Shown here one piece after another: positions 1 through 64,000 of a stretch of 64,000 nucleotides of DNA. The translations under genes were made by a program, and so were the position numbers. Source of the stretch: an uncultured candidatus Porisulfidus sp. (GTDB lineage Bacteria > Pseudomonadota > Gammaproteobacteria > Poriferisulfidales > Poriferisulfidaceae); NCBI GenBank assembly GCA_965199755.1, contig CBDASZ010000001.1, forward strand, positions 326,178-390,177, read 5' to 3'. Each line of letters begins with the position of its first letter. The stretch's first letter is position 1. The notes under the pieces are model-generated. The model was given only the letters and a program-made list of their open reading frames with translations, was not told where the DNA came from and made no database searches.

Positions 1-459
1 GAAGATCGGGTCGACGTCGCGGTCTTGCAAGGGTTCAATGATGGGGGTGGCTTCTTCCGGCGGCAGATCGACGACCAGTACACCGTCGACGCCGACGCGG
101 GCGGCGTGGTCAGCGAAGCTGTCCGCACCCATCGCCACGATCGGGTTGCAGTAACCCATCAGGATGATCGGCGTGTCGGCATCACGGTTGCGGAACTCCG
201 CGACGGTGTTGAGCACATCGATCAGGCTCACGTCATGTTTGAGGGCGCGTTCACAGGCGGCCTGAATGACCGGGCCGTCAGCCATCGGATCGGAGAACGG
301 CACTCCCACTTCCAGCGCGTCAGCGCCGTGGGCGACCAGCGTGTGCAGTAATGGCGCGGTAGTGTCTGGCGCGGGGTCTCCGGCGGTCAGGTATGGGATC
401 AGCGCGGTGCGTCCCTGTTCGCGCAACTGCGCGAAGCGTGTGGCGATTCGACTCACGGT
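1..459 (-). CDS. trpA: tryptophan synthase alpha chain, C-terminally truncated by window edge; GTG start overlaps trpB stop
   Basis: Own translation of minus strand from 459 gives [28 protein letters not shown]...[18 protein letters not shown]..., a typical TrpA N-terminus. Sits directly downstream of trpB with GTGA overlap. Not in ORF table because it starts with GTG and runs off the window. Confidence 0.8.
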
Positions 460-1663
460 GTCAGTTCGTCGAGGCGGGTTACGGTGTCGAGATCCTTGTC
501 GCCACGACCCGACAGGTTAACCAGCACGATGGAATCTTTTGGCATGGTGGCGGCCTGCATGGTGGCGGCCGCGACGGCATGGGCGCTTTCCAGCGCCGGG
601 ATAATCCCTTCGGTGTGCATCAGCAAATGAAAGGCGCGCAAGGCTTCTTCGTCGGTGGCGGCGGTGTAGTCGACGCGGCCGCTGTCTTTGAGGAAGGCGT
701 GCTCCGGCCCAACGCCTGGATAATCAAGACCGGCAGAAATACTGTGCGTACCCTGAATCTGCCCAGCCGCGTCCTCCATTAAATAAGTGCGGTTGCCGTG
801 CAGCACGCCGACGGTGCCGCGGGCCAGCGGCGCGGCATGCGCTTCCGTGTCGAGTCCGCATCCGCCGGCTTCAACGCCGAGCATGCGCACCTCGCTGTCT
901 TGCAGGAACGGGTGGAACAGTCCGATGGCATTGGAGCCACCGCCGACACAGGCGATCAGCAGGTCCGGGAGGCGTCCGGTAGCGTCACGCATTTGTTCAC
1001 GCGCTTCGCGCCCGATGACGGACTGGAAGTCACGCACCATTTCCGGGTAAGGCGCGGGTCCGGCGACACTGCCAATGATGTAGAAGGTGTCCTCGACATG
1101 GGTGACCCAGTCGCGCAAGGCTTCGTTCAGGGCGTCCTTGAGGGTCTTGGAGCCGCTGTTGACCGACACCACGGTCGCGCCAAGCAATTTCATGCGCGCG
1201 ACATTCGGGGCCTGCCGCTCAATGTCTTCGGCACCCATGTAGACCACGCACTGCAGTCCCAGACGCGCACTTACGGTGGCGGTGGCGACGCCGTGCTGGC
1301 CGGCACCGGTCTCGGCGATGATGCGCTGCTTGTCCCAGCGTCGGGCCAGCATCGCCTGTCCGATGGTGTTATTGATCTTGTGCGCGCCGGTGTGGTTCAG
1401 GTCCTCGCGCTTGAGCCAGATCTGGGCACCACCGACCTCGCGGCTGAGCCGCTCGGCGTAGTACACCGGTGACGGCCGTCCCACGTAATGCTTCAGGTCG
1501 GCCTCAAAGGCCTGCCAGAAATCGGTGTCTTGCTGGACTTCACGGTATAAGGCGGTCAGTTCATCCAGTGGACGAATCAGGGTCTCGGCGACGTAGCGCC
1601 CGCCGTATTCGCCGAAATGGCCGTCGGCATCGGGACTGGTGGGTGTGTTAACTGACACGACGC
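453..1663 (-). CDS. trpB: tryptophan synthase beta chain
   Basis: ORF 453..1790 contains [14 protein letters not shown]...[16 protein letters not shown] (PLP lysine motif). Likely GTG start at 1663 ([20 protein letters not shown]), overlapping trpF end. Confidence 0.9.
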
Positions 1664-2268
1664 ACCTCCTGAATGAATGCGCGCATGCGTTCAGGATCCT
1701 TGCGGCCCGGAGCGGATTCCACACCACTGCTGACATCGACCGCCCAAGGCTGACATTGCGCGATCGCGTCGGCCACGCAGTCGGCGTCAAGCCCGCCGGC
1801 CAGAATCAGAGGTCTGGGGTCTTCGCTGGTGACGGCATCCCAGTCAAAGGCTTCGCCGCGACCGCCCGCTTCACCGGGAAGGTGGCTGTCGAGCAGGAAG
1901 CCTCGGGCGTTGGGATAGGTTTGCTGGGCCTGTTGCAGGGCTTCCGGGTTGTGCATAGAGACGGCGCGAATCCACGGCCCTCGGAAGTGCGCGCATAGCG
2001 TTGGGGATTCGTTGCCATGGTACTGGACCAGATCGGGGCGCAGTTCCGCACTCAGGCGATCCAGAAAGTCCGTCTCCGGGTCCATCACGACCGCGCAGGT
2101 GCTAACGAATGGGGGCAGGACATCGCGGATGGTGCAGGCCTGTTCAATGTCGAGGTGACGGGGACTGGGCGGATGAAAGACCAGCCCGATACAGTCGGCA
2201 CCGGCGTCAGCGGCGTCGGCGGCGTCTTGCGGTGTGGTGATACCGCAGATCTTTACACGAACATTCAT
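1648..2268 (-). CDS. trpF: phosphoribosylanthranilate isomerase
   Basis: [31 protein letters not shown]...; typical TrpF length (206 aa); operon context truA-trpF-trpB-trpA. Confidence 0.85.
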
Positions 2269-3065
2269 GAGTCAAAAGAGCAGGTGCGGTAGTCAGGAAT
2301 CCACAGCGGCTGCGGAATGTTGTATTCCGAAGGATAGTGTACGCGCACCAGATACAAACCATCGGGAGGTGCCGTGACACCGCCGGCGGTGCGGTCGCGC
2401 GCGTGCAGTAATTCGCTGATCCATTTTATCGGTTGCTGGCCATCACCGACGCACATCAGCGAGCCAACCAGAATGCGAACCATGTTGTGCAGGAAGCTGT
2501 CGGCTTCCACATCCAGGTGCACAAATGGGCCATGCGCCGCGATATTGAGGCGGTGCAGGGTGCGTGTGGGATTCTTGGCCTGACATCCGGCGGCACGAAA
2601 ACTGCTGAAATCATGCGTGCCGAGAAGGGCTTGCGCGGCCTCTTGCATGCGCGCGGCGTCAAGTGTCTTTGGGGTGCGGCTGACGCGGTGGGTCAGCAGG
2701 CCGGGAGCGCTGCGGCGCTGCAGCAGGATATACCGGTAGTGGCGTCTGATCGCCGTGTGGCGGGCATGAAAACTGTCTGGCACGGGCTGCACCCAGCCAA
2801 TACTGATGGTCGGGGGGAGGTGCGACCCAGCCCCGCGCTGCCAAGCGTGTGGCGTGCGTTCAACTTCGGTGTCGAAATGAATGACTTGACCGGTCGCGTG
2901 CACACCGCTGTCGGTACGGCCGGCCGTGGTGATCTGAATGGGTTGATACGCGACTGCGGAGAATGCGGTTTCTACCGCGTCCTGAATGCTGGGCGCATGA
3001 GTTTGGCGCTGCCAGCCACTGAAGGCGGAGCCGTCGTATTCAACGCCACAGGCAAAGCGCGTCAT
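2265..3065 (-). CDS. truA: tRNA pseudouridine(38-40) synthase
   Basis: MTRFACGVEYDGSAFSGWQRQ...TAGRTDSGVHATGQVIHFD; conserved TruA N-terminus and catalytic Asp region. Confidence 0.85.
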   Translation of the reverse strand: MTRFACGVEYDGSAFSGWQRQTHAPSIQDAVETAFSAVAYQPIQITTAGRTDSGVHATGQVIHFDTEVERTPHAWQRGAGSHLPPTISIGWVQPVPDSFHARHTAIRRHYRYILLQRRSAPGLLTHRVSRTPKTLDAARMQEAAQALLGTHDFSSFRAAGCQAKNPTRTLHRLNIAAHGPFVHLDVEADSFLHNMVRILVGSLMCVGDGQQPIKWISELLHARDRTAGGVTAPPDGLYLVRVHYPSEYNIPQPLWIPDYRTCSFDS

Positions 3066-3225
3066 GGTGTGGGTAATGGGGCAAGGTGTGTGGTGCCGGG
3101 ACTGAGCAGGCTTTTCATGGGGCAGTCTTGAGATTTAATAGAAACTATACCAGCATGTATCTGGCATTAAGCACGGAGGTGTCGGGATCAAGACTGGGTG
3201 TATTTGAATGGGACTTATATACATA

Positions 3226-3255
3226 ACTTGACAGAGCCTTGAAATGCTATACAAA
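3226..3255 (+). promoter_or_regulatory. candidate sigma70 promoter (TTGACA ... TATACA) for plus-strand porin copy
   Basis: TTGACA at 3226-3231 and TATACA about 14-16 nt downstream, in the A+T-rich intergenic region between truA and the porin gene. It overlaps the table ATG at 3239, which argues the real start is the downstream in-frame GTG at ~3267. Confidence 0.3.
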
Positions 3256-3266
3256 GCCTGAACAGG

Positions 3267-4787
3267 TGATTTTGATTTGTAAGATACAATTTCTAATTGC
3301 TTTGGCGGTCGCGGTCGCTCCGTTGGCAGCCCAGGCAGAGACCATCAACCTCTACGGCTGGCAAAACCATTCGTGGGAGTTTGTGGATATTGATGGTGGA
3401 CGCAGCTTTGATCGCATTCAGTCGAATGCTGGGCAACATCGGCTTCAGCCGCCAGTGTCGACACCGGCATGAACGGCATCAAGGTCAACTTGCAGTGCGA
3501 GCAGTTCACGTTCTACAACCGCTTACAACCACTTCGCGGGCGGCACCGGCTGGTGCAACCGTAACTCGAAGATCGGTCTGGCTCACCCGCAGATGGGTGA
3601 GATCATGTTCGCCACCTGGCTGCTGCCCTACAACGAAGGCGTAGCGCAGTGGGTTGACCCGTTCTACGATGCCGGCGCGGACTCGCATACCAGCATCATG
3701 GGTTCCGTAGGGCCAACACCATCTTCTATAACAGGTTCTGGTCAGCAGCCTCCGCCTCATCTACAACAGGTTTGATGGTTCCGGACAATAGTTTTTGAGA
3801 GGATTTCCTGCACTACGAGCACTGGCTTCAATCGTCGCCAGGAGAACATCATTCAGTACTGGTCACCGAACTGGAACGGTTTTGTGTTCCGGTTTGCGTG
3901 GACGGTCGGCACCCGGGATGAAACAGCCGCACCGGTCGGTGGTGGTGAAATCGACCCAGTAATTCGTTCCAGCAGTCTGGCCTACACCAATGGCCCCATG
4001 TGGCTGGCCGTCACGTGGCAGGATCACGAAGACTGGACTGCAGCTTCAGTCGGTGAGATGGCTTCTTCGGATGCTGAAAGCTGGCGTCTTGCCGGTCGCT
4101 ACATTGCCGATCTCGGTGATGGCATGAGCGTTCAGATCTCGGCCATGTACGAAGATCTCGAATATGAGTTCAATGGAGTCAGCAACTTTGATGCTGCTAT
4201 GGGTGCTTTCGGATATGGCAATTCGATGAGCTATACCGGCATTAGCCCATCTTCTCGTGCCGATGTCTTTCGTACTCAGCGTACAGGAAGTGGTTCCTCG
4301 AACTATTGTCTGGTGCCGATCGGTCTACTTGTGAGGGACACAGAGATTGCGGCAACGACATGGCGAAACAAAAACTGGAGTATGAACACCAGGTACTGAG
4401 GCTGGCATGGCAAAGTTGTATCGCTGGCACGTCGCAATCATGCGACCGCAGGCAGCAATGTAACGGTCGAACGCGAGGCCTGGATGATTTCCGGCAAGAT
4501 CAAGTTCGGCGGTCCGGTTGACTTCCGCTTCTCCTATATGGACGCGGATGATCTGGAGGTTTCCTGCAGCGTTTGCTCAGGCGACTGGGATAACACTGCT
4601 GCCGATGCGTGGAACGTAGGCATGTTCTACACCATGCCGGCCGGTACGGAACTGCGTCTGACCTATTCCGAAGTCGACAACGACGCAAACGGAACCTATG
4701 GTCAGGGTATTTCCGGCACGGGGCTTGGCTCAGCGCGGAGGTGAAGTTGAAATGTTCGCACTCGGTATCGTGCACTGGTTCGACTAA
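3267..4787 (+). pseudogene. outer-membrane porin (Gram-negative general porin-like), expressed-type copy with signal peptide, reading frame interrupted several times
   Basis: Signal peptide (M)ILICKIQFLIALAVAVAPLAAQA|ETINLYGWQNHSWEFVDIDGG (AQA cleavage site, TxNLYG porin N-terminus). C-terminus ...EVEMFALGIVHWFD*. Coding signal is spread over >=4 frames: 3267-3472, ~3440-3562, 3593-3775, 3776-4744 (one in-frame TGA at 4397-4399), 4740-4787. Cannot distinguish real decay from assembly errors in a repeat. Confidence 0.5.
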
Positions 4788-4820
4788 TCCGATTAGTTGA
4801 TCTATAACCGGCATACAAGA

Positions 4821-4848
4821 CAGGCGCCCTTCGGGGCGCCTGTTTTTT
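4821..4848 (+). terminator. rho-independent terminator (aggcgccc-ttcg-gggcgcct + T6)
   Basis: Perfect 8-bp GC-rich stem with tetraloop followed by TTTTTT, directly after the plus-strand porin stop. Confidence 0.7.
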
Positions 4849-5057
4849 ATGAGTTCGCTTGCTGATACCTTGGTACGAGCAGCACATATTTAAGATCAGA
4901 ATATACGTTTGAATTGCAACAAGAAGGGGACAATTCCTTTTTTACTGCCTGTGCGGACTTCTTGAAAGAGAAGGGCCTATTTCTCCGCGCGAGCAGATAT
5001 TTCTCAATAGCACAATTTTATGAGGTCTGAGCGTGTTCACCAATACGCTTGAACAAC

Positions 5058-5085
5058 AAAAAACAGGCGCCCCGAAGGGCGCCTG
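5058..5085 (-). terminator. rho-independent terminator, mirror image of the 4821-4848 hairpin
   Basis: A6 + aggcgccc-cgaa-gggcgcct on the plus strand is a T-run hairpin terminator on the minus strand, directly after the minus-strand porin copy stop. Flanking bases ataaccggc..acaagacagg are also conserved in inverted orientation. Confidence 0.7.
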
Positions 5086-5115
5086 TCTTGTTAAGCCGGT
5101 TATTGATTGATGCAA

Positions 5116-6547
5116 TCAATCGAACCAGTGCACGATGCCGAGAGCAAACATCTCAACCTTTAACACCTGCAGTACCCAGACCCGTACCGGAAACACCCTG
5201 ACCGTAGGTTCCGTTTGCGTCGTTGTCAACTTCGGAATAGGTCAGACGCAGTTCCGTACCCGCCGGCATGGTGTAGAACATGCCTACATTCCACGCATCG
5301 GCAGCAGTGTTATCCCAGTCGCCTGAGCACGCGCTGCAGGAAACCTCCAAATCATCCGCATCCATATAGGAGAAGCGGAAGTCAACCGGACCGCCGAACT
5401 TGATCTTGCCGGAAATCATCCAGGCCTCGCGTTCGACCGTTACATTGCTGCCTGCGGTCGCATGATTGCGACGTGTAGCGTGTTCTCCGTTTTGAGCCGC
5501 CATCATATTCTTGAACTCAGTCTTTTGTTTCGCCATGGGGTTGCCGCAAAGTGCATCATCAGGTAGATCCTTCGGCACCAGACAACCCGTTTTGCCACTT
5601 ATTGCTATGCGATAGTCGTAACTGGAACTTGAATCGTCGCTAACGCTGTCATAGCTCATCGAATTGCCATATCCGAAAGCACCCATCGCGGCATCAAAGT
5701 TGCTGACTCCATTGAACTCATACTCAAGATCTTCGTACATGGCCGAGATCTGAACGCTCATGCCATCACCGAGGTCGGCAATGTAGCGACCGGCAAGACG
5801 CCAGCTTTCAGCATCAGAAGAAGCCATCTCACCGACTGAAGCTGCAGTCCAGTCTTCGTGATCCTGCCACGTGACGGCCATCCACATGCGGGCCATTGGT
5901 GTAGGCCAGACTGCTGGAACGAATTACTGGGTCGATTTCACCATCACCGACCGGCTGTTTGAAACTTTCGTTTCGTCCCGGATAGCCGGGCGTCCAAGCA
6001 AACCGGAACACAAAACCGTTCCAGTTTGGTGACCAGTACTGAATGATGTTCTCCTGGCGACGGTTGATAACTGCCGCTTGTGCCTCTCGCGAATCCCGGA
6101 TTGTAGTAGGCTTGACCAGAACCTGCGCCCACGCCTCCCATGATGCTGGTATGCGAGTCTGCACCGGCATCATAGAACGGGTCAACCCACTGCGCTACGC
6201 CTTCGTTGTAGGGCAGCAGCCAGGTGGCGAACATGAATTCACCCATCTGTGGATGAGCCAAACCGATCTTGGAGTTACGGTTGCACCAGCCGTGTTGCCG
6301 CCCGCGAAATCCGTGAAGCGGTTGTAGAAGGTGAACTGCTCGCACTGCAAGTTGACCTTGATGCCGTTCATGCCGGTGTCCATGCTGGCGGCTGAAGCCG
6401 ATGTTGCCCAGCATTCGACTGAATGCGGTCAAAGCTGCGTCCACCATCAACATCGACAAACTCCCACGAATGGTTTTGCCAGCCGTAGAGGTTGATGGTC
6501 TCTGCCTGGGCTGCCAACGGAGCGACCGCGACCGCCAAAGCAATTAG
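5116..6547 (-). pseudogene. second, inverted paralogous copy of the porin gene; 5' end (promoter + signal peptide) absent; frame interrupted several times
   Basis: Reverse complement of 5116-6547 aligns with 3288-4787. Identical blocks include ...LIALAVAVAPLAAQAETINLYGWQNHSWEFVD..., ...QYWSPNWNGFVFRFAWT..., ...AVTWQDHEDWTAASVGEMASSDAESWRLAGRYIADLGDGMSVQISAMYEDLEYEFNGVSNFDAAMGAFGYGNSMSY..., ...EMFALGIVHWFD*. Homology ends at 6547, where the upstream sequence diverges and has an in-frame TGA and no start or signal peptide. Pieces lie in ORFs 5153..5896, 5829..6185, 5944..6543, 6195..6383. Confidence 0.5.
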
Positions 6548-6638
6548 AAATCCGCTTCTACCTGCAACCAGAACCTGCTCAAAACTGGCCCATCATCCCT
6601 GTCGCAATTTGACTTTTCGAGACTGCAAGAATTGAGAA

Positions 6639-8090
6639 TCAGCGCAGCGCGCGAAAACGCCGCAGGGCCTCATCTCTCCCGGCCGCGAGGTCCAGCACGG
6701 GGAAAGGATAGTCTCCTCCCAAAGTCACTTCGGCCTGCTGCAAAACAGGTGCTGGAGCGCGCCAAGGCTCATGGATATGCCGATCAGGCAGTTTCGCGAG
6801 TTCGGGTACCCAAGTGCGCACATACTTGCCTTCGGGGTCGAAGCGACTGCCTTGTCGGACAGGGCTGAACATCCGAAAATAAGGCGCAGCATCCACGCCG
6901 CAACCAGCAGTCCACTGCCAGCCCATGGTGTTGTTGGCCAGATCCGCGTCCAGCAGGGTGTCCCAGAACCAGCGGGCACCTTCCAGCCAATGCACCAGCC
7001 CGTTCTTAGTTAGCACTGAAGCCGTCAGCATGCGAATCCGATTGTGCATCCAGCCGGTGCGCCAGAGTTGCCGCATCCCGGCATCCACCAGTGGAATTCC
7101 GGTTTGACCCAGTGTCCATGCTGAGAAAAGTTCAGGGTTACGCTCCCAACTAAAAGCATTGAATCGCTCGTCGAACGGTTGTTCGGCAGTATGCGGCAGG
7201 TGGTACAGGATATTACTAGCGAACTCCCGCCAGATTAACTGGCGCAAATAGGCATCCGCTCCATGAGTGACATCTATGGTATCTCTGCTATCGCAAGTCG
7301 CTTCCAGCACCTCGTGCCACACCTGTCGGGCAGACACTTCTCCGAAATGCAAGTGTGGTGACAGACCCGACACACCGTCTTCATAAGGGAGATCGCGTCT
7401 GCTGCCGTATTCAGCGATTGCGTCATCACCAAGGAAATCGCGCAACCTAACCATGGCCGCCTTTTCTCCCGGTTGCCAGTACTCAAGGAATTCGCGATGC
7501 CAGTTAAGCGGTGACATCAGACCCAGTTCCTCCAGAGGAACGGAGCGAACCCCCTGAGGCAATGGTGGGAGGGCATCAGGGCTCGCCGCAGGGCGCGCCT
7601 CCGGGCCAGTCAGCAGGTAGCGCTTGTAGAACGGGGTGAAGACCCGATAAATGCCGCCGTCATCCTTCAGCACAGTCCCCGGTTCACGCAGCAAGGAGCC
7701 GGGACAAGTACGCACTTCCGCACCCGCGTCGACCAATGCTTTCTCAACAGTCTCATCCCGGGCCCGAATGACAGGTTCATACCGCCGATTCCAGCACACC
7801 AGCGCAGCCTTGTTTTCACGCACAACTTCCGCCAGCACTTCCTGACTGGATCCCATACGAATCACCAGGCCCGATCCCTTTTCCTGAAGCGTCATGCTCA
7901 GAGATGCGAGACTGCGGTGCAACCACCATTTTGAGGCGGCTCCAGGCTGCCACGGAGCTTCTTCATCGGGCGCGTGAATGTAGAGAGGAATGACCCGCTC
8001 AGCACGATCCAGAGCCTCCAGCAGCGCCGGGTTGTCAGCGAGTCGAAGGTCGCGACGGAACCAGATAATAGCCGTGTGATACCTAGACAA
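6639..8090 (-). CDS. phrB: deoxyribodipyrimidine photolyase / cryptochrome family protein
   Basis: MSRYHTAIIWFRRDLRLADNPALLEA... N-terminal photolyase domain; C-terminal FAD-binding WxxGxxGxPxVDA-like region (WQWTAGCGVDAAPYFR). Confidence 0.85.
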   Translation of the reverse strand: MSRYHTAIIWFRRDLRLADNPALLEALDRAERVIPLYIHAPDEEAPWQPGAASKWWLHRSLASLSMTLQEKGSGLVIRMGSSQEVLAEVVRENKAALVCWNRRYEPVIRARDETVEKALVDAGAEVRTCPGSLLREPGTVLKDDGGIYRVFTPFYKRYLLTGPEARPAASPDALPPLPQGVRSVPLEELGLMSPLNWHREFLEYWQPGEKAAMVRLRDFLGDDAIAEYGSRRDLPYEDGVSGLSPHLHFGEVSARQVWHEVLEATCDSRDTIDVTHGADAYLRQLIWREFASNILYHLPHTAEQPFDERFNAFSWERNPELFSAWTLGQTGIPLVDAGMRQLWRTGWMHNRIRMLTASVLTKNGLVHWLEGARWFWDTLLDADLANNTMGWQWTAGCGVDAAPYFRMFSPVRQGSRFDPEGKYVRTWVPELAKLPDRHIHEPWRAPAPVLQQAEVTLGGDYPFPVLDLAAGRDEALRRFRALR

Positions 8091-8283
8091 ACCCGCTCCT
8101 CAATGGCATGGCTGTGGATTATTTCGAGTCGATTTCCCCAATAATTAAGGGATACGCCTGTATGGCGCGCACTCCCGTCTCATTGTTGCTTAACGCCGAA
8201 TACATATCAGAAACGCCAGGAAATTCTCTCCCCAATATCCAGATTATTGCTGCCAGTTGCATGTATTTCTGTGCGATCAATCG

Positions 8284-8307
8284 GTGTCTCATTACAGAAT
8301 GAGACAC
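8284..8307. promoter_or_regulatory. perfect 10-bp inverted repeat gtgtctcatt-acag-aatgagacac in mtdA/phrB divergent intergenic region
   Basis: Seen directly in sequence ~95 nt upstream of the mtdA-like start, in an A+T-rich 310-bp divergent promoter region. Candidate dimeric regulator operator. Confidence 0.3.
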
Positions 8308-8402
8308 GGCTATTCCAGCGTACCCGTGGTTGTATGTAGGATAATGACACCCGGGTTTCGCGCCGTTTGCCGATTTCCTCCCTAATACCCTCACTGAACA
8401 CC

Positions 8403-9266
8403 ATGAAGAACCTGCTGATCTACCTCGATACGGACGCGCAGCCGTCCGCGTTTGATCAGGTTGTCGCCCATGACGCCGGCGCCGACGCGGTGTTGGCTTA
8501 TGGCTCAGTGACCCCGGAAAACTGCTTCCCTCTGGTCGAAGGCGCGATCTACACCCGTGCGCCCAAACACAAGCACCATACCGCTATTCTGGTCGGCGGC
8601 AGCAATCTGGACCACGCGCAAGCCGTGGAGGATGCCGTGCGCGGTCAGTTTTTTGCTGACTTTCGCGTGTCGGTCGGACTTGACGCCAATGGGTGCAATA
8701 CCACCGCGGCGGCCGCCGTCGCCACGCTGGGAGGGGCGCATCCGCTCAAGGGATCCCGCGTGGTGGTGCTGGCGGGCACCGGTCCGGTGGGACAACGCGC
8801 AGCGCTACTGTTCGCCCAAGCCGGAGCCAAGGTGTACTTAAGCTCACGCAAACTGGAGCGGGCCGAACAGGCGTGTGACGCCATCGAGCACCGTTTTGGG
8901 GCTTCCGTGTTTCCGGTTGCGGCGTCAACTGCCGACAGCACAGCCGATGCCATTGAAGGCGCGGCGGTGGTTTTGGCAACCGGTCAGACGGGCGTACAAC
9001 TCTTGCCCGGAACCGTTCGTGTGAACAGTTCCGCGTTGCGCGTGGTTGGAGACGCCGGCACCTGTCCGCCTCTGGGAGTGGAAGGGCTGCAACTCCAAGA
9101 CAAGGGGCGAGAGGATGAAGGGGTGTTGCTGTATGGCGGACTCACCATCGGTGCGCTCAAACTGCACACGCAACGTGAAATGATCGCGCGACTATTCGCA
9201 CGCAATGATCAGTTCTGGGACGCCCCGGAAATCTTCGCGCTCGCCCAAACTCTATACAACGCCTAG
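8403..9266 (+). CDS. mtdA: NAD(P)-dependent methylene-tetrahydromethanopterin (H4MPT/H4F) dehydrogenase, MtdA/MtdB family
   Basis: MKNLLIYLDTDAQPSAFDQVVAHDAGADAVLAYGSVTPEN...GAIYTRAPKHKHHTAILVGGSNL...FRVSVGLDANGCNTTAAAAVA...VVVLAGTGPVGQRAALLFAQAGAKVYLSSRKLERA matches my memory of Methylobacterium MtdA along the full length (~288 aa). Start chosen at MKNLL (8403) rather than table ATG 8367. Confidence 0.75.
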   Translation: MKNLLIYLDTDAQPSAFDQVVAHDAGADAVLAYGSVTPENCFPLVEGAIYTRAPKHKHHTAILVGGSNLDHAQAVEDAVRGQFFADFRVSVGLDANGCNTTAAAAVATLGGAHPLKGSRVVVLAGTGPVGQRAALLFAQAGAKVYLSSRKLERAEQACDAIEHRFGASVFPVAASTADSTADAIEGAAVVLATGQTGVQLLPGTVRVNSSALRVVGDAGTCPPLGVEGLQLQDKGREDEGVLLYGGLTIGALKLHTQREMIARLFARNDQFWDAPEIFALAQTLYNA

Positions 9267-9307
9267 TACGAGCTGGCTCCATCCGGCGCCCTGCATTCCT
9301 GTCGGGC

Positions 9308-9976
9308 TCACAGGCGTTCGCGCAGGGCTAACTCCGCGTCAATGTTCTCAATGCGCGTCTGCAATTCCGCCATGCGATAACTTTCCGTCAACGCATCGCG
9401 CGCCTGCTCGACCACCGCGTAATGCTGCTGCAGCGCCAGTGTGTATTGGCCCAACAGCGTATCCGGGTCTTTCTGGTCTTGCTGCATGCGGTCCCGAATG
9501 TCCTCGTTTTCGCGCAGCGTGTTCATCACCACCACATAACTGACACCCAGCCGAAAATCGTACGGTTTGTAACTTTGCAAGGTGGTGATATTCGGGCGCA
9601 ACTCTTCGATGATTCCAGACAGGGTCGCACGAAAGTTCATCATGTCTTCCGCCAGTTCCGCATCGATCTCGTACAGATCAATGAATTGCGGGATCAACTC
9701 CAAAATCCGTACGCGCTCTTCATCGTACTCCAGCAATGCCTGCAGCAACTGCGCTTCCATTTTTTCCGGCGGAGCCGGATTTTCGTCCGGCACCTGACCG
9801 GCATACACCGCCCGGTGCTGTTTCAGTTCCGTGGTGTTCAGTTCCTTCAGCGATCCCATCGACGGGAGCTGAGGCACATCAATCATCGGATGCACCGGTT
9901 CGCTCTCCGCAAGTAGCGGTGTTCCGTAAACTGCCAGCACTGCACTCAGCAAGGCGGCAGACACATGGGGTCGCAT
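9308..9976 (-). CDS. hypothetical secreted protein (signal peptide + acidic coiled-coil-rich region)
   Basis: Internal start MRPHVSAALLSAVLAVYGTPLLAESEP (signal peptide) preferred over the table start at 10222. Remainder is acidic/helical (EEL..LEYDEERVRILELIPQFIDLYEIDAELAEDMM). No family recognised. Confidence 0.45.
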   Translation of the reverse strand: MRPHVSAALLSAVLAVYGTPLLAESEPVHPMIDVPQLPSMGSLKELNTTELKQHRAVYAGQVPDENPAPPEKMEAQLLQALLEYDEERVRILELIPQFIDLYEIDAELAEDMMNFRATLSGIIEELRPNITTLQSYKPYDFRLGVSYVVVMNTLRENEDIRDRMQQDQKDPDTLLGQYTLALQQHYAVVEQARDALTESYRMAELQTRIENIDAELALRERL

Positions 9977-10276
9977 GATTTGGGTACCGGAAAAATATGC
10001 AGGCAGTATACCGGAATCCGCCATCCCTCCACAACGAGCCTCCCGCCGCATCCTGCATTCCCGACAGTCGACCGCTCTCGCAGCAATCCACCCCAAATAC
10101 CCCGACACAAAAAATTCCCCATATATTTCAAAATGCAAGACACTCATTCTGCGCAATTTCCAGCCGCCTCCACACGCCTCACAAACCGTCGCACTTGCAA
10201 TATGCCAAGCGAACAGGAACAATAAGCACCTGAATCCCGCGTGTTCGCCCGCGACTCTGTCTCGAAACCACGGCCG

Positions 10277-12280
10277 ATGCCCACCCAGCGAATGCTAGCC
10301 AACGCCATCCGGGCGTTGAGCATGGATGCCGTGGAACAGGCCGCATCAGGCCATCCGGGCATGCCTATGGGTATGGCGGACATCGCCGAGGTGCTGTGGC
10401 GTCGCCATCTGCGGCACAACCCCAACGATCCCAGCTGGCCCAACCGCGACCGCTTCGTGGTCTCCAACGGCCACGGCTCCATGCTGCTCTACAGCGCGCT
10501 GTATTTGAGCGGCTACCCGCTGTCGCTGGACGATCTTCGCGCCTTCCGCCAACTTCACTCAAAGACTCCGGGACACCCGGAACGGGACCCGGAGATCGGC
10601 ATTGAGACCACCACCGGCCCGCTCGGCCAAGGCCTGGCCAACGCCGTCGGCATGGCGCTCGCCGAGAAGTTGCTCGCGCAGCGCTACAACCGCCCCGACT
10701 ACCCGGTTATTGATCATCACACCTACGTGTTCGCAGGCGACGGCTGCCTGATGGAAGGCGTTTCGCACGAAGCCTGCAGTCTGGCCGGAACGTTGGAACT
10801 CGGCAAACTCATCGTGTTCTATGACGACAACGGCATTTCCATTGACGGCTCCACGCAAGGATGGTTCACGGACGACACCCCCGGGCGTTTTCGCGCGTAT
10901 GGCTGGCAGGTGCTGCCGGAAGTCGACGGACACGATGCTGAGGCGGTGGACGCTGCGATTGAGACCGCCAAAGCGGATTCGCGGCCGTCACTGATTTGCT
11001 GTCGCACAGTGATCGGTTACGGTGCGCCCAACAAGCAAGGCACTGCGGACACGCATGGTGCTCCACTAGGCGCAGACGAGATCCAGCAAGCCCGTGAAGC
11101 GCTTCAATGGCCGCATCCGCCGTTTGAAATTCCCCAGGACATCCTTGATGCCTGGGACGCCCGCACACGCGGTGCACAACGCGCCGAACAATGGCAGGAT
11201 CTCATGGAAGCCTACGCCGCGGACCATCCGCAGGATGCGCAGGAGTTGATGCGGCGCCTCAACGGACGATTGCCCGAGGCGTTCTCACGCGCCGTTGACA
11301 AACATATTCAAAGCCAGTTGAAAGAACCGGCGCGTGCCGCCACCCGCAAGCACTCTGGCAATACGCTTGACGCGATTGCCGAAAGTCTGCCGGAACTGCT
11401 TGGCGGATCCGCGGATCTGACCGGCTCCAACAACACGCAGCCGAAAGGCTCCAGCACCATCACCGCGCAAGAACCTGGCAACTACCTGTACTACGGCGTG
11501 CGGGAGTTCGGCATGGGCGCGATCATGAACGGACTGGCTTTGCACGGCGGTGTGATTCCGTACGGCGGCACCTTTCTGACTTTTTCAGACTACGCGCGCA
11601 ATGCTGTTCGTATGGCGGCTTTGATGCGGCTGCATGTGATCTTTGTGCTCACCCACGATTCCGTCGGTCTGGGCGAGGATGGCCCGACCCACCAGCCGAT
11701 TGAACATCTCGACAGCCTGCGGCTGATCCCCGATCTCGAAGTGTGGCGTCCCGCCGACGCGATCGAAGCCGCGGTTGCCTGGAAATGCGCGTTGCAGAAC
11801 CAGCAACAGCCCAGCGCCATGGTGCTGTCTCGCCAGACCGTGGAGGTGCTGCAGCACAGCACGCAAACAGTCGCGTTGATCGCACGAGGTGGTTATGTGT
11901 TGCAAGACTGCGACGGGACACCGGATCTCATCCTGATGTCCACCGGCTCGGAACTGGGTCTTGCGGTACAGTGTGCGCAAGCCTTGGCCGATCACAACGT
12001 GCGCGTGGTGTCCGTCCCGTGCATGGAGCGTTTCGCCCGGCAGGAACTCGCCTATATCGAAGAGGTGCTGCCCCCTGAAGTTCGCATACGGATCGCGGTG
12101 GAGGCCGGCACCGGGGTGTGCTGGCAACGCTGGCTTGGTGAGCAGGGACGCCTTTTGGGCATTACAGAATTTGGCCATTCCGCGCCAGGGGCGTGTGTAA
12201 TGGAACACTTTGGCATGACTGCAGATAACCTAACTCGAATGGCCCGCGAACTACTGGGCCGGGAGCAAGCACACACATGA
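10277..12280 (+). CDS. tkt: transketolase
   Basis: [41 protein letters not shown]... (TPP-binding GHPG motif); 668 aa; start of tkt-gap-pgk-pyk-fba cluster. Confidence 0.9.
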
Positions 12281-13293
12281 GTATCCGCATTGGGATCAAC
12301 GGCTATGGCCGCATTGGACGCAACATTCTTCGCGCCCTGTACGAATCAGACCGCGAGGACGAAATGCGTATCGTCGCCATCAACGACATCGGTGACCTCA
12401 CGGCCAGCGCGCATCTGACCCGCTACGACTCGGCACACGGCTCGTTCAACCGCGAGGTACGTACGCAAGAAGACGCGCTGCTGATCGGTGACGACCGCAT
12501 TCGCTTCACCGCCTGCCGCAATCCCGCCGACATTCCGTGGCGGGAGTCCGAAGTGGACGTGGTAATCGAATCCACCGGATTGTTCGCCTCGAGCGACAAG
12601 GCGCAGGCCCACGTGGACGCCGGCGCTCCGCGCGTGCTGATTTCAGCGCCTGCCGGCAACGAGGTTGATGCGACCGTCGTCTACGGTGTCAATCACCAGC
12701 AACTAAACGCGCAGCACACCATCATCTCGAATGCCTCCTGCACCACTAACTGTCTGGCACCGTTAGCCAAGGTGCTGATGGAGGCCGTCGGCATTGAATC
12801 CGGCATTATGACCACCATTCACTCTTACACCAACGATCAAGTGCTGACCGATGTCGCCCACAGCGATCTGCGTCGTGCCCGCTCGGCCACGCAGTCGATG
12901 ATCCCCACTGCGACTGGCGCGGCCCGCGCGGTCGGACTGGTGCTGCCGGAGTTGGCCGGACGCCTCGACGGCTTCGCCATTCGGGTGCCGACCATCAATG
13001 TCTCGGTCGTGGATTTGAGTTTCGTGGCGGGTCGCGAGACCAGCGCCGAAGAAGTCAACGCGGCCGTGCGTGCCGCGGCCGAAGGCCCGCTGGCCGGCGT
13101 ACTGGCGTACAGCGAAGACCCTCTGGTCTCGATTGATTTCAACCACAACCCCGCATCCTCCTCACTGGACGCCTCGCTGACCAAAGTGCTGCCAGGCAAT
13201 CTGGTTAAAGTGCTGTCGTGGTACGACAACGAATGGGGCTTCTCCAACCGGATGCTGGATGTCATTGCCGCGTGGCTAAATGCCGACACATGA
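12277..13293 (+). CDS. gap: glyceraldehyde-3-phosphate dehydrogenase
   Basis: [20 protein letters not shown]...[16 protein letters not shown] (active-site Cys); ATGA overlap with tkt stop. Confidence 0.9.
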
Positions 13294-14462
13294 GCCATCT
13301 CCCCGGCCTTCCGCATCGCTTGCCTCAAGGCTGCAGGGTCTTGTTGCGTGCCGATCTGAATGTGCCAATCAAAGACGGTCGCGTCACCGCCATGGAGCGT
13401 ATCCGCGCCAGCGCCCATACGATTGAGCGACTGGCGGATAAAGGCTGCCGGGTGCTGGTCATGTCGCATCTGGGCCGTCCCAAAGCAGGGCACCATGATG
13501 CGTCCGCTTCACTGGAGCCGGTCGCTCAGGCGCTCTCAAAGCAATTGAAGCGCGAAGTGCATTTCGCGCGTGACTGGATCAATGGCGTGCCGCTGCATGA
13601 AGGCGAGATCTGCCTGCTGGAAAATGTCCGCTTCCTTCAGGGGGAAGTCGACAACAGTGATACGCTTGGCCAACGCATGGCGGCCCTGTGCGATGTGTTT
13701 GTCATGGATGCCTTCGGCAGTGCCCATCGCGCTCACGCCTCCACCCACGCGGTCGCCCGCCATGCCCCCAGAGTTTGCGCGGGCCCACTCCTGGTTCGCG
13801 AACTGCATATGTTGGAGAAGGCCCTTGAGGACCCGAAGACCCCGGTGCTGTCGATCATCGGCGGTGCCAAGGTGTCTTCCAAACTCGGTGTGCTGGTACA
13901 TTTGGCGGAAATTTCCGACGCGATGATCGTCGGGGGTGGCATCGCCAATACCTTTATGGCGGCGGCAGGACTGCCGATCGGTGACTCGCTGTTCGAACCC
14001 GCGCAACTGGAACTCGCCCGCGAACTGGAGCACCCGACCGCCGAACATTATGCCCGCGTGCAAGTGCCCCGTGATGTGGTGTGTCTGTGCCCCAAGAGTT
14101 CCCAACCTGTGGTACGCGATGCGCATGATGTGCAGGGCGATGAGAAAATCATGGACGTCGGCCCCAAAACATGCGAGGACTACGCCAGACTGGTGAAGCA
14201 GGCACGCACCGTGATCTGGAACGGACCGCTTGGCGTGTTTGAGGACGAACGCTTTGCGATGGGGACTTTTTCTCTGGGACGGGCGATCGCGGCGAACGAG
14301 GGCGCCTTTACGATCGGCGGCGGCGGTGATACGCTTGCGGCCGTGTCGCAACTACGCATCAAGAGCCGCCTGTCCTATCTCTCCACCGGCGGCGGGGCCT
14401 TTCTCGAATATGTGTCGGGACGCCCACTGCCTGCAGTGGAAGCCCTGCAGGAGGAGGCCTGA
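13290..14462 (+). CDS. pgk: phosphoglycerate kinase
   Basis: [26 protein letters not shown]...MSHLGRPKG; ATGA overlap with gap stop at 13290-13293. Table ORF start 13218 is an in-frame upstream extension inside gap. Confidence 0.9.
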
Positions 14463-15946
14463 TGACTGCGCCCACTTCCGCTCTGCGTCACCGACGCACC
14501 AAGATCATCGCCACGCTCGGCCCGGCGACGGATGAGCCGGGTGTGCTGCAGCAATTGATCGACGCCGGCGTCGATGTGGTGCGGCTGAACTTCTCGCATG
14601 GCACTGCCGACGAACACCGCGAACGCGCCGAACGCATCCGCGAGATGACCGAGCCGGACTACCATCTGGCCATCCTTGGCGATCTGCAAGGCCCCAAGAT
14701 CCGCATCACGTCATTTCGCGACGGCCCGGTCACCTTGCAGCCCGGCGATGAGATCACGCTGGACCCGGATTGCGATCCGCAAGACGGCACCGCTGAGCGG
14801 GTCGGACTGACGTATCCCAATCTCGCCGAAGACGTCGCCCTTGAAGATGACCTGCTGCTGGATGATGGTCGATTGGTGCTGCGCGTGCGGGGTCTGGATG
14901 GTGAGAAGATTGTCTGTGAGACGATCACTGGCGGTCTGCTGCACAACTCCAAGGGACTCAACCGGGCCGGCGGCGGGCTGTCCGCGCCTTCAATCTCCTC
15001 CAAGGACCAGCAGGACATCAAGCTGGCAGCGGAGATCGGGGTGGATTATCTGGCCGTGTCGTACCCGCGCAGCGGCGGCGACATCTACTACGCCCGCGAA
15101 CTGCTGCGCGAAGCCGGAGTCAACGCGCATATGATCGCCAAGATTGAACGGGCTGAAGCGGTGCGCAATCTTGACGAAATTCTGGAAGCCTCCGACGCGA
15201 TCATGGTCGCGCGTGGAGATCTGGGCGTGGAAGTGGGAGACCCGGAACTGCCCGCCATTCAGAAACGTCTGATCCGCGAGGCATGGAAGCGCAACCGCGT
15301 GGCGATCACCGCTACGCAAATGATGGAGTCCATGATCACCAGCACTGTGCCGACCCGCGCGGAAGTGTTCGATGTCGCGAATGCGGTGCTCGACGGCACC
15401 GATGCCGTCATGCTGTCGGCGGAAACCGCCATTGGCAGCAATCCGGTAGAAGCCGTACTGGCGATGAGCCGCATTTGTGGGGGTTCGGAAGATAACGCCG
15501 CCGGCGATGTCCTCAATCTGACAGCAGACGAAGATGAAGAAGCGCTGGAGACGGATGAGGCGATCGCGCTGTCAGCGATTTTCGCGGCCAACCATCTGGA
15601 TGCCACCGCCATCGCCGCACTGACTGAATCAGGCTCCACGCCGAGGCAGATGTCCCGATTTCGCTCCTGCATTCCAATCTACGCCGTCTCGCGCAATCTG
15701 GAAACTCGACGTCGGGTCAACCTCTACCGCGGCGTGTATCCGGTCACGCTCAGTTCCATCAGCACCGACCACGCGCAACTCAACCGCGATCTGGTGGATG
15801 CGCTGAAGCGCTATCAAGCGGTCACGGATGGCGACCGGGTTATCATCACCAAAGGTGATCTGGCCGGCGTGCAAGGTGGCACTAACGCCTTAAAAGTGGT
15901 CGAGGTCGGAGCGATGGCGGAAGCCCAGGGCGGCACCTTCGAATAA
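14462..15946 (+). CDS. pyk: pyruvate kinase
   Basis: [47 protein letters not shown]...; overlaps pgk stop. Confidence 0.9.
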   Translation: MTAPTSALRHRRTKIIATLGPATDEPGVLQQLIDAGVDVVRLNFSHGTADEHRERAERIREMTEPDYHLAILGDLQGPKIRITSFRDGPVTLQPGDEITLDPDCDPQDGTAERVGLTYPNLAEDVALEDDLLLDDGRLVLRVRGLDGEKIVCETITGGLLHNSKGLNRAGGGLSAPSISSKDQQDIKLAAEIGVDYLAVSYPRSGGDIYYARELLREAGVNAHMIAKIERAEAVRNLDEILEASDAIMVARGDLGVEVGDPELPAIQKRLIREAWKRNRVAITATQMMESMITSTVPTRAEVFDVANAVLDGTDAVMLSAETAIGSNPVEAVLAMSRICGGSEDNAAGDVLNLTADEDEEALETDEAIALSAIFAANHLDATAIAALTESGSTPRQMSRFRSCIPIYAVSRNLETRRRVNLYRGVYPVTLSSISTDHAQLNRDLVDALKRYQAVTDGDRVIITKGDLAGVQGGTNALKVVEVGAMAEAQGGTFE

Positions 15947-16004
15947 CCATTAGAATGATTCGCTCATTTCGATTTCCCTATAACTCTCAACTCCTGAATC
16001 ACTC

Positions 16005-17024
16005 ATGAATCAAGACACCTTGCGCGATACCGCACAAGCCATGGTCGCCCCTGGAAAGGGCATTCTGGCCATGGACGAAAGCCATCCGACCTGCCAGAAG
16101 CGCTTTGATGCGCTGGGGATCGAGTTCACCGAGGGTAACCGTCAGGCGTATCGCGACATGCTGGTGACCGCCGAAGGTCTCGCGGACTGTATCGGTGGCG
16201 CTATTCTGTTTGACGAAACCCTGCGCCAGACCTTGATGGACGGCACCCCGTTTCCGCAACACCTGCAGTCGATCGGAATCGTTCCGGGCATCAAGGTGGA
16301 CCGCGGTGCCAAGGCATTGGCCGGACATCCGGGTGAGAAAGTCACAGAAGGACTGGACGGTTTGCGCGAGCGGCTTGAGGAATACTCCGAACTGGGTGCG
16401 CGGTTCGCCAAATGGCGGGCGGTCATTACGATTGGTGAGGAACTGCCCAGTGAGGCTTGTCTGGAAGCCAACGCGCATGCGCTCGCCCGCTACGCTGCAC
16501 TGTGTCAGGAGGCCGACATTGTGCCGATTGTGGAGCCCGAAGTACTGATGAACGGGACACATGACATTGAACGTTGTGATGAGGTGACCACCCATACTCT
16601 GGAAGTCACTTTCGATCAGCTGGCGCGTCAGGAAGTCTGGCTGCCGGGCATCGTGCTGAAACCCAGCATGGTCATATCGGGTGATCACTGTCCGGTGCGG
16701 GCGGACGTGGGGACGGTCGCGCGCAAGACGGCTGAATGCCTCAAGCGTACGGTGCCGGCGGAAGTTCCAGGCATTGCGTTTCTGTCAGGCGGACAAAGTG
16801 ACGAAGAGGCCAGCGCCCATCTGAACGCCATTAATCAGTATCCGGAATTGCCGTGGGCGGTGACCTTCTCATACGGTCGTGCCCTACAGCAGCAGGCCAT
16901 GAAGACCTGGTGCGGAAAAGCTGAAAACCTAGCCGCGGGACAAGCGGCCATCGCCAAACGGGCGCAGATGAATTCGGCTGCCGCAAACGGGACCTGGCAG
17001 GCGGATATGGAACAGGCCGCCTGA
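16005..17024 (+). CDS. fba: fructose-bisphosphate aldolase, class I
   Basis: GKGILAMDESHPTCQKRFDALGI...ILFDETLRQ matches the class I (eukaryote-type) aldolase signature GKGILAADES; 339 aa. Confidence 0.85.
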   Translation: MNQDTLRDTAQAMVAPGKGILAMDESHPTCQKRFDALGIEFTEGNRQAYRDMLVTAEGLADCIGGAILFDETLRQTLMDGTPFPQHLQSIGIVPGIKVDRGAKALAGHPGEKVTEGLDGLRERLEEYSELGARFAKWRAVITIGEELPSEACLEANAHALARYAALCQEADIVPIVEPEVLMNGTHDIERCDEVTTHTLEVTFDQLARQEVWLPGIVLKPSMVISGDHCPVRADVGTVARKTAECLKRTVPAEVPGIAFLSGGQSDEEASAHLNAINQYPELPWAVTFSYGRALQQQAMKTWCGKAENLAAGQAAIAKRAQMNSAAANGTWQADMEQAA

Positions 17025-17034
17025 CGCTTCTCGT

Positions 17035-18084
17035 ATGGCCACAATCCGGGTCCAGGGGATCGACCGAAGTTTCGAGACCCTGGGCGAAGAATCCCTGCTT
17101 GACGCGGCCATCCGCGCGGGGATCAGCCTTCCTTATGGGTGTGACGCTGGCAACTGCGGGCTGTGCAAAGCCCGACTGATCGAAGGCGCTACCCGCAAAA
17201 CCCGACAACACGACTACGTCCTGTCGCGTGCGCAGCAGGCGCATGGCGATTTTCTGATGTGCTCTAACCAGCCGGACGGAGACATCAGCATTGAAGTCGA
17301 AATAGCACAGGATATCGCCTCAATCCCGACGCAGACTCTGCAGATGAAAGCCCGGCAGGTGGAGCGTGTCGGCGAGGGTTTGCTCAGGCTGCAGATGCGC
17401 GTCCCGCGCTCACAACGACTTCGGTTTATGGCCGGACAGTACGGTGTCTTGACCTTCAGCAATGGTGCGTCCAGTGAAAGCGCCATCGCCAGTTGTCCCT
17501 GTGACGAGCGTTTCGTGGAGTTTCATTTGCGCCAGTTGCCGGATGACGCATTCTCGGAATATGCGTTTCAGTCCTTGCGTACTGGAGAGATGGTGACGCT
17601 CGAAGCGCCCGGTGGGCGGTTCACGTTCGATGATGATTCGCCACGGCCAGCGGTATTTGTTGCATTTGACACGGGGTTTGCCGCCATCAAAAGCCTGCTC
17701 GAACACGTGACCGCGCGTGAGTCCGAGACACCCATGCACCTGTACCGAATCTGCTGCTCGCGTGAAGACCTGTATCTGGACAATCTGTGCCGTTCCTGGG
17801 CCGACGCCCTGGATGAGATCAGTTACACCTCGCTGATTATTGGAGAGTCGTATGAACGCTGGGCGGCGGAATTGTCTGGCCTTGATCGCGTCGCCGCCAT
17901 GCTGACACAAGTGGCGGACGATTACCCGGATCTCTCCGAATATGACGTTTACGCCTGTGCGCCAGAAGCGGTGGTGGAGCGGTTCGAGGGGTTGGCGCTC
18001 AATGCCGGATTGACGCGCAAGCAGTTTCGCGCGGAAGTGATCCGTGGCAATTCACATACGCGCTGTCTGGGCAGTATTCGCTGA
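17035..18084 (+). CDS. 2Fe-2S ferredoxin domain + FAD/NAD(P)-binding (FNR-like) oxidoreductase
   Basis: N-terminal plant-type ferredoxin motif GCDAGNCGLCKARLIEG. Rest is flavodoxin-reductase-like (RxYS-like, GxGxxP-like). Co-transcribed after fba (10-nt gap). Confidence 0.65.
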   Translation: MATIRVQGIDRSFETLGEESLLDAAIRAGISLPYGCDAGNCGLCKARLIEGATRKTRQHDYVLSRAQQAHGDFLMCSNQPDGDISIEVEIAQDIASIPTQTLQMKARQVERVGEGLLRLQMRVPRSQRLRFMAGQYGVLTFSNGASSESAIASCPCDERFVEFHLRQLPDDAFSEYAFQSLRTGEMVTLEAPGGRFTFDDDSPRPAVFVAFDTGFAAIKSLLEHVTARESETPMHLYRICCSREDLYLDNLCRSWADALDEISYTSLIIGESYERWAAELSGLDRVAAMLTQVADDYPDLSEYDVYACAPEAVVERFEGLALNAGLTRKQFRAEVIRGNSHTRCLGSIR

Positions 18085-18112
18085 CCCAAGTCCGGGAAAG
18101 CCCGATGCAGGA

Positions 18113-18417
18113 TTATGCGTGGGCTTCTCTCAAGCTCTGACTAGTGCTATTGTGGCTTTTTTCGGCCTCAGCCGCCTCAGCCAGACGCGCCTGTGCGAGT
18201 TCGTAACTCGCCCGCATTCGCATCCAGTGATCTGCATTGCCCCAGCCGTTTTTTCTAACGCTAGAGCCATTTTTGCTGATACGCCAGATTTGCCATTCAG
18301 CAGTCGCGACAGCGATACCCGATCGCACTCAAGCTGTTTTGCTGCTTCCGTTACGCTGCAGCCTAGAGAGTTCATGATCTCACGGACTAACTTACCTAAA
18401 TGTGGCGGGTTAAGCAT
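18113..18417 (-). pseudogene. higA: HigA-family (HTH-XRE) antitoxin with frameshift in an A-run
   Basis: MLNPPHLGKLVREIMNSLGCSVTEAAKQLECDRVSLSRLLNGKSGVSAKMALALEKTAG is a HigA N-terminus. The conserved C-terminus ...NADHWMRMRASYELAQARLAE continues in another frame (ORF 18113..18328). The switch maps to gagaaaacgg (A4 run) near 18243. Confidence 0.55.
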
Positions 18418-18476
18418 CCTAATATCACGCTCATGCTCCATATCTTTCATTTATAAGTCTCCCTTTTTAGTAGTTT

Positions 18477-18557
18477 TTATTCACCTCGGTTATATGGTAG
18501 CCGATCAAGCCTGCAGCCACGAATTTTCCAGTGAATTCGGAGTTTTTTGGACTTCAT
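18477..18557 (-). pseudogene. higB: C-terminal remnant of HigB/RelE-family toxin (26 codons)
   Basis: MKSKKLRIHWKIRGCRLDRLPYNRGE*. Weak resemblance to HigB C-termini (...WRIcFRwedG...dYH). Lies immediately upstream of higA on the same strand as in higBA operons; the N-terminal ~65 aa are missing. Confidence 0.3.
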
Positions 18558-18646
18558 TGTTCATGTGAGACAAGCCTTTATCCTGGCAGTCCTTTTTGCC
18601 CACGTTGTATACTGCATTTCCCTATTTTTCACGATGCAAATGCGTC

Positions 18647-21600
18647 ATGATGGCTACACAATCGCCCAAAGACAGCCTCTATAGCGCCGAGTTTGAGCGC
18701 GACAGCTGTGGTTTTGGGCTGATCGCGCAAATGGATGATGTGCCAAGCCACGGCTTGGTGCAAACGGCGATCCATGCCTTGGGGCGCATGACGCATCGCG
18801 GCGCGATCGCGGCTGACGGCAAGACCGGCGACGGTTGCGGCTTGCTGTTGAAGATTCCGGCGGATTACTTCCGTGCGGTCGCCGAGCGCGAGCAGTTCTC
18901 TATCGGTGAGCGCAATGCGCTGGCGATGGTGTTTTTGAGTCAGGACGAGGACCAGGCGCAGGCCGGACGCGATGCGCTGGAGAAGCGTCTGGAGGAGCAG
19001 GGCTTCAAACCGCGCGGCTGGCGTGTGGTGCCGATTGACCCGGAGGCGCTGGGCGAACAGGCGCGTGCGTCCATGCCGCGCATTGAGCAGTTGTTCATTG
19101 ATCTGCTGGGGGCCAACCCGCAGCACTGCGATGCCTCATTGATGCTGGCGCGGCGACGGGCCGAGCAGGATGCCGCTGCGGACCCGGACTTTTATGTGTG
19201 TAGCCTGTCACCGCATGTAGTCAGTTACAAGGGGCTGATGATGCCGGAATGGCTGCCGCGTTTCTATAAGGATCTGAATGATCCGGCGCTGGAGTCTTCC
19301 ATTTGCGTGTTTCACCAGCGCTTCTCCACCAATACCTTGCCGCAGTGGGCGCTGGCGCAGCCGTTTCGCTATCTGGCCCACAATGGCGAAATCAACACCA
19401 TTCGCGGCAACCGCAACTGGACTGAGGCGCGCGCGCATACCTTCCGTAGCGCTGACTTGCCAGGACTGGAACAACTGCGCCCGCTGGTGTCAGCCACTGG
19501 CTCAGACTCTTACGCTCTCGACAACATGCTCGAGGTGCTGCATGCCGGCGGCGTCGACATCTTCCGTGCGATGCGTCTGCTCATTCCACCCGCGTGGCAG
19601 CACGCGACCGACATGGAACCTGATTTGCGCGCGTTCTACGAATACAGTTCCATGCACATGGAACCGTGGGATGGACCGGCCGGCATTGTGCTGACCGACG
19701 GACGCTACGCGGCCTGCGTGCTGGATCGCAACGGTCTTCGTCCGGCGCGTTACGTCATCACGCGGGATCGTTGCATCATGCTGGCCTCCGAGATTGGCGT
19801 ACATGACTATGCCGACACCGACGTGGTGGAGAAAGGCCGGCTGGGTCCGGGTGAGATGCTGGCGGTAGACACACAGACCGGAGACTTGCTGACATCCGCG
19901 CAGATCGACCGCATCAACAGCACCCGCAATCCGTACTGGAAATGGCTGCAGGAAGGCTCCCGCGAGATGCGCCATCTGGTTGATCATCGGGTGCGGGACT
20001 GGGAAGCGTATCCCCGCGCCACGCTGCGCCAGCACGAGAAGATGTTTGGGGTCAGTTACGAGGAACGCGAGCAGGTGCTGCGGGTGTTGGCCGACGCCGG
20101 ACAGGAAGCGACCGGATCAATGGGCGACGACACGCCATTGCCGGTGATGTCGGGCCAGACGCGATCCCTGTATGACTATTTCCGCCAGCAATTTGCGCAA
20201 GTGACCAATCCGGCGATTGACTCCCTGCGTGAGAAAGTGGTGATGTCGCTGGAGACCTGTTTCGGTCAGGAACTGAATCTGTTCGATGAGAGTCCGGACC
20301 ATGCCATGCGTCTGGTGCTGGAATCGCCGGTGCTGACGCACAAGAAGTTCGAGCACCTGCTGATCATTGAGGATGACGACTATCGGCCGTTGCGCCTGGA
20401 CCTTAATATTGACGCGGACAGCGATTTGCGCGAGGCAGTGTGCGCGGTTGCAGAGGAAGCGGTGGCGGCGGTGCGCGACGGCATTGTGCTGCTGATTCTT
20501 TCGGATCGGGAGATCGCTCCCGGCAAGGTCCCCATTCCGGCGCTACTGGCGACCGGCGCGGTGCACCATGCGTTGGTGCGCGAAGGCTTGCGCTGCAAGG
20601 CCAATATCGTGGTGGACACCGGCTCGGCGCGAGACCCGCATCACTTTGCGGCCCTGATTGGCTATGGCGCGACCGCGGTGCATCCGTATCTGGCGTTTCA
20701 GTGTCTGGCGGACATGATGCAGATGGGAGAGATCGAAAAAGAAACCTTCTCCATCATTGAAGGCCGTTATTGCGCTGGTGTGGACAAGGGACTGCTGAAG
20801 ATCATCTCGAAAATGGGCATCTCGGCGATCACCAGCTATCGCGGCGCGCAGTTGTTCGAGGTTGTGGGGCTGTCGCGCGAGGTGGTCGATGTGTGCTTTG
20901 TCGGTTCGGTCAGTCGCATTGAAGGCACCGGCTTCGCCGAGTTGGCCGACGATCAGCGCCATTTGGCGGAACAGGCATGGAGCCTGCGGGATCTGCGGCA
21001 GGGTGGTTTGCTGAAGTACGTGCACGGTGAGGAATATCACGCCTTCAACCCGGATGTGGTGCAAGCCTTGCAGACGGCGGCGCGCAGCGGTGAGATGACC
21101 GATTACCGCAAGTTTAGCGAACTGGTCAATCAGCGCGACCCGATGGTGCTGCGCGATTTGCTGCAGGTGCGCGAGGGCGCGACACCAGTGCCGCTTGATG
21201 AAGTGGAGTCGGCCAGCGACATCACCAAGCGCTTTGATTCGGCTGGCATGTCACTCGGTGCACTGTCACCGGATGCGCACGAGACGCTGGCGCTGGCGAT
21301 GAACCGTCTGGGCGCGCGTTCGAACTCTGGTGAAGGCGGAGAAGATCCGAAGCGTCATAGCAGCCCGCGCACCTCCAAAATCAAGCAGGTCGCCTCCGGG
21401 CGTTTTGGCGTCACTCCGGCCTATCTGGTCAGCGCGGAAGTGCTGCAGATCAAGATCGCACAGGGAGCAAAGCCGGGCGAGGGCGGGCAGTTGCCTGGTC
21501 GCAAGGTGAATGAGTTGATTGCCAAGTTGCGCTACTGCAATCCGGGTGTCACGCTGATCTCGCCGCCGCCGCACCATGATATTTATTCGATTGAGGATCT

Positions 21601-23113
21601 GGCGCAGTTGATTTTTGACCTCAAGCAGGTCAATCCGCAGGCACTGGTGTCAGTCAAACTGGTTGCCTCAGCCGGGGTCGGCACGATCGCCGCGGGCGTA
21701 GCCAAGGCGTACGCGGACCTGATTACGATTTCCGGTTATGACGGTGGCACAGGCGCGAGTCCGCTCACCAGCATCAAGTATGCGGGTGGACCGTGGGAGC
21801 TGGGCATCAGTGAGGCGCAAGTGGCGCTGCGGGCGAATGACTTGCGCGGCAAGATCCGACTGCAGGCGGACGGCGGCCTCAAGACCGGACTTGATGTGAT
21901 TAAAGCGGCCTTGCTGGGTGCGGAAAGTTTCGGGTTTGGCACCGCGCCGATGGTCGCCATGGGTTGCAAGTATTTGCGCATCTGTCATCTGAACAACTGC
22001 GCGACCGGAGTCGCGACTCAGAACAAGGTGCTGCGTCGGGATCATTTCATCGGTGAGGCGGACATGGTGGTCAACTACTTCCAGCTGGTGGCTGAAGAGG
22101 TGCGTGAATGGCTGGCGGCGCTGGGCGTGCGGCGTATGGAAGAACTGATTGGCCGCACCGACTTGCTGGAAATTCAAGACGGCGCGACGGCGCGTCAGCA
22201 GCGGCTGGACTTGCGCCCGCTATTGTCTGATGGCGGGGTGTCGGAGGATCTGCCGCGCTACTGCCAGAGCGATTCCAACCCTTCGTTTGACAAGGGTGAA
22301 CTGGCGGAGCAGATGGTGCGCGATTGCCAGATGGCGATTCGCGACAAGAGTGGTGGCGAATTTCACTACACGATCAACAACACGGCGCGTTCGATCGGGG
22401 CGCGGGTGTCTGGAGAGATTGCGCGACAGCATGGCGACCTGGGAATGGCGCAGGCACCGCTGGTGTTGCGCTTCACCGGTACAGCGGGGCAGAGTTTCGG
22501 GGTCTGGAATGCCGGCGGACTGCATTTGTATCTGAAAGGAGACGCGAATGACTACGTGGGTAAAGGCATGGCGGGCGGCAAACTGGTGCTGCGTCCGAGT
22601 GAGGGCCTTGCGCTGGCGGCGCATCAAACACCGATCATGGGCAATACCTGCCTGTATGGAGCGACCGGCGGCAAATTGTTCGCGGCGGGTCAGGCAGGCG
22701 AGCGTTTTGCGATCCGCAATTCCGGCGCGTTGGCAGTAGTGGAAGGCATTGGCGATCATGGATGTGAATACATGACCGGCGGTGCGGTGGTGGTTCTTGG
22801 AGAGAGCGGAATCAACTTTGGTTCCGGCATGACCGGCGGCTTCGCGCTGGTGCTCGATGAGCGCCAGAGTTTCCCGGAGCGCTGCAATAAGGAAATGATC
22901 GTATGGAAATCACTGGCGTCCGATGAATGCTCGGACTACCAGGTGTACTTGCGGAAGGTGCTGATGGAGCACTGTGGCGAGACCGCAAGTGTTAGAGGGC
23001 AGCAGATTCTGGAGCAGTTCACGCAGTGGCTGCCCAAATTCTGGCTGGTGTCACCTAAGGAGGCTCAGCTCGAAATCCCACCGCCATTGGTTGGGATTCG
23101 CGAGGCGGCGTAG
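18647..23113 (+). CDS. gltB: glutamate synthase large subunit
   Basis: MMATQSPKDSLYSAEFERDSCGFGLIAQMD (amidotransferase Cys), FMN and 4Fe-4S regions, ~1488 aa. No gltD follows. Confidence 0.9.
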   Translation: MMATQSPKDSLYSAEFERDSCGFGLIAQMDDVPSHGLVQTAIHALGRMTHRGAIAADGKTGDGCGLLLKIPADYFRAVAEREQFSIGERNALAMVFLSQDEDQAQAGRDALEKRLEEQGFKPRGWRVVPIDPEALGEQARASMPRIEQLFIDLLGANPQHCDASLMLARRRAEQDAAADPDFYVCSLSPHVVSYKGLMMPEWLPRFYKDLNDPALESSICVFHQRFSTNTLPQWALAQPFRYLAHNGEINTIRGNRNWTEARAHTFRSADLPGLEQLRPLVSATGSDSYALDNMLEVLHAGGVDIFRAMRLLIPPAWQHATDMEPDLRAFYEYSSMHMEPWDGPAGIVLTDGRYAACVLDRNGLRPARYVITRDRCIMLASEIGVHDYADTDVVEKGRLGPGEMLAVDTQTGDLLTSAQIDRINSTRNPYWKWLQEGSREMRHLVDHRVRDWEAYPRATLRQHEKMFGVSYEEREQVLRVLADAGQEATGSMGDDTPLPVMSGQTRSLYDYFRQQFAQVTNPAIDSLREKVVMSLETCFGQELNLFDESPDHAMRLVLESPVLTHKKFEHLLIIEDDDYRPLRLDLNIDADSDLREAVCAVAEEAVAAVRDGIVLLILSDREIAPGKVPIPALLATGAVHHALVREGLRCKANIVVDTGSARDPHHFAALIGYGATAVHPYLAFQCLADMMQMGEIEKETFSIIEGRYCAGVDKGLLKIISKMGISAITSYRGAQLFEVVGLSREVVDVCFVGSVSRIEGTGFAELADDQRHLAEQAWSLRDLRQGGLLKYVHGEEYHAFNPDVVQALQTAARSGEMTDYRKFSELVNQRDPMVLRDLLQVREGATPVPLDEVESASDITKRFDSAGMSLGALSPDAHETLALAMNRLGARSNSGEGGEDPKRHSSPRTSKIKQVASGRFGVTPAYLVSAEVLQIKIAQGAKPGEGGQLPGRKVNELIAKLRYCNPGVTLISPPPHHDIYSIEDLAQLIFDLKQVNPQALVSVKLVASAGVGTIAAGVAKAYADLITISGYDGGTGASPLTSIKYAGGPWELGISEAQVALRANDLRGKIRLQADGGLKTGLDVIKAALLGAESFGFGTAPMVAMGCKYLRICHLNNCATGVATQNKVLRRDHFIGEADMVVNYFQLVAEEVREWLAALGVRRMEELIGRTDLLEIQDGATARQQRLDLRPLLSDGGVSEDLPRYCQSDSNPSFDKGELAEQMVRDCQMAIRDKSGGEFHYTINNTARSIGARVSGEIARQHGDLGMAQAPLVLRFTGTAGQSFGVWNAGGLHLYLKGDANDYVGKGMAGGKLVLRPSEGLALAAHQTPIMGNTCLYGATGGKLFAAGQAGERFAIRNSGALAVVEGIGDHGCEYMTGGAVVVLGESGINFGSGMTGGFALVLDERQSFPERCNKEMIVWKSLASDECSDYQVYLRKVLMEHCGETASVRGQQILEQFTQWLPKFWLVSPKEAQLEIPPPLVGIREAA

Positions 23114-23142
23114 TCCCCGGGTCCCGGGGCGCGTCGAGTGCC

Positions 23143-24939
23143 ATGGCCGGTCGAATCCCGAGGGAGTTCATCACTGAACTGTTGGCGCGTGTGGACCTCG
23201 CGCAGGTCATCGCGCCGCACGTGCAATTGAAGCAAAACGGTCGGGAGTATAAAGCCTGCTGTCCGTTTCATCAGGAGAAGACGCCGTCGTTCACGGTGGT
23301 GCCGGACAAGGGGTTCTATCATTGTTTCGGCTGTGGCGCGCATGGCACCGCGATCAGTTTCCTGATGGACTACACGCGCTGCTCCTTTGTCGATGCGGTC
23401 GAGGATCTGGCGCGGCTGGCCGGTATGCAGGTTCCGCGTGAGGCCGGTGCGCAGTTGCGACAGGAAAAGCGCGAGCCGTTGTACGAATGTCTGAATGCGG
23501 CCAATAGCTATTACAAGGCGATGCTGCGTGAGTCTGACGCGGCAAAGACTTATGCCAAGGAGCGAGGGTTGTCAGGCGAGATTTGCAAGGAATACCAGGT
23601 TGGGTTTGCGCCGGCAGGCTACGACAGTCTGGAGAAGCATCTGGCTGGCAAGTTTGACCAAGACTTGCTGCTGAAAGCCGGCTTGCTGAAGAAAAGTGAA
23701 GACCGCGTGTACGGGCGCTTTCGTAACCGTCTGGTGTTCGCGATTCGCGATTCGCGCGGGAGGATTGCGGGCTTCGGCGGGCGTGTGATTGATGACGCGG
23801 ACAAGCCCAAGTATCTGAACTCCCCGGAGACGCCGGTGTTTCACAAGGGACATATCTTGTACGGGCTTTACGAAATACAACAACGTCGCAGCAAGTTTGA
23901 GGAATTGGTGATTGTTGAGGGGTATATGGATGTGATTGGTCTGGCGCAGGCCGGCGCAACCAACGCGGTCGCCACGTTAGGCACCGCGACTACCGAGGAC
24001 CACCTGCGGCAGATGGGCCGGTTCTGTCGTAAGTTCGTGTTCTGCTTCGATGGCGATGCGGCGGGACAGACGGCCGGCTGGCGGGCGCTGGAGCATATCC
24101 TGCCAGTGCTGCGCGATGGCGATGAGGTGCGCTTCGCGCACTTGCCGCAACAGGAAGATCCGGACAGTTATATCCGGGCGCATGGTTTGGAAGTGTGGCA
24201 AGAGTTCCTGGCGCAAAGCACGCCGCTGGAGGATTATTTTTTCGCGCATCTGTCAGAAGGACTGAATGTGGAAAGTGTCTCCGGCAGATCAAAACTGGTG
24301 GCCAAGGCGCGTCCGCTGCTGGCGTCAATGGCGGATTCGTCGTTTCGGGATCTGATGCTGAGTCTGTTGTCAGAAATAACCGGTCTGGGGATTGCGCAGT
24401 TGCGGGTGCCGTCCAAAGAGAGTGCGCCGGCACCTTCCGCGCCAAAGACTGCGCCGGCGCAGTCCGGGCGTCCGCCGCTGATGCGCAAGATGATCCGCAT
24501 GCTATTGGAATACCCGGAACTGGCAGTCAAGGCTTCAAGTTCATTGCTGCAGCATTTGGAGGGTCTGGAGATGAAGGGGGCTGAAATATTCGCGGAGATG
24601 GTGGAAGTCGCGCGCAGTCATCCGGGCATCAATACGGGGGGACTGATTGAGGCGGTCGGGATGACCCAGGGCGAGGAGACGACCCGGCACTTGCATGCGC
24701 TGCTGCGCTGGCAGCCGACAGGCATGAAAGAAGTTTCCGCAAAAGAACGGCAACAGCACTTCAGAAAAGGTCTGGCGCGTCTGCAGGATGAACGCCTGAA
24801 GGCGCAAATGTCCCGCCTGAACCAAATGCAGATGGAGGGTAAGCGGCTGAATACTCGGCAACAGAAGCAATATGAAGAATGTGTTGAGCAGCGACGACAA
24901 CTGAGACGGGAACTGATTGGCGGCGGGACTCCGCGATGA
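23143..24939 (+). CDS. dnaG: DNA primase
   Basis: Zinc ribbon CCPFHQEKTPSFTVVPDKGFYHCFGCGAHGTAISFLMDY, TOPRIM region EGYMDVIGL; 598 aa. Confidence 0.9.
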   Translation: MAGRIPREFITELLARVDLAQVIAPHVQLKQNGREYKACCPFHQEKTPSFTVVPDKGFYHCFGCGAHGTAISFLMDYTRCSFVDAVEDLARLAGMQVPREAGAQLRQEKREPLYECLNAANSYYKAMLRESDAAKTYAKERGLSGEICKEYQVGFAPAGYDSLEKHLAGKFDQDLLLKAGLLKKSEDRVYGRFRNRLVFAIRDSRGRIAGFGGRVIDDADKPKYLNSPETPVFHKGHILYGLYEIQQRRSKFEELVIVEGYMDVIGLAQAGATNAVATLGTATTEDHLRQMGRFCRKFVFCFDGDAAGQTAGWRALEHILPVLRDGDEVRFAHLPQQEDPDSYIRAHGLEVWQEFLAQSTPLEDYFFAHLSEGLNVESVSGRSKLVAKARPLLASMADSSFRDLMLSLLSEITGLGIAQLRVPSKESAPAPSAPKTAPAQSGRPPLMRKMIRMLLEYPELAVKASSSLLQHLEGLEMKGAEIFAEMVEVARSHPGINTGGLIEAVGMTQGEETTRHLHALLRWQPTGMKEVSAKERQQHFRKGLARLQDERLKAQMSRLNQMQMEGKRLNTRQQKQYEECVEQRRQLRRELIGGGTPR

Positions 24940-25006
24940 AGAAGGCGGGGTGCGTTTCGGGTAGAGTAAGGGCGCGTGTTGTTGAGCCTGGAGGAGTACT
25001 GACGCG

Positions 25007-25831
25007 ATGAAATCGTTTGACGCCCCGGTGATCATGGGGATCCTCAATGTGACCCCGGACAGTTTCTCGGATGGCGGGGCCTATCCTTCGACGTCGCGTG
25101 CGGTCGCCCGCGCGGTGGAAATGGTGGAAGAGGGTGCGGCGATCATCGATGTTGGTGGTGAGTCCACCCGACCCGGCGCGGAACGCATTGATGCGACTGA
25201 GCAGAAGCGGCGTATTCTCGATGTGATTGAGGAGGTGCGCAAGGCGGTGGGGACAGAGATTCAGATCAGTGTGGATACGACGCTGAGCGAGGCGGCCAGC
25301 GCAGCACTGGATGCCGGTGCCGACATGATCAACGATGTGTCCGCGGGGCGTGATGACCCAGAGATGTTCGCGCTGGTGGCCGAGCGTGGTGTTCCTTATT
25401 GTCTGATGCACATGCAAGGCACGCCGATGACCATGCAGGATGATCCGCAATACGAAGATGTCGTGATGGAAGTGCGAGAGTTTCTGCTGGAACGCGCCAA
25501 GGTGGCGCAAGATTCGGGCGTGGCGCGTGAGCAGATTGTGCTGGACCCTGGCATTGGGTTTGGCAAGCGCACCGAGCATAACTTGCAACTGATCGCGAAT
25601 CTGCGCCAGTTGGTGGTAAGCGGCTATCCGATTCTATTGGGCACCTCGCGCAAGCGGTTTATTGGTGAGGTGGCGGGTTCTTCAGATCCGGCCTCACGGA
25701 TGCCGGCGACGGTAGCGACTACAGGCTTGGGGGTGTCCGCAGGAGTGCGAATATTCCGCGTGCATGATGTCTGGCAGAACTATCAGGCGATGCAAGTCGC
25801 GCAGGCGCTGCTGGAGCGGGAATATTCCTGA
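25007..25831 (+). CDS. folP: dihydropteroate synthase
   Basis: MKSFDAPVIMGILNVTPDSFSDGG...; 274 aa. Confidence 0.9.
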   Translation: MKSFDAPVIMGILNVTPDSFSDGGAYPSTSRAVARAVEMVEEGAAIIDVGGESTRPGAERIDATEQKRRILDVIEEVRKAVGTEIQISVDTTLSEAASAALDAGADMINDVSAGRDDPEMFALVAERGVPYCLMHMQGTPMTMQDDPQYEDVVMEVREFLLERAKVAQDSGVAREQIVLDPGIGFGKRTEHNLQLIANLRQLVVSGYPILLGTSRKRFIGEVAGSSDPASRMPATVATTGLGVSAGVRIFRVHDVWQNYQAMQVAQALLEREYS

Positions 25832-25972
25832 GTGTGGTTGTGAGCTGGAAAAGCGCAGATTAGTCAGCCTTCTTGTAGAAGGCATAGATCAGGGTCTTTG
25901 TGATAAAGGAACTTAACACAAACCCCTTTTGTGTCTCATATATCGCCGAATATGATTTACAAAAATGCAGGC

Positions 25973-28696
25973 TTACTGAGCCAATCCGGCCTCCAGTTGC
26001 ACGGCGCAGAACTTGAACTCCGGGATCTTCCCAAGCGGATCCAGTTCCTCGTGGGTCAGCAGATTCGCAGCGGCTTCCTGATAACAGAACGGGGTGAACA
26101 CCTGACCGGGCATCAAACCCGGATCAACCCGTGTCGCGCATTCAATCGCACCGCGGCGTGAGCGCAAGGTTACAGGGGCACCGTCCTCAAGTCCCAGATC
26201 GTCGGCGTCCGTGGGCGACAGGAATGCGACGGCTTGCGGTTCCAGTGCGTTCAGTGTCTGTGAACGGCGTGTCATGGAGCCGGTATGCCAGTGCTCCAGC
26301 AGGCGTCCGGTGATCAGAATGTATGGGTAGCTCTGATCAGGCAGTTCGGCGGCTTCCCGAAATGCGGCAGGGACCAGATTGGCGCGACCACTGGCAGTGG
26401 GGAACTCATCCTGAAAGATCACTTCCTGACCGGGGTCTTCGTCACTCGTACACGGATAGGTGACGGAGCCGTTTTGCTCCAGTCGCTCCCAAGTGATGCC
26501 CTGAATCGTATCCATGCACTGGCGCATTTCCTCGAATACATCTTGGGCTTCCATTTCGGGCCAGTCCAGTCCCAGGCGCTGCGCGATTTGCTGAATGATC
26601 CACAGGTCTTGGCGGGCATCTCCCGGCGGCGGATGGGCGGGGCGGCCGAGTTGCACACGGCGGTCGGTGTTGGTGTAGGTGCCAGTTTTCTCCATGGCGG
26701 CGGAGGCGGGCAGGATGACATCGGCGTAGGCTGCGGTTTCGGTCAGAAACAGGTCTTGCACAACCAGATGGCGCAAGGTGCCGAGTGCAGCGCGTACGTG
26801 ATGCAGATTGGGGTCGGACATGGCCGGATTCTCGCCCATGATGTACATCCCTTGGATGTCACCGCGATGTGCGGCCTGCATGATCTCGACTACCGTCAGA
26901 CCTGGGCGAGAATCGAGGCTCATTCCCCACAACTGCTCGAAGCGTTGTTGCGCAGGCGCATGGTCGATGCGCTGGTAGTCGGGATAGACCATCGGGATGA
27001 GTCCGGCATCTGAGGCACCTTGTACGTTGTTTTGTCCGCGCAAGGGGTGCAGGCCGGTGCCGCGGCGTCCGATCTGGCCGGTGATTAGCGAGAGCGCAAT
27101 CAGACAGCGCGCGTTATCAGTGCCGTGCGTGTGTTGTGAGATGCCCATCCCCCAGAAGATCATGGAGGCGGAGGCGGTGGCGAACAGACGCGCGGCTTCT
27201 CTGATTTGGGTTGCCTCCACGCCGCACAGGCTCTGCACACGTTCCGGGGCGTAGTCGCGCACGTGTGCTTTGAGTTCTTCAAAGCCGTCAACACGCGCCT
27301 CAATGAAAGAGTGATCAACCCAGCCTTCTTCAATGATGGTGTGCAGCAGGGCGTTGAGCAGGGCAACATCCGTGTCTGGGTTGAATTGCAGGAACAGGGA
27401 GGCTTGTCTTGCCAGATCGGTCTGGCGCGGGTCCATGACGATCAGATTCTTGCCGTCGCGTGCGGCGTTTTTCATAAAGGTGGCGGCGACCGGATGATTA
27501 CCGGTCGGATTGGCACCGATGACCAGAATGGTCTCCGCGTAGGCGACATCGCTGACCGGGTTGGAGACGGCACCTGAACCGATGTCGGCCAGCAAGGCGG
27601 CAACGGAGGAGGCGTGGCACAGTCGGGTGCAGTGATCGACATGGTTGTTGCGGAATCCGCAACGCACCAGTTTCTGAAACAGATACGCCTCTTCATTGGT
27701 GCCTTTGGCGGAACCGAATCCGGCCAGTGCTTCAGGCCCTTTCTCTTCACGCAACGTAAGCAGGCCCTGCGCTGCCTGATCTAGCGCTTCATCCCAACTC
27801 GCGGGGCGAAACCATCCGCGAATTTCCTCACTGGAGACTTCGTTCAGGTCGAAGTCTTTGGGTGCGTCGTCGCGGCGTATCAGCGGCTCTAGCAGTCGGT
27901 CCGGATGGTAGGCGTAGTCGTAGCCATAGCGCCCCTTGACGCATAGCCGGCCATGATTGGAGGGGCCGTCGCGGCCATGTACTTCGACAATACGATCATT
28001 TTGAACACGCCAGCTCAGCAGACAGCCGACACCGCAGTAGGGACAGACGGAATCCACTTCACGCATCGCGTCATCGGCGATAGAGGTGGATTGCAGGGCA
28101 CCGGTCGGGCAGGCGCTGACGCATTCACCGCAGCCGACGCAGGAACTCTTACCCATGGGATCACTCAGATCAAAGGAGATCAGCGCTTTTGCTCCGCGCT
28201 GGACGTAAGCAATCACATCATTGTTCTGAACTTCGCGACACGCACGCACGCAGCGGGTACACTGGATGCAGGCATCCAGTTGTACGCGGATGGCCGGATG
28301 AGAGAGATCGGCGGGTGGTTGTTCGCGGCTAGGAAAGCGCGGTTCAGGGACGTCAAGTTTGCGGGCCCAGCTGTGCAATTCGCAGTCCGAGTCGCGTTGC
28401 TCCTGCATATCAGACAGCAGCAACTCCAGCACCATCTTCTGTGCGTCTTTCGCGCGTGTGTTTGCACTGCGCACCACCATGTCCGTGGTGGGGACACGGG
28501 TGCAAGCGGGTTGCAGGGCGCGTTCTCCTTCGATTTCGACCATGCAGGCGCGGCAATTGCCATCGGCGCGCAAGTCGTCGGTGTAGCACAGATGCGGGAT
28601 CTCAATCTGGTGTCGCTGCGCGGCTTGCAGGATGGTTTCTCCTTCCTGTGCTTCAATGCGGGTGTCGTTGAGCAGAAATGAGGTGGCGCCCATCAT
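25973..28696 (-). CDS. fdsA: NAD-dependent formate dehydrogenase alpha subunit (molybdopterin, 2Fe-2S/4Fe-4S)
   Basis: N-terminal 2Fe-2S (CYTDDLRADGNCRACMVEIEG), multiple 4Fe-4S Cys clusters, CPYCGVGC molybdopterin-enzyme motif. Start MMGATSFLLND at 28696 overlaps fdsB stop (ATGA); the table N-terminal extension to 28876 lies inside fdsB. Confidence 0.85.
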   Translation of the reverse strand: MMGATSFLLNDTRIEAQEGETILQAAQRHQIEIPHLCYTDDLRADGNCRACMVEIEGERALQPACTRVPTTDMVVRSANTRAKDAQKMVLELLLSDMQEQRDSDCELHSWARKLDVPEPRFPSREQPPADLSHPAIRVQLDACIQCTRCVRACREVQNNDVIAYVQRGAKALISFDLSDPMGKSSCVGCGECVSACPTGALQSTSIADDAMREVDSVCPYCGVGCLLSWRVQNDRIVEVHGRDGPSNHGRLCVKGRYGYDYAYHPDRLLEPLIRRDDAPKDFDLNEVSSEEIRGWFRPASWDEALDQAAQGLLTLREEKGPEALAGFGSAKGTNEEAYLFQKLVRCGFRNNHVDHCTRLCHASSVAALLADIGSGAVSNPVSDVAYAETILVIGANPTGNHPVAATFMKNAARDGKNLIVMDPRQTDLARQASLFLQFNPDTDVALLNALLHTIIEEGWVDHSFIEARVDGFEELKAHVRDYAPERVQSLCGVEATQIREAARLFATASASMIFWGMGISQHTHGTDNARCLIALSLITGQIGRRGTGLHPLRGQNNVQGASDAGLIPMVYPDYQRIDHAPAQQRFEQLWGMSLDSRPGLTVVEIMQAAHRGDIQGMYIMGENPAMSDPNLHHVRAALGTLRHLVVQDLFLTETAAYADVILPASAAMEKTGTYTNTDRRVQLGRPAHPPPGDARQDLWIIQQIAQRLGLDWPEMEAQDVFEEMRQCMDTIQGITWERLEQNGSVTYPCTSDEDPGQEVIFQDEFPTASGRANLVPAAFREAAELPDQSYPYILITGRLLEHWHTGSMTRRSQTLNALEPQAVAFLSPTDADDLGLEDGAPVTLRSRRGAIECATRVDPGLMPGQVFTPFCYQEAAANLLTHEELDPLGKIPEFKFCAVQLEAGLAQ

Positions 28697-30342
28697 TGCA
28701 CCTCTTCGGGGAAGTGGCGCAAGACCGACTGCAGCGGATTCGGAGCCGCTTGCCCCAGTCCACAGATCGAAGCGTCGCGCATGGTTTGGGACAACTCGTT
28801 GAGCAGGTCGGTATCCCAATGTTTCTCGCGCATCAGTGCGCTGGCCTTGCTGGTGCCGACGCGACAAGGGGTGCATTTGCCGCAGGATTCGCGGGCGAAG
28901 AAGGCCATGGCGTTACGTGCCGCATCGCTGGCGCGATCGGCGTCGGACAGCACGATGACCGCACCGGAACCGAGAAAGCAGTTGTGTTGCATCATGGTGT
29001 CGAAGTCCAGAGGCAGGTCACCGAGATACGCGGGCAGGATACCACCACTGGCTCCGCCGGGGAAATAGCCGTAGAACTCGTGGCCTGGCAGCATGCCGCC
29101 ACCGTACTCATCAATCAGTTCGCGTACGCTGATGCCGGCGGGGGCGAGGTGAACTCCGGGGATTTGGATGCGACCGCTGAGCGAGTATGAGCGCAGTCCG
29201 TGGCGTCCGCGGCGTCCGTGGTTGCGGTACCAGTCGGCACCATGCTCCAGAATCTTCGGAATCCACATCAGGGTTTCCATATTGTGTTCCAGAGTTGGCT
29301 GTCCGAACAGGCCGATTTCGGCAATGAATGGGGGACGCAGGCGCGGCATGCCGCGGCGACCTTCAATGGATTCGATCATGGCGGATTCCTCGCCGCAGAT
29401 ATAGGCACCGGCACCACGGCGTAACTCGATTGCCGGTAAGTCTGAATCAGACTCGCGCAGTTCTTGCAGCAGGGTCTCCAGCATCAGACGCACTCCGGTG
29501 TATTCGTCACGAATGTAGATGTAAACTGCTTGTGCCTCGATTAGATGAGCGGCCATCAGCATACCTTCGAGAAACGCATGCGGCTCGCGCTCTAGCCAGT
29601 AACGGTCCTTGAAGGTTCCCGGTTCGCCCTCGTCGATATTGACAGCGAGTAGGCGAGGGGGAGGGTAACTGCGCACGATTTGCCACTTGCGTGCGGCAGG
29701 GAAACCAGCACCTCCCAGACCGCGCAAGGTGGCGTACTCCATTGTGTCGATCAGTTGTTGGGGGTCCAGTTCCTTGCGCCGCAGGCGCATATAGTGGGCA
29801 TAGGCTCCAGCCTCCTGAGCTTCGGCGCAACTTGGGACTGCTGGCGGCGTGTCTCCCAAAGCCCGTTCGCTCAAGGCCTGTGTGACCTCCTTAAGGTTGG
29901 CGTGTCCGATTGGGTGCTGTCCCGCCACGGCTACAGGGGCGGTATCGCAACGACCGACGCAAGAGACCGCTTGAATGCGCACATCGGGGAAGTTTGCGCG
30001 TAACTCATCAGCCAGTTCCAAACCGCCCGCCATCGCGCAACTGATGGAGTCGCAAACGCGAACCGTGATCTCAGGAGGGTGGGTCTGGCCGTCCGTAATG
30101 TCGAAGTGATGATAGAAGGAAGCGACTTCGTGGACTTCTGCCACCGAAAGTTTCAGCCAGTCGGCTAGTGCAACTAGATGTTCCGGCGACAGGAAGCCGA
30201 AATGATCCTGCAACACGTGCAGATGCTCCAGTAGCAGGTCGCGTCTTGCGGGTATGGGCTCCAATAGGTGCACGATGTCTTCACGGGCAACTGTAGAGAC
30301 AGGTCGACCGCGTGGTTTGCGGGATGCTTGGGACGGTGGCAT
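28693..30342 (-). CDS. fdsB: NAD-dependent formate dehydrogenase beta subunit, fused NuoE-like (gamma) + NuoF-like (beta) domains
   Basis: N-terminal thioredoxin-like 2Fe-2S region (CDSISCAMAGG...CVGRCDTAPV) followed by NuoF-like NADH/FMN/4Fe-4S region (GLGGAGFPAARKW, ESCGKCTPCRVG); 549 aa. Confidence 0.8.
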   Translation of the reverse strand: MPPSQASRKPRGRPVSTVAREDIVHLLEPIPARRDLLLEHLHVLQDHFGFLSPEHLVALADWLKLSVAEVHEVASFYHHFDITDGQTHPPEITVRVCDSISCAMAGGLELADELRANFPDVRIQAVSCVGRCDTAPVAVAGQHPIGHANLKEVTQALSERALGDTPPAVPSCAEAQEAGAYAHYMRLRRKELDPQQLIDTMEYATLRGLGGAGFPAARKWQIVRSYPPPRLLAVNIDEGEPGTFKDRYWLEREPHAFLEGMLMAAHLIEAQAVYIYIRDEYTGVRLMLETLLQELRESDSDLPAIELRRGAGAYICGEESAMIESIEGRRGMPRLRPPFIAEIGLFGQPTLEHNMETLMWIPKILEHGADWYRNHGRRGRHGLRSYSLSGRIQIPGVHLAPAGISVRELIDEYGGGMLPGHEFYGYFPGGASGGILPAYLGDLPLDFDTMMQHNCFLGSGAVIVLSDADRASDAARNAMAFFARESCGKCTPCRVGTSKASALMREKHWDTDLLNELSQTMRDASICGLGQAAPNPLQSVLRHFPEEVQ

Positions 30343-30346
30343 GGAA

Positions 30347-30892
30347 TCAGCGCAACAGGGCAGTGAAGAACTCTATAGATTCAGAAGAGTCCCACTCGCG
30401 AATGCCGCTGACCCAATAGAGTGCGTGGCCGTCTTGATCAAGTAGGAAGGTGGTCGGCAGAGCACGGATTCGCCAGTCGCTCAGGGCTAAATTCGCATCC
30501 ACTAGAATCGGGAAATTGACCGGTGTTTCGCTCAGAAATTCCTGCATTTCTGGCGAGGGTCCAGAGTGAATTCCGATAATTTGGAGGCGCTCTGGGTCCA
30601 TCGCCTGTTGCAGGCGGTTTAGTGCCGGCATCTCTTCACGACAGGGGGTGCACCACGTCGCCCAGAAGTTGATCAGCAGCATTTGCCCTCGTTCCTGACT
30701 CAATTGCCAGTGGTTGCCGTCGAGATCCGGCAAGGTGAAGTCTGGAGCCAGCCGGCCGGAGGCCGGATTCATGAACTTTCCAGTTGTGTCAGGTTTCAAC
30801 TCTTCGGTTGTTTTAGTTTCCAGGAGGTATAGATAGCTTGAAATACCAAGGGCAAAGGCGCCGACCGCGGCGATGATCAGCAGTTGCTTCAT
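30347..30892 (-). CDS. TlpA/ResA-family periplasmic thiol:disulfide oxidoreductase
   Basis: Signal/TM anchor MKQLLIIAAVGAFALGI, thioredoxin motif WATWCTPCREEMPAL. Confidence 0.75.
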   Translation of the reverse strand: MKQLLIIAAVGAFALGISSYLYLLETKTTEELKPDTTGKFMNPASGRLAPDFTLPDLDGNHWQLSQERGQMLLINFWATWCTPCREEMPALNRLQQAMDPERLQIIGIHSGPSPEMQEFLSETPVNFPILVDANLALSDWRIRALPTTFLLDQDGHALYWVSGIREWDSSESIEFFTALLR

Positions 30893-32262
30893 GGTTCGAT
30901 TCCCAGTGTGTTGTCGTGGGCCCAGTTAGGGTCTTCCGCGCTCAGATCTCCGATGGGCGCGGCGAAGGCGTCAGCGACGATTTCCGGGATGTTGGCACCG
31001 GTGAGGGAGCGCAAGAAGGCTTCGAGATCCTGCTTTTCCTGCTCGCTCAGGCTCAGGGGGAAGATAAGGGGCGAGAGCAGTTCGTTCGGGATGCCGCCCT
31101 GATCGTAGAACTCAATCACTTCGCGTAAGGTGCTGAGTTGGCCGTTGTGCATGTATGGGGCGCTGAGTGCGATGTTGCGCAGGCTCTGGGTGCGGAACTT
31201 CCAGCGGTCGTTGGGGTTTTCAGTGACGCGATAGAGGCCGAGATCATTGGGCAGTTTCTGTTGCGTTACGGCGGCGATTTTCTCGTTGTCTACATCCACG
31301 AAAACACCCGGGGCGAGTTGTACGCGGGTGGTTTCTGATTCATTGCCAACCTTTTTGCCGAATGAGACGGCATAGCCGAGACCGGTATTGTGAAACTGCT
31401 GATCGGTGAACAGGGCGTGTTCCTTGTTGATGGTGTGACAGGCGATGCAGTTCGCCTTGCCGGAGAAGACCGAGAAGCCGCGTTTGACGGATTCGTCCAC
31501 GGCATCAGGCTGATTGCTGAAATGCCAGCGATCGAAAGGGGAGTCCCCGGTGAGCAGGGTGCGCTGATAACTGGCTAGCGCTTGTCCGATGGTCACAATG
31601 CTTGGTGTGGCACCGTCGAAGGCGCGTTCGAACAGGCCGTCGTAATCTTTCATGCGCTGAATCTTGTTAATCACCCAGCCGATCGAGGGCGCGGCCATTT
31701 CATTGTGCGCGGTGATGGGCTGCCAGACTTGGTTCTCCAGACTGAACTCGCGACCGTCCAGAAACAGTCGGATCAAATAAGCGCTGTTGTATAGGCTTGG
31801 TGAGTTGCGCAGCACGGAGCGGCCTTCGACACCGACGGCAGTACGCATTTCATTATTGGTGAAGCCCTGTTCCGGGACATGGCAGGTGGCGCAGGAGAAG
31901 GTGTCATTGATCGACAGGCGGCGATCGAAGAACAGCTTGCGACCCAGATCAATTTTGGTTCGGGTTAGCGGATTGTCAGTCGGGATGGGGACTGCGGGCA
32001 GTCCCAGAGGCGGGTTTTGCACATAGCGGATCAGATCTTTCTTGACCCCACGGCGCTTTTCCAGACTGCGAGAGCGTGTCGTATAGTCATCGCTTTCGTA
32101 GCCTTCCTTGACGTCTCCCGGACCTTGCGTGTGGGTGGCGTCAAACTGATCGGAGGCGTCGACCTCACCACTGGTTTGCGCCCAGACCGAAACGGACAGG
32201 GCACTGCCGCATGCGATGCCGAGGACGGCACAGAGAGTATCGGGCGAACGGCGCATGGCCAC
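30889..32262 (-). CDS. di-haem cytochrome c peroxidase family protein (MauG/CcpA-like)
   Basis: Two CxxCH haem motifs (CATCHVPEQGF; CIACHTINKEH), signal peptide, ~457 aa. Confidence 0.8.
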   Translation of the reverse strand: MAMRRSPDTLCAVLGIACGSALSVSVWAQTSGEVDASDQFDATHTQGPGDVKEGYESDDYTTRSRSLEKRRGVKKDLIRYVQNPPLGLPAVPIPTDNPLTRTKIDLGRKLFFDRRLSINDTFSCATCHVPEQGFTNNEMRTAVGVEGRSVLRNSPSLYNSAYLIRLFLDGREFSLENQVWQPITAHNEMAAPSIGWVINKIQRMKDYDGLFERAFDGATPSIVTIGQALASYQRTLLTGDSPFDRWHFSNQPDAVDESVKRGFSVFSGKANCIACHTINKEHALFTDQQFHNTGLGYAVSFGKKVGNESETTRVQLAPGVFVDVDNEKIAAVTQQKLPNDLGLYRVTENPNDRWKFRTQSLRNIALSAPYMHNGQLSTLREVIEFYDQGGIPNELLSPLIFPLSLSEQEKQDLEAFLRSLTGANIPEIVADAFAAPIGDLSAEDPNWAHDNTLGIEP

Positions 32263-32264
32263 GC

Positions 32265-32957
32265 TCAGCCGGATGAAGCCTCCATCAGGAGCGTTTCCAG
32301 GTCCGCAATCAGGATGTCGGCATGCAAGAACGAAACACTGTATATGTTGCGCACGCGCAAGTCCTGATCAATCAGATAGACCCGAAGCATGTGTGCGAAG
32401 TCGCCGGTGTAGTTGCCTTCCTCATCGTATTCGCGCAGGGTGTATTGCCCGTAGTCCTCCAAAATGGGTTCCAGAGTTTCGCGATCCTTGGTGGTCAGGA
32501 ACTGCCAGTCCACGCCTTCGCCACCGAGTCCCTTGCCAAACTTGCGCATGGTTTCAGGGCTGTCGCGTTCGGGATCGAAGGATATGGAGAGCAGCCGGGA
32601 GGCTTGCGCCAGTTCCGGGCGCGCTTTCAGTTTGGCGTGCAACTTGTGGAATACGGCGTTGGCCAGCGGGCAGCCGTTGAGGTCAGAGCACTTGGTGTAG
32701 ATGAAACTAAACAGTACCAGACGGTCACCCATCAGATCGAACAACTGGGTGGATTGCCCGTCTTCTTTCAGCACACTGCCGTCTGCGGCCTGCATGATGG
32801 GCGGCAACTGGTAGGTGCCTGGGGCGGGTGGCTCGTAGCTGAGTGTGCGCCATCCGGGCGCGAGAATTTCGTCGCGGCGATCAGAGGCGACCGCGGTGAG
32901 GCTCAGGCATAGCAAGAGCACAGGGGCGAGGATTCGCGAGCGGGGGCAGTGTGTCAT
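32265..32957 (-). CDS. SCO1/SenC-family copper chaperone-like protein
   Basis: Internal start MTHCPRSRILAPVLLLCLSLTAVA (signal); thioredoxin-fold with Cys-pair region FSFIYTKCSDLNGCP. Weaker than the canonical CxxxCP motif, so assignment rests partly on conserved mtoX context. Confidence 0.55.
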   Translation of the reverse strand: MTHCPRSRILAPVLLLCLSLTAVASDRRDEILAPGWRTLSYEPPAPGTYQLPPIMQAADGSVLKEDGQSTQLFDLMGDRLVLFSFIYTKCSDLNGCPLANAVFHKLHAKLKARPELAQASRLLSISFDPERDSPETMRKFGKGLGGEGVDWQFLTTKDRETLEPILEDYGQYTLREYDEEGNYTGDFAHMLRVYLIDQDLRVRNIYSVSFLHADILIADLETLLMEASSG

Positions 32958-33078
32958 GGTCGGGAAAGTGGTATGTGTTTGACTATTGTATGTTGCGGTA
33001 GTTCCAAAAACAAAAGCCGCCCCTCGCGGGGCGGCTCTGTAGTGCCAGAGTCGAAGTCGTGAGACTTCGACGGAATCT

Positions 33079-34419
33079 TTATTCCGCGCTGGCGACGCGG
33101 TTGTCGTCAGGACGTTTGCCGTACAGGGAGTAGGCACCAAAACGCATCTGATGCGACCGTCCGAGTTTCTCGGCATAGAAGTCAATCGTCCACTGATGGG
33201 CTAGTGCCTCGCCGTCCCAGTGGTACAGCTTGACGTACTGCTCATCCGCTTCTCCGGCCTTGTCCCAATTGCCTAGCAGGGAACTGGAGAAATAGACACG
33301 CTCACCGTCCCAGCTTTGCGAGACCATGTTGACTTGTGAGCCGATCGCTTCCTCAAACACCTGATGCGGTGCATGCGGATCAGAGATGTCGAAGAAACGG
33401 GTCTTGCCGTCCATGAACGTGTTGATCCACAGGCCGTTGTCGTCCGCGGTGATGGAGATGTCTACCGGCAGAGGCACAGCGGAAGGCTCTCCGACGGAAG
33501 CAACAGCTTTGCCTTGCCATTCGCCGCTCTCATCTTCGTACAGCAGCCAGAGCTGAGAGGTCAGCGCGGTGGTGGTGAAGCAGTAGCGGTGATTCGGATC
33601 CCAGGCACAACGAATTTCGAGCGGGGCACCGGGCACGTCGAGTACCTTTATCGGGTTGCGCGTGTGCATGTCCCAGACCACCATGGTGTTGCCGAAACGC
33701 TGCATGGCTTCGCTGTCCTGCAGCATCTGGCCGAAGTCCATCATGTAGTTGGACCAGCCGGTGAAGGATGAGGTGAGCATGACATTGCTTTCCGCCTTCA
33801 CGCGCACATCGTAGCCATAGCCGTCGGCGTGCTGGCCAGTTTTGACAGCGCCGCGCAGGTCTTCATCAGTCGGCATCCAGTGTGATGCGACAAACTCGCC
33901 GGCGTTGTTGTATTCCGCCAGTCCAGTGCGTCCGCCGTGATCAGCGTTGTTGGACAGTGCCGAGATCATGACTCGGCCGGGCAGAGCGTAGAAGGTGTGC
34001 GGGCCAACCATGCCGCCGGTTTTCTCGACGAAGTCGGTGATGACCTTGTGCAGGCTCGGCTGACGCGGGTTGCTGTGAATGTCAAACACGAAAATCTTGT
34101 TTGAGTCCAGACCGCCGGCCCACAGATATTTGCGGTCATCGGATAGTCCAGAGTGATGTGCCTCGTTACGGCCACCGACTGACAGCACGCTGACAATGGA
34201 GCCATAAGTAGCGGAGTCGGGGTTGGTGTCGATGGTGACCAGTTTGTCCTGCTCGTCACCGATTCCTTCAACACCCAGCGTCCAGACATAAACGTAGTCT
34301 TCCTGGCCTTGAATCTTGGCGATGTAGGGGGACATGCAGGTCTCATCCGCGTGTGCTGGCATTGTCCAGACCATTGCGGCCGCCATCACCAGGCCCGTGC
34401 TAAATAGAGTTTTCTTCAT
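33079..34419 (-). CDS. mtoX: selenium-binding protein (SBP56) family; putative Cu-dependent methanethiol oxidase
   Basis: Start MKKTLFSTGLVMAAAMVWTMPAHA (signal; GAGGAAA RBS upstream) preferred over table start 34482. Body matches SBP56 family over ~440 aa (YVYVWTLGVEG..., beta-propeller repeats). Genomic association with SCO1/senC and mauG as described for Hyphomicrobium mtoX. Confidence 0.8.
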   Translation of the reverse strand: MKKTLFSTGLVMAAAMVWTMPAHADETCMSPYIAKIQGQEDYVYVWTLGVEGIGDEQDKLVTIDTNPDSATYGSIVSVLSVGGRNEAHHSGLSDDRKYLWAGGLDSNKIFVFDIHSNPRQPSLHKVITDFVEKTGGMVGPHTFYALPGRVMISALSNNADHGGRTGLAEYNNAGEFVASHWMPTDEDLRGAVKTGQHADGYGYDVRVKAESNVMLTSSFTGWSNYMMDFGQMLQDSEAMQRFGNTMVVWDMHTRNPIKVLDVPGAPLEIRCAWDPNHRYCFTTTALTSQLWLLYEDESGEWQGKAVASVGEPSAVPLPVDISITADDNGLWINTFMDGKTRFFDISDPHAPHQVFEEAIGSQVNMVSQSWDGERVYFSSSLLGNWDKAGEADEQYVKLYHWDGEALAHQWTIDFYAEKLGRSHQMRFGAYSLYGKRPDDNRVASAE

Positions 34420-34606
34420 GAGTTTCCTCGTAGGTTGTGCGTTGTTATCCTGGCGATTGGGACCGTGCCACGAGCGACGCACGCAGCCTCCCGAATTGCC
34501 TGCCCCCCATTATGGCGTAATCTGGGCGGGCGTCAAGTGCGGGCGCGAAAGGCAATGTGATAGTATCGGGTGGCGAAACCCAAGGGTGCCCACATCAGGC
34601 GAAATA

Positions 34607-35335
34607 ATGCACGAAGGAGCCGTATCCGTTCATTCCGAATTTCGGAAATCGAGAAAGCGTCGAGTTCGCCGTGGCGAAGCCACGAACGATCTGGTAGTCA
34701 GCGCAAGCGCGGAGGGGAATGAGCAAGTATTTCCACGCATTCTTGATCTTTATGTGGGTTCGGGGAGCGTGGTCGCTGACGTGACTTATGGCAAGGGAGT
34801 CTTCTGGCGTCACGTGCCTGACGACAAGTACACACTTCTGCCGAGTGACATTCAGGACGGGGTCGATTGCCGCAAACTGCCGTATAGAGACGGGGAGATT
34901 GACTGTGTGATTTTTGATCCGCCTTATATGCACTCACCAGGCGGGACCGCCCACGAGGGCCATACCCCGTTCGAAGAGCACTACCGCAATAACGGCACGG
35001 GCAATCAGACGGCCAGCAAGTATCACGAGGCTGTGCTCGACTTGTATCAGGATGGTGGGAGTGAGGCGTGGCGCGTTTTGCGGGAGCGGGGTGTGCTGAT
35101 CGTCAAGTGTCAGGACGAGGTGTGTTCCAATCGCCAGCGATTCACGCATGTCGAGATCATGCAGATGTATGAAGAGATGGGTTTTGTGGCCGAAGATTTG
35201 TTCGTCGTGATGCGCAAAAATCGCCCAGGAGTGAGTCGTGCTGTTCGGCAGGTGCACGCGCGCAAGAATCACTCTTACTTTCTGGTGTTTTGGAAGCGTG
35301 ATGCGACGAAGCGGCGCTGGAATCCTCCGAAATGA
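34607..35335 (+). CDS. small SAM-dependent methyltransferase with motif I (LDLYVGSGS) followed ~50 aa later by DPPY; gamma-like order; putative DNA N6-adenine/N4-cytosine MTase
   Basis: ILDLYVGSGSVVADVTYGKG ... DGEIDCVIFDPPYMHSPGG. Only ~242 aa, so no obvious target-recognition domain. Start 34607 chosen because table start 34334 would overlap the divergent mtoX start. Confidence 0.55.
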   Translation: MHEGAVSVHSEFRKSRKRRVRRGEATNDLVVSASAEGNEQVFPRILDLYVGSGSVVADVTYGKGVFWRHVPDDKYTLLPSDIQDGVDCRKLPYRDGEIDCVIFDPPYMHSPGGTAHEGHTPFEEHYRNNGTGNQTASKYHEAVLDLYQDGGSEAWRVLRERGVLIVKCQDEVCSNRQRFTHVEIMQMYEEMGFVAEDLFVVMRKNRPGVSRAVRQVHARKNHSYFLVFWKRDATKRRWNPPK

Positions 35336-35826
35336 ATTCCGTTGAACTGCTGGTCGAGATAATCAAGGAGCATGCACCGGAAGACATTTGGCAAGCCTCT
35401 CCGCTCATAGGGTATCGTTTGCTCGGCAACACAAACAGGGGCGAGATCGGAGAGGAGTTTATCTGCAGGTATTTGCGTGCCGCTGGGATTGAAGCCACGG
35501 GCGGTGGACGGGTGGCTGCAACTGATATGACCATTGGAGAATTTAGATTTGAAGTGAAAACAGCCTCTCTCGGAGCAAAAGGAGGCTTCCAGTTCAATCA
35601 TGTGCGGCTGGATCGTCGCTACGACTATCTGCTTTGCCTTGGGATCTGTCCGCAGGAAATTGTGTTCAACATGTGGAGGAAAGGAGAGGTTGCAGAAGAA
35701 CGCGCAGGGCGGCTTGTGAGGATGGCAGAAGGACAGGCCGTCACCTACAAGCTCACCAAGAAGTTGGCAGATATGCAAGCCATAGAGGAGCTGCCTAATG
35801 TTTTGCGTGATGCACTGGAGTTGTGA
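35332..35826 (+). CDS. hypothetical protein with PD-(D/E)xK-like motif (putative restriction-endonuclease-like or specificity partner)
   Basis: ATGA overlap with MTase stop; ...AATDMTIGEFRFEVKTASLG... (D-x6-E-x-K) followed by QFNHV; 164 aa; no family confidently recognised. Confidence 0.4.
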   Translation: MNSVELLVEIIKEHAPEDIWQASPLIGYRLLGNTNRGEIGEEFICRYLRAAGIEATGGGRVAATDMTIGEFRFEVKTASLGAKGGFQFNHVRLDRRYDYLLCLGICPQEIVFNMWRKGEVAEERAGRLVRMAEGQAVTYKLTKKLADMQAIEELPNVLRDALEL

Positions 35827-36245
35827 TGGGAAATATGAATAAAAGAGTGCGGTCAGTGAGTACTGCGTTTCGCTCTTACTTGCGCGAAGTCTCGCAGGTA
35901 CGGTTAACTGGTCAGGCGACTGAGAACAGTTATCAATCGGCGTTGAAAGTGCTTGTTGAAGTGTTAGGTGGGAATGGCGTACGTGCCCTAAATGAACCGG
36001 CACAAGTTGCTTGTGGAGCACCGGATTTGGTTGTTAGTCGTAATGATGTGCCAATCGGACACATCGAATGCAAAGATGTCGGAATTGATCTTGATCGGGT
36101 TGAAGATACTGAACAGTTGAAGCGCTATCATCAAGGACTTCCCAATCTTGTGCTGACAAACTATCTGGAATTCCGCTGGTATGCCGATGGCGAACTGCGT
36201 GAGGTGGAGTGCCTTGGACACATAAGAAAAAAATTGTTGCGATAA
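35823..36245 (+). CDS. HsdR_N-like (Type I R-subunit N-terminal / MmeI N-terminal type) PD-(D/E)xK nuclease domain protein
   Basis: ATGA overlap with upstream ORF. GAPDLVVSRNDVPIGHIECKDVGIDLDRVEDTEQLKRYHQGLPNLVLTNYLEFRWYADGE parallels the MmeI/HsdR N-terminal nuclease signature (..vDLfwpg.lliEmKs.g.dLd.a..Qal.Y.....p.yvlv.df..frl.d), recalled from memory. Ends at an A7 run. Confidence 0.5.
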   Translation: MMGNMNKRVRSVSTAFRSYLREVSQVRLTGQATENSYQSALKVLVEVLGGNGVRALNEPAQVACGAPDLVVSRNDVPIGHIECKDVGIDLDRVEDTEQLKRYHQGLPNLVLTNYLEFRWYADGELREVECLGHIRKKLLR

Positions 36246-36454
36246 TGTGTTCTCAAATCTCACCCTCAATATGGTCAGACTCTAAAGCAGACATTTTGAA
36301 GGCAAGGGCAGAGGCATTTTCAGTACTACGGGAACACTCTATGGAAGAAGTTCGCGATTTAGTTGAAGAAAAACTGGCTTTAATAAGACGCGACATCCAT
36401 AAGATTCGGGAACAAGAAGCCAAAGAGCATGAAGGCGAACAACGCTTCGAATAA
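36209..36454 (+). CDS. coiled-coil ORF in -1 frame relative to upstream ORF; possible frameshift-fusion extension
   Basis: 81-codon ORF (..EEVRDLVEEKLALIRRDIHKIREQEAKEHEGEQRFE) that would be joined to the 35823..36245 ORF by a -1 shift (or +1 A) at agAAAAAAAttg (36226-36236). Region markedly A+T-rich. Confidence 0.3.
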   Translation: MPWTHKKKIVAIMCSQISPSIWSDSKADILKARAEAFSVLREHSMEEVRDLVEEKLALIRRDIHKIREQEAKEHEGEQRFE

Positions 36455-36468
36455 GTTCGGGGGTACAC

Positions 36469-36792
36469 ATGGCCAATCAGTTCGTGACATTAACGGAACG
36501 TGCGGCGGAGCAGATCCGTCCGCAGCTACCGGAAGGCGAGGAAGGAGTCGCTTTGCGCTTGGCGGTGCGCAAACTCGAAGACGGCAGTTTCCACTACGCA
36601 ATGGGATTTGATGTGGCCAATCGTGAGGGGGACCAGACTTTCATGGCGCACAAGATACCGTTGGTGGTCGGCGCGGACTCTCTGGCGCTGGTGCGAGGGA
36701 TGACCGTGGAGTATGCGGAGCTGAAACCTGGCGAGCATCGGTTTATTTTCCTCAACCCCAACGATCCGAACTATGTTCCGCCCGAAGACTGA
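36469..36792 (+). CDS. HesB/IscA-like fold protein lacking the conserved Cys triad
   Basis: MANQFVTLTERAAEQIRPQL...GVALRLAVRKLEDGSFHYAMGFDVANREGDQTF...LVVGADSLALVRGMTVEY parallels the IscA/HesB layout but contains no cysteine; 107 aa. Confidence 0.45.
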   Translation: MANQFVTLTERAAEQIRPQLPEGEEGVALRLAVRKLEDGSFHYAMGFDVANREGDQTFMAHKIPLVVGADSLALVRGMTVEYAELKPGEHRFIFLNPNDPNYVPPED

Positions 36793-36810
36793 TCTCATTG
36801 AGACGGACTG

Positions 36811-37728
36811 ATGATGACAGGACAGGTCGGGTCATTGCTGGGCGCGGCAGTCCTATTGCTGGTACTGGGGCTCGGTGCGTGGGCGTACAGATGTCGTCTT
36901 CGGCCTTATACGGCGATTCGACATTGGGCGGACCGGATGCGCGGCGGGGATCTTTCCGCGCGGCTGGCTGTCCCGAGACGGGGCGGGTTCGCGGAACTGG
37001 CAAAAGACATTAATGTGCTGGCGGAAATGGTCCAGACCTTGTCGCGCACGACGGAAGAGCAGCTGCAGGAGTTCACCGACTACGCTGCGATGAAGGAACG
37101 CACCCGAATCTCCGGGGAGTTGCATGATTCACTGGCGCAAACCTTGGCCAGCATCAAAATTCAGGTGCGAGTGTTGGACGAGACCTTGCATCAGGGCGAC
37201 GAGGAGCGCGTATGGCAGGAGTTGGAGCAGGTCGAGAACAGTCTGGAAGAAGCGAACATTGAGTTGCGTGAATTAATTGCTCATTTCCGCGCACCGGTCG
37301 GGGAGGCCGGGCTGGTGCCGTCCGTTGAGCGGGCGGTGGAGCGGTTTCGTAGAGAGTGCCCTGGGGTGCGGGTGTTTTTGCAGAACCGGTGGGAGGAGTT
37401 GCATCTGCCGCTCGACCATGAAGTGGAGATCGTGCGCATCGTGCAGGAAGCGCTGGCTAACGTGCGCAAGCACTCTCACGCTAATACTGTGCGCATCATG
37501 ATTGACGCGGATGCGGCTCGTGGACAGGGGCGGGTGTTGGTCGAGGATGACGGAGTGGGTTTTGCGCATGCACCAGTGGAAGATGACACTGGAGCTCATG
37601 TTGGGCTGAATTTGTTGCGAGACCGTGCCAGTCGTCTGGGCGGGAGCTTGCGGGTCGAGAGTGAACTTGGAGAAGGGGTGAGAATTGCGCTGGAATTTGA
37701 GACGATGGCGCAAGAGGTGGCAGCATGA
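36811..37728 (+). CDS. sensor histidine kinase, NarX/DegS-type (HisKA_3 + HATPase), single TM + HAMP, no periplasmic domain
   Basis: TM LLGAAVLLLVLGLGAWAY, HAMP-like linker, H-box ELHDSLAQTLASIKIQV, ATPase G-boxes; 305 aa. Confidence 0.8.
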   Translation: MMTGQVGSLLGAAVLLLVLGLGAWAYRCRLRPYTAIRHWADRMRGGDLSARLAVPRRGGFAELAKDINVLAEMVQTLSRTTEEQLQEFTDYAAMKERTRISGELHDSLAQTLASIKIQVRVLDETLHQGDEERVWQELEQVENSLEEANIELRELIAHFRAPVGEAGLVPSVERAVERFRRECPGVRVFLQNRWEELHLPLDHEVEIVRIVQEALANVRKHSHANTVRIMIDADAARGQGRVLVEDDGVGFAHAPVEDDTGAHVGLNLLRDRASRLGGSLRVESELGEGVRIALEFETMAQEVAA

Positions 37729-38423
37729 GCGTTCTGAAAGTCACCGTGATTGATGATCACACGCTGTTTAGGGAAGGCTTGCAGGGTTTGCTGGAGCGTC
37801 ATGGTCTCAAGGTACTGGACTCGGTGGGTGATTCGGAGTCCGGGTACGCAGCGGTGCAGGCACGGCAACCGGATGTGGTGCTTTTGGATTTGCGATTGCC
37901 GCAGACTGATGGTCTGGAGATATTGCGTACGATGAAGGCGGACAAGGAGTGTCCGCCGATTGTGATGCTGACTACCAGTGATCATGAACAGGATCTGGTG
38001 GAGGCCTTGCGCGCGGGCGCAAGTGGCTACCTGCTGAAGGATATGGAACCAGATGATTTGGTGGCCGCGCTGCGCGCCATTGTGTCAGGAGAGACTGTGG
38101 TGGCACCGAGTTTGGCACCGGCGCTGGCGCGGGTGGTGCAGGGACACGAGCCAGCACCCGCACCGAAAGACGAAGAAGGGCTGTTTGATGCGCTGACTCC
38201 GCGCGAGCGGGAGATATTGATTCTGTTAGCGGAAGGATTGAGCAACCGTGGGATTGGCAATAGTTTGGGAATTTCCGAAGGGACGGTGAAAGCCCATGTC
38301 AAGGCGATCTTGCGCAAACTTGATGTGGCGTCGCGCGTGGTGGCGGCCGTGCTCGCGGTTGAGCACGGACTGGCCGCACCGAAAGCGATTGGTGAGATGC
38401 AGGTAGGGCGGGATAATTTTTAG
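37725..38423 (+). CDS. response regulator, NarL/FixJ family (REC + LuxR HTH)
   Basis: VTVIDDHTLFREGL...DVVLLDLRLP...LTPREREILILLAEGLSNRGIGNSLGISEGTVKAHVKAILRKL. Confidence 0.85.
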   Translation: MSVLKVTVIDDHTLFREGLQGLLERHGLKVLDSVGDSESGYAAVQARQPDVVLLDLRLPQTDGLEILRTMKADKECPPIVMLTTSDHEQDLVEALRAGASGYLLKDMEPDDLVAALRAIVSGETVVAPSLAPALARVVQGHEPAPAPKDEEGLFDALTPREREILILLAEGLSNRGIGNSLGISEGTVKAHVKAILRKLDVASRVVAAVLAVEHGLAAPKAIGEMQVGRDNF

Positions 38424-38457
38424 GTGTTGGGTGTAGCCGCTAGAGCTTGAATCTGGT

Positions 38458-38964
38458 TTGGGTTTTAGAGTTGTTATGAAACTTGTTTTTTGGTTATTGA
38501 CCGGACAAAGCTTTTCGAGACCACATCTTGCTGCAGCTTGTGCCAACGCATTACGATCAGGTCGGGCCATGACTGACCAAAACAAAACCACGCAGCTGAT
38601 TGTGCAACTCACTATAGACATCTGGGAAGAGATAACCATGCCCCCGGCTGGGTAGGCTTTGCTGCTTTCTGGGTCCACTGGAGTTTGTGATCCACCTACG
38701 ATTGCTCCACTTTCTGATACGAACAAGCTCAAGATTGATGTCGTTGACAAGCGGAAGGAACTTGATTCTTTTGATCCAGAAGGAGGTTTCCGAAAAATTG
38801 GTGTCACTGCACGCTCATGGGAACAGAGAGACAAGTCACCTCCTTCTCAAACTTCGAGAGACATGTTGAGAGATATGATTAAAAACAAAACTACAAGTTC
38901 AGTTCCTGCTTCAGATGTTTCCCTTCTAGCGCTAGACAAGCCGATAAAAGACAGTAGAGAATAA
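38458..38964 (+). other. unknown ORF pair separated by an in-frame TAG (38653-38655) in an A+T-rich islet; possible disrupted gene
   Basis: ORFs 38458..38655 and 38659..38964 are in the same frame, separated only by TAG. N-terminus MKLVFWLLTGQSFS is signal-like. No family recognised; markedly lower GC than surroundings. Confidence 0.2.
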
Positions 38965-39173
38965 GTCTGCAACAAAGAGGCTTTGGCCTATTGCCCGCTA
39001 CCAATCACATGTCTCTAGGTGGTACACAGACCGTAGGTGTGCCAGTGGGAGTTAGGGTCTTCACCCGCAAATAAAAGTCATAAATTTGTAACTCTCGCTC
39101 TATACGATGCGTCACCAGCACCTGCTTGCAGGTCTGGTCTATCTTAAATTTGCACACTCACGAGGGTTTATCC

Positions 39174-40721
39174 ATGAGTAGCTACTCACGCCACGTTGCT
39201 GCGTCAGTTGTTTTTTTCTTCGCGCTTTCGCCCCCAGCCATCGGACTTGCCTTCGCGGATGAGCTCGAACAGTTAAAGCGTGAAAACGTACAGATGAAGG
39301 AGATGCTCATGCAGATGCAGGAGCAGCTTCAGAGCGTTATCGCCAAGACCAATGCAATGGAAAGTCAGGTTGAGGCTAATAAGGAAGACATCACGATTAA
39401 GACCACAGGTGGTGGGATTCAGGTGAAATCCAGCAACGGCGACACGTTTAAGGTTGGCGGTCGATTGATGCTCGATCATGACTCCTATGATTCATTCTGG
39501 AACGGAGGCGATGGTTCTGCGGAGGAGAACGAAATTCGCCGTTCACGGATCACCTTCAGCGGCAATTCAGGCAAGAACTGGGCGTACAAGTTAACCGTTG
39601 ATATTGACCACGAAGACGAAAACGCTTCCATAGATACGGGTTGGTTGCAATATTCCGAGGGCGGTGTTGGCGTAAAAGTGGGTAAGTTCGGGCGTCCCGG
39701 CATGATCGAGGAGCGCACCAGTTCCAAGTGGATTTCCACGATTGAACGTTCCATCATCAATGAATTGGCTGGCGCGACCATCAGCAAACCCAATTTTGGC
39801 GGTGTGGCACTGAGCTATAAGACCGAGGGTGATCTGCCGATGAGTGCCGAGTTCGGTGTGTATGACGACGAGATCGACGAGGACGATGGTTCAGATATCT
39901 ACGGGATTGGTTACCGCTTGGCCATCTCGCCGGAATTTGGCGACAACTCCTTCGCACATTTGGGTGCTTCCGGGTATTCTGTAGATTACAAGGGTCAGGA
40001 TCTGCGCATGCGCTCACGTATGGGTGTTCACACCGCAGGCCGTCCGTTCGAGACCCGGAAAATGGCGACGGATGATATTACGCAGGTGGGTGTTGAACTG
40101 GCGTATGTTCGCGGACCTTTCTCGCTGCAGGCTGAATACATGAATGTGGAGTCAGACGGGACCGATAACGGAGCATGCGTGCCCCCTGAGGTGGCGATCA
40201 AACGCAATGACGGTGGGTCGGCAGTCCGAGATGATGATGGCAAAGTCCAGTTGGATTCATCAGCCAGCAATACCTGTGATATGGAGATGGATGGTTTCTA
40301 CTTGCAGGCTGCTTATACGCTGACTGGAGAGACCCGTGGCTACAAAGCCGGTTCAGGTGCCTTCGCCGCGATCAAGCCGAAAAGCGCAAGCGGTGCTTGG
40401 GAGTTGGTCGCGCGTTATGAAGATGCGGAAGTCGACGTTGATGCACAAGGTTTGAATTCTGAGTTGAACCGCATGGTGCTGGGCCTCAACTGGTACGCCA
40501 ACAAGAACCTCAAGTTCATGTTGAACTATGTCGATTCGGAAATAGATGGCTGCTATGGCAATATGTGGATGGTCGACAGGGATGTGTCATTTGAGAGTGT
40601 TCCCTCGGACAATGTAGACCACGCCAGCGGTGATGGTATGTTCGTGCATAAAGCTTGTGGAAATGGCATGGATAAAGATGACGGCAATGCCATTTCACTG
40701 CGAGCCCAGTACGTGTTCTGA
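39174..40721 (+). CDS. phosphate-selective porin O/P family protein with N-terminal coiled-coil
   Basis: Start MSSYSRHVAASVVFFFALSPPAIGLAFA (signal), coiled coil ELEQLKRENVQMKEMLMQMQEQLQ, beta-barrel body ending ...AISLRAQYVF (C-terminal Phe). OprO/P-like blocks (GRLMLDHD, LNWYANKNLKFMLNY). Confidence 0.7.
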   Translation: MSSYSRHVAASVVFFFALSPPAIGLAFADELEQLKRENVQMKEMLMQMQEQLQSVIAKTNAMESQVEANKEDITIKTTGGGIQVKSSNGDTFKVGGRLMLDHDSYDSFWNGGDGSAEENEIRRSRITFSGNSGKNWAYKLTVDIDHEDENASIDTGWLQYSEGGVGVKVGKFGRPGMIEERTSSKWISTIERSIINELAGATISKPNFGGVALSYKTEGDLPMSAEFGVYDDEIDEDDGSDIYGIGYRLAISPEFGDNSFAHLGASGYSVDYKGQDLRMRSRMGVHTAGRPFETRKMATDDITQVGVELAYVRGPFSLQAEYMNVESDGTDNGACVPPEVAIKRNDGGSAVRDDDGKVQLDSSASNTCDMEMDGFYLQAAYTLTGETRGYKAGSGAFAAIKPKSASGAWELVARYEDAEVDVDAQGLNSELNRMVLGLNWYANKNLKFMLNYVDSEIDGCYGNMWMVDRDVSFESVPSDNVDHASGDGMFVHKACGNGMDKDDGNAISLRAQYVF

Positions 40722-40917
40722 CCCCGACAAGAAACAATCAGGCGTGTTCGCAATGTCTGAGGGCCAACTACAGAAACCCACTGCTTAGGGAAACTGAGTG
40801 CGGATTTTTATCGCATTTCCCTTCAATATGTTAAACTCCAAGTCCATGATTCTTGCCGAATTCCCATCTGTTGCGGATTCGGGCCGGAGCGATCCGATGC
40901 CATTTCCTCTCTGGTCG

Positions 40918-41979
40918 ATGCGACCGATCTCCCTTTACCGACTGCGTTGCCTGTCTCTGGCGATGCTGTGCGCCTTGTTCGGGACTGCTCCTGTGCATGC
41001 GCTGTCAGACGGGGAAGTCGACAGTCTGCTCGATGAGGGAGAGAGAATGCAGGCGCTGATGGTGCGCATGCAAACACAACTGGGACAACCCGCCTTGGCG
41101 GGTGCTCTCAGGCCCACAAATTCCGCACGTCGCACCAGAATACAGAGTCTCTCGCCATGGGCACCCATGTCCGCCATGCTGGAAAGCTCGCTGCGCGAGC
41201 GCTGGTTCCAGTCGATTGAGCGTGGCGTGTTAGGTGTGTTCTCTCAAGTGCCGAGTGCTTGGGAAAACGAAGGCCAAACCACCGTACCGGTGGGTTTCGT
41301 CAGAGGTGAAGAGTCGCCCTGGTACGGAGCCTTGCAGGTGCACAGCCCCACCTCAGGGTCTGGGGTGGCTTCCGCTTCCGGGATCGCCGGGGTTCGGGCC
41401 AGACTGGCAGTAGCACCGACGTTTGAAGACGGCAGTTTCCTGCATTTCGGCGTCTCCTTCCATTCGATGGACACCACGATGCGACGCCCGGAACTGGCTA
41501 TCCAGGACCCGGAGCACACAGGCGTGAAGAACTTCAGCCGCGCCCTTGGCGTTGACCTCGGATACGTGCAGGGAGATTACGCGGTGCAAGCGCAGTATCT
41601 CACCTCAACCGGACGCGACCCGGAACAGCTGTACTGGGGCTCATCCTCCGATCGCAAACGCTCGCGTGACGGGTTTTACATCAGCGGTGCCTGGAGACTG
41701 AGTGGTGAACAGACACCGGATCGTTATGCGCCCGGCCTGCTGACGCACCTGCAGCCACGCGACGAGGAAGGTGTCTGGGATGTCGTGGTGCGTTATGCCA
41801 ATCTCGGCGAATCTCCCAGCGACTCAAGACGCAACCCTTCGGGTTCCATGGCTCTGGGTGTGCACTGGCGCGCCAATCCGACCTTCGCACTGGAGTTGGA
41901 TTTTGTAGAGGGAAGTGGCGAGAGTCTGGACTTGCCGTTTGGCAGCGATCTGAGCCTGCGCGGCGTTTTCTCCTTCTGA
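40918..41979 (+). CDS. porin O/P-like outer membrane protein (second, tandem)
   Basis: Start MRPISLYRLRCLSLAMLCALFGTAPVHA (signal); ends ...LSLRGVFSF; ...ALGVHWRANPTFALELDFVEGSG resembles the C-terminal block of the upstream porin. Confidence 0.65.
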   Translation: MRPISLYRLRCLSLAMLCALFGTAPVHALSDGEVDSLLDEGERMQALMVRMQTQLGQPALAGALRPTNSARRTRIQSLSPWAPMSAMLESSLRERWFQSIERGVLGVFSQVPSAWENEGQTTVPVGFVRGEESPWYGALQVHSPTSGSGVASASGIAGVRARLAVAPTFEDGSFLHFGVSFHSMDTTMRRPELAIQDPEHTGVKNFSRALGVDLGYVQGDYAVQAQYLTSTGRDPEQLYWGSSSDRKRSRDGFYISGAWRLSGEQTPDRYAPGLLTHLQPRDEEGVWDVVVRYANLGESPSDSRRNPSGSMALGVHWRANPTFALELDFVEGSGESLDLPFGSDLSLRGVFSF

Positions 41980-42215
41980 TCTAATGCTTGTTGTGCTTGA
42001 GTGCAAACGGGAACGTTTGCTCTCCTTGCTGTGCTTGGTGTTTGCTGGGCAGGCTTCCGGTGCGAAGGCAACGTACAGGCAGGAACCGTCAGTTTCGTAA
42101 GTGTGATGATGAAATGATCCCCGGCTGACAGGAGGACAAAATTATCAGCCGGGGCTCAAAAGGGGCCGACATCCGTGTCAGCCATAAAGCCGGTTCATCC
42201 TGTCCGGCCGCTAAC

Positions 42216-42240
42216 CTCACTGGGAGGAGTGAGTTTTTTA
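42216..42240. terminator. bidirectional rho-independent terminator (ctcact-gggagg-agtgag + T6)
   Basis: 6-bp stem with T6 on the plus strand (ends the porin transcripts) and A-run/hairpin on the minus strand right at the stop of the 25-aa peptide gene. A larger hairpin ccccggctga...tcagccgggg lies at 42121-42156. Confidence 0.5.
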
Positions 42241-42315
42241 GTCGAGGTAGCCCCGCCGTGCCACGGCGTAGACCATTGCCCAGACAATTACTGCAAGTGC
42301 GATTTCAATTCCCAT
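42238..42315 (-). CDS. 25-aa hydrophobic single-TM peptide
   Basis: MGIEIALAVIVWAMVYAVARRGYLD*, preceded by AAAGAGG 7 nt upstream of ATG. Downstream of yciB on the same strand. Not in ORF table (too short). Confidence 0.4.
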   Translation of the reverse strand: MGIEIALAVIVWAMVYAVARRGYLD

Positions 42316-42532
42316 GTTTTAGACCTCTTTGGTTGTTGGAAAGTTCCTTATCAGAACTTGTATGAATACTAATATAAGGAAATTTTTATATAAGTCAAGT
42401 CCCGCATGTGTCATAAAAACAACACAGGCCCGTCTGCTATTTGGAAAGTTTCGGAATCTTGGGCCGGAAACAAGACTGGTTCGCGGTCTTATGCCTTATC
42501 TCATGCCTATTCTGTGTGAGGCATGACTTACT

Positions 42533-43156
42533 TCACTGTCGTCCTTCCAAATCCCTCAAATGCGGCGCGAGATAGACAAGTTGCGCTGCCAAAAACACCA
42601 CTGGCAGCCCAAGCGCCAGCCCGTACAGTTTGAACTGCACCCAGAAATCCTCAGGGAACTCATAAGCGACATACAGATTGAGTGCGCCGCCCAGCACAAA
42701 AAACCCCATCCAGATCACATTCAGGTTCCGCCACAGCCGCGCGTCTTCAAGCGGCAGACTGCGCGACAGCATGCGCTCCACCAGGGTTTTCGCTCCGATC
42801 CAGTGCGAAGCCATAAATCCAAGCGCCAGTGCCCAGTAGAATACGGTCGGCTTCCACTTGATGAACAGAGGATCCTTTAGCAACAGTGTGAGTCCGCCTG
42901 CGACCCAGACCACCAGCAACGCCGCCAGGTGCGTAGTGTTCAGATGGCCAATCCCCTTTAGAATGACACATTGCACCAGCATGGCCAGCATCAGGACCGC
43001 CGTCGCGAAATAAATGCGATCAACAGCCGCACCTGCGGTGAGTTCAACTTGCGATAATTCGCTGAACGATTCCACCCAAAGTGGCGGCACGTCAGAATAG
43101 AAGAAGTAGGCCACCACAAACAGCGCGACCGGGATGACTTCGAGGAACAGCTTCAT
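42533..43156 (-). CDS. yciB: intracellular septation protein A (YciB/IspZ family) inner-membrane protein
   Basis: MKLFLEVIPVALFVVAYFFY... collinear with E. coli YciB ([20 protein letters not shown]..., LKDPLFIKWKPTV vs NDEFIKWKVTV); 207 aa. Confidence 0.8.
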   Translation of the reverse strand: MKLFLEVIPVALFVVAYFFYSDVPPLWVESFSELSQVELTAGAAVDRIYFATAVLMLAMLVQCVILKGIGHLNTTHLAALLVVWVAGGLTLLLKDPLFIKWKPTVFYWALALGFMASHWIGAKTLVERMLSRSLPLEDARLWRNLNVIWMGFFVLGGALNLYVAYEFPEDFWVQFKLYGLALGLPVVFLAAQLVYLAPHLRDLEGRQ

Positions 43157-43189
43157 GCGCCGGAATTATAGGGGACAGGACTCAGGATC

Positions 43190-43801
43190 ATGACGCGCCG
43201 ACTGGAAATCCACCCCGAAAATCCCCAGCGTCGCCAGCTCCGCCAAGCTGCTGAGTTGTTGCATTCTGGCGGGTTGATTGTCTACCCGACCGATTCCTGT
43301 TACGCCTTCGGCTGCGCCGTCGGCGACAAGGCTTCCATGGAGGCGATCCGAAGACTACGCAGGGCAGGTCCAGGGCACAACTTCACGCTGGTCTGCCGGG
43401 ACTTGTCAGAACTGTCCATATACGCCCGTGTTGACAATACCGCGTATCGTTTGCTGAAAGCGTATACGCCAGGACCCTACACCTTCATTTTGGAGGCCAC
43501 ACGAGAAGTGCCGCGCCGATTAATGGAGCCGAAGCGTCGCACCATCGGCCTGCGCATCCCGGACCATCGCGTTGTCCAGGCGTTACTGGAAGAATATGGC
43601 GCACCGCTGATGAGTTGCACTTTGATGCTGCCGGAACTGGAAGAGCCGCCAGTCGAGCCTTATGACTTGCAGGACCGACTGCGTGGTCGCGTGGCGATGA
43701 TCATTGACAGCGGGTTTTGCCACAATGTGCCGACCACCGTGTTGGACCTGACCGAATCCATACCGCAGGTGCGCCGAGAAGGAGGCGGGACGTACCCGTG
43801 A
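43190..43801 (+). CDS. tsaC: L-threonylcarbamoyladenylate synthase (YrdC/TsaC family)
   Basis: LIVYPTDSCYAFGCAVGDKASMEAIRRLR...; 203 aa single-domain YrdC. Confidence 0.8.
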   Translation: MTRRLEIHPENPQRRQLRQAAELLHSGGLIVYPTDSCYAFGCAVGDKASMEAIRRLRRAGPGHNFTLVCRDLSELSIYARVDNTAYRLLKAYTPGPYTFILEATREVPRRLMEPKRRTIGLRIPDHRVVQALLEEYGAPLMSCTLMLPELEEPPVEPYDLQDRLRGRVAMIIDSGFCHNVPTTVLDLTESIPQVRREGGGTYP

Positions 43802-43967
43802 TCACAGCGATCAATTCCGACCGCCCTTACTATATAATTTCTGCCGTGTTCGCACCTGCCTCTTTTGTCGGTCGGCACACGCCCCAAATCTGCCATGTCG
43901 ACTCCGCAGCTACTTCTGATCCGGGCTGCTGCAATATGCTGTGCGCTACAGCCCAGTGCCTTCTGAC

Positions 43968-45182
43968 ATGAGTGGTGATCTCCCATCAAACTCGCGCGTG
44001 GTTTCCGGCATGCGCCCAACCGGGCGTTTGCACCTCGGCCACTACCACGGCGTCATCCAAAACTGGACCGAACTCCAACACCAGCACGAATGCTTTTTCT
44101 TCGTCGCTGACTGGCATGCGCTGACCACCCACTACGAAGAGACGCAACCGATAAGCGAGCATGTGTTCGACATGGTGGTCGATTGGCTGGCGTGCGGCCT
44201 CAGTCCCGGCGCGTGCGTCCTGTTTGTGCAGTCACGGGTGCCAGAACACGCAGAATTGCATCTGCTGCTATCCATGATCACACCGCTGAGTTGGCTGGAA
44301 CGCGTCCCCAGTTACAAGGACACTCAGGAGCAAAGCGACCGGGATCTTTCGACCTACGGGTTTCTGGGCTACCCGCTGCTGCAGGCCGCCGATATTCTCA
44401 TATACAAGGCGCGTGCTGTGCCGGTTGGTGAGGATCAACGCGCGCATATTGAGTTCACGCGCGAAGTCGCGCGACGCTTCAACCATCTGTATGGCAGTGA
44501 ACCGGACTTTGCCAAGCATGCGGAGCGCGCATTGGAGCGCCTGAACAAAACCGAAGCACGTCTGTACCGCCAGTGGCGGCGAGAGTTTCAGGAGCAGGGC
44601 AATATCGAATCCCTCGGTGCGGCCAGAGAGTTGCTGCGCTCAATGCAAAATCTGCCCATCGGAGAACTGGAACGGTTGGATGGCTATCTGGAAGGGGAGT
44701 GCCGGGTGATTCTCCCGGAACCACAGGAATATCTGACCAAAGCGGCGAAAGTGCCCGGACTCGACGGGCGCAAGATGTCCAAGTCCTACCAGAACACGAT
44801 CGAGTTGCGTGAAGAGCCGGATACCCTTAAGAGAAAACTCATGGGAATGATGACGGACCCGGCGCGTAAGCGCCGCACCGATCCCGGTGACCCGGAGAAA
44901 TGCCCGGTCTGGGATCTGCACCAGATCTATTCCGACGAGGACACGCGCACATGGGTGCAGCAGGGTTGCCGCAGCGCTGACATCGGTTGTATTGATTGTA
45001 AGGGTCGGGTTCTGGAACGTCTGGTCGAGGAGCTGCGCCCGATCCGTGAAGACGCCCGGAAATATCTGTCGGACAAAGCCAGTGTCATGGACATGATTCA
45101 CGAAGGCTGTGAAGCCGCCCGCGATGCGGCGCGCGATACGCTCGAAGACGTCAGCGCGGCGATGAGGCTGATCGATGACTGA
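43968..45182 (+). CDS. trpS: tryptophan--tRNA ligase with ~65-aa insertion before KMSKS
   Basis: GMRPTGRLHLGHYHG (HIGH-type), ...GLDGRKMSKSYQN (KMSKS). ~404 aa vs ~335 typical because of insert SEPDFAKHAERALERLNKTEARLYRQWRREFQEQGNIESLGAARELLRSMQNLPIGELERLDGYLEGEC. Confidence 0.85.
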   Translation: MSGDLPSNSRVVSGMRPTGRLHLGHYHGVIQNWTELQHQHECFFFVADWHALTTHYEETQPISEHVFDMVVDWLACGLSPGACVLFVQSRVPEHAELHLLLSMITPLSWLERVPSYKDTQEQSDRDLSTYGFLGYPLLQAADILIYKARAVPVGEDQRAHIEFTREVARRFNHLYGSEPDFAKHAERALERLNKTEARLYRQWRREFQEQGNIESLGAARELLRSMQNLPIGELERLDGYLEGECRVILPEPQEYLTKAAKVPGLDGRKMSKSYQNTIELREEPDTLKRKLMGMMTDPARKRRTDPGDPEKCPVWDLHQIYSDEDTRTWVQQGCRSADIGCIDCKGRVLERLVEELRPIREDARKYLSDKASVMDMIHEGCEAARDAARDTLEDVSAAMRLIDD

Positions 45183-46011
45183 AGCAGTCCCAACTCCGGC
45201 CCAGCGTGAAATTCCGCTGGCCATGCTCAACGGTGAGGAAATCACGCAGTTGCCTGATGGGCTGTACATCCCGCCTGACGCACTGGAAGTGTTTCTGGAT
45301 GAGTTCGAGGGGCCGCTCGACCTCTTGCTGTATCTGATCCGGCGACAAAACCTCGACATTCTGGATCTGCCGGTCGCCAAAATCACCGATCAGTACCTGC
45401 AGTACATCGCCTTGATGAACGAACTGCAACTGGAACTGGCTTCTGAATATCTGGTGATGGCGGCCTTGCTGGCCGAGATCAAGTCCCGCTCCCTGTTGCC
45501 GCTGCCGCCAAGTGATGATGACGAAGAGGATTTGCGCGAGGAACTGATTCGCCGCCTGCAGGAATACGAGCGCTTCAAGAACGCGGCTAACGAACTCGAT
45601 CAAGTGCCCAGACTGGAGCGCGACATGTTCGACTTCACTCTGGAGGCCGCGGAGCTGGAAATTCCTCGTCCGCTGCCGCGTGTTGACGTGCACGAATTGC
45701 TCATGGCGCTGCAGTCCATGGAACTGCGCGTGCAATTCAATCAAGCGCACCAGATTGAGACGGAGACCTTGTCGGTGCGGGATCGTATGTCCCAGGTTAT
45801 GGAGCGTGTCACTCAGGACTCCGACTGCGCCTTCCACCAGTTATACAGCTTGGAGGAAGGAAATATGGGAGTGGGCGTCACGCTGCTGGCGCTGCTCGAA
45901 CTGCTGGCGCTGAACCTGATCGTGTGTGAACAGGAAGAAAATTACGGCCCGATCCGCATCCGCCGACAGGTCGGGGCAGAACCCCCGCAGGAAGTTGCAA
46001 GCCATGTCTGA
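45175..46011 (+). CDS. scpA: segregation and condensation protein A
   Basis: LDEFEGPLDLLLYLIRRQNLDILDLPVAKITDQYLQYI... Confidence 0.85.
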   Translation: MTEAVPTPAQREIPLAMLNGEEITQLPDGLYIPPDALEVFLDEFEGPLDLLLYLIRRQNLDILDLPVAKITDQYLQYIALMNELQLELASEYLVMAALLAEIKSRSLLPLPPSDDDEEDLREELIRRLQEYERFKNAANELDQVPRLERDMFDFTLEAAELEIPRPLPRVDVHELLMALQSMELRVQFNQAHQIETETLSVRDRMSQVMERVTQDSDCAFHQLYSLEEGNMGVGVTLLALLELLALNLIVCEQEENYGPIRIRRQVGAEPPQEVASHV

Positions 46012-46618
46012 GTTCACCATCAAGGGAGCGGTGCAGGCCGCATTGCTGGTGGCGGACGCACCATTGTCGCTGGATGATTTGCGCAAGTTGTTCTCCGCAT
46101 CGGAAGGCCCAGACACGGAGGAGTTGAAGGCCGCGCTTGCGGAACTGGAATCTGAATGCGCGTCATGCAGTTTCTCGCTGGTGCGCGTCGCCAGCGGTTG
46201 GCGTTATCAGGTGGATGCCGGATACGCGCAGATCATAGGACGTCTTTGGGAACGTCGCCCGCCGCGCTACTCAGCCGCCTTGCTGGAGACACTGGCCCTG
46301 ATTGCATACCGTCAGCCGATTACGCGCGGTGAGATTGAGCGTGTGCGCGGTGTGGCCTCCAGCACGCAGATCATGCAAACTTTGACCGAGCGCAACTGGG
46401 TGCGTATCGCTGGCTACAAGCAAACCCCGGGACGCCCGGCACTGTACGCGACGACCAAGGACTTCCTTGATTATTTTGGCCTGAAAAACCTCAAAGAATT
46501 GCCGGCGCTGCCGGAGTTGCCGTCCCCGGAAGAAGCCGATCCGCAGTTGCCGATGCCAGGAATGGCTCCGCCACCGGATGTCGAGACGCCGGAGTCTGAT
46601 ACTGACGATGCCGCCTGA
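46004..46618 (+). CDS. scpB: segregation and condensation protein B
   Basis: [30 protein letters not shown]...AYRQPITRGEIERVRGV; ATG at 46004 overlaps scpA stop. Confidence 0.85.
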   Translation: MSEFTIKGAVQAALLVADAPLSLDDLRKLFSASEGPDTEELKAALAELESECASCSFSLVRVASGWRYQVDAGYAQIIGRLWERRPPRYSAALLETLALIAYRQPITRGEIERVRGVASSTQIMQTLTERNWVRIAGYKQTPGRPALYATTKDFLDYFGLKNLKELPALPELPSPEEADPQLPMPGMAPPPDVETPESDTDDAA

Positions 46619-47357
46619 GCCGGCCGACGCGCCGACGCGCATCCAAAAACTTGTTGCCGATGCCGGTCTGGCTTCGCGCCGTCAGGCGGAAGCCTGGATC
46701 GTGGCTGGTCGCGTGCTGTTAAACGGCAAACCCGCCCGACCCGGCGATCGAGCCGGTGCGCAGGATGTAGTCACCGTTGACGGACAGCCGCTCCAGATTG
46801 CTGCCGCCGCATCCCGCCAGGTCGCGGCCTATCACAAGCCCCGCGGCCAGGTGACGACGCGCTCTGATGAGCAGGGCCGCCCCACGGTGTTCTCCGCCTT
46901 GCCGTCGGTCGCACAAGGCCGCTGGATCAGCGTCGGCCGTCTGGACTTGCAGACTTCAGGATTGTTGCTGATGACCACGGACGGTGCGTTGGCCAACCGT
47001 CTGATGCACCCAAGCAGTCAGATTCAGCGCCGCTATCAGGTACGTGTGCGCGGTGTGGCGAGTCGGGAGCAATTGCAGCGTCTGGAGCTTGGGGTGCGAC
47101 TCGACGATGGCAAAGCCTGTTTTGAGTACGTGCGTCCCGGCTCAGGTCAGGGGGTGAATCGCTGGTATGAAGTGGCGTTGCGCGAGGGGCGCAATCGAGA
47201 AGTGCGCCGCCTGTGGCAGGCGGTCGGACTTGAAGTCAGCCGTCTGATCCGAATCGGCTACGGTCCGATAGCACTGGACCGCACACAACGTGCGGGAGAA
47301 TTGCGTTGGCTGTCGGATCGAGAGATTCGCGCGCTTGAGCGCGCCTGCGCGGCGTGA
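46608..47357 (+). CDS. rluB: ribosomal large subunit pseudouridine synthase B (RsuA/RluB family)
   Basis: S4 domain RIQKLVADAGLASRRQAEAWIVAGRVLLNGKP, catalytic GRLDLQTSGLLLMTTDG; overlaps scpB stop. Confidence 0.8.
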   Translation: MPPEPADAPTRIQKLVADAGLASRRQAEAWIVAGRVLLNGKPARPGDRAGAQDVVTVDGQPLQIAAAASRQVAAYHKPRGQVTTRSDEQGRPTVFSALPSVAQGRWISVGRLDLQTSGLLLMTTDGALANRLMHPSSQIQRRYQVRVRGVASREQLQRLELGVRLDDGKACFEYVRPGSGQGVNRWYEVALREGRNREVRRLWQAVGLEVSRLIRIGYGPIALDRTQRAGELRWLSDREIRALERACAA

Positions 47358-47361
47358 CGAC

Positions 47362-50300
47362 TTAAAAACTCCACGTCATGCCGAGTTTGAAGCGCCGTCC
47401 TTTGGGATCATGCGTGAGGCCGTCATAGCCGCTCTCCAGATTGATCCGTGGCGGTCTCTCATCGGTCACATTCAACAGACTCAGGACCAAGGCGATATCT
47501 TGTTCCGGCATGCGCCACATAAACGTCGCATCCCACGTGATGTGACTTTCAATATGCGGAGCGTACTGGCCGCCGGGTTCGTCATACGATGAAATGTAAT
47601 TGAAGTGGTTCGACAGGATATAGTTGCCCCAGCCATAACTCAGTCCCAGCGACCCCTTCCATTCGGGGAGGGCGACGGCCAGAGGGTGGCCGAAATTCAA
47701 GCGGCCAGCACCGTCGCGCGCAGGCTCCATCTCAATGCCATTGAGGGAGAACGCCTTGACGTCATAGTCGATGGTATAGGTGAAATCCAAAGTCGCATTC
47801 AACGTGCCGGGCTCAATGTCAAACGCCCCGGTCCAGCGAAAATCCACACCGGAAGTCTCCAGTCCCGGCCAGTTGACCAGCGGCACCACCATGCGCGTCA
47901 TGTCTACAGCCGCGCAGGGTTCCTCACCTCGCGCCACAATGTCCGATCCCCGCCCGCCCGGACACACCACGTATTCGGCGACTGAATTGCGGACGGCGGC
48001 ATCGCGGCTGGCGTAGATTCCGGCGATGCTGGCGTAGGGTGCTGAGGCGATCACATCGTCAAATTCGTATTTCCAGTAATCCACTGTGATATTGTGTCCG
48101 TCCTCGGTCTCCACGATCAGCCCGAAGTTGTAGGTCAACGCTTCTTCAGGCTCCAGACCGCTGCTGCCAATCCGATCCACCGCGATGTAGCCGCCGGTCG
48201 GGGCCACCCACTCCAGAGTCGTCAGCGGATTTTCGTTGATATCGTCCACCGACGGGGTGCGGAAGGTGGTCTGCACCGAGCCGCGCAGTGTCAGCGCGTC
48301 GGTGGCACGCCACAGCACCGCCAGCCGCGGATCAAAACTGCTGTTCTCCTTGTAGTCTTCATAGTTCGCGGCCAACTGGATGTCCCAGTCCTCCCCCCAG
48401 CTGAACGCCACCTCGCCGTAGGCGCGGTTGGCCGTATGGTGGACATCGTAACCCGCGTACAGACTGCTGAAAATGTATGGTCCTATCTGATCCTTTTGGA
48501 ACCCTTCCTGATAGCCATCCTCGCCGGGTATGCAGCTGCGGTCGAAGCGCACCGGGCAGGGGTGCACCTCAATATTGCCTTCGGTATTGGGTGTTGCGCG
48601 CGCTTCAAAGCGACGCCATTGATAACCCAGAGCATAACTGGCGATGCCAGGAATCCATTCTTCACTGAGCGTGAAGTCAAACACCAGCAGATCTGCTTCG
48701 CTCTCCAGATTTGCCAATCCGCTATTCAGCCAGTTGAGCATCTCCGGCGAGTTCGCCAGTTCCGGGCGGAAGGTCGGATTCGCATTGTTTCTGAACTCCG
48801 CACCGGGCTGTGCTGAAAACTGTGAAGAATTGCTAAACGGGTTGTAATACTCACAGTTGCCTTCCCCCGGCCTCAAGCCCATCGGATTGTCCACGCGCAT
48901 CTTGGCCGCTAGACCGTAGTCGGCCGTCACCCCTACGCCACAGTCCGGCCCGCCGAAGCCGCGATAGGCGAGAAACAGCCTCTCGGTGTACACGCCCGGT
49001 GAATTGATGTTGCCGCGCGAGTGCGAGTAATTCAGGCCTAGGTCGTATTGGTATTCGGAATCTCCGAGTTCAAATATCCCATCCAGTGATCCAGCCAGCC
49101 GCCAAGTGCGCATCTCACGCTCGGCTGTAGTGCCGGTGCCCTGATTGCCAACCGGGCGACCGCGGAAATACCAGGGATGGGCTTCAGCGCAATCGGCAAC
49201 ATCAGGATAGTCCGCGCAAAAGGCCAGTCTTCCCGGATGGTCCGCGCCGACCTCCATGACGTTGGAGGACAGCAGTACGAAGGGCGGAAAGGTCGGGCTG
49301 GTCAGATACTTCGGCACCTCGGAGCGAGCCCACAAGGCTTCCAGATGCCAGGTGCCCGAATCGCCCCAGTCACCGTTGAGTTCTCCGAATAGCCGCGTAT
49401 AGCGGGTGTCAGGGATCACGTTGTCAAATGGCTGATACCGGAACCGGCAGGTCCAGGGTTCCTGGTAGCCGCCAAACTCTTCGCATAACGGGTCCTGAAT
49501 GATGACGCCGGGTTTTCGTGCGCCCATGCTGTCCGTAGGATAAAACACGCCGGGGTTGCCGACACTCGACCAGCCGCCGCGCTGATCCCCACCTTCCCAA
49601 GGCATCAAAAGATGACCGCGCTCTTCCATGGACAATTGTGTGCGGTGTTCGTACTCTGCGCTCAGTACGGCATGCGCCTCGCCGAGGCTGCCGCCCCAAA
49701 TGCCGCCCAGAATGGTGTTGCCGGCACCCGATATCGCATCGTGTGATGCCGACAGATCGAATCCTTCAAAGTCGTCGCGCGTGACGAAATTGACCACGCC
49801 GCTGACCGCGTCCGAGCCGTAAATCGCCGCGGCTCCCTCCTTGAGAATATCCACCTGCTTGATCGCCGTGGTCGGAATATGGTTGGTGTCGACAAAGCGC
49901 CCGCCGATCAGACGCGCCGGCAGATACACTTGCCGCCGGCCGTTCAAAAGCACCAGCGTTCGGGACGCCCCGAGCCCGCGCAGATTGACATTACCGACGC
50001 TGGTTCCAATCGTATTGGCCTGACCTGAGTTGAAATAACTGTTGACATCGCCGACCACGCCATGACTGGCCCCGATGCTCTTGAATAAATCGTTGAGCAC
50101 CGGAAACCCCCGATCCTCCAGCGAGGAGCGGTTCATGGAGGTCAAGGCGTACGCGGAGTCAATCGGTGTCCCCTTGATGGAGGTGCCGGTCACCGTGATC
50201 TCTTCGGTAGCCTCTTGTTCTGATAGGGCCAGATTCGGGAGCATCAGTCCCAGCACTGCTGACAACAGCAGGGTTGCGGGTACTTTCTGGCGGCGGATTT

Positions 50301-50367
50301 GCGCACCTCTTGGCGACGCAGCGAGTGGGTGCCGTATGTTCAAAAATTTGAGCGATTTATGCTGCAT
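47362..50367 (-). CDS. TonB-dependent outer-membrane receptor (1001 aa)
   Basis: Signal peptide, plug domain (TEEITVTGTS...), large beta-barrel, C-terminal ...KLGMTWSF. Confidence 0.8.
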   Translation of the reverse strand: MQHKSLKFLNIRHPLAASPRGAQIRRQKVPATLLLSAVLGLMLPNLALSEQEATEEITVTGTSIKGTPIDSAYALTSMNRSSLEDRGFPVLNDLFKSIGASHGVVGDVNSYFNSGQANTIGTSVGNVNLRGLGASRTLVLLNGRRQVYLPARLIGGRFVDTNHIPTTAIKQVDILKEGAAAIYGSDAVSGVVNFVTRDDFEGFDLSASHDAISGAGNTILGGIWGGSLGEAHAVLSAEYEHRTQLSMEERGHLLMPWEGGDQRGGWSSVGNPGVFYPTDSMGARKPGVIIQDPLCEEFGGYQEPWTCRFRYQPFDNVIPDTRYTRLFGELNGDWGDSGTWHLEALWARSEVPKYLTSPTFPPFVLLSSNVMEVGADHPGRLAFCADYPDVADCAEAHPWYFRGRPVGNQGTGTTAEREMRTWRLAGSLDGIFELGDSEYQYDLGLNYSHSRGNINSPGVYTERLFLAYRGFGGPDCGVGVTADYGLAAKMRVDNPMGLRPGEGNCEYYNPFSNSSQFSAQPGAEFRNNANPTFRPELANSPEMLNWLNSGLANLESEADLLVFDFTLSEEWIPGIASYALGYQWRRFEARATPNTEGNIEVHPCPVRFDRSCIPGEDGYQEGFQKDQIGPYIFSSLYAGYDVHHTANRAYGEVAFSWGEDWDIQLAANYEDYKENSSFDPRLAVLWRATDALTLRGSVQTTFRTPSVDDINENPLTTLEWVAPTGGYIAVDRIGSSGLEPEEALTYNFGLIVETEDGHNITVDYWKYEFDDVIASAPYASIAGIYASRDAAVRNSVAEYVVCPGGRGSDIVARGEEPCAAVDMTRMVVPLVNWPGLETSGVDFRWTGAFDIEPGTLNATLDFTYTIDYDVKAFSLNGIEMEPARDGAGRLNFGHPLAVALPEWKGSLGLSYGWGNYILSNHFNYISSYDEPGGQYAPHIESHITWDATFMWRMPEQDIALVLSLLNVTDERPPRINLESGYDGLTHDPKGRRFKLGMTWSF

Positions 50368-50412
50368 CTCGACTGTGCCAGCATGGATTTTATACTAGTC
50401 CGTCCAGCCGCC

Positions 50413-51024
50413 TTACATTCCGTGCACTTGCGCATGACAGGGTCGCGCCTCCGTGTACGGCTCCACCTGCTCAGGATTCTCTAAAATCCGCTGCAACTGC
50501 GCTGCGGCCGCCTCAAAATCATCGTTCATCACACAGTGCTCGAAGTCGCCGCAATGCCGGATCTCATCGCGCGCCTCACCCAGACGCCGTTGAATTACCT
50601 CCGAACTGTCGGTGCCGCGCCCACGCAGGCGCTGCTCCAGCGTGTCAATTGAGGGCGGCAGGATAAAGATACTGATCGCCTCCGGCATTTGTGCGCGCAC
50701 CAACTGCGCGCCTTGCCAGTCAATTTCCAGAATCACGCTGCGCCCGGCCTCGGTATGCCGCGCCACTTCCGTACGAGAAGTTCCGTAGTGGTATCCAAAC
50801 ACTTCCGCGTGCTCCCAAAACGCATCGCGCGCAATCAGATCCGCGAATTCCTCTCGCGACACAAAGTAATAGTCCACGCCTTCCTCATCGCCCGGACGCT
50901 TCGTCCGCGTGGTGTGCGAGACACTCACCGCCAGTTGCGCATTGCGCCGCAGCATCTCTCGTACCAGCGAGGTCTTGCCGGCACCCGAAGGTGCCGTGAT
51001 GATGAATAGACGGCCCTCAGGCAT
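50413..51024 (-). CDS. gmk: guanylate kinase
   Basis: MPEGRLFIITAPSGAGKTSLVREMLRR...VSHTTRTKRPGDEEGVDYYFVSREEF; internal start at 51024 preferred (table start 51189 lies inside tatC). Confidence 0.85.
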   Translation of the reverse strand: MPEGRLFIITAPSGAGKTSLVREMLRRNAQLAVSVSHTTRTKRPGDEEGVDYYFVSREEFADLIARDAFWEHAEVFGYHYGTSRTEVARHTEAGRSVILEIDWQGAQLVRAQMPEAISIFILPPSIDTLEQRLRGRGTDSSEVIQRRLGEARDEIRHCGDFEHCVMNDDFEAAAAQLQRILENPEQVEPYTEARPCHAQVHGM

Positions 51025-51889
51025 CCCGCTTGGGCTCCTGATCCGTGCGTTCCTCGTCCTCAATGGCGTCCAGCTCCTGATCCATTTCTTCCGCTGACAT
51101 GGGCCGAAAGCGCGCTTCCTCGGTCTCTTCTTCTGTCTGCTCCTGCACGCGCATCCGCACCAGCGTGGAGAACACAATGCCCGCTTCATACAGCAGCCAG
51201 ACCGGCACGGCGAGCAGCGTTTGTGAGATCACGTCCGGTGGCGTCAGCAGCATGCCGATGACGAACGCGGCGACGATCACGTAAGGGCGAATTTCACGCA
51301 GACGCTTCGGTGTAGTGGTGCCCGTCACCACCAGCGCGACGGTGACAATTGGTACCTCAAAAGCCAGCCCAAACGCGATGAACAACTTCACCACAAAATC
51401 CAGAAAGCGATTGATGTCGGTCATCACAGCGACGCCTTCCGGAGCGGTACTGACAAAAAACCCGAACACCAGCGGAAACACTACTGCGTAGGCGAACACC
51501 ATGCCCAGATAAAACAGCACAATGCTGGAGAACAGCACCGGTGCTGCGAGACGCTTCTCATGGCGATACAGTCCCGGCGCGGCGAATGACCACAACTGAT
51601 ACAGGGTATACGGGATGGTCAGCACAATCGCCGCAAGCAGCGTCAGTTTGAACGGCGCGAGAAACGGGGAGGCGACATCGATCGCTACCATCGAATGACC
51701 CTCAGGCAGGCTGTCGAGCAGCGGCGTGGCGAGCCACGAATACAACTCATTGGCGAACGGCAAAAGGCACCCCAGCGCGATGCCGATCACCAGCACTGCC
51801 CGCAACAGCCGGTCGCGCAACTCGACCAGATGACTCAGAAAAGAGCTCTCCGGCTCAGTCGGATTGCGATCGGGTGCGTCCGTGCTCAT
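51017..51889 (-). CDS. tatC: Sec-independent protein translocase TatC
   Basis: MSTDAPDRNPTEPESSFLSHLVELRDRLLRAVLVIGIAL... six-TM TatC. Chosen start overlaps tatB end by ~35 nt; exact start uncertain. Confidence 0.8.
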   Translation of the reverse strand: MSTDAPDRNPTEPESSFLSHLVELRDRLLRAVLVIGIALGCLLPFANELYSWLATPLLDSLPEGHSMVAIDVASPFLAPFKLTLLAAIVLTIPYTLYQLWSFAAPGLYRHEKRLAAPVLFSSIVLFYLGMVFAYAVVFPLVFGFFVSTAPEGVAVMTDINRFLDFVVKLFIAFGLAFEVPIVTVALVVTGTTTPKRLREIRPYVIVAAFVIGMLLTPPDVISQTLLAVPVWLLYEAGIVFSTLVRMRVQEQTEEETEEARFRPMSAEEMDQELDAIEDEERTDQEPKRDA

Positions 51890-52211
51890 CTTCAGGTGTG
51901 GCGCCTGTGTCCGTCTGCGCGCTTTCTTCCAGTTGTCGTTCAATCGCACCGACCACCGGATCGGAGGCCCCGGATTCCTGCACGATGTCGCGCAACTCCT
52001 CGATTTGATTCTGCTGCTCGCGCAGCACTTCGCGCAATTCCTCGGTTTGTGCTTCCTGCTCGATGTTCTGGCGCAGCTGGTGGATCATGGAGCGCATCTT
52101 GCCAATCCAGGAGCCGACTTGAGAGGCTAGGCGTGGCAAGCGCTGCGGGCCGACCACGACAAGCGCGACCAGCATCACCAGGATCAATTCCCAGAAGCCG
52201 AAGTCGAACAT
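51855..52211 (-). CDS. tatB: Sec-independent protein translocase TatB
   Basis: MFDFGFWELILVMLVALVVVGPQRLPRLASQVGSWIGKMR... Confidence 0.8.
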   Translation of the reverse strand: MFDFGFWELILVMLVALVVVGPQRLPRLASQVGSWIGKMRSMIHQLRQNIEQEAQTEELREVLREQQNQIEELRDIVQESGASDPVVGAIERQLEESAQTDTGATPEDEHGRTRSQSD

Positions 52212-52235
52212 AACGCAATGCCCGAGGGCAGGGGG

Positions 52236-52445
52236 TCAGGAATCGGTAGAACTCTTCGGAGTCTTGGATTCGGATTCGTCTTGCGCTTCCGGCTCCGATT
52301 CGGATTGCTCGGAACGCTGCATGGACTGCTTGAAATTGCGGATCGCGCCGCCGAGATCACCGCCAAGACTGCGCAGCCGCTTGGTGCCAAACAGCAACAG
52401 CACAATGGCCAGCACAATCAGGAGTTGCCAGATACTAATGCCCAT
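52236..52445 (-). CDS. tatA: Sec-independent protein translocase TatA
   Basis: [42 protein letters not shown]. Confidence 0.85.
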
Positions 52446-52494
52446 AAGAGGTGGCTCCGATGCAATCCATTAGAGTTCGCATTGTACCGCAGGG

Positions 52495-52821
52495 CTACTC
52501 GCCGCGCCGTGCCTTTTCTTCCAGCCCGGAGGTGCCGAAGCGCTGCTGCAGCTCCGCCGCGATGTCTTCCACTGTCAATCCGCGATGCGCCAGCAGCACC
52601 AAAGTGTGAAACCACAGGTCGGCGACTTCATGGCGCAACTGTGCCGCATCACTATCTGCCGCCTGCACCACTTCTTCGGCTTCCTCGAGAATTTTGGCAT
52701 TGATCGCGGGCAGGCCGTCGCGGTGCAGCCGCGCCACGTAAGACTGCTCCGGGTCCGCATCACGGCGCTCGCGAAGCACCGTCATCAACTGCTCTAGGAT
52801 CTCGGTGGTGGATATGCTCAT
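52495..52821 (-). CDS. hisE: phosphoribosyl-ATP pyrophosphatase
   Basis: [36 protein letters not shown]...[10 protein letters not shown]...[17 protein letters not shown]. Confidence 0.8.
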
Positions 52822-53597
52822 GAGTCCAGCCTCATTTCAATGCCGCAGCCGTGCAGGTGTTCCTTGGCCTCGCGGATGGTGTGTTCCTGAAAATGAAAGA
52901 TACTCGCCGCCAGCACCGCGTCCGCGCCGCCTTCCGTCACCCCGTCGGCCAGATGCTGCAGGGTGCCGACTCCGCCGGAAGCAATCACTGGAATGCGCAC
53001 CGCCTCGCTGATGGTGCGCGTCAATTCCAGATCAAAGCCCTCGCGGGTGCCATCTCGATCCATGCTGGTCAGCAGGATTTCGCCGGCCCCGTAGGCTTCC
53101 ATGCGCTCGGCCCATTCCAGCGCATCCAGTCCGGTGTCCTTGCGCCCGCCATGTGTGAAAATGTCCCAGCGCGCAGGTTCTCCCGGCTTGCTGACCCGCT
53201 TGGCGTCAATCGCGACCACGATGCACTGGTTGCCGACCGCGTCACTGGCCTCGCGCACAAACTCCGGGTGCGCCACCGCCGCGGTGTTGATCCCGACCTT
53301 GTCAGCGCCGGCGCGCAGCAGGGTGCGAATGTTGTCTACGGTGCGCACGCCGCCGCCTACCGTGAGCGGTATAAATACCTGTTCAGCCACCTGTTCGACC
53401 ATGCGCAGCGTGGTGTTGCGCTCGTGGTGGCTGGCGGTGATGTCAAGAAACGTGATTTCATCCGCGCCTTCGAGATCGTAGCGCCGCGCGATCTCCACCG
53501 GATCACCGGCATCGCGGATGTCAACGAACTTGACGCCCTTGACGACCCGGCCCGCATCGACGTCCAGACAGGGGATGATGCGTTTGGCCAGACCCAT
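52818..53597 (-). CDS. hisF: imidazole glycerol phosphate synthase cyclase subunit
   Basis: [56 protein letters not shown]. Confidence 0.9.
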
Positions 53598-54325
53598 CAG
53601 TCTTGTGTCAGGGCGATCGCCTCGCGCAAATCAATACGCTGCTCATACAGAGCACGCCCAATAATGGCACCGCTGATGCCTTCATCAGAGACCCGCTGCA
53701 GCGCTTCGATATCCTGCAACTCGGTGATGCCGCCAGAGGCGATGACCGGCACCGGAATCGCGCGCGCCAGTTCCGCTGTGGAATCGACATTGCTGCCCTG
53801 CATCATGCCATCGCGGCTGATGTCGGTGTAGACAATAGCCGCCACGCCTTCTTGCGCCAACTGTTCCGCCAGATCAATGACGTTGTGGTGCGACAACTTG
53901 GACCAGCCGTCAGTGGCGACCTTGCCGTCCTTCGCGTCCAGCCCAATGATGATGTGGCCGGGGAACTCCAGACACAACTCCTCGACATAGTGCGGCTCGC
54001 GCACCGCGCGGGTGCCCATCACGGCGTAGTGCACGCCGATGTCGAGGTAGGTCTGAATGGCGTCATCGGTGCGGATGCCGCCGCCGACTTGAATGTCAAT
54101 GTTGGGCTGGCTGTTGACGATTTGCGCGATGATCCGCTGATTGACCGGAGTGCCGGCGGCGGCACCGTCAAGATCGACCAGATGCAGGCGCTTCGCGCCC
54201 TGACTGACCCAGTGATCGGCCATGCCGACCGGGTCGTCAGAGAACACGGTCTCATCGTCCATACGGCCCTGGCGCAGGCGTACGCACAGGCCGTTCTTGA
54301 TATCGATGGCGGGGATGATTTGCAT
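53597..54325 (-). CDS. hisA: 1-(5-phosphoribosyl)-5-[(5-phosphoribosylamino)methylideneamino]imidazole-4-carboxamide isomerase
   Basis: [55 protein letters not shown]. Confidence 0.9.
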
Positions 54326-54345
54326 GTGGGTCTCGCAATGCATGA

Positions 54346-54984
54346 CTAGTGCTGCCCGTCCCAGTTGAGGAAGTTGCGCATCAGGCGCAGTCCGTGCTGA
54401 CCGCTTTTCTCCGGGTGCGCCTGAATGGCGAACGCCGGGCCGCGCGCCAGCGCGGCAGTGAAGGGTACCGCATAGTCGCTCTGCCCGATCGTGATGTCAT
54501 CGTCCTTGGGCGCGGTGTAGTAACTGTGCACAAAGTAGAAGCGGCTGCCGTCAGGGATGCCTTCCCAAAGCGGGTGCGGGCGCTGGCGGATGCCGTTCCA
54601 GCCCATGTGTGGAATCTTCACAGAGGCGTCATCTTGCACGTGCGGCGCGAACGCGCGGACCTCGCCAGCGAACAGCCCAAGGCCGTCGACGCCGTCATTT
54701 TCCTCGCTGCGTTCCATCAGCACTTGCATGCCCATGCAGATGCCCAGAAACGGGCGCTCACGCGCCGCATCCGCAACCGCGCCAAGCAAATTCTTGTCTC
54801 GCAGAGATTGCATGCAGTGTCGCGCCGCGCCTTGTCCGGGAAACACCACGCGATCGGCGTCTTCCACCATCTGCGGCTCGGTGGCAATTCGAATGTCAAG
54901 TTCCGGGCTCGCCAGTGAGTGCAGTGCGTTATGCACGGAGCGTAAATTGCCGAAATTGAAGTCGACAATGGCAACAGTCTGCAT
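54346..54984 (-). CDS. hisH: imidazole glycerol phosphate synthase glutamine amidotransferase subunit
   Basis: MQTVAIVDFNFGNLRSVHNAL...GICMGMQVL...HPEKS (Cys-His-Glu triad). Confidence 0.9.
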   Translation of the reverse strand: MQTVAIVDFNFGNLRSVHNALHSLASPELDIRIATEPQMVEDADRVVFPGQGAARHCMQSLRDKNLLGAVADAARERPFLGICMGMQVLMERSEENDGVDGLGLFAGEVRAFAPHVQDDASVKIPHMGWNGIRQRPHPLWEGIPDGSRFYFVHSYYTAPKDDDITIGQSDYAVPFTAALARGPAFAIQAHPEKSGQHGLRLMRNFLNWDGQH

Positions 54985-54999
54985 GGTCCACCCGACGTG

Positions 55000-55590
55000 C
55001 TAGAGCACGCCTTTCGTGGATGGTGTACCGCTTTCCTTCGAGTCGAGCTCGGCGGCCATGCGAAGTGCGCGTCCAAACGCCTTGAAGATGGTCTCGGCGA
55101 TGTGATGCGCGTTGCTGCCGCGCAGGGCATCAATATGCAGGGTCGTCATGGCATGGTTGGAGAAGCCCTGAAAGAACTCGTGCACCAGATCCACATCAAA
55201 GTCATGGATGCGCGCGCGTGGGTACTGCGCGTGGTACTCCAGGCCGGGACGGCCGGAGAAATCAAGCACCACACGGGACAGTGCTTCATCAAGCGGCACG
55301 TAGGCGTGGCCGTAGCGGCGGATCGCGGTCTTGTCGCCGAGCGCCTGACGCACGGCTTGCCCGAGCACAATACCAATGTCTTCGACCGTGTGGTGGGCGT
55401 CCACAGACAAGTCGCCTTCGGCCTCCAGCGTCAGGTCCAGCATGCCGTGGCGGCTGACCTGTTCGAGCATGTGCTCCAGAAACGGTAGTCCGGTCTTCAG
55501 TTTCGAGACGCCACTGCCGTCCAGATTGATTTCCAGATCAATCCGGGTTTCACGGGTTTCGCGTTGAATACGGGCGGTGCGGGCACTCAT
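55000..55590 (-). CDS. hisB: imidazoleglycerol-phosphate dehydratase
   Basis: [27 protein letters not shown]...[14 protein letters not shown]. Confidence 0.9.
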
Positions 55591-55637
55591 GGCGTGAGTG
55601 GCGGTGGGCGTGTGCGTCTATTGTACCGTCTGAGGTC

Positions 55638-56075
55638 TCAACTGCTCAACACAAAACTGACTGGCCCGTCGTTGACGAGATGAACGTGCATGTCGGAGCC
55701 GAATTGTCCGGCAGCGACCTCCTTGTGCTGATCGCGGCATTCTGAAAGCAGTTCCATGAATAACAACTTGGCCTCATCAGGCGGTGCCGCGCTGCTGAAA
55801 CTTGCGCGCAGGCCGCGATTGGTATCGGCGGCCAGCGTAAACTGTGGCACCAGCAGCAAGCCGCCGCCGGTGTCAAGTAGCGACAGGTTCATGCGATTCT
55901 TGGAGTCGCCGAACAGGCGATAGTTGAGCAGCCGCATGCACATGCGCTGGATATCCTCTGAAGTATCTTCCCGATGAAAGCCGACCAGTGCCAGAATACC
56001 GGCATCAATAGTGGCGATGGTGTGATCGTCAACGGTCACGCGCGCTTTGGTCACGCGCTGCAGCAGGGCAAGCAT
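55638..56075 (-). CDS. dtd: D-aminoacyl-tRNA deacylase
   Basis: MLALLQRVTKARVTVDDHTIATIDAGILALVGF...LLVPQFTLAADTNRGLRASF; 145 aa. Confidence 0.85.
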   Translation of the reverse strand: MLALLQRVTKARVTVDDHTIATIDAGILALVGFHREDTSEDIQRMCMRLLNYRLFGDSKNRMNLSLLDTGGGLLLVPQFTLAADTNRGLRASFSSAAPPDEAKLLFMELLSECRDQHKEVAAGQFGSDMHVHLVNDGPVSFVLSS

Positions 56076-56122
56076 AGGCGATAAATCGTTGTAATAGGCA
56101 TTGACTATAATGCCAGAGTCGC

Positions 56123-56198
56123 GCGCCCGTGGCTCAGTGGATAGAGCACTGGCCTCCGGAGCCAGGGGTCGCAGGTTCGAATCCTGCCGGGCGCGCCA
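56123..56198 (+). tRNA. tRNA-Arg (anticodon CCG)
   Basis: Cloverleaf folded by hand: acceptor gcgcccg/cgggcgc, D-arm gctc-agtggata-gagc, anticodon arm ctggc-CTCCGGA-gccag (CCG), variable gggtc, T-arm gcagg-ttcgaat-cctgc, discriminator g + encoded CCA. Confidence 0.85.
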
Positions 56199-56235
56199 CT
56201 ACGCACATTCAGATATTTTTACCGGTTCCTTCATC

Positions 56236-56895
56236 ATGTGGTTGCACGTCCCGAAAGTACTTTCACCGGAGCAGTTGCAGCAGGTTCAGGCTTGCGCGCA
56301 AGAAGGGGATTACGCGGACGGACGCAGCAGCGCCGGTCTGCTGGCCGGTGCCGTCAAGCATAACGAGGAACTGCAGCCGTCAAGCGCCAGAGTGACCGAA
56401 GCGGAACAATGCGTCGCGCAGGCGGTACAGCGTCATGTCGCAGTGCAGCGCAGCGCATTGCCGCTGCGCATCAGCCATCCGGTCTTTGCTCGCTACGGCG
56501 AGGGCATGGGCTATGGCTGGCATACGGATGATGCGATTATGGGCCATGGCGGCTACCGCGCGGATCTGGCGATGACCGTGTTTCTGAATGACCCGGAGGA
56601 ATATGACGGCGGCGATCTGGTGGTGCGCATGCCTCATGGGGAATGCCATGCGCGGCACCCGGCAGGCGACGCGGTACTGTATTCGGCCAGCTGCCTGCAT
56701 CGCGTCGAACTGGTCAGTCGCGGTGAGCGCCGTGTCGCCGTGCTGTGGATTCAGAGTCAGGTCCGAGACGAACAACAGCGCGAAGTGCTGCAGGAAATTG
56801 ATGCGCTGCGTACACAGCAATTACAAGACAATCAGAATGCGACTCAACTGGACTGGGTATACTCGCGTCTGTTGCGGATGTGGGCCGATGTCTAA
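56236..56895 (+). CDS. PKHD-type Fe(II)/2-oxoglutarate-dependent hydroxylase (PiuC/YbiX family)
   Basis: MWLHVPKVLSPEQLQQV...HPVFARYGEGMGYGWHTDDA...; table ORF start 56101 overlaps the tRNA, so start moved to 56236. Confidence 0.7.
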   Translation: MWLHVPKVLSPEQLQQVQACAQEGDYADGRSSAGLLAGAVKHNEELQPSSARVTEAEQCVAQAVQRHVAVQRSALPLRISHPVFARYGEGMGYGWHTDDAIMGHGGYRADLAMTVFLNDPEEYDGGDLVVRMPHGECHARHPAGDAVLYSASCLHRVELVSRGERRVAVLWIQSQVRDEQQREVLQEIDALRTQQLQDNQNATQLDWVYSRLLRMWADV

Positions 56896-57691
56896 GAAGC
56901 CGGTACGTCTGAAAGGCCGTAAAGGCTACAATGAGGAATTGCGCCGCCTGCAGGTGGAGCTGGTCAAGTTGCAGTACTGGGTGCAGCATCAGCGCGCGCG
57001 CGTGGTGGTGGTGTTCGAGGGCCGGGACGCGGCCGGCAAAGGCGGTGTCATCCGCCGCATCGTGCGACATACCAGTCCACGCATTGTGCACGTGGTCGCC
57101 TTGCCGAAACCATCAGAAGAAGAATGCGGGCAATGGTATTTTCAGCGCTATGTTCCGCACCTGCCGCAGCGCGGACAAATTGTGCTGTTTGATCGCAGTT
57201 GGTACAACCGCGCCGGGGTGGAACGGGTGATGGGATTCTGCTCCGAGCAGGAAGTGGAGGATTTCTTCGTCAGCTGCCCGCAGTTCGAGGATATGCTGAT
57301 TCGGGAGGGCATCCACCTGATCAAATACTGGTTCACCGTGAGTCGGGAAGAGCAGGAGCAGCGCTTTCAGGCGCGCGGCTCGGATCCGCTTAAGCGCTGG
57401 AAACTCAGTCCAATGGATCTGGAATCACGCCGCCTTTGGGCCGAATACACGAAAGCGCGTGACGATATGTTCGCGCACTGCCATACGCCGCAGGCACCGT
57501 GGCACGTGATCGATACCAACAGCAAACTGGAAGGACGCTTGAATTGCATCCACCATTTGTTGTCGCAATTTGACTATCAGGACATGATGCCGCCGGAAAT
57601 CGAGTTCCGGCCGCTGTCGGAACAGGAATATTCGGCGCGTGGGACCATGCCGGAACCCGCTCCGCCCGCGTATCGCGTGGACGAAAAGTAG
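56888..57691 (+). CDS. ppk2: polyphosphate kinase 2
   Basis: VVVVFEGRDAAGKGGVIRRI (Walker A)...YFQRYVPHLPQRGQIVLFDRSWYNRAGVERVMGF...; ~267 aa one-domain PPK2. Confidence 0.8.
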   Translation: MSKKPVRLKGRKGYNEELRRLQVELVKLQYWVQHQRARVVVVFEGRDAAGKGGVIRRIVRHTSPRIVHVVALPKPSEEECGQWYFQRYVPHLPQRGQIVLFDRSWYNRAGVERVMGFCSEQEVEDFFVSCPQFEDMLIREGIHLIKYWFTVSREEQEQRFQARGSDPLKRWKLSPMDLESRRLWAEYTKARDDMFAHCHTPQAPWHVIDTNSKLEGRLNCIHHLLSQFDYQDMMPPEIEFRPLSEQEYSARGTMPEPAPPAYRVDEK

Positions 57692-57710
57692 CGCGGTCGC
57701 TTCGGGCCGC

Positions 57711-57911
57711 TCAGTTGTGTGAGCCTTTCTCTTCGTGGGCCAAAGCCACCACTTTCATGGCTTGGTCCCGGTATTCCTGCCGGTAGTTATGCAACGGTGA
57801 GTCTTCATCAGGCGTGAAGTATTCTGCCATTCCGAGGCCGCGCTCGCGGTCTTCCGCAATAAAGCGGCGCTGCATTTCCAGCATTTTCTCAATCAGTTCG
57901 CGTTTTTCGCT
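57711..57911 (-). CDS. hypothetical small protein (66 aa)
   Basis: MSEKRELIEKMLEMQRRFIAEDRERGLGMAEYFTPDEDSPLHNYRQEYRDQAMKVVALAHEEKGSHN; family not recognised. Confidence 0.3.
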   Translation of the reverse strand, partial: SEKRELIEKMLEMQRRFIAEDRERGLGMAEYFTPDEDSPLHNYRQEYRDQAMKVVALAHEEKGSHN

Positions 57912-58245
57912 CATCAGAAATGTTGTTCCGGTTGATGTGTATCCATTATACAGTCTTGTCTCACACAGAATGAGCATGAAATGAAGGACGGACTGATGCT
58001 ATGGTGTGTCAAATCCGCACCACCAAGAGTTGCTTTTTTCAGAGCCTTCTGTAGAATACATGATTGAGATTAGACCCTTATGGGTGTTGGGCTGCCTAGG
58101 CTAGGTTCAGCATAATCTCTCGCCCCCCCCGGTTGCTTCGACTCCGGGGCCGGGGCCTCCTAGGAAGGCCCCGGATACCTTTATCTTCTTGGGGCCTGCC
58201 AGTGCTCAGGCTTTCCTCAGGGCCTTTGTACTGAGGACGCTCATG

Positions 58246-58872
58246 CGTACTATCGTCTACACAGACGGATTTAATCTGTACTATGGTGCCCTCCAAGGCA
58301 CGCCTTGGAAGTGGGTAGATATTCCATTACTTTTCTCAAATCTGTTGGAGCCGCACCACGAAATTTCAGCGGTTAAGTACTTCATCACAAGAATTTATGG
58401 CGACTTTGGGGATCCCGATAAATTGCGAAGACAGGAAATATTTTTTCGTGCATTGCAGGCATATCGGCCTGAGTTGGAAATTTATTACGGGCATTTTCAT
58501 CGCCATGATGTCATGATGCCGCTTGCCAAACCCACCAAAGCTCGTCGCTTTGCCAAAGTGATCAAAGTTGAAGAAAAGGGGTCCGATGTCAATCTGGCGG
58601 TTCATTTGCTGAATGATGCGTGGCTGGATGCTTACGACTGTGCTGTGGTTGTTACGAATGACAGTGATCTTGCCGAAGCATTAAATCTGGTTAAACAGCA
58701 CCCCGGTTCTAAACGTATTGGGTTAGTGCCTCCAAGGAAAGGTCAAGCTTCGCAGCGGTTGCTGAAATATGCCGATTTCACAAGACGTATACGACCTCAT
58801 ATTTTGGAGGCATCACAATTGCCTGATCCTATACCGGGAACCTCCCTTCATAAACCCGACGCCTGGAAGTGA
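58246..58872 (+). CDS. NYN-domain (LabA/PIN-like) ribonuclease family protein
   Basis: MRTIVYTDGFNLYYG...EKGSDVNLAVHLLNDAWLDAYDCAVVVTNDSDLAEALNLVKQH matches NYN-domain acidic motifs (D..N at start, EKGSD, D..NDSD). Lower-GC islet. Confidence 0.65.
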   Translation, partial: RTIVYTDGFNLYYGALQGTPWKWVDIPLLFSNLLEPHHEISAVKYFITRIYGDFGDPDKLRRQEIFFRALQAYRPELEIYYGHFHRHDVMMPLAKPTKARRFAKVIKVEEKGSDVNLAVHLLNDAWLDAYDCAVVVTNDSDLAEALNLVKQHPGSKRIGLVPPRKGQASQRLLKYADFTRRIRPHILEASQLPDPIPGTSLHKPDAWK

Positions 58873-58979
58873 CCTGCAATACGGTTGTTGCCAAGTTCTC
58901 TTTCATCGCGCGGTTTTCAGGTTGCTGCACTTGTTATACTTTGGCTCAATGAGTCACCACGTCAGGGAGACCCGCCACA

Positions 58980-59168
58980 GTGAATGAGTGGCTATCCAAA
59001 CTGCTGAAAACTCCAGTGTTCTGGCGCGCCGTTTTCATGGGCGCGATGACACTGTGGGCCCTGACCATCACGCTGTTCGCAGTAGGCTTCTCCGCTTATC
59101 CGGTCGGATGGTTGTTGCTGTTGGTGGTGGCGGCATGGGCATGGTACGCCGGACGCAGAATTAACTGA
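58980..59168 (+). CDS. small hydrophobic two-TM protein (62 aa)
   Basis: MNEWLSKLLKTPVFWRAVFMGAMTLWALTITLFAVGFSAYPVGWLLLLVVAAWAWYAGRRIN; ORF only, low support. Confidence 0.25.
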   Translation: MNEWLSKLLKTPVFWRAVFMGAMTLWALTITLFAVGFSAYPVGWLLLLVVAAWAWYAGRRIN

Positions 59169-59170
59169 CC

Positions 59171-59848
59171 TCAGCGCGCTTCGCGCCGCAAGGCCCATTC
59201 CCGAACTTGGTGTCCCAGACGCTTCGCGCGCAATTCGTAATGCGTTTCGGGTCGCTTTGGCAGTTCTGCCAGTTGCGTCCAGTCTGAATTGTCGGCCAAC
59301 AACGAGTCAATATGTTCAGCGTAGTCGTTCCAGTCGGTGGCCAGATGCAGGATGCCGTCAGTGCTCACCACTCGCGCGCATTCACGCAGAAAGGGTTCTT
59401 GCAGCAAGCGTCGTTTCCAGTGCCGCTTCTTCGGCCAGGGATCCGGGAACAGGATGCGCAGCTGCTCAATACAACCGGACGCAAATCGAGGCAGCAAGGC
59501 CGCGGCATCGCCGCGAATAACCCGCAGATTCTCAAGTTTCAAGTGCTGGATCTGGTGCAAAACGCGCGCCAGAGAAGGTTGATAGACTTCGATTCCGATG
59601 AAGATATGCCGAGGACAGATTCGTGCTTCCTCCAGAAGGATTTCGGCGTGGCCGAAGCCGATCTCCAGAACCATTTTGCCCGGCCTTTGAAAGGGTAAAG
59701 CCGGGTTAAATCCGTCTTCCGCAACCACGAACTGGTATTTTTCCAGCAATCGTTCGTAGTTCGCCTGCTTTTTGTCGGGCAGACGACGTGCACGATGCAC
59801 GAAAGAGCGAATAGTGCGTGGGGCGGGCGCATTGTAGTTAAAGTTCAT
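59171..59848 (-). CDS. trmB: tRNA (guanine46-N7)-methyltransferase
   Basis: [15 protein letters not shown]...[19 protein letters not shown]. Confidence 0.85.
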
Positions 59849-60627
59849 TCAAGCATATCTTCAAGTGGGCTTGATGCGTGCGCGATCTCATGTCGCGGCA
59901 TGCGCCCAGCGCGCCAAGCCAGACGTCCGGCTTCCACGGCCAGACGCATGGCGTGCGCCATGCGCACCGGCTCCTTCGCCGCAGCAATAGCGGTGTTCAT
60001 CAGTACGCCGTCGCAGCCCAACTCCATGGCAATGGCCGCATCTGAGGCGGTGCCGACGCCAGCATCAACCAAAATGGGTGTTGTGGCCTGTTCCAGAATG
60101 ATGCGCAGGTTGTCAGGGTTGCGGATGCCGCGCCCGGAACCGATTGGCGCGGCCAGCGGCATGACAGCGATACAGCCGGCTTCCGCCAGTTGTCGCGCGA
60201 TGACCGGATCGTCATTGGTGTAAGCCATCACCTCGAAGCCTTCCGCGACCAGCACTTCCGCAGCGCTCAAGGTCTGCGCGACATCGGGATACAGCAGCCG
60301 CTCATCGCCCAGCACTTCAAGCTTGACCAGCGTATGGTCGTCCAGCAATTCCCGGGCCAGACGGCAGACGCGCAAGGCATCTTCGGCGCTGTAGCAGCCG
60401 GCGGTGTTCGGCAATATGGTGTATTCCTGCGGAGGAATCACATCCAGCAGATTGGGCGCATCGGGGTCTTGGCCGATGTTGGTGCGGCGCAAGGCGACCG
60501 TCACGATTTCAGCGCCGGAGGCTTCAATCGCTTCGCGCGTCTGCTCCAGATCCCGATACTTGCCGGTGCCGACCAGCAATCGTGAGCGATAGTCGCGCCC
60601 GGCGAGGCGTAAGACGTCGTCAGTCAT
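59845..60627 (-). CDS. thiG: thiazole synthase
   Basis: [43 protein letters not shown]...[15 protein letters not shown]. Confidence 0.9.
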
Positions 60628-60629
60628 GT

Positions 60630-60827
60630 TCAGCCGCCACCGATGGCGCGCACCACTTCTACGCGATCGCCATCCTGCAACTGATGTTCCGACCAGCGCG
60701 AGCGCGGGATGACGCGGCGGTTGACTTCCACCGCCAGACGTCCTTGCAGTTTCAGGCAGTCGACCATCTGCGGAATCGTCGCGGCATCAGGCAACGTCTG
60801 GAGTTGGCCGTTGACGGTCAGTTGCAT
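60630..60827 (-). CDS. thiS: sulfur carrier protein ThiS
   Basis: [12 protein letters not shown]...[11 protein letters not shown] (C-terminal GG). Confidence 0.8.
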
Positions 60828-60833
60828 GGGTCT

Positions 60834-61229
60834 TCAGCTCAACTGCTCCATGAGTTTCTCGACGCTAAAGGTGCCGTACACCATCTTCAGATTGCCGCCT
60901 TCGACCACGATGTAATCGCACCCGCGCACGACCACGGGCTTGCCGGTCGCGGCCATCTCTCCCAACGGTCCTTGATGTGTGCCGAACAGCAACCACGGCA
61001 CCGCGATCTGTCCAATGCTGGTGGGGGACTGGGAGATCAATTCCAGTTTGAGATCGGGGAAGGCACCAAACAGACCCTCCGCATACTCACCAATGGCCGC
61101 ACCTGTCAGCGGGCCGCCGGTGACCGGATCTTCGTAACTGCCGTCCTCGGCGTAGACGTCCATAACCGCCTGAGGGTCATGCGCATCCCAAGCGTCGAAA
61201 TAGGCTCGGATAACTTCTTCAGGGTTCAT
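60834..61229 (-). CDS. SnoaL-like / NTF2-fold protein
   Basis: MNPEEVIRAYFDAWDAHDPQAVMDVYAEDGSYEDPVTGGPLTG... typical SnoaL_2-like opening. Confidence 0.5.
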   Translation of the reverse strand: MNPEEVIRAYFDAWDAHDPQAVMDVYAEDGSYEDPVTGGPLTGAAIGEYAEGLFGAFPDLKLELISQSPTSIGQIAVPWLLFGTHQGPLGEMAATGKPVVVRGCDYIVVEGGNLKMVYGTFSVEKLMEQLS

Positions 61230-61238
61230 GCTGTGACC

Positions 61239-62528
61239 TCACGTTGCGATGTTTAATGCTTGGTCAAGATCGGCAATGATGTCATTGATATCTTCAATGC
61301 CGACAGATAACCGGATGACTTCTGGGCCTGCGCCAGCGGCGATTTTTTGCTCATCGCTGAGCTGTCGATGTGTGGTGGAGGCAGGATGCACGATAAGCGA
61401 GCGAGTATCGCCAATGTTGGCGAGGTGCGAGAACAAGGCCACATTTTCCACCACTTTGACGCCGGCCTCATAACCGCCGTCGACGCCGAACGTGAATACT
61501 GCGCCGGCTCCCTCAGGGCAGTAGCGCTGCGCCCGCTCATAGTAGGGGTCTTGCGGCAAGCCAGCGTAGGATACCCAGGCGACCTTCTCGTGCTGCTGCA
61601 GCCATTCGGCGGTGGCTTGCGCGTTGGCGCAATGCTGACGCACACGCAAGGGTAGCGTTTCCAGCCCCGTCATGGTGAGCGCCGCGTTCATGGGCGACAT
61701 GGTAGGACCAAGATCGCGCAGGCTCACGGCAATGGAGTAGAAGGTATAGGCGAGTGGGCCGAACTTGTCGGTGAAAGAGTCGCCGTGGTAGGCCGGGTTG
61801 GGGTCGGTCAGATGCGGGAATTTACCGCTGGCGTCCCAATCGAACGTCCCGGAGTCAATCACCACGCCACCGACGGCATTGCCGTGCCCGGACAGAAACT
61901 TGGTGGTGGAGTGCACCACCAGATCAGCACCATGCTCAATCGGCCGGCACAGCACCGGGGTCGCTAGCGTGTTGTCGATAATCAGCGGAATATCGTGGTC
62001 GTGCGCAATATCTGCCAGCGCTTGAATGTCGCACATAATGCCGCCAGGATTGGCCAGACTTTCGCTGAAAATCGCACGGGTGCGCTCATTGCACGCATCC
62101 CGCACCGCATCCAGATCATCCGGGTCCACAAAGCGCACGGTCCAGCCGAAGCGCGCGAAGGCATGGCCGAATTGGGTGATGGAGCCGCCGTACAGTTTGT
62201 TGGAGGCGACGAACTCATCGCCGGTGCGCATCAAACCGAACAGAGTCAGCATTTGCGCGGCATGGCCGGAGGCGGAGCAGACCGCGCCGACACCGCCTTC
62301 CAGATCCGCCAGTCGGCTTTGCAGGGTATGGACGGTGGGATTGGTGAGGCGCGAGTAGATAAACCCGGTCTCATCAAGATTAAACAGATTGGCGGCGTGT
62401 TCGACGTCGCGAAACACAAACGCTACCGACTGATGAATCGGCGGTATGCGCGCCCCCGTAGTCGGATCCGGCTCGGTGCCGGCGTGAATGGCGCGGGTGC
62501 TGAGTCTTTGGGCTTTGGATTCGCTCAC
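61239..62528 (-). CDS. metY: O-acetylhomoserine/O-succinylhomoserine sulfhydrylase (PLP, Cys/Met metabolism family)
   Basis: LSTRAIHAGTEPDPTTGARIPPIHQSVAFVF...STTKFLSGHGNAVGGVVI (PLP-Lys). GTG start at 62528 with AAGGACA RBS preferred over table start 62753, which overlaps the upstream gene. Confidence 0.8.
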   Translation of the reverse strand: MSESKAQRLSTRAIHAGTEPDPTTGARIPPIHQSVAFVFRDVEHAANLFNLDETGFIYSRLTNPTVHTLQSRLADLEGGVGAVCSASGHAAQMLTLFGLMRTGDEFVASNKLYGGSITQFGHAFARFGWTVRFVDPDDLDAVRDACNERTRAIFSESLANPGGIMCDIQALADIAHDHDIPLIIDNTLATPVLCRPIEHGADLVVHSTTKFLSGHGNAVGGVVIDSGTFDWDASGKFPHLTDPNPAYHGDSFTDKFGPLAYTFYSIAVSLRDLGPTMSPMNAALTMTGLETLPLRVRQHCANAQATAEWLQQHEKVAWVSYAGLPQDPYYERAQRYCPEGAGAVFTFGVDGGYEAGVKVVENVALFSHLANIGDTRSLIVHPASTTHRQLSDEQKIAAGAGPEVIRLSVGIEDINDIIADLDQALNIAT

Positions 62529-62541
62529 GGGGGTGTCCTTA

Positions 62542-63078
62542 TTATGTATATTCGCTTTGGAAGCGATTTTTGTTATCGACGTAATGCGCTGCCGAATACC
62601 GCAGGTATTCCAGTTCTGCATCGTTAAGTTCACGGAGTTTGCGGGCCGGACTGCCGACCCACAGGCAGCCGCCGTCGAGGGTTTTCCCGGGCGGCACCAG
62701 ACAACCGGCACCGATGATGGTGTCCGCGCTGATGACCGAGCCGTCCAGCACAATCGCGCCCATGCCGATCAGGCAGCGGTCGCCGATCTCGCAGGCATGA
62801 ATGACGGCGCTATGACCGACCGTGACCTCATCGCCAATGGTGGTGCCGAAACCGCCGGGGGTATAGTCGCAGTCGTGGGTGACATGCACCACGCTGCCGT
62901 CCTGAATATTGGTGCGCGCACCGATGCGGATCAAATGCACGTCGCCGCGAATGACCGTCATTGGCCAGACCGAACTGTCTTCACCGAGGTGCACATCGCC
63001 GAGTACCAGTGCCTGATCGTCAACGTAGGCGGAGTCGGCGATGACGGGTGTATGCCCTTCAAACGTACGAACAGCCAT
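62542..63078 (-). CDS. gamma-carbonic anhydrase family / hexapeptide-repeat protein
   Basis: Left-handed beta-helix hexapeptide repeats with metal His (VIRGDVHLIRIGARTNIQDGSVVHVTHD). Confidence 0.75.
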   Translation of the reverse strand: MAVRTFEGHTPVIADSAYVDDQALVLGDVHLGEDSSVWPMTVIRGDVHLIRIGARTNIQDGSVVHVTHDCDYTPGGFGTTIGDEVTVGHSAVIHACEIGDRCLIGMGAIVLDGSVISADTIIGAGCLVPPGKTLDGGCLWVGSPARKLRELNDAELEYLRYSAAHYVDNKNRFQSEYT

Positions 63079-63111
63079 GGTGTTAGTGCAGGGCGATCGA
63101 GGCGGGTGGTG

Positions 63112-64000
63112 TTACGCGGCGTTTTGGCCGTAATGTTCTTGCACGTAGTCGTCGAGCATCTGGCGGAAATCCTCGGCGATAGTGTCGCCGCGCAAGGTGC
63201 GCACGCGTTCGCCGTCAACATACACTGGGGCACCCGGATTCTCGCGCGAGCCTGGCAGGCTGATGCCAATGTTGGCGTGTCGGCTTTCGCCCGGTCCGTT
63301 GACCACGCAGCCCATCACCGCGACAGTCATATTGGCGACGCCCGGATACTGCTTGCGCCACTGCGGCATGTCGTCGGCAATGGCCTGTTCAATATCCCGC
63401 GCCAGTCGGCGGAAGAAATCGCTGCTGGTACGCCCACAGCCCGGACAAGCCGTGACAGAAGGCGTGAAATGCCGCAGATTCAAGCTTTGCAGCAGATCAC
63501 ACAGCACCCGGACTTCATCGGCGCGATCGCCTCCGGGCAGTGGTGTGAGCGAGGCGCGCAGCGTGTCGCCGACGCCCTGTTGCAACAGCAAAGTTAAGGC
63601 GCTGGTGGTGGCCACGATCGCACGTCGGCCCATGCCGGCTTCAGTCAGGCCCAGATGCAGGGGATAGTCGCATAATCTGGCCAGTTCCAGATAGGTGTTG
63701 ACCAAAGGCTCGATGCGGCTGAGTTTGACCGACAGGATGATGGCGTCATGCGGCAGTCCGATCTGCTCCGCCATTTCCGCGCTGCGTAAGGCGGATTGCA
63801 CCATCGCCTCTTGCTGGACCTGCATTGAATCGAGCGGGTTCTCGCGCTTGGCGTTCTCATCCATCAGTTCGGCCAGAAGCACCGGGTCAAGACTGCCCCA
63901 GTTGACGCCGATGCGCACGGGTTTCTCGTGCTCGCAGGCCAGTTCAATGAACTGGGTGAAGTGCGGGTCGCGCGCCTTGCCGCGCCCGACATTGCCCGGA
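63112..64000 (-). CDS. ispG: 4-hydroxy-3-methylbut-2-en-1-yl diphosphate synthase (flavodoxin), N-terminus beyond window
   Basis: ...[36 protein letters not shown]...[14 protein letters not shown]...[11 protein letters not shown]; reading frame continues to window end. Confidence 0.85.

Follow-up and report, generated by a model that had tools for sequence, protein, structure and literature searches.

In a sponge symbiont resembling Candidatus Porisulfidus, two porin genes lie tail to tail between truA and phr in the window, i.e. the whole 64-kb stretch of DNA analysed, one on each strand (Table 1), and no third porin copy was found in these 64 kb. The blocks coding for the barrel are 92-98% identical between copies A and B, and the loop blocks are unrelated. 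The alike blocks form six pairs of inverted repeat arms of 65-301 nt with 92-98% complementarity, in agreement with an earlier note on this DNA that had recognised inverted porin paralogs with near-identical blocks. The note had also assigned the same hairpin terminator to both copies, and the two hairpins are indeed a perfect mirror of 34 nt (100% complementary); its A+T-rich spacer, given as 207 bp, was found with a slightly different length. A search for RNA families in the spacer and untranslated regions returned sub-threshold matches only, driven by the terminator hairpins, and a structured RNA was therefore dropped as a candidate. Copy A, with a TTG start at 3272 and a TAA stop at 4785-4787, is the ortholog of the gene for P0001, an intact protein of 499 aa encoded in the related sequence L001 (ENA ERZ25068043).

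Table 1. Features of the convergent porin pair, in coordinates of the window
Feature	Position	Strand	Remarks
Porin copy A, Porin_4 family	3272-4787	+	tblastn with P0001 matches 3272-4784; alignment to L001 gene; three-frame translation
Porin copy B, full-length paralog	5116-6571	-	stop TGA 5118-5116
Inverted repeat arm pair	3289-3524/6316-6551		
Inverted repeat arm pair	3547-3711/6128-6292		
Inverted repeat arm pair	3828-3910/5985-6067		
Inverted repeat arm pair	3932-3996/5890-5954		
Inverted repeat arm pair	3994-4246/5639-5891		
Inverted repeat arm pair	4428-4728/5175-5475		
Two +1 insertions 16 nt apart, highly conserved strand	3430-3447	+	GCTGG[G]C, TTC[A]GCC
10-nt tandem near-duplicate ACAACCGCTT-ACAACCACTT	3515-3534	+	direct sequence reading, alignments
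Variable block, loop L3, copy A	3711-3827	+	resembles L001 allele; 13 small indel events, at least six frame changes in ~120 nt
Small variable block, loop L4, copy A	3911-3931	+	counterpart in copy B 5955-5984
Variable block, long loop L6, copy A	4247-4427	+	at least three frame changes
3' end and 3' UTR, copy A	4715-4814	+	type of L001's P0002; one extra base ~4735
Hairpin terminator, copy A	4815-4848	+	GGCGCCC-TTCG-GGGCGCC then T6
A+T-rich spacer between terminators	4849-5057	.	209 nt, 42.6% GC vs 58.4% for whole window
Hairpin terminator, copy B	5058-5091	-	exact mirror of that of copy A; terminator-like site 5089-5060
3' end, copy B	5215-5092	-	type of L001's P0001; one extra G ~5158

P0001 scored 75.5 bits against the Pfam family Porin_4 (PF13609; cut-off 27), and the same family was found, among the matches listed, in nearly all of 120 homologs. 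The isolated ORF fragments of the window gave no Pfam match on their own. An AlphaFold2 model of P0001, of medium confidence (pTM 0.63) and with the loops unmodelled, predicts 16 strands joined by short periplasmic turns and long extracellular loops. The best Foldseek matches for the model were 2fgq, 1e54, 5mdo and 3a2s (E 1e-13 to 1e-14, TM ~0.7 on the target), representing Omp32, VhChiP, PorB and OmpF. Judged by sequence and model, the pair consists of general porin genes of the Porin_4 family with a predicted 16-strand barrel, and it is the family match and the predicted barrel that make up the likeness to general trimeric porins. The solved general porins (Omp32 of Delftia acidovorans, Neisseria PorB, Vibrio VhChiP and OmpF) have about 330-350 aa, whereas members of this family have 420-794 aa with a much longer L3 and L6. 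In contrast to the solved porins, this family also counts 5-8 or more paralogs per genome of about 2 Mb, and its C-terminus reads ...HWFD where those proteins end in a terminal aromatic residue. A limited literature search returned nothing on these porins.

The variable blocks map to predicted extracellular loops L2, L3, L4, L6 and L8 of the barrel, and the hypervariable segments are bounded by blocks conserved in the pair, which are possible recombination anchors. The counterpart of L3 in copy B (6068-6127) is shorter and in frame, and that of L6 (5476-5638) is unrelated in sequence and also in frame. The L4 block of copy B is 9 nt longer, so that the difference between the copies is in frame there. 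The replacement of surface loops by unrelated internal blocks, as proposed before, is thus borne out for 3712-3827 versus 6068-6127, for 4247-4427 versus 5476-5638 and for smaller blocks. When copy A was painted with k-mers (k=9), most of L3 and L6 proved neither L001-like nor copy-B-like, so a plain two-allele consensus of known alleles fails to explain the loops of copy A and was rejected. A fine-scale mosaic of copy A, with 38 switches between L001-like and copy-B-like states over 99 sites, was also dropped as evidence, since in a comparison of three sequences any variable site necessarily falls on one of the three branches.

Copy B had been described as 5'-truncated at the mature N-terminus. 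This proved incorrect, as homology runs on through the signal peptide, whose core FLIALAVAVAPLAAQA the two copies share without any difference (3289-3336 = 6551-6504), and a weaker similarity extends about 45 nt further upstream. The hydrophobic core and AQA cleavage site of copy A are kept in copy B, and the latter can hardly be called a truncated cassette, being of full length with its own loop set, terminator and signal-peptide core. Lack of a usable start codon in one copy is supported, for copy B. A CTG (6571-6569) stands at the position of copy A's TTG, no ATG, GTG or TTG occurs upstream of the 12-residue remnant MALAVAPFAAQA, and from the first canonical in-frame start (TTG at 6538) it is only 12 codons to the cleavage site of the signal peptide, leaving no canonical start that yields a signal peptide of at least 15 aa. 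Copy A may begin at the TTG (3272), which has poor Shine-Dalgarno (SD) spacing, or at a GTG, followed by ...KIQFLIALAVAVAPLAAQA|ET. The promoter claimed for this copy was not upheld; the spacing between TTGACA (3228-3233) and TATACA (3248-3253) is only 14 nt, and a consensus scan upstream of both copies gave no sigma-70-like site. The combination of SD and ATG, which is the standard start in the family, is absent from both window copies.

As given, neither copy has one continuous open reading frame. Three-frame translation and alignments confirmed that both are split over several frames, with at least 13 frame changes in copy A and six in copy B, all caused by small indels and those of copy B by single bases. 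Neither copy contains a nonsense substitution, and there are no large deletions in the two. Both +1 insertions of the highly conserved strand are also present in copy B (6410-6393; 3430-3433 pairs with 6407-6410 and 3447 with 6393) and in no homolog whose alignment covered the segment. Of the junctions previously thought to be shared by the copies this one stands; the C-terminal breaks do not, being separate +1 events at ~4735 and ~5158. The first unit of the tandem near-duplicate is of copy-B type and the second of L001 type; with the two +1 insertions, the duplicate brings copy A back into frame (1 + 1 + 10 = 12 extra bases), but not before an in-frame TGA at 3470-3472. A copy-specific insertion of one nucleotide, formerly placed at 5895, corresponds to an extra G of copy B at about 5889 (CCC-CATG versus CCCGCATG). 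The indels of copy A are concentrated in allele-specific sequence (13 events in 3711-3819), and three long conserved blocks (3535-3710, 3828-4246 and 4428-4734) are free of them. Other indel sites of the pair are 4330-4430, ~6068 and ~6292. Single-base events in conserved sequence are mostly insertions; naturally arising indels in bacteria tend to be deletions. Programmed frameshifting and phase variation were both rejected, as the breaks are too many and no long repeat tract occurs at any of them.

At least six related genomes have convergent porin pairs, with ORFs that are nearly always intact; this is a standard arrangement of the lineage. Simple inverted paralogs, each with a single intact ORF, were the outcome that the earlier note had set against its own proposal, and this is the architecture that the relatives display. 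Ten convergent pairs, the one of the window included, are built in the same way: the copies are alike in their 5' blocks and in their 3' blocks, diverge in the L6 region and have mirrored 3' UTRs. The identity of the 5' block is 0.879 within genomes versus 0.684 between genomes, and the two porin genes of L001 are 98.6% identical without a gap over 970 nt. At the family level, gene conversion between paralogs has real support, as does the existence of a class of copies that lack a start and are nevertheless intact.

Substitutions in both copies are strongly biased towards synonymous changes. Compared with the intact ortholog, copy A has 31 synonymous to 11 non-synonymous differences (codon positions 6/3/33) and copy B has 46 to 13 (10/4/45), giving p values of 4e-11 and 2e-17, respectively, in a binomial test against an assumed synonymous expectation of 25%. 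The bias is present upstream and downstream of the frame breaks. Given these synonymous-biased substitutions, damage by indels only without nonsense substitutions, and conserved blocks free of indels, gradual decay of the pair is unlikely, and the decaying duplicated porin locus suggested earlier is not supported. A recent inactivation of both copies as real pseudogenes, the indels of one having partly been copied to the other by gene conversion, is a possible explanation of distinctly lower probability than a sequence error. Such an origin could account for the two +1 insertions common to both copies, and the homogenisation within genomes noted above is consistent with it. Neither copy has a standard translation start, which would mean that they were already unexpressed and that lesions were not removed by selection; single frame breaks also occur in relatives, although in only two homologs, one break each, among about 45 complete homologs from more than 15 related genomes. 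Against this, constraint shows no sign of relaxation, and at least 19 indel events in about 3 kb with essentially no neutral substitutions do not resemble a natural mutation spectrum. The crowding of frame changes into 120 nt of a single loop, with none in conserved blocks of 400 nt, is equally difficult to reconcile with pseudogenes. Furthermore, a strain with a 100% identical flank has an intact gene. Along some 900 nt of left flank, L001 and the window have 0 mismatches, and differences begin at 3430. Start-less copies of relatives have also been kept open, over 445-657 codons.

The broken frames are best regarded, with a probability somewhat above even, as an error of consensus or assembly, local to a locus that is repeated and varies between strains. 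We infer a technical origin of the indels and intact genes beneath them. Faulty sequence, in the form of a misassembled repeat, had been offered as an alternative before, and the indel-only damage confined to the pair favours it. The intact ortholog of L001, the rarity of frame breaks among homologs, the shared architecture of the ten convergent pairs, the clustering of indels in allele-specific sequence, the union of a copy-B-type with an L001-type unit in the near-duplicate, the two insertions found in no aligned homolog and the predominance of insertions point the same way. The remaining ~58 kb of the window have no frame changes and are tiled by open frames of at least 200 codons. In the 17 flanking genes that match a Pfam family, the match extends over essentially the whole model; an eighteenth ORF tested (9308-10222) had no family match. 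Generally low assembly quality was dropped as an explanation, since neighbouring ORFs, including suspiciously overlapping ones, are all full-length separate genes. Residual consensus errors are known from long-read and metagenome assemblies in repeated or strain-variable regions. The present case resembles them in its indel-only damage, its restriction to the repeated and variable locus and its clean unique flanks; it differs in that two insertions common to both copies would require either that the copies drew on one pool of reads or that the error depended on sequence context.

Under this reading of an assembly error, intragenomic recombination would keep the barrel-coding blocks of the copies alike. 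The loops, L3 and L6 above all, differ completely, so that each gene may offer a different exposed surface on the same pore. Errors would be limited to a single stretch, which is repeated (two copies here, with several others in the remainder of such genomes) and also varies between co-occurring strains or structural isomers; reads from different alleles or paralogs may have been piled together there, or a path may have been supported by too few reads. Some observations speak against such an artefact. The two identical insertions could be a real lesion spread by gene conversion, which is clearly at work in the family, and polishing should have succeeded in the unique loops of copy A, barring strain differences at these sites. 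As the assembly is clean elsewhere, a burst of errors needs a special local cause; in addition, both copies, lacking SD and ATG, might be unexpressed and free to decay.

Independent sequence of the pair was sought in several ways. Looking up the exact protein sequences of phr, truA, gap and two porin ORF fragments gave no match. The look-up of trpF returned two short Logan contigs, which match the window over 3.4 kb with zero gaps and one of which ends 28 nt inside the repeat. Logan contigs of the runs SRR33960550 and SRR33960552 match the truA-trpF flank at 99.8% and 100% identity, respectively. No contig found extends across the inner part of the pair. Peptides that span the junctions or are out of frame, used as queries for homologs, gave nothing near-identical, and exact-pattern scans of JGI metagenomes for a frameshift junction and the upstream region gave 0 hits each. 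The nearest photolyase, 77% identical, is on a contig without porins.

A usable start is missing from 28 of the 53 family 5' ends, ten of which carry TAG, TAA or TGA where expressed-type copies have ATG; SD and ATG are present in 12-15 copies. In L003 and L004, convergent pairs are present in which an expressed-type copy is combined with a start-less one. With about half of the paralogs start-less, a speculative model of expressed and silent copies stays in play, in which the pair would belong to a system of surface variation by recombination. The start-less copies would then be donors or swap partners of an expressed copy, exchanging sequence by gene conversion or by homologous inversion that swaps 3' bodies with their loops, and donors would not need one continuous frame. 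Such an origin of the window pair is improbable, although several features are in keeping with it, including the restriction of hypervariability to loops with conserved blocks on either side. The 3'-end types of the two copies are swapped relative to the two genes of L001, and a structural difference from L001, where asd-leuBDC follow the porin, begins at the porin terminator. However, the spacer matches neither downstream region of L001, and a simple inversion is thus not confirmed. The window holds no expressed-type copy and no recombinase gene within about 5 kb of the pair, and neither population variants nor a second orientation of the segment were observed. The start-less copies of relatives are intact and of full length, and each has a terminator; in this they depart from the truncated cassettes of known systems, which argues that the frame does matter. 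They might also be translated simply from an internal ATG or TTG.

In Helicobacter pylori, the paralogous outer-membrane proteins babA, babB and sabA are homogenised by gene conversion. This family resembles them in its conserved 5' and 3' segments, variable middle and greater similarity within than between genomes, and differs in consisting of classical porins in tail-to-tail pairs with mirrored terminators. The functional pseudogenes of Anaplasma msp2/p44 and the inversion of Campylobacter fetus sapA are systems of expression site and silent copies. Many start-less copies and conserved flanks around hypervariable segments are common to these and to the porins, and the inverted orientation of the homologs could support homologous inversion. 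In contrast to both systems, the copies here are of full length with their own terminators, and intact in relatives; they are also convergent, their 3' ends being adjacent rather than their 5' ends flanking a promoter.

For annotation, the practical consequence is that a local sequence error probably makes two porin genes appear as fragments of pseudogenes, and the locus is a place where the assembly deserves a check against reads. The abundant porin of the outer membrane is the main protein exposed by a symbiont living among phagocytic sponge cells. A multi-copy family that is hypervariable in its loops only, evolves in concert and includes many intact copies without a start is a candidate mechanism of surface variation. 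It is conceivable, albeit with a low probability, that only some porin copies of the family have a ribosome-binding site and ATG, and that exchange between conserved barrel blocks, through conversion or through inversion of the inner segment of a convergent pair, puts other loops behind the expressed start. The window pair would then be two archive copies, the messy consensus would reflect real heterogeneity at the locus, and the symbiont would gain a recombinational means of varying its exposed surface. The only phase-variable repeat tract shown is an A5/A6 difference in two relatives.

The inverted pair of porin paralogs with unrelated internal blocks described in the earlier note was recovered here as six inverted-repeat arms (65-301 nt, complementarity 92-98%), mirrored 34-nt hairpins and, alternating with the arms, dissimilar blocks of unequal length. 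The two genes, copy A and copy B, are reverse-complement paralogs (see table), and no further porin copy was found in the 64 kb by tblastn with an intact homolog as query. Between the terminator arms lies a 209-nt spacer with a GC content of 42.6%, compared with 58.4% for the whole window. The same design recurs in nine other convergent pairs of porin genes, drawn from at least six genomes, with identities of 0.81-1.00 in the 5' block and 0.87-0.98 in the 3' block, a divergent region of predicted loop L6, mirrored 3' UTRs and intergenic spacers of 349-632 nt. All but two of the approximately 45 complete homologs on the loci retrieved have a single frame; the two exceptions, in L010 and L022, contain one break each, inside the long L6 loop. 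The convergent-pair architecture is normal for this lineage, whereas the broken frames are abnormal.

Features of the porin pair, its surroundings and related loci (window positions unless a relative's contig is named)
Feature	Position	Detail
Copy A	3272-4787 (+)	porin gene
Copy B	5116-6571 (-)	porin paralog
Hairpin and T-run	4815-4848 and 5058-5091	34 nt, perfect mirror images, one at each gene end
Dissimilar block	3712-3827 (copy A), 6068-6127 (copy B)	
Dissimilar block	4247-4427 (copy A), 5476-5638 (copy B)	
Smaller dissimilar blocks	~3510-3546, 3911-3931, ~4729-4745	
Copy A frame changes	3430-3534	3 events
Copy A frame changes	3711-3827	at least 6
Copy A frame changes	4330-4430	at least 3
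Copy A frame change	~4735	1
Copy B frame changes	~6408, 6393, 6292, 6068, 5889, 5158	six, single-base each
Open frame antisense to truA	2433-3131 (+)	232 codons
Gene adjoining photolyase gene	8367-9266 (+)	methylene-tetrahydromethanopterin dehydrogenase N-terminal domain (Mpt_N); symbiont sulfur-oxidiser-like
ORF	9308-10222 (-)	304 aa, no Pfam matches
Porin genes of L001	784-2283 and 8026-9816	direct orientation, around asd-leuBDC
Shadow frame of L001	2-643 (+)	213 aa, antisense to truA; chosen by the gene caller over the truncated truA
Frame-broken homolog in L010	8311-10088 (-)	
Frame-broken homolog in L022	11244-13020 (+)	

With the stitched porin translation as query, hundreds of proteins were retrieved at E < 1e-180, nearly all of them PF13609 (Porin_4). 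The top match (Porin_4 score 75.5 bits) was P0001, the intact 499-aa porin of L001, a contig of the closest relative. Its AlphaFold2 model (pTM 0.63) is a 16-strand barrel with turns of 2-6 residues at one end and long loops at the other, and the Foldseek neighbours of the model are Omp32, VhChiP, PorB and OmpF (E ~1e-13, TM ~0.7 on the target). By profile and fold, copies A and B belong to the general porin family; on translation, neither is one continuous open frame in the sequence as given. All the variable blocks of the pair map to extracellular loops (L2, L3, L4, L6 and L8) if the usual porin topology is presupposed, and in an alignment of 32 family sequences the barrel is almost invariant and L6 hypervariable. 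Conserved flanks with variable exposed parts are likewise seen in other paralogous outer-membrane protein families. Homologs on genome contigs come mostly from MAGs named Candidatus Porisulfidus or unclassified Gammaproteobacteria/Chromatiales, and the complete chromosomes bearing them (1.6-2.0 Mb) carry several porin paralogs apiece. No recombinase gene was seen among the inspected genes flanking the pair, and a silent-cassette or invertible-switch system at this locus is a candidate reading only.

Both copies are indeed broken into several frames, with at least 13 frame changes in copy A and 6 in copy B; the C-terminal break previously thought common to both proved instead to be two separate events. 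Copy B has the same +1 insertions as copy A has at 3430-3433 and 3447, and they are absent from all homologs aligned over this segment. A 10-nt unit is present in two versions at 3515-3534, one matching copy B and the other L001, which gives the appearance of two alleles joined in tandem.

Comparison with L001 (ENA ERZ25068043, 9,998 bp) bears directly on the origin of these breaks. This contig shows no difference from the window over ~900 positions that start within truA and end 130 nt inside the porin gene, and beyond them it bears an intact ortholog of copy A. Its left flank is 100% identical, its layout departs from that of the window starting at the porin terminator, and its two porin genes diverge completely past their first 970 nt; the second of these genes is matched in type by the 3' end of copy A, and the first by that of copy B. 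Copy A differs from its ortholog by ~33 indel events in the coding sequence, all at or beyond 3430 (40 over the whole aligned stretch, including the 3' UTR and alignment end). These indels spare the long conserved blocks and cluster where the sequence is allele-specific; 13 of the events fall in 3711-3819. In clean alignment columns, synonymous and non-synonymous substitutions number 31:11 in copy A and 46:13 in copy B (p = 4e-11 and 2e-17 against an assumed synonymous expectation of 25%), third codon positions account for 33/42 and 45/59 substitutions, respectively, and no substitution creates a stop. The synonymous bias persists past the frame breaks; read in the homologous frame, the sequence there thus still looks like a gene on which purifying selection acts.

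At least 19 indels with no nonsense substitution and with constraint kept are not what mutation of an abandoned gene would be expected to leave, and on these grounds a local sequence error is favoured, with modest confidence, as the source of the broken frames. Reads of different alleles or paralogs may have been mixed, or depth may have been thin, with indel-prone consensus calling as the result. Long open frames tile the rest of the window, and 17 of the 18 genes tested with Pfam elsewhere in it, which include all suspicious overlaps, span their models approximately end to end (the exception is the ORF at 9308-10222). Two Logan contigs match the window across 3.4 kb with no gaps. Database searches for a second, independent sequence covering the inside of the pair found none. 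Less probably, the copies are real pseudogenes. The two shared insertions could have been spread by gene conversion, which, judging from the identity of 5' blocks within genomes (0.879) versus between genomes (0.684) and from the gap-free 98.6% identity of the two L001 porin genes over 970 nt before divergence, clearly operates in this family; moreover, both copies lack the family's standard start and might be unexpressed. The shared insertions would, however, be equally explained by an error specific to the sequence context, which is identical at the two sites, or by a shared pool of multi-mapped reads.

Copy B had been considered cut at the mature N-terminus, yet it matches copy A exactly in the putative signal-peptide core and cleavage site, with similarity reaching ~45 nt further upstream of the core. 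What copy B misses is a canonical start codon, having CTG at the TTG of copy A and GTT at its GTG. The TTGACA/TATACA promoter proposed for the plus copy was not confirmed: its elements are 14 nt apart, and a consensus scan of the sequence preceding each copy picked up no sigma-70-like site. Housekeeping genes flank the pair, namely trpB, trpF and truA next to copy A and a photolyase gene, an mtdB-like gene, tkt, gap and pgk beyond copy B. Copy B lies 67 nt (6572-6638) behind the photolyase gene, which has the same orientation, so that it might be transcribed by read-through.

Follow-up value lies more in the start-less copies across the family than in the window locus. Among 53 distinct porin 5' ends compared, AGGAG, ATG and MKKPFLIA occur together in 12-15, and 28 have no usable start, defined as an in-frame ATG, GTG or TTG yielding a signal peptide of 15 residues or more. 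In ten of these 28, the exact place of the ATG is taken by TAG, TAA or TGA, and seven start-less copies, mostly within these ten, are preceded by a conserved sequence of a different kind, in L008 a divergent intergenic region. That sequence (catcccggctggagcc...aaagTAG; L008 2290-2377, minus strand) has no Shine-Dalgarno motif, and the stop-at-ATG class is also found upstream of porin genes in L009, L013, L019, L020, L024 and L036. The complete start-less copies are open over 445-657 codons, with the frame-broken L022 copy (358 codons) as the sole exception. Tail-to-tail pairs of a start-less copy and an expressed-type copy (with Shine-Dalgarno and ATG) occur in L003 and L004. This family pattern would fit, without proving it, a division into expressed and silent copies that exchange sequence. 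Alternatively, the start-less copies might be translated from an internal ATG or TTG. In L005 (~6030-6045, +) and L004 (~11185-11200, +), AATGAAAAACCA with five A is found versus ATGAAAAAACCA with six A in expressed-type copies, and the five-A run puts the ATG out of frame; the difference may represent a homopolymer on/off switch or a homopolymer sequencing error.

Follow-up and report, generated by a model that had tools for sequence, protein, structure and literature searches.

A methanethiol oxidase gene cluster joined to an Fdh1-type formate dehydrogenase in a sub-lineage of Candidatus Porisulfidus

The window (the whole stretch of DNA analyzed, 64,000 nt from an uncultured Candidatus Porisulfidus species) carries, at positions 25973–34419, six minus-strand genes in the order mtoX, senC, mauG, tlpA, fdh1B, fdh1A. 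A spacer of 121 nt lies between mtoX (33079–34419) and the senC-like gene (32265–32957). The gap between senC and the mauG-like gene (30889–32262) is 2 nt with a GTG start or 8 nt with an ATG start. The mauG gene overlaps the tlpA-like gene (30347–30892) by 4 nt in an ATGA, 4 nt separate tlpA from fdh1B (or fdsGB, a NuoE+NuoF fusion; 28693–30342), and a second 4-nt ATGA overlap joins fdh1B to fdh1A (or fdsA, the alpha subunit of the formate dehydrogenase, FDH; 25973–28696). Convergent to the cluster, on the plus strand, is the dihydropteroate synthase gene folP (25007–25831; PF00809 match). A preliminary description of this DNA had reported six close-set co-directional genes with a single gap of about 120 nt, which the open reading frames and their junctions bear out; its identification of mtoX, of the senC-like and tlpA-like genes, and of an FDH with a fused beta subunit is confirmed by the profile matches.

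Judged from its sequence, the mtoX product is a periplasmic Cu-dependent methanethiol oxidase. It scores 746 bits against the equivalog model NF052453 (cutoff 650) and also matches PF05694 (SBP56 family); a signal peptide (...PAHA/DETC) can be read at the N-terminus, and His88, His89, His141, and His423 are unvarying across 26 homologs. A candidate sigma-70 promoter, TTGACG-N16-CATAAT (34509–34536, minus strand), agrees with the consensus at 10/12 positions. The motif ACTTGACG-N16-CCATAAT is unvarying in eight Porisulfidus-group species, with unconserved sequence further upstream. The 5′ leader of mtoX (34420–34508, minus strand) is partially conserved, in blocks, and ends in a GAGGAA ribosome-binding site; the hairpin predicted in it has no covariation support. 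The order of the first three genes is shared with the mtoX-SCO1/senC-mauG cluster of Hyphomicrobium sp. VS and Ruegeria pomeroyi (Eyice et al. 2018, PMC5739008), as are a MtoX with four conserved histidines and SenC and MauG homologs directly downstream. Unlike those clusters, the window has a conserved terminator between mtoX and senC, a Cx5C motif in SenC, and then tlpA and the FDH genes. An IclR regulator is adjacent in Roseobacters (PMC5739008), but none adjoins the cluster in the window.

The spacer between mtoX and senC contains three elements. Directly 3′ of the mtoX stop codon, a small hairpin, GTCGAAGTC-TCAC-GACTTCGAC (33050–33071, minus strand), is kept in position, with compensatory changes in relatives (columns 18–22/33–37). 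Next comes an intrinsic terminator (33003–33038, minus strand) with an 11-bp stem (8 G-C pairs), a GCGA loop, and a TTTTGTTTTT tail. A hairpin followed by a T-tract is present in this spacer in 35/70 related loci, among them every Porisulfidus-group locus and the loci of clade B (see below); 12 stem pairs are kept, with compensatory changes at two positions and a variable loop. The third element, TACAAT (32985–32990, minus strand), is a candidate −10 box for an internal promoter that would serve senC and the genes downstream. A single TAnAAT occurs 22–45 nt past the terminator in 9/9 Porisulfidus-group spacers (background rate 1.7e-4 per nt); no convincing −35 element was found for it. From senC to the end of fdsA, the coding strand holds no terminator-like site except a weak 5-bp match within mauG.

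Because a strong intrinsic terminator separates it from senC, mtoX is probably a transcript of its own. The one apparent operon described earlier stands as regards the tight spacing from senC to fdh1A and probably fails at mtoX, which the terminator and the candidate −10 box would isolate. A single six-gene operon, selected to couple methanethiol and formate oxidation and induced as a whole by methanethiol, is an unlikely explanation of the locus. The genes are indeed co-directional and tightly set, the arrangement is kept in four species, and terminators behind a first gene often allow partial read-through, but two conserved signals part mtoX from the other five genes. In such an operon, SenC and TlpA would load Cu, the di-heme protein would clear H2O2, and FDH would complete the oxidation of the C1 unit.

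The SenC-like protein matches PF02630 with 49 bits, above the gathering score, and is predicted to be a periplasmic Cu chaperone. Its motif is an atypical Cx5C (CSDLNGCP), accompanied by His189, where canonical Sco proteins show CxxxCP at the aligned site; CxDxNGCP and the histidine are unvarying in 70/70 mtoX-linked SenC homologs.

The mauG product is a di-heme protein that matches PF03150 above the gathering score and falls under the cutoffs of both the MbnH and the MauG models; its closest solved relative is BthA (6E1C). The two CxxCH motifs and Tyr386 are unvarying in 67/67 homologs, and in the alignment Tyr386 falls where the peroxidase 4AAL has its Met ligand. Tyr–His ligation sets MauG and BthA apart from peroxidases (PMC6405878). 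A classical cytochrome c peroxidase is rejected, the Met heme ligand being replaced by Tyr. The unvarying Tyr points instead to chemistry of the MauG/BthA type and hence to a probable role as MtoX maturation factor, the role published for the SCO1 and MauG homologs linked to mtoX (PMC5739008, PMC6548844). The "di-haem peroxidase (MauG/CcpA)" of the preliminary description is thus right as to a di-heme MauG-like protein and probably not as to H2O2 removal, and the peroxidase step of a single coupling operon meets the same objection. In Methylophaga, catalase and peroxiredoxin dispose of H2O2 (PMC5739008, PMC6548844).

The tlpA-like product is a membrane-anchored periplasmic thioredoxin (Redoxin/AhpC-TSA by profile, motif WCTPC), with a CxxC motif unvarying in 35/35 homologs. 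It scores about 92 bits against both the ResA and the TlpA equivalog models, under their cutoffs, and TlpA of Bradyrhizobium japonicum (1JFU, 4TXO) is among its PDB matches. The pairing of a membrane-anchored CxxC thioredoxin of the periplasm with a Sco-family Cu chaperone recalls the B. japonicum TlpA–ScoI relay (4TXO). The window protein, however, stays under the TlpA cutoff, the Sco protein presumed to be its partner carries Cx5C and not CxxxC, and the presumed target is MtoX instead of cytochrome oxidase. In a sample of 80 mtoX loci, each from a different species, tlpA occurs in 35. Of the downstream tlpA-fds join once taken to be undescribed, the tlpA part is not new: in Methylophaga thiooxydans, tlpA follows sco1/mauG in mto-clusters 1 and 2 (Kroeber and Schaefer 2019, PMC6548844). 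As in the window, these combine mtoX, Sco and MauG functions, and a TlpA-like gene, and carry added product-handling genes downstream. Methylophaga has a sco1–mauG fusion, and its added genes (pdo, sqrB, sulP) handle sulfide (PMC6548844), whereas those in the window encode an FDH, on the C1 branch.

By sequence comparison, this FDH is of the Methylobacterium extorquens tungsten FDH1 (Fdh1AB) type, with fdh1B as the NAD/FMN-binding beta subunit and fdh1A as the molybdopterin/tungstopterin catalytic alpha subunit. The beta subunit unites PF01257, PF01512, and PF10589 in one polypeptide, and its residues 7–546 align to residues 22–561 of its closest solved relative, 7E5Z_B (629 bits). The alpha subunit scores 748 bits against TIGR01591 (cutoff 666) and 1181 bits against its closest solved relative, 7VW6_A; each of these two structural matches spans the whole subunit. 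Both enzymes have two subunits, a fused NuoE+NuoF beta, and a Cys–His motif (HCTRLCHASS in the window). The window alpha subunit lacks the N-terminal extension of about 65 residues of M. extorquens AM1 FDH1 (7E5Z, 7VW6), its metal may be W or Mo, and the genes adjoin folP and the mto genes. The FdsABGD enzymes of Rhodobacter capsulatus and Cupriavidus necator (6TGA, 6VW7) are likewise cytoplasmic NAD-dependent metal FDHs with complex-I-like modules (572 bits for the window alpha subunit against 6TG9_A), but their gamma and beta subunits are distinct proteins, and they also have FdsD and FdsC; in the window cluster, gamma and beta are fused and there is no fdsC or fdsD.

Around the tlpA–fdh1B junction, the only candidate start of fdh1B in the four species with the six-gene order is an ATG 3–10 nt past the tlpA stop, except that locus L007 has an additional upstream candidate overlapping tlpA. 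No obvious Shine–Dalgarno sequence for fdh1B is seen in the 4-nt gap, so that fdh1B expression would need either coupling or a signal not recognized in the sequence. One might then suppose that the adjacency is purely historical and brings no shared expression, fdh1BA having a promoter of its own within tlpA or mauG and answering to separate signals such as formate or the supply of Mo/W. Beyond the missing Shine–Dalgarno, fdsGB-fdsA is a self-standing two-gene unit in other genomes, the clade-B fds has its own divergent upstream region, and it would be odd for a catabolic enzyme to be expressed together with maturation genes made at a low level. Yet the coding strand within tlpA has no promoter-like site, and internally only mauG has one (a 9/12 match); across the whole region, the count of such sites equals the shuffled expectation. 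The junction leaves no intergenic room for signals, and a start 3–10 nt past the preceding stop in four species is typical of coupled genes. We regard purely historical adjacency as improbable. That the junction has stayed this short in species with only 54%–76% TlpA identity may be due to selection for co-expression, a point against a merely opportunistic join.

Among the 80 loci, fds is co-directional with the mto cluster, besides the window, in three (L001, L007, L008), with the same six-gene order and tlpA–fdsGB junctions of 3–10 nt throughout; its recurrence in three further species shows that the arrangement is not due to chance. In nine further loci, those of clade B, fds lies two genes (pcd and sco) away from mtoX and is divergent, in the order folP+ fdsA− fdsGB− pcd+ sco− mtoX+ senC mauG tlpA tlpA; relative to this order, the mto block of the window is inverted. 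Porisulfidus and clade B are not sisters in an unsupported neighbor-joining tree of MtoX. In four sister Porisulfidus species (L002, L003, L004, L006), mtoX-senC-mauG-tlpA is retained, fds is missing, and tlpA directly adjoins folP. FDH linkage is thus limited to two related lineages, and only some members of Ca. Porisulfidus have it in the co-directional form. Across loci, fds tracks the housekeeping gene folP: folP adjoins fdsA in 7/10 loci with available flank past fdsA, and in the 57 fully flanked mtoX loci it is a neighbor in 20 and fds in eight. This fits an inversion beside an ancestral neighbor. Metagenome relatives of FdsGB show no mto genes in the available flank. That a second lineage also has fds beside its mto genes speaks for a single selected operon; the absence of fds in four sister species, the divergent clade-B fds with pcd and sco intervening, folP as an at least equally conserved neighbor, and the metagenome relatives all tell against it. 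In the comparison of mtoX loci proposed earlier, the six-gene join does recur, but four sister species lack its fds part.

We favor, with a probability of roughly 0.6, an opportunistic join of mto and FDH genes in one sub-lineage, expressed as two transcription units. The ground state would be a standard gammaproteobacterial mto cluster, in which mtoX is accompanied by three periplasmic maturation genes, encoding a SenC-like Cu chaperone with the Cx5C motif, a Tyr–His di-heme enzyme resembling MauG and BthA, and a thiol reductase resembling TlpA. Within Ca. Porisulfidus, a sponge symbiont, one sub-lineage would have acquired a head-to-tail arrangement of this cluster with a neighboring NAD-linked W/Mo FDH of the Fdh1BA type, most likely by inversion of the mto block beside an ancestral folP-fdh1A-fdh1B neighborhood, a scenario that compares gene orders and not breakpoint sequences. 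The first unit would be mtoX alone, from the conserved sigma-70 promoter to the conserved terminator, permitting high MtoX output. The second, senC-mauG-tlpA-fdh1B-fdh1A, would be transcribed by read-through of the terminator and/or from the conserved −10 box, with translational coupling where the genes overlap by 4 nt or lie 2 to 4 nt apart. The cytoplasmic FDH would oxidize formate to CO2 with formation of NADH, and formate from the formaldehyde made by MtoX is one plausible source of its substrate; the thioautotroph would then gain NADH directly, beside sulfide. Functional coupling is plausible, but the opportunistic join does not require it. The sister species retain the mto genes without FDH, and the link is probably opportunistic and not obligatory; related genomes suggest a recent, dispensable rearrangement rather than a fixed metabolic module. 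The methanethiol-to-formate module proposed earlier remains chemically sensible as a route (methanethiol to formaldehyde to formate to CO2), but the sister species lack its fds genes.

Two further points bear on a C1 connection. In Methanococcus, an SBP56 gene near selenocysteine FDH genes gave a hint of one (Self et al. 2004, cited in PMC5739008); the FDHs of that system are of the archaeal F420 or Sec type, and neither Sco, MauG, or TlpA genes nor an operon-like junction are known to be involved. Selection for a coupled operon would also agree with a modest 2.17-fold increase of FDH in Methylophaga on DMS (PMC6548844) and with an mtdA/mtdB-family gene in the window (8367–9266, plus strand), invoked earlier for the step from formaldehyde to formate. 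That gene is present with its Mpt_N domain (PF09176, 90 bits; no match to NCBIfam models at 1e-10), but it has no linkage to the mto-FDH cluster, lying 17 kb away with tkt, gap, pgk, pyk, and fba as neighbors.

Six consecutive ORFs on the minus strand occupy positions 25973-34419 of the window, and the ORFs, their spacings, and the profile scores agree with the gene identities and the order of the preliminary description. With an ORF and a profile match in each case, the genes are mtoX (33079-34419), a senC-like gene (32265-32957), a mauG-like gene (30889-32262), a tlpA-like gene (30347-30892), fdsGB, which is a NuoE+NuoF fusion (28693-30342), and fdsA, for the alpha subunit of a formate dehydrogenase, or FDH (25973-28696). 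A spacer of 121 nt separates mtoX from senC. From senC to fdsA, the junctions are short or overlapping: 2 nt between senC and mauG, a 4-nt ATGA overlap between mauG and tlpA, 4 nt between tlpA and fdsGB, and again a 4-nt ATGA overlap between fdsGB and fdsA. Directly past fdsA lies a convergent folP (the housekeeping dihydropteroate synthase gene), then dnaG and gltB; apart from a stretch of lower GC content upstream of mtoX, the remaining genes of the window are housekeeping genes.

The mtoX product scores 745.9 bits on the NF052453 equivalog (cutoff 650) and 162.9 bits on PF05694, with H88, H89, H141, and H423 invariant in 26 homologs. Four conserved His have been proposed as Cu ligands of MtoX (Eyice et al. 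2018, PMC5739008), and we infer that those of the window protein are the counterparts of the Hyphomicrobium-numbered residues. The family score and the His set together predict a methanethiol oxidase. No exact-sequence match to this MtoX was found in public assemblies; its closest relatives among GTDB species representatives (86-91% identity) belong to Candidatus Porisulfidus MAGs or to sponge- or coral-associated Gammaproteobacteria.

The SenC-like protein matches PF02630 with 49 bits (gathering threshold 22.8). The distal His is present, but in place of the CxxxC(P) motif of canonical Sco proteins there is CSDLNGCP, a Cx5C motif. All mtoX-linked SenC homologs (70/70) have CxDxNGCP together with the distal His and may form a Cu chaperone subfamily dedicated to MtoX; in annotation, an mtoX-linked SenC can be recognized as carrying this distinct motif. 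The TlpA-like protein has Redoxin and AhpC-TSA thioredoxin matches and falls below the equivalog cutoffs (92.3 bits vs. 230 for NF047696; 92.4 vs. 170 for ResA). Its WCxPC motif is invariant in all 35 homologs, and its solved relatives include the TlpA of B. japonicum. As read from the sequences, MtoX, SenC, and the MauG-like protein carry signal peptides, and the TlpA-like protein is attached to the membrane by a hydrophobic N-terminal anchor.

The di-haem protein matches PF03150 above the gathering score and stays below the equivalog cutoffs for MauG (TIGR03791, 209 bits vs. 443.85) and MbnH (241.6 vs. 362.85). Among solved relatives, BthA (6E1C) ranks best, followed by peroxidases and then by MauG. 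Two CxxCH haem sites and Tyr386 are invariant in 67/67 mtoX-linked homologs. In the alignment, this residue pairs with Tyr in BthA and with Met in the Geobacter peroxidase 4AAL, and we infer that it is an axial haem ligand. Matching to Tyr463 of BthA by residue number failed, since the offsets between the paper and the PDB chain drift (118, 144, 151), so that the assignment is based on the sequence alignment, including the peroxidase Met at that site. In bacterial di-haem cytochrome c peroxidases, Met-His ligation of the high-potential haem is the rule (PMC6405878); here a Tyr stands at the aligned Met site. An invariant Tyr at this position favors a protein-modifying or maturation role over the simple removal of H2O2 by a peroxidase that had been proposed for this gene, and mtoX-linked di-haem proteins are better annotated as MauG/BthA-like than as peroxidases. 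On the other hand, BthA turns over H2O2 too and, by analogy, the protein may also have peroxidase activity. In Methylophaga grown on DMS, the response to H2O2 consists of catalase and peroxiredoxin (PMC6548844).

The FDH alpha subunit scores 747.6 bits on TIGR01591 (cutoff 666.25), and its Cys-His active-site motif, HCTRLCHASS, aligns with 7VW6_A. In the beta subunit, NuoE and NuoF are fused into one chain of 549 aa with the domains 2Fe-2S_thioredx, Complex1_51K, and NADH_4Fe-4S. For both subunits, and over the full length, the best solved relative is the tungsten FDH1 of Methylobacterium extorquens (1181 bits for alpha, 629 bits for the fused beta, 7E5Z_B), whereas FDHs of the FdsABGD type score much lower. 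The latter have separate gamma and beta subunits and FdsD/FdsC genes in the operon; in the window cluster, gamma and beta are fused, folP follows fdsA directly, and neither fdsC nor fdsD is present. The pair is therefore better named fdh1BA (fdh1B for fdsGB and fdh1A for fdsA), and the enzyme would be an NAD-linked FDH of the Fdh1AB type, with either W or Mo as the metal, between which the sequence does not discriminate. Because its subunits have no signal peptide or anchor, a cytoplasmic location is expected. Before the ATG of fdh1B, there is no recognizable Shine-Dalgarno sequence (30343-30346, minus strand; ...GCGCTGATTCCATG); mtoX has GAGGAA. The lack of this element suggests that fdh1B is translated by termination-reinitiation coupled to tlpA.

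In the mtoX-senC spacer, a small perfect hairpin is followed by a predicted intrinsic terminator of textbook form (33003-33038, minus strand): its stem of 11 bp, eight of them G-C, is closed by the loop GCGA and runs into the tail TTTTGTTTTT. A hairpin with a T-tract is found in the same spacer in 35/70 related loci, including all loci of the Porisulfidus group (the closest relatives of the window) and those of clade B, a second lineage. Ten aligned spacers share 12 stem pairs; two positions show compensatory changes, and the loops vary. Past the terminator, at 22-45 nt, TAnAAT occurs exactly once in each of the 9/9 Porisulfidus-group spacers (background, 1.7e-4 per nt), and it may serve as the -10 box of senC and its downstream genes; no convincing -35 element was found for it. 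A sigmaE-like GGAACTA-N16-TCAAA in the window spacer was dropped, being conserved in neither L001 nor L002, two of the related loci.

The single operon from mtoX to fdsA, as first proposed, thus stands in part: the senC-fdsA junctions agree with it, but, at the level of sequence, the terminator and the TAnAAT box intervene after mtoX. From senC to the end of fdsA, the coding strand has a single terminator-like match, within mauG and with a weak stem of 5 bp, and no promoter-like site was found within tlpA on that strand. The most economical reading has two units, mtoX alone and senC-mauG-tlpA-fdh1B-fdh1A, which read-through of the terminator may link; the genes from senC to fdh1A are very probably co-transcribed. 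For annotation, mtoX in this clade would then be probably monocistronic, with the accessory genes under separate control. Eight species share an unchanged ACTTGACG-N16-CCATAAT upstream of mtoX, and the sequence flanking it is not conserved. This candidate promoter and its leader (window 34420-34536, minus strand) could act as an operator or a regulatory leader. The 5' leader of ~85 nt is partly conserved; for its GC-rich hairpin, the covariation term (+0.43) gives no support.

Gene order was compared in the best 80 of at least 572 matching mtoX loci in GTDB representatives, with one locus per species (the other 492 are more distant); the loci were obtained by pattern scans, and the six proteins and folP were located by tblastn. 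As described for the window, SenC and MauG homologs directly follow mtoX in its own orientation in 68/80 loci. After mauG, tlpA follows in one or two copies in 35/80, and fds (fdsGB-fdsA) lies within 10 kb of mtoX in 12/80. The six-gene order itself occurs in three relatives (L001, L007, and L008; the MAGs with this form are OY764335, OZ244883, and RKRZ01000063), where tlpA is followed without interruption by a co-directional fds and where the ATG of fdh1B is 3-10 nt past the tlpA stop. In the nine clade-B loci, fds is divergent, and from four sister species it is absent. In clade B, the order is folP+ fdsA- fdsGB- pcd+ sco- mtoX+ senC mauG tlpA tlpA, with a pterin dehydratase (pcd) and a canonical Sco between fds and mtoX; with the mto block inverted, this order becomes that of the window. 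In the four Porisulfidus loci L002, L003, L004, and L006, mtoX-senC-mauG-tlpA is followed within ~45 nt by a convergent folP, and there is no fds; the MAGs of this kind are OZ241993, OY288106, OZ220694, and OZ220480. In the MtoX tree (neighbor-joining, unsupported), these four group together in one subclade, with relatives that bear fds around it, and this placement implies that fds was lost once.

Among loci with flanking sequence beyond fdsA, folP adjoins fdsA in 7/10. In the 57 fully flanked loci, mtoX is within 10 kb of folP in 20 and of fds in eight. As folP, a gene with no functional tie, is at least as conserved a neighbor as fds, common descent is enough to account for the adjacency. 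Relatives of FdsGB from metagenomes (13 loci, many of them short; 47-67% identity) keep the order fdsGB-fdsA wherever the sequence sufficed, and no mto genes were found in the available upstream flank; with informative flanks, of 2.7-10 kb, in about six loci, this converse comparison is a weak one. The compared gene orders show that the window cluster varies the known mto cluster in a way specific to its lineage and dispensable in sister species, and its arrangement probably goes back to an inversion beside an fdh1 neighbor that was already present in the ancestor.

The clade-B loci have features of their own: the additional canonical Sco, divergent from mtoX, scores 157 bits on PF02630, and the pterin-4a-carbinolamine dehydratase gene is accompanied by two tandem tlpA paralogs after mauG. 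These features are present in L041 (8632-9591, 13532-14762), L031, L032, L035, L037, L040, L044, L047, and L050.

The arrangement mtoX-SCO1/senC-mauG is known, with Cu loading and cofactor maturation proposed for the accessory proteins, and the same paper points back to an older note that, in Methanococcus, SBP56 genes lie close to genes for selenocysteine FDHs (Eyice et al. 2018, PMC5739008). The downstream tlpA-fds fusion had been taken as new; of this, the association with tlpA is already published, since each of the two mto clusters of Methylophaga thiooxydans consists of mtoX, a sco1/mauG fusion, and a TlpA-like gene, followed by pdo, sqrB, and sulP (Kroeber and Schaefer 2019, PMC6548844). 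Those clusters append genes of the sulfide branch, a precedent for product-handling genes, whereas the window cluster appends an FDH. No mto-FDH gene fusion is described in the literature examined on mtoX with formate dehydrogenase, including a lucinid preprint.

Formate derived from the formaldehyde released by MtoX would plausibly yield NADH in a thioautotroph, although the comparative data do not demonstrate such a physiological link. We give a probability of roughly one in four to the reading that, in part of Ca. Porisulfidus, the maturation genes and a cytoplasmic W/Mo FDH form one translationally coupled, methanethiol-responsive transcript and that methanethiol serves as a dual substrate. 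Were this so, sulfide would feed respiration and the C1 unit would give NADH directly in a sponge-associated thioautotroph, and the cluster would be for the C1 branch what the mto clusters of Methylophaga are for the sulfide branch. In DMSP/DMS turnover, methanethiol is a central intermediate, and sponges host dense populations of sulfur-oxidizing symbionts. With the FDH and mto genes coupled in transcription, such symbionts would gain electrons from the sulfur of methanethiol as well as from its carbon, an added route for organosulfur in holobionts. The impact is limited, as, in the best 80 loci, only a few uncultured species have the FDH linkage, and in their sisters it is dispensable.

The mtdA to which the preliminary description pointed is present as an mtdA/mtdB-family gene (8367-9266, plus strand) with an Mpt_N domain (PF09176) and no NCBIfam match, but it lies 17 kb from the cluster, beside tkt, gap, pgk, pyk, and fba; it adjoins an unannotated ORF of 304 aa (9308-10222, minus strand), and its product may be specific for either H4MPT or H4F. 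A Rfam scan of the whole window returned one match only, to its sole tRNA gene (56123-56195, plus strand), with no Moco or other riboswitch near the cluster. Upstream of mtoX, at 34300-40800, the GC content goes down to 0.51-0.55. This region contains a DNA methylase gene (34334-35335), an IscA/HesB-like gene, ORFs with no Pfam match (e.g., 35275-36021), and genes for a histidine kinase and a LuxR-type response regulator (36811-38423). It has no synteny with L007, where a STAND NTPase occurs instead, and may be a rearrangement breakpoint or a variable island.
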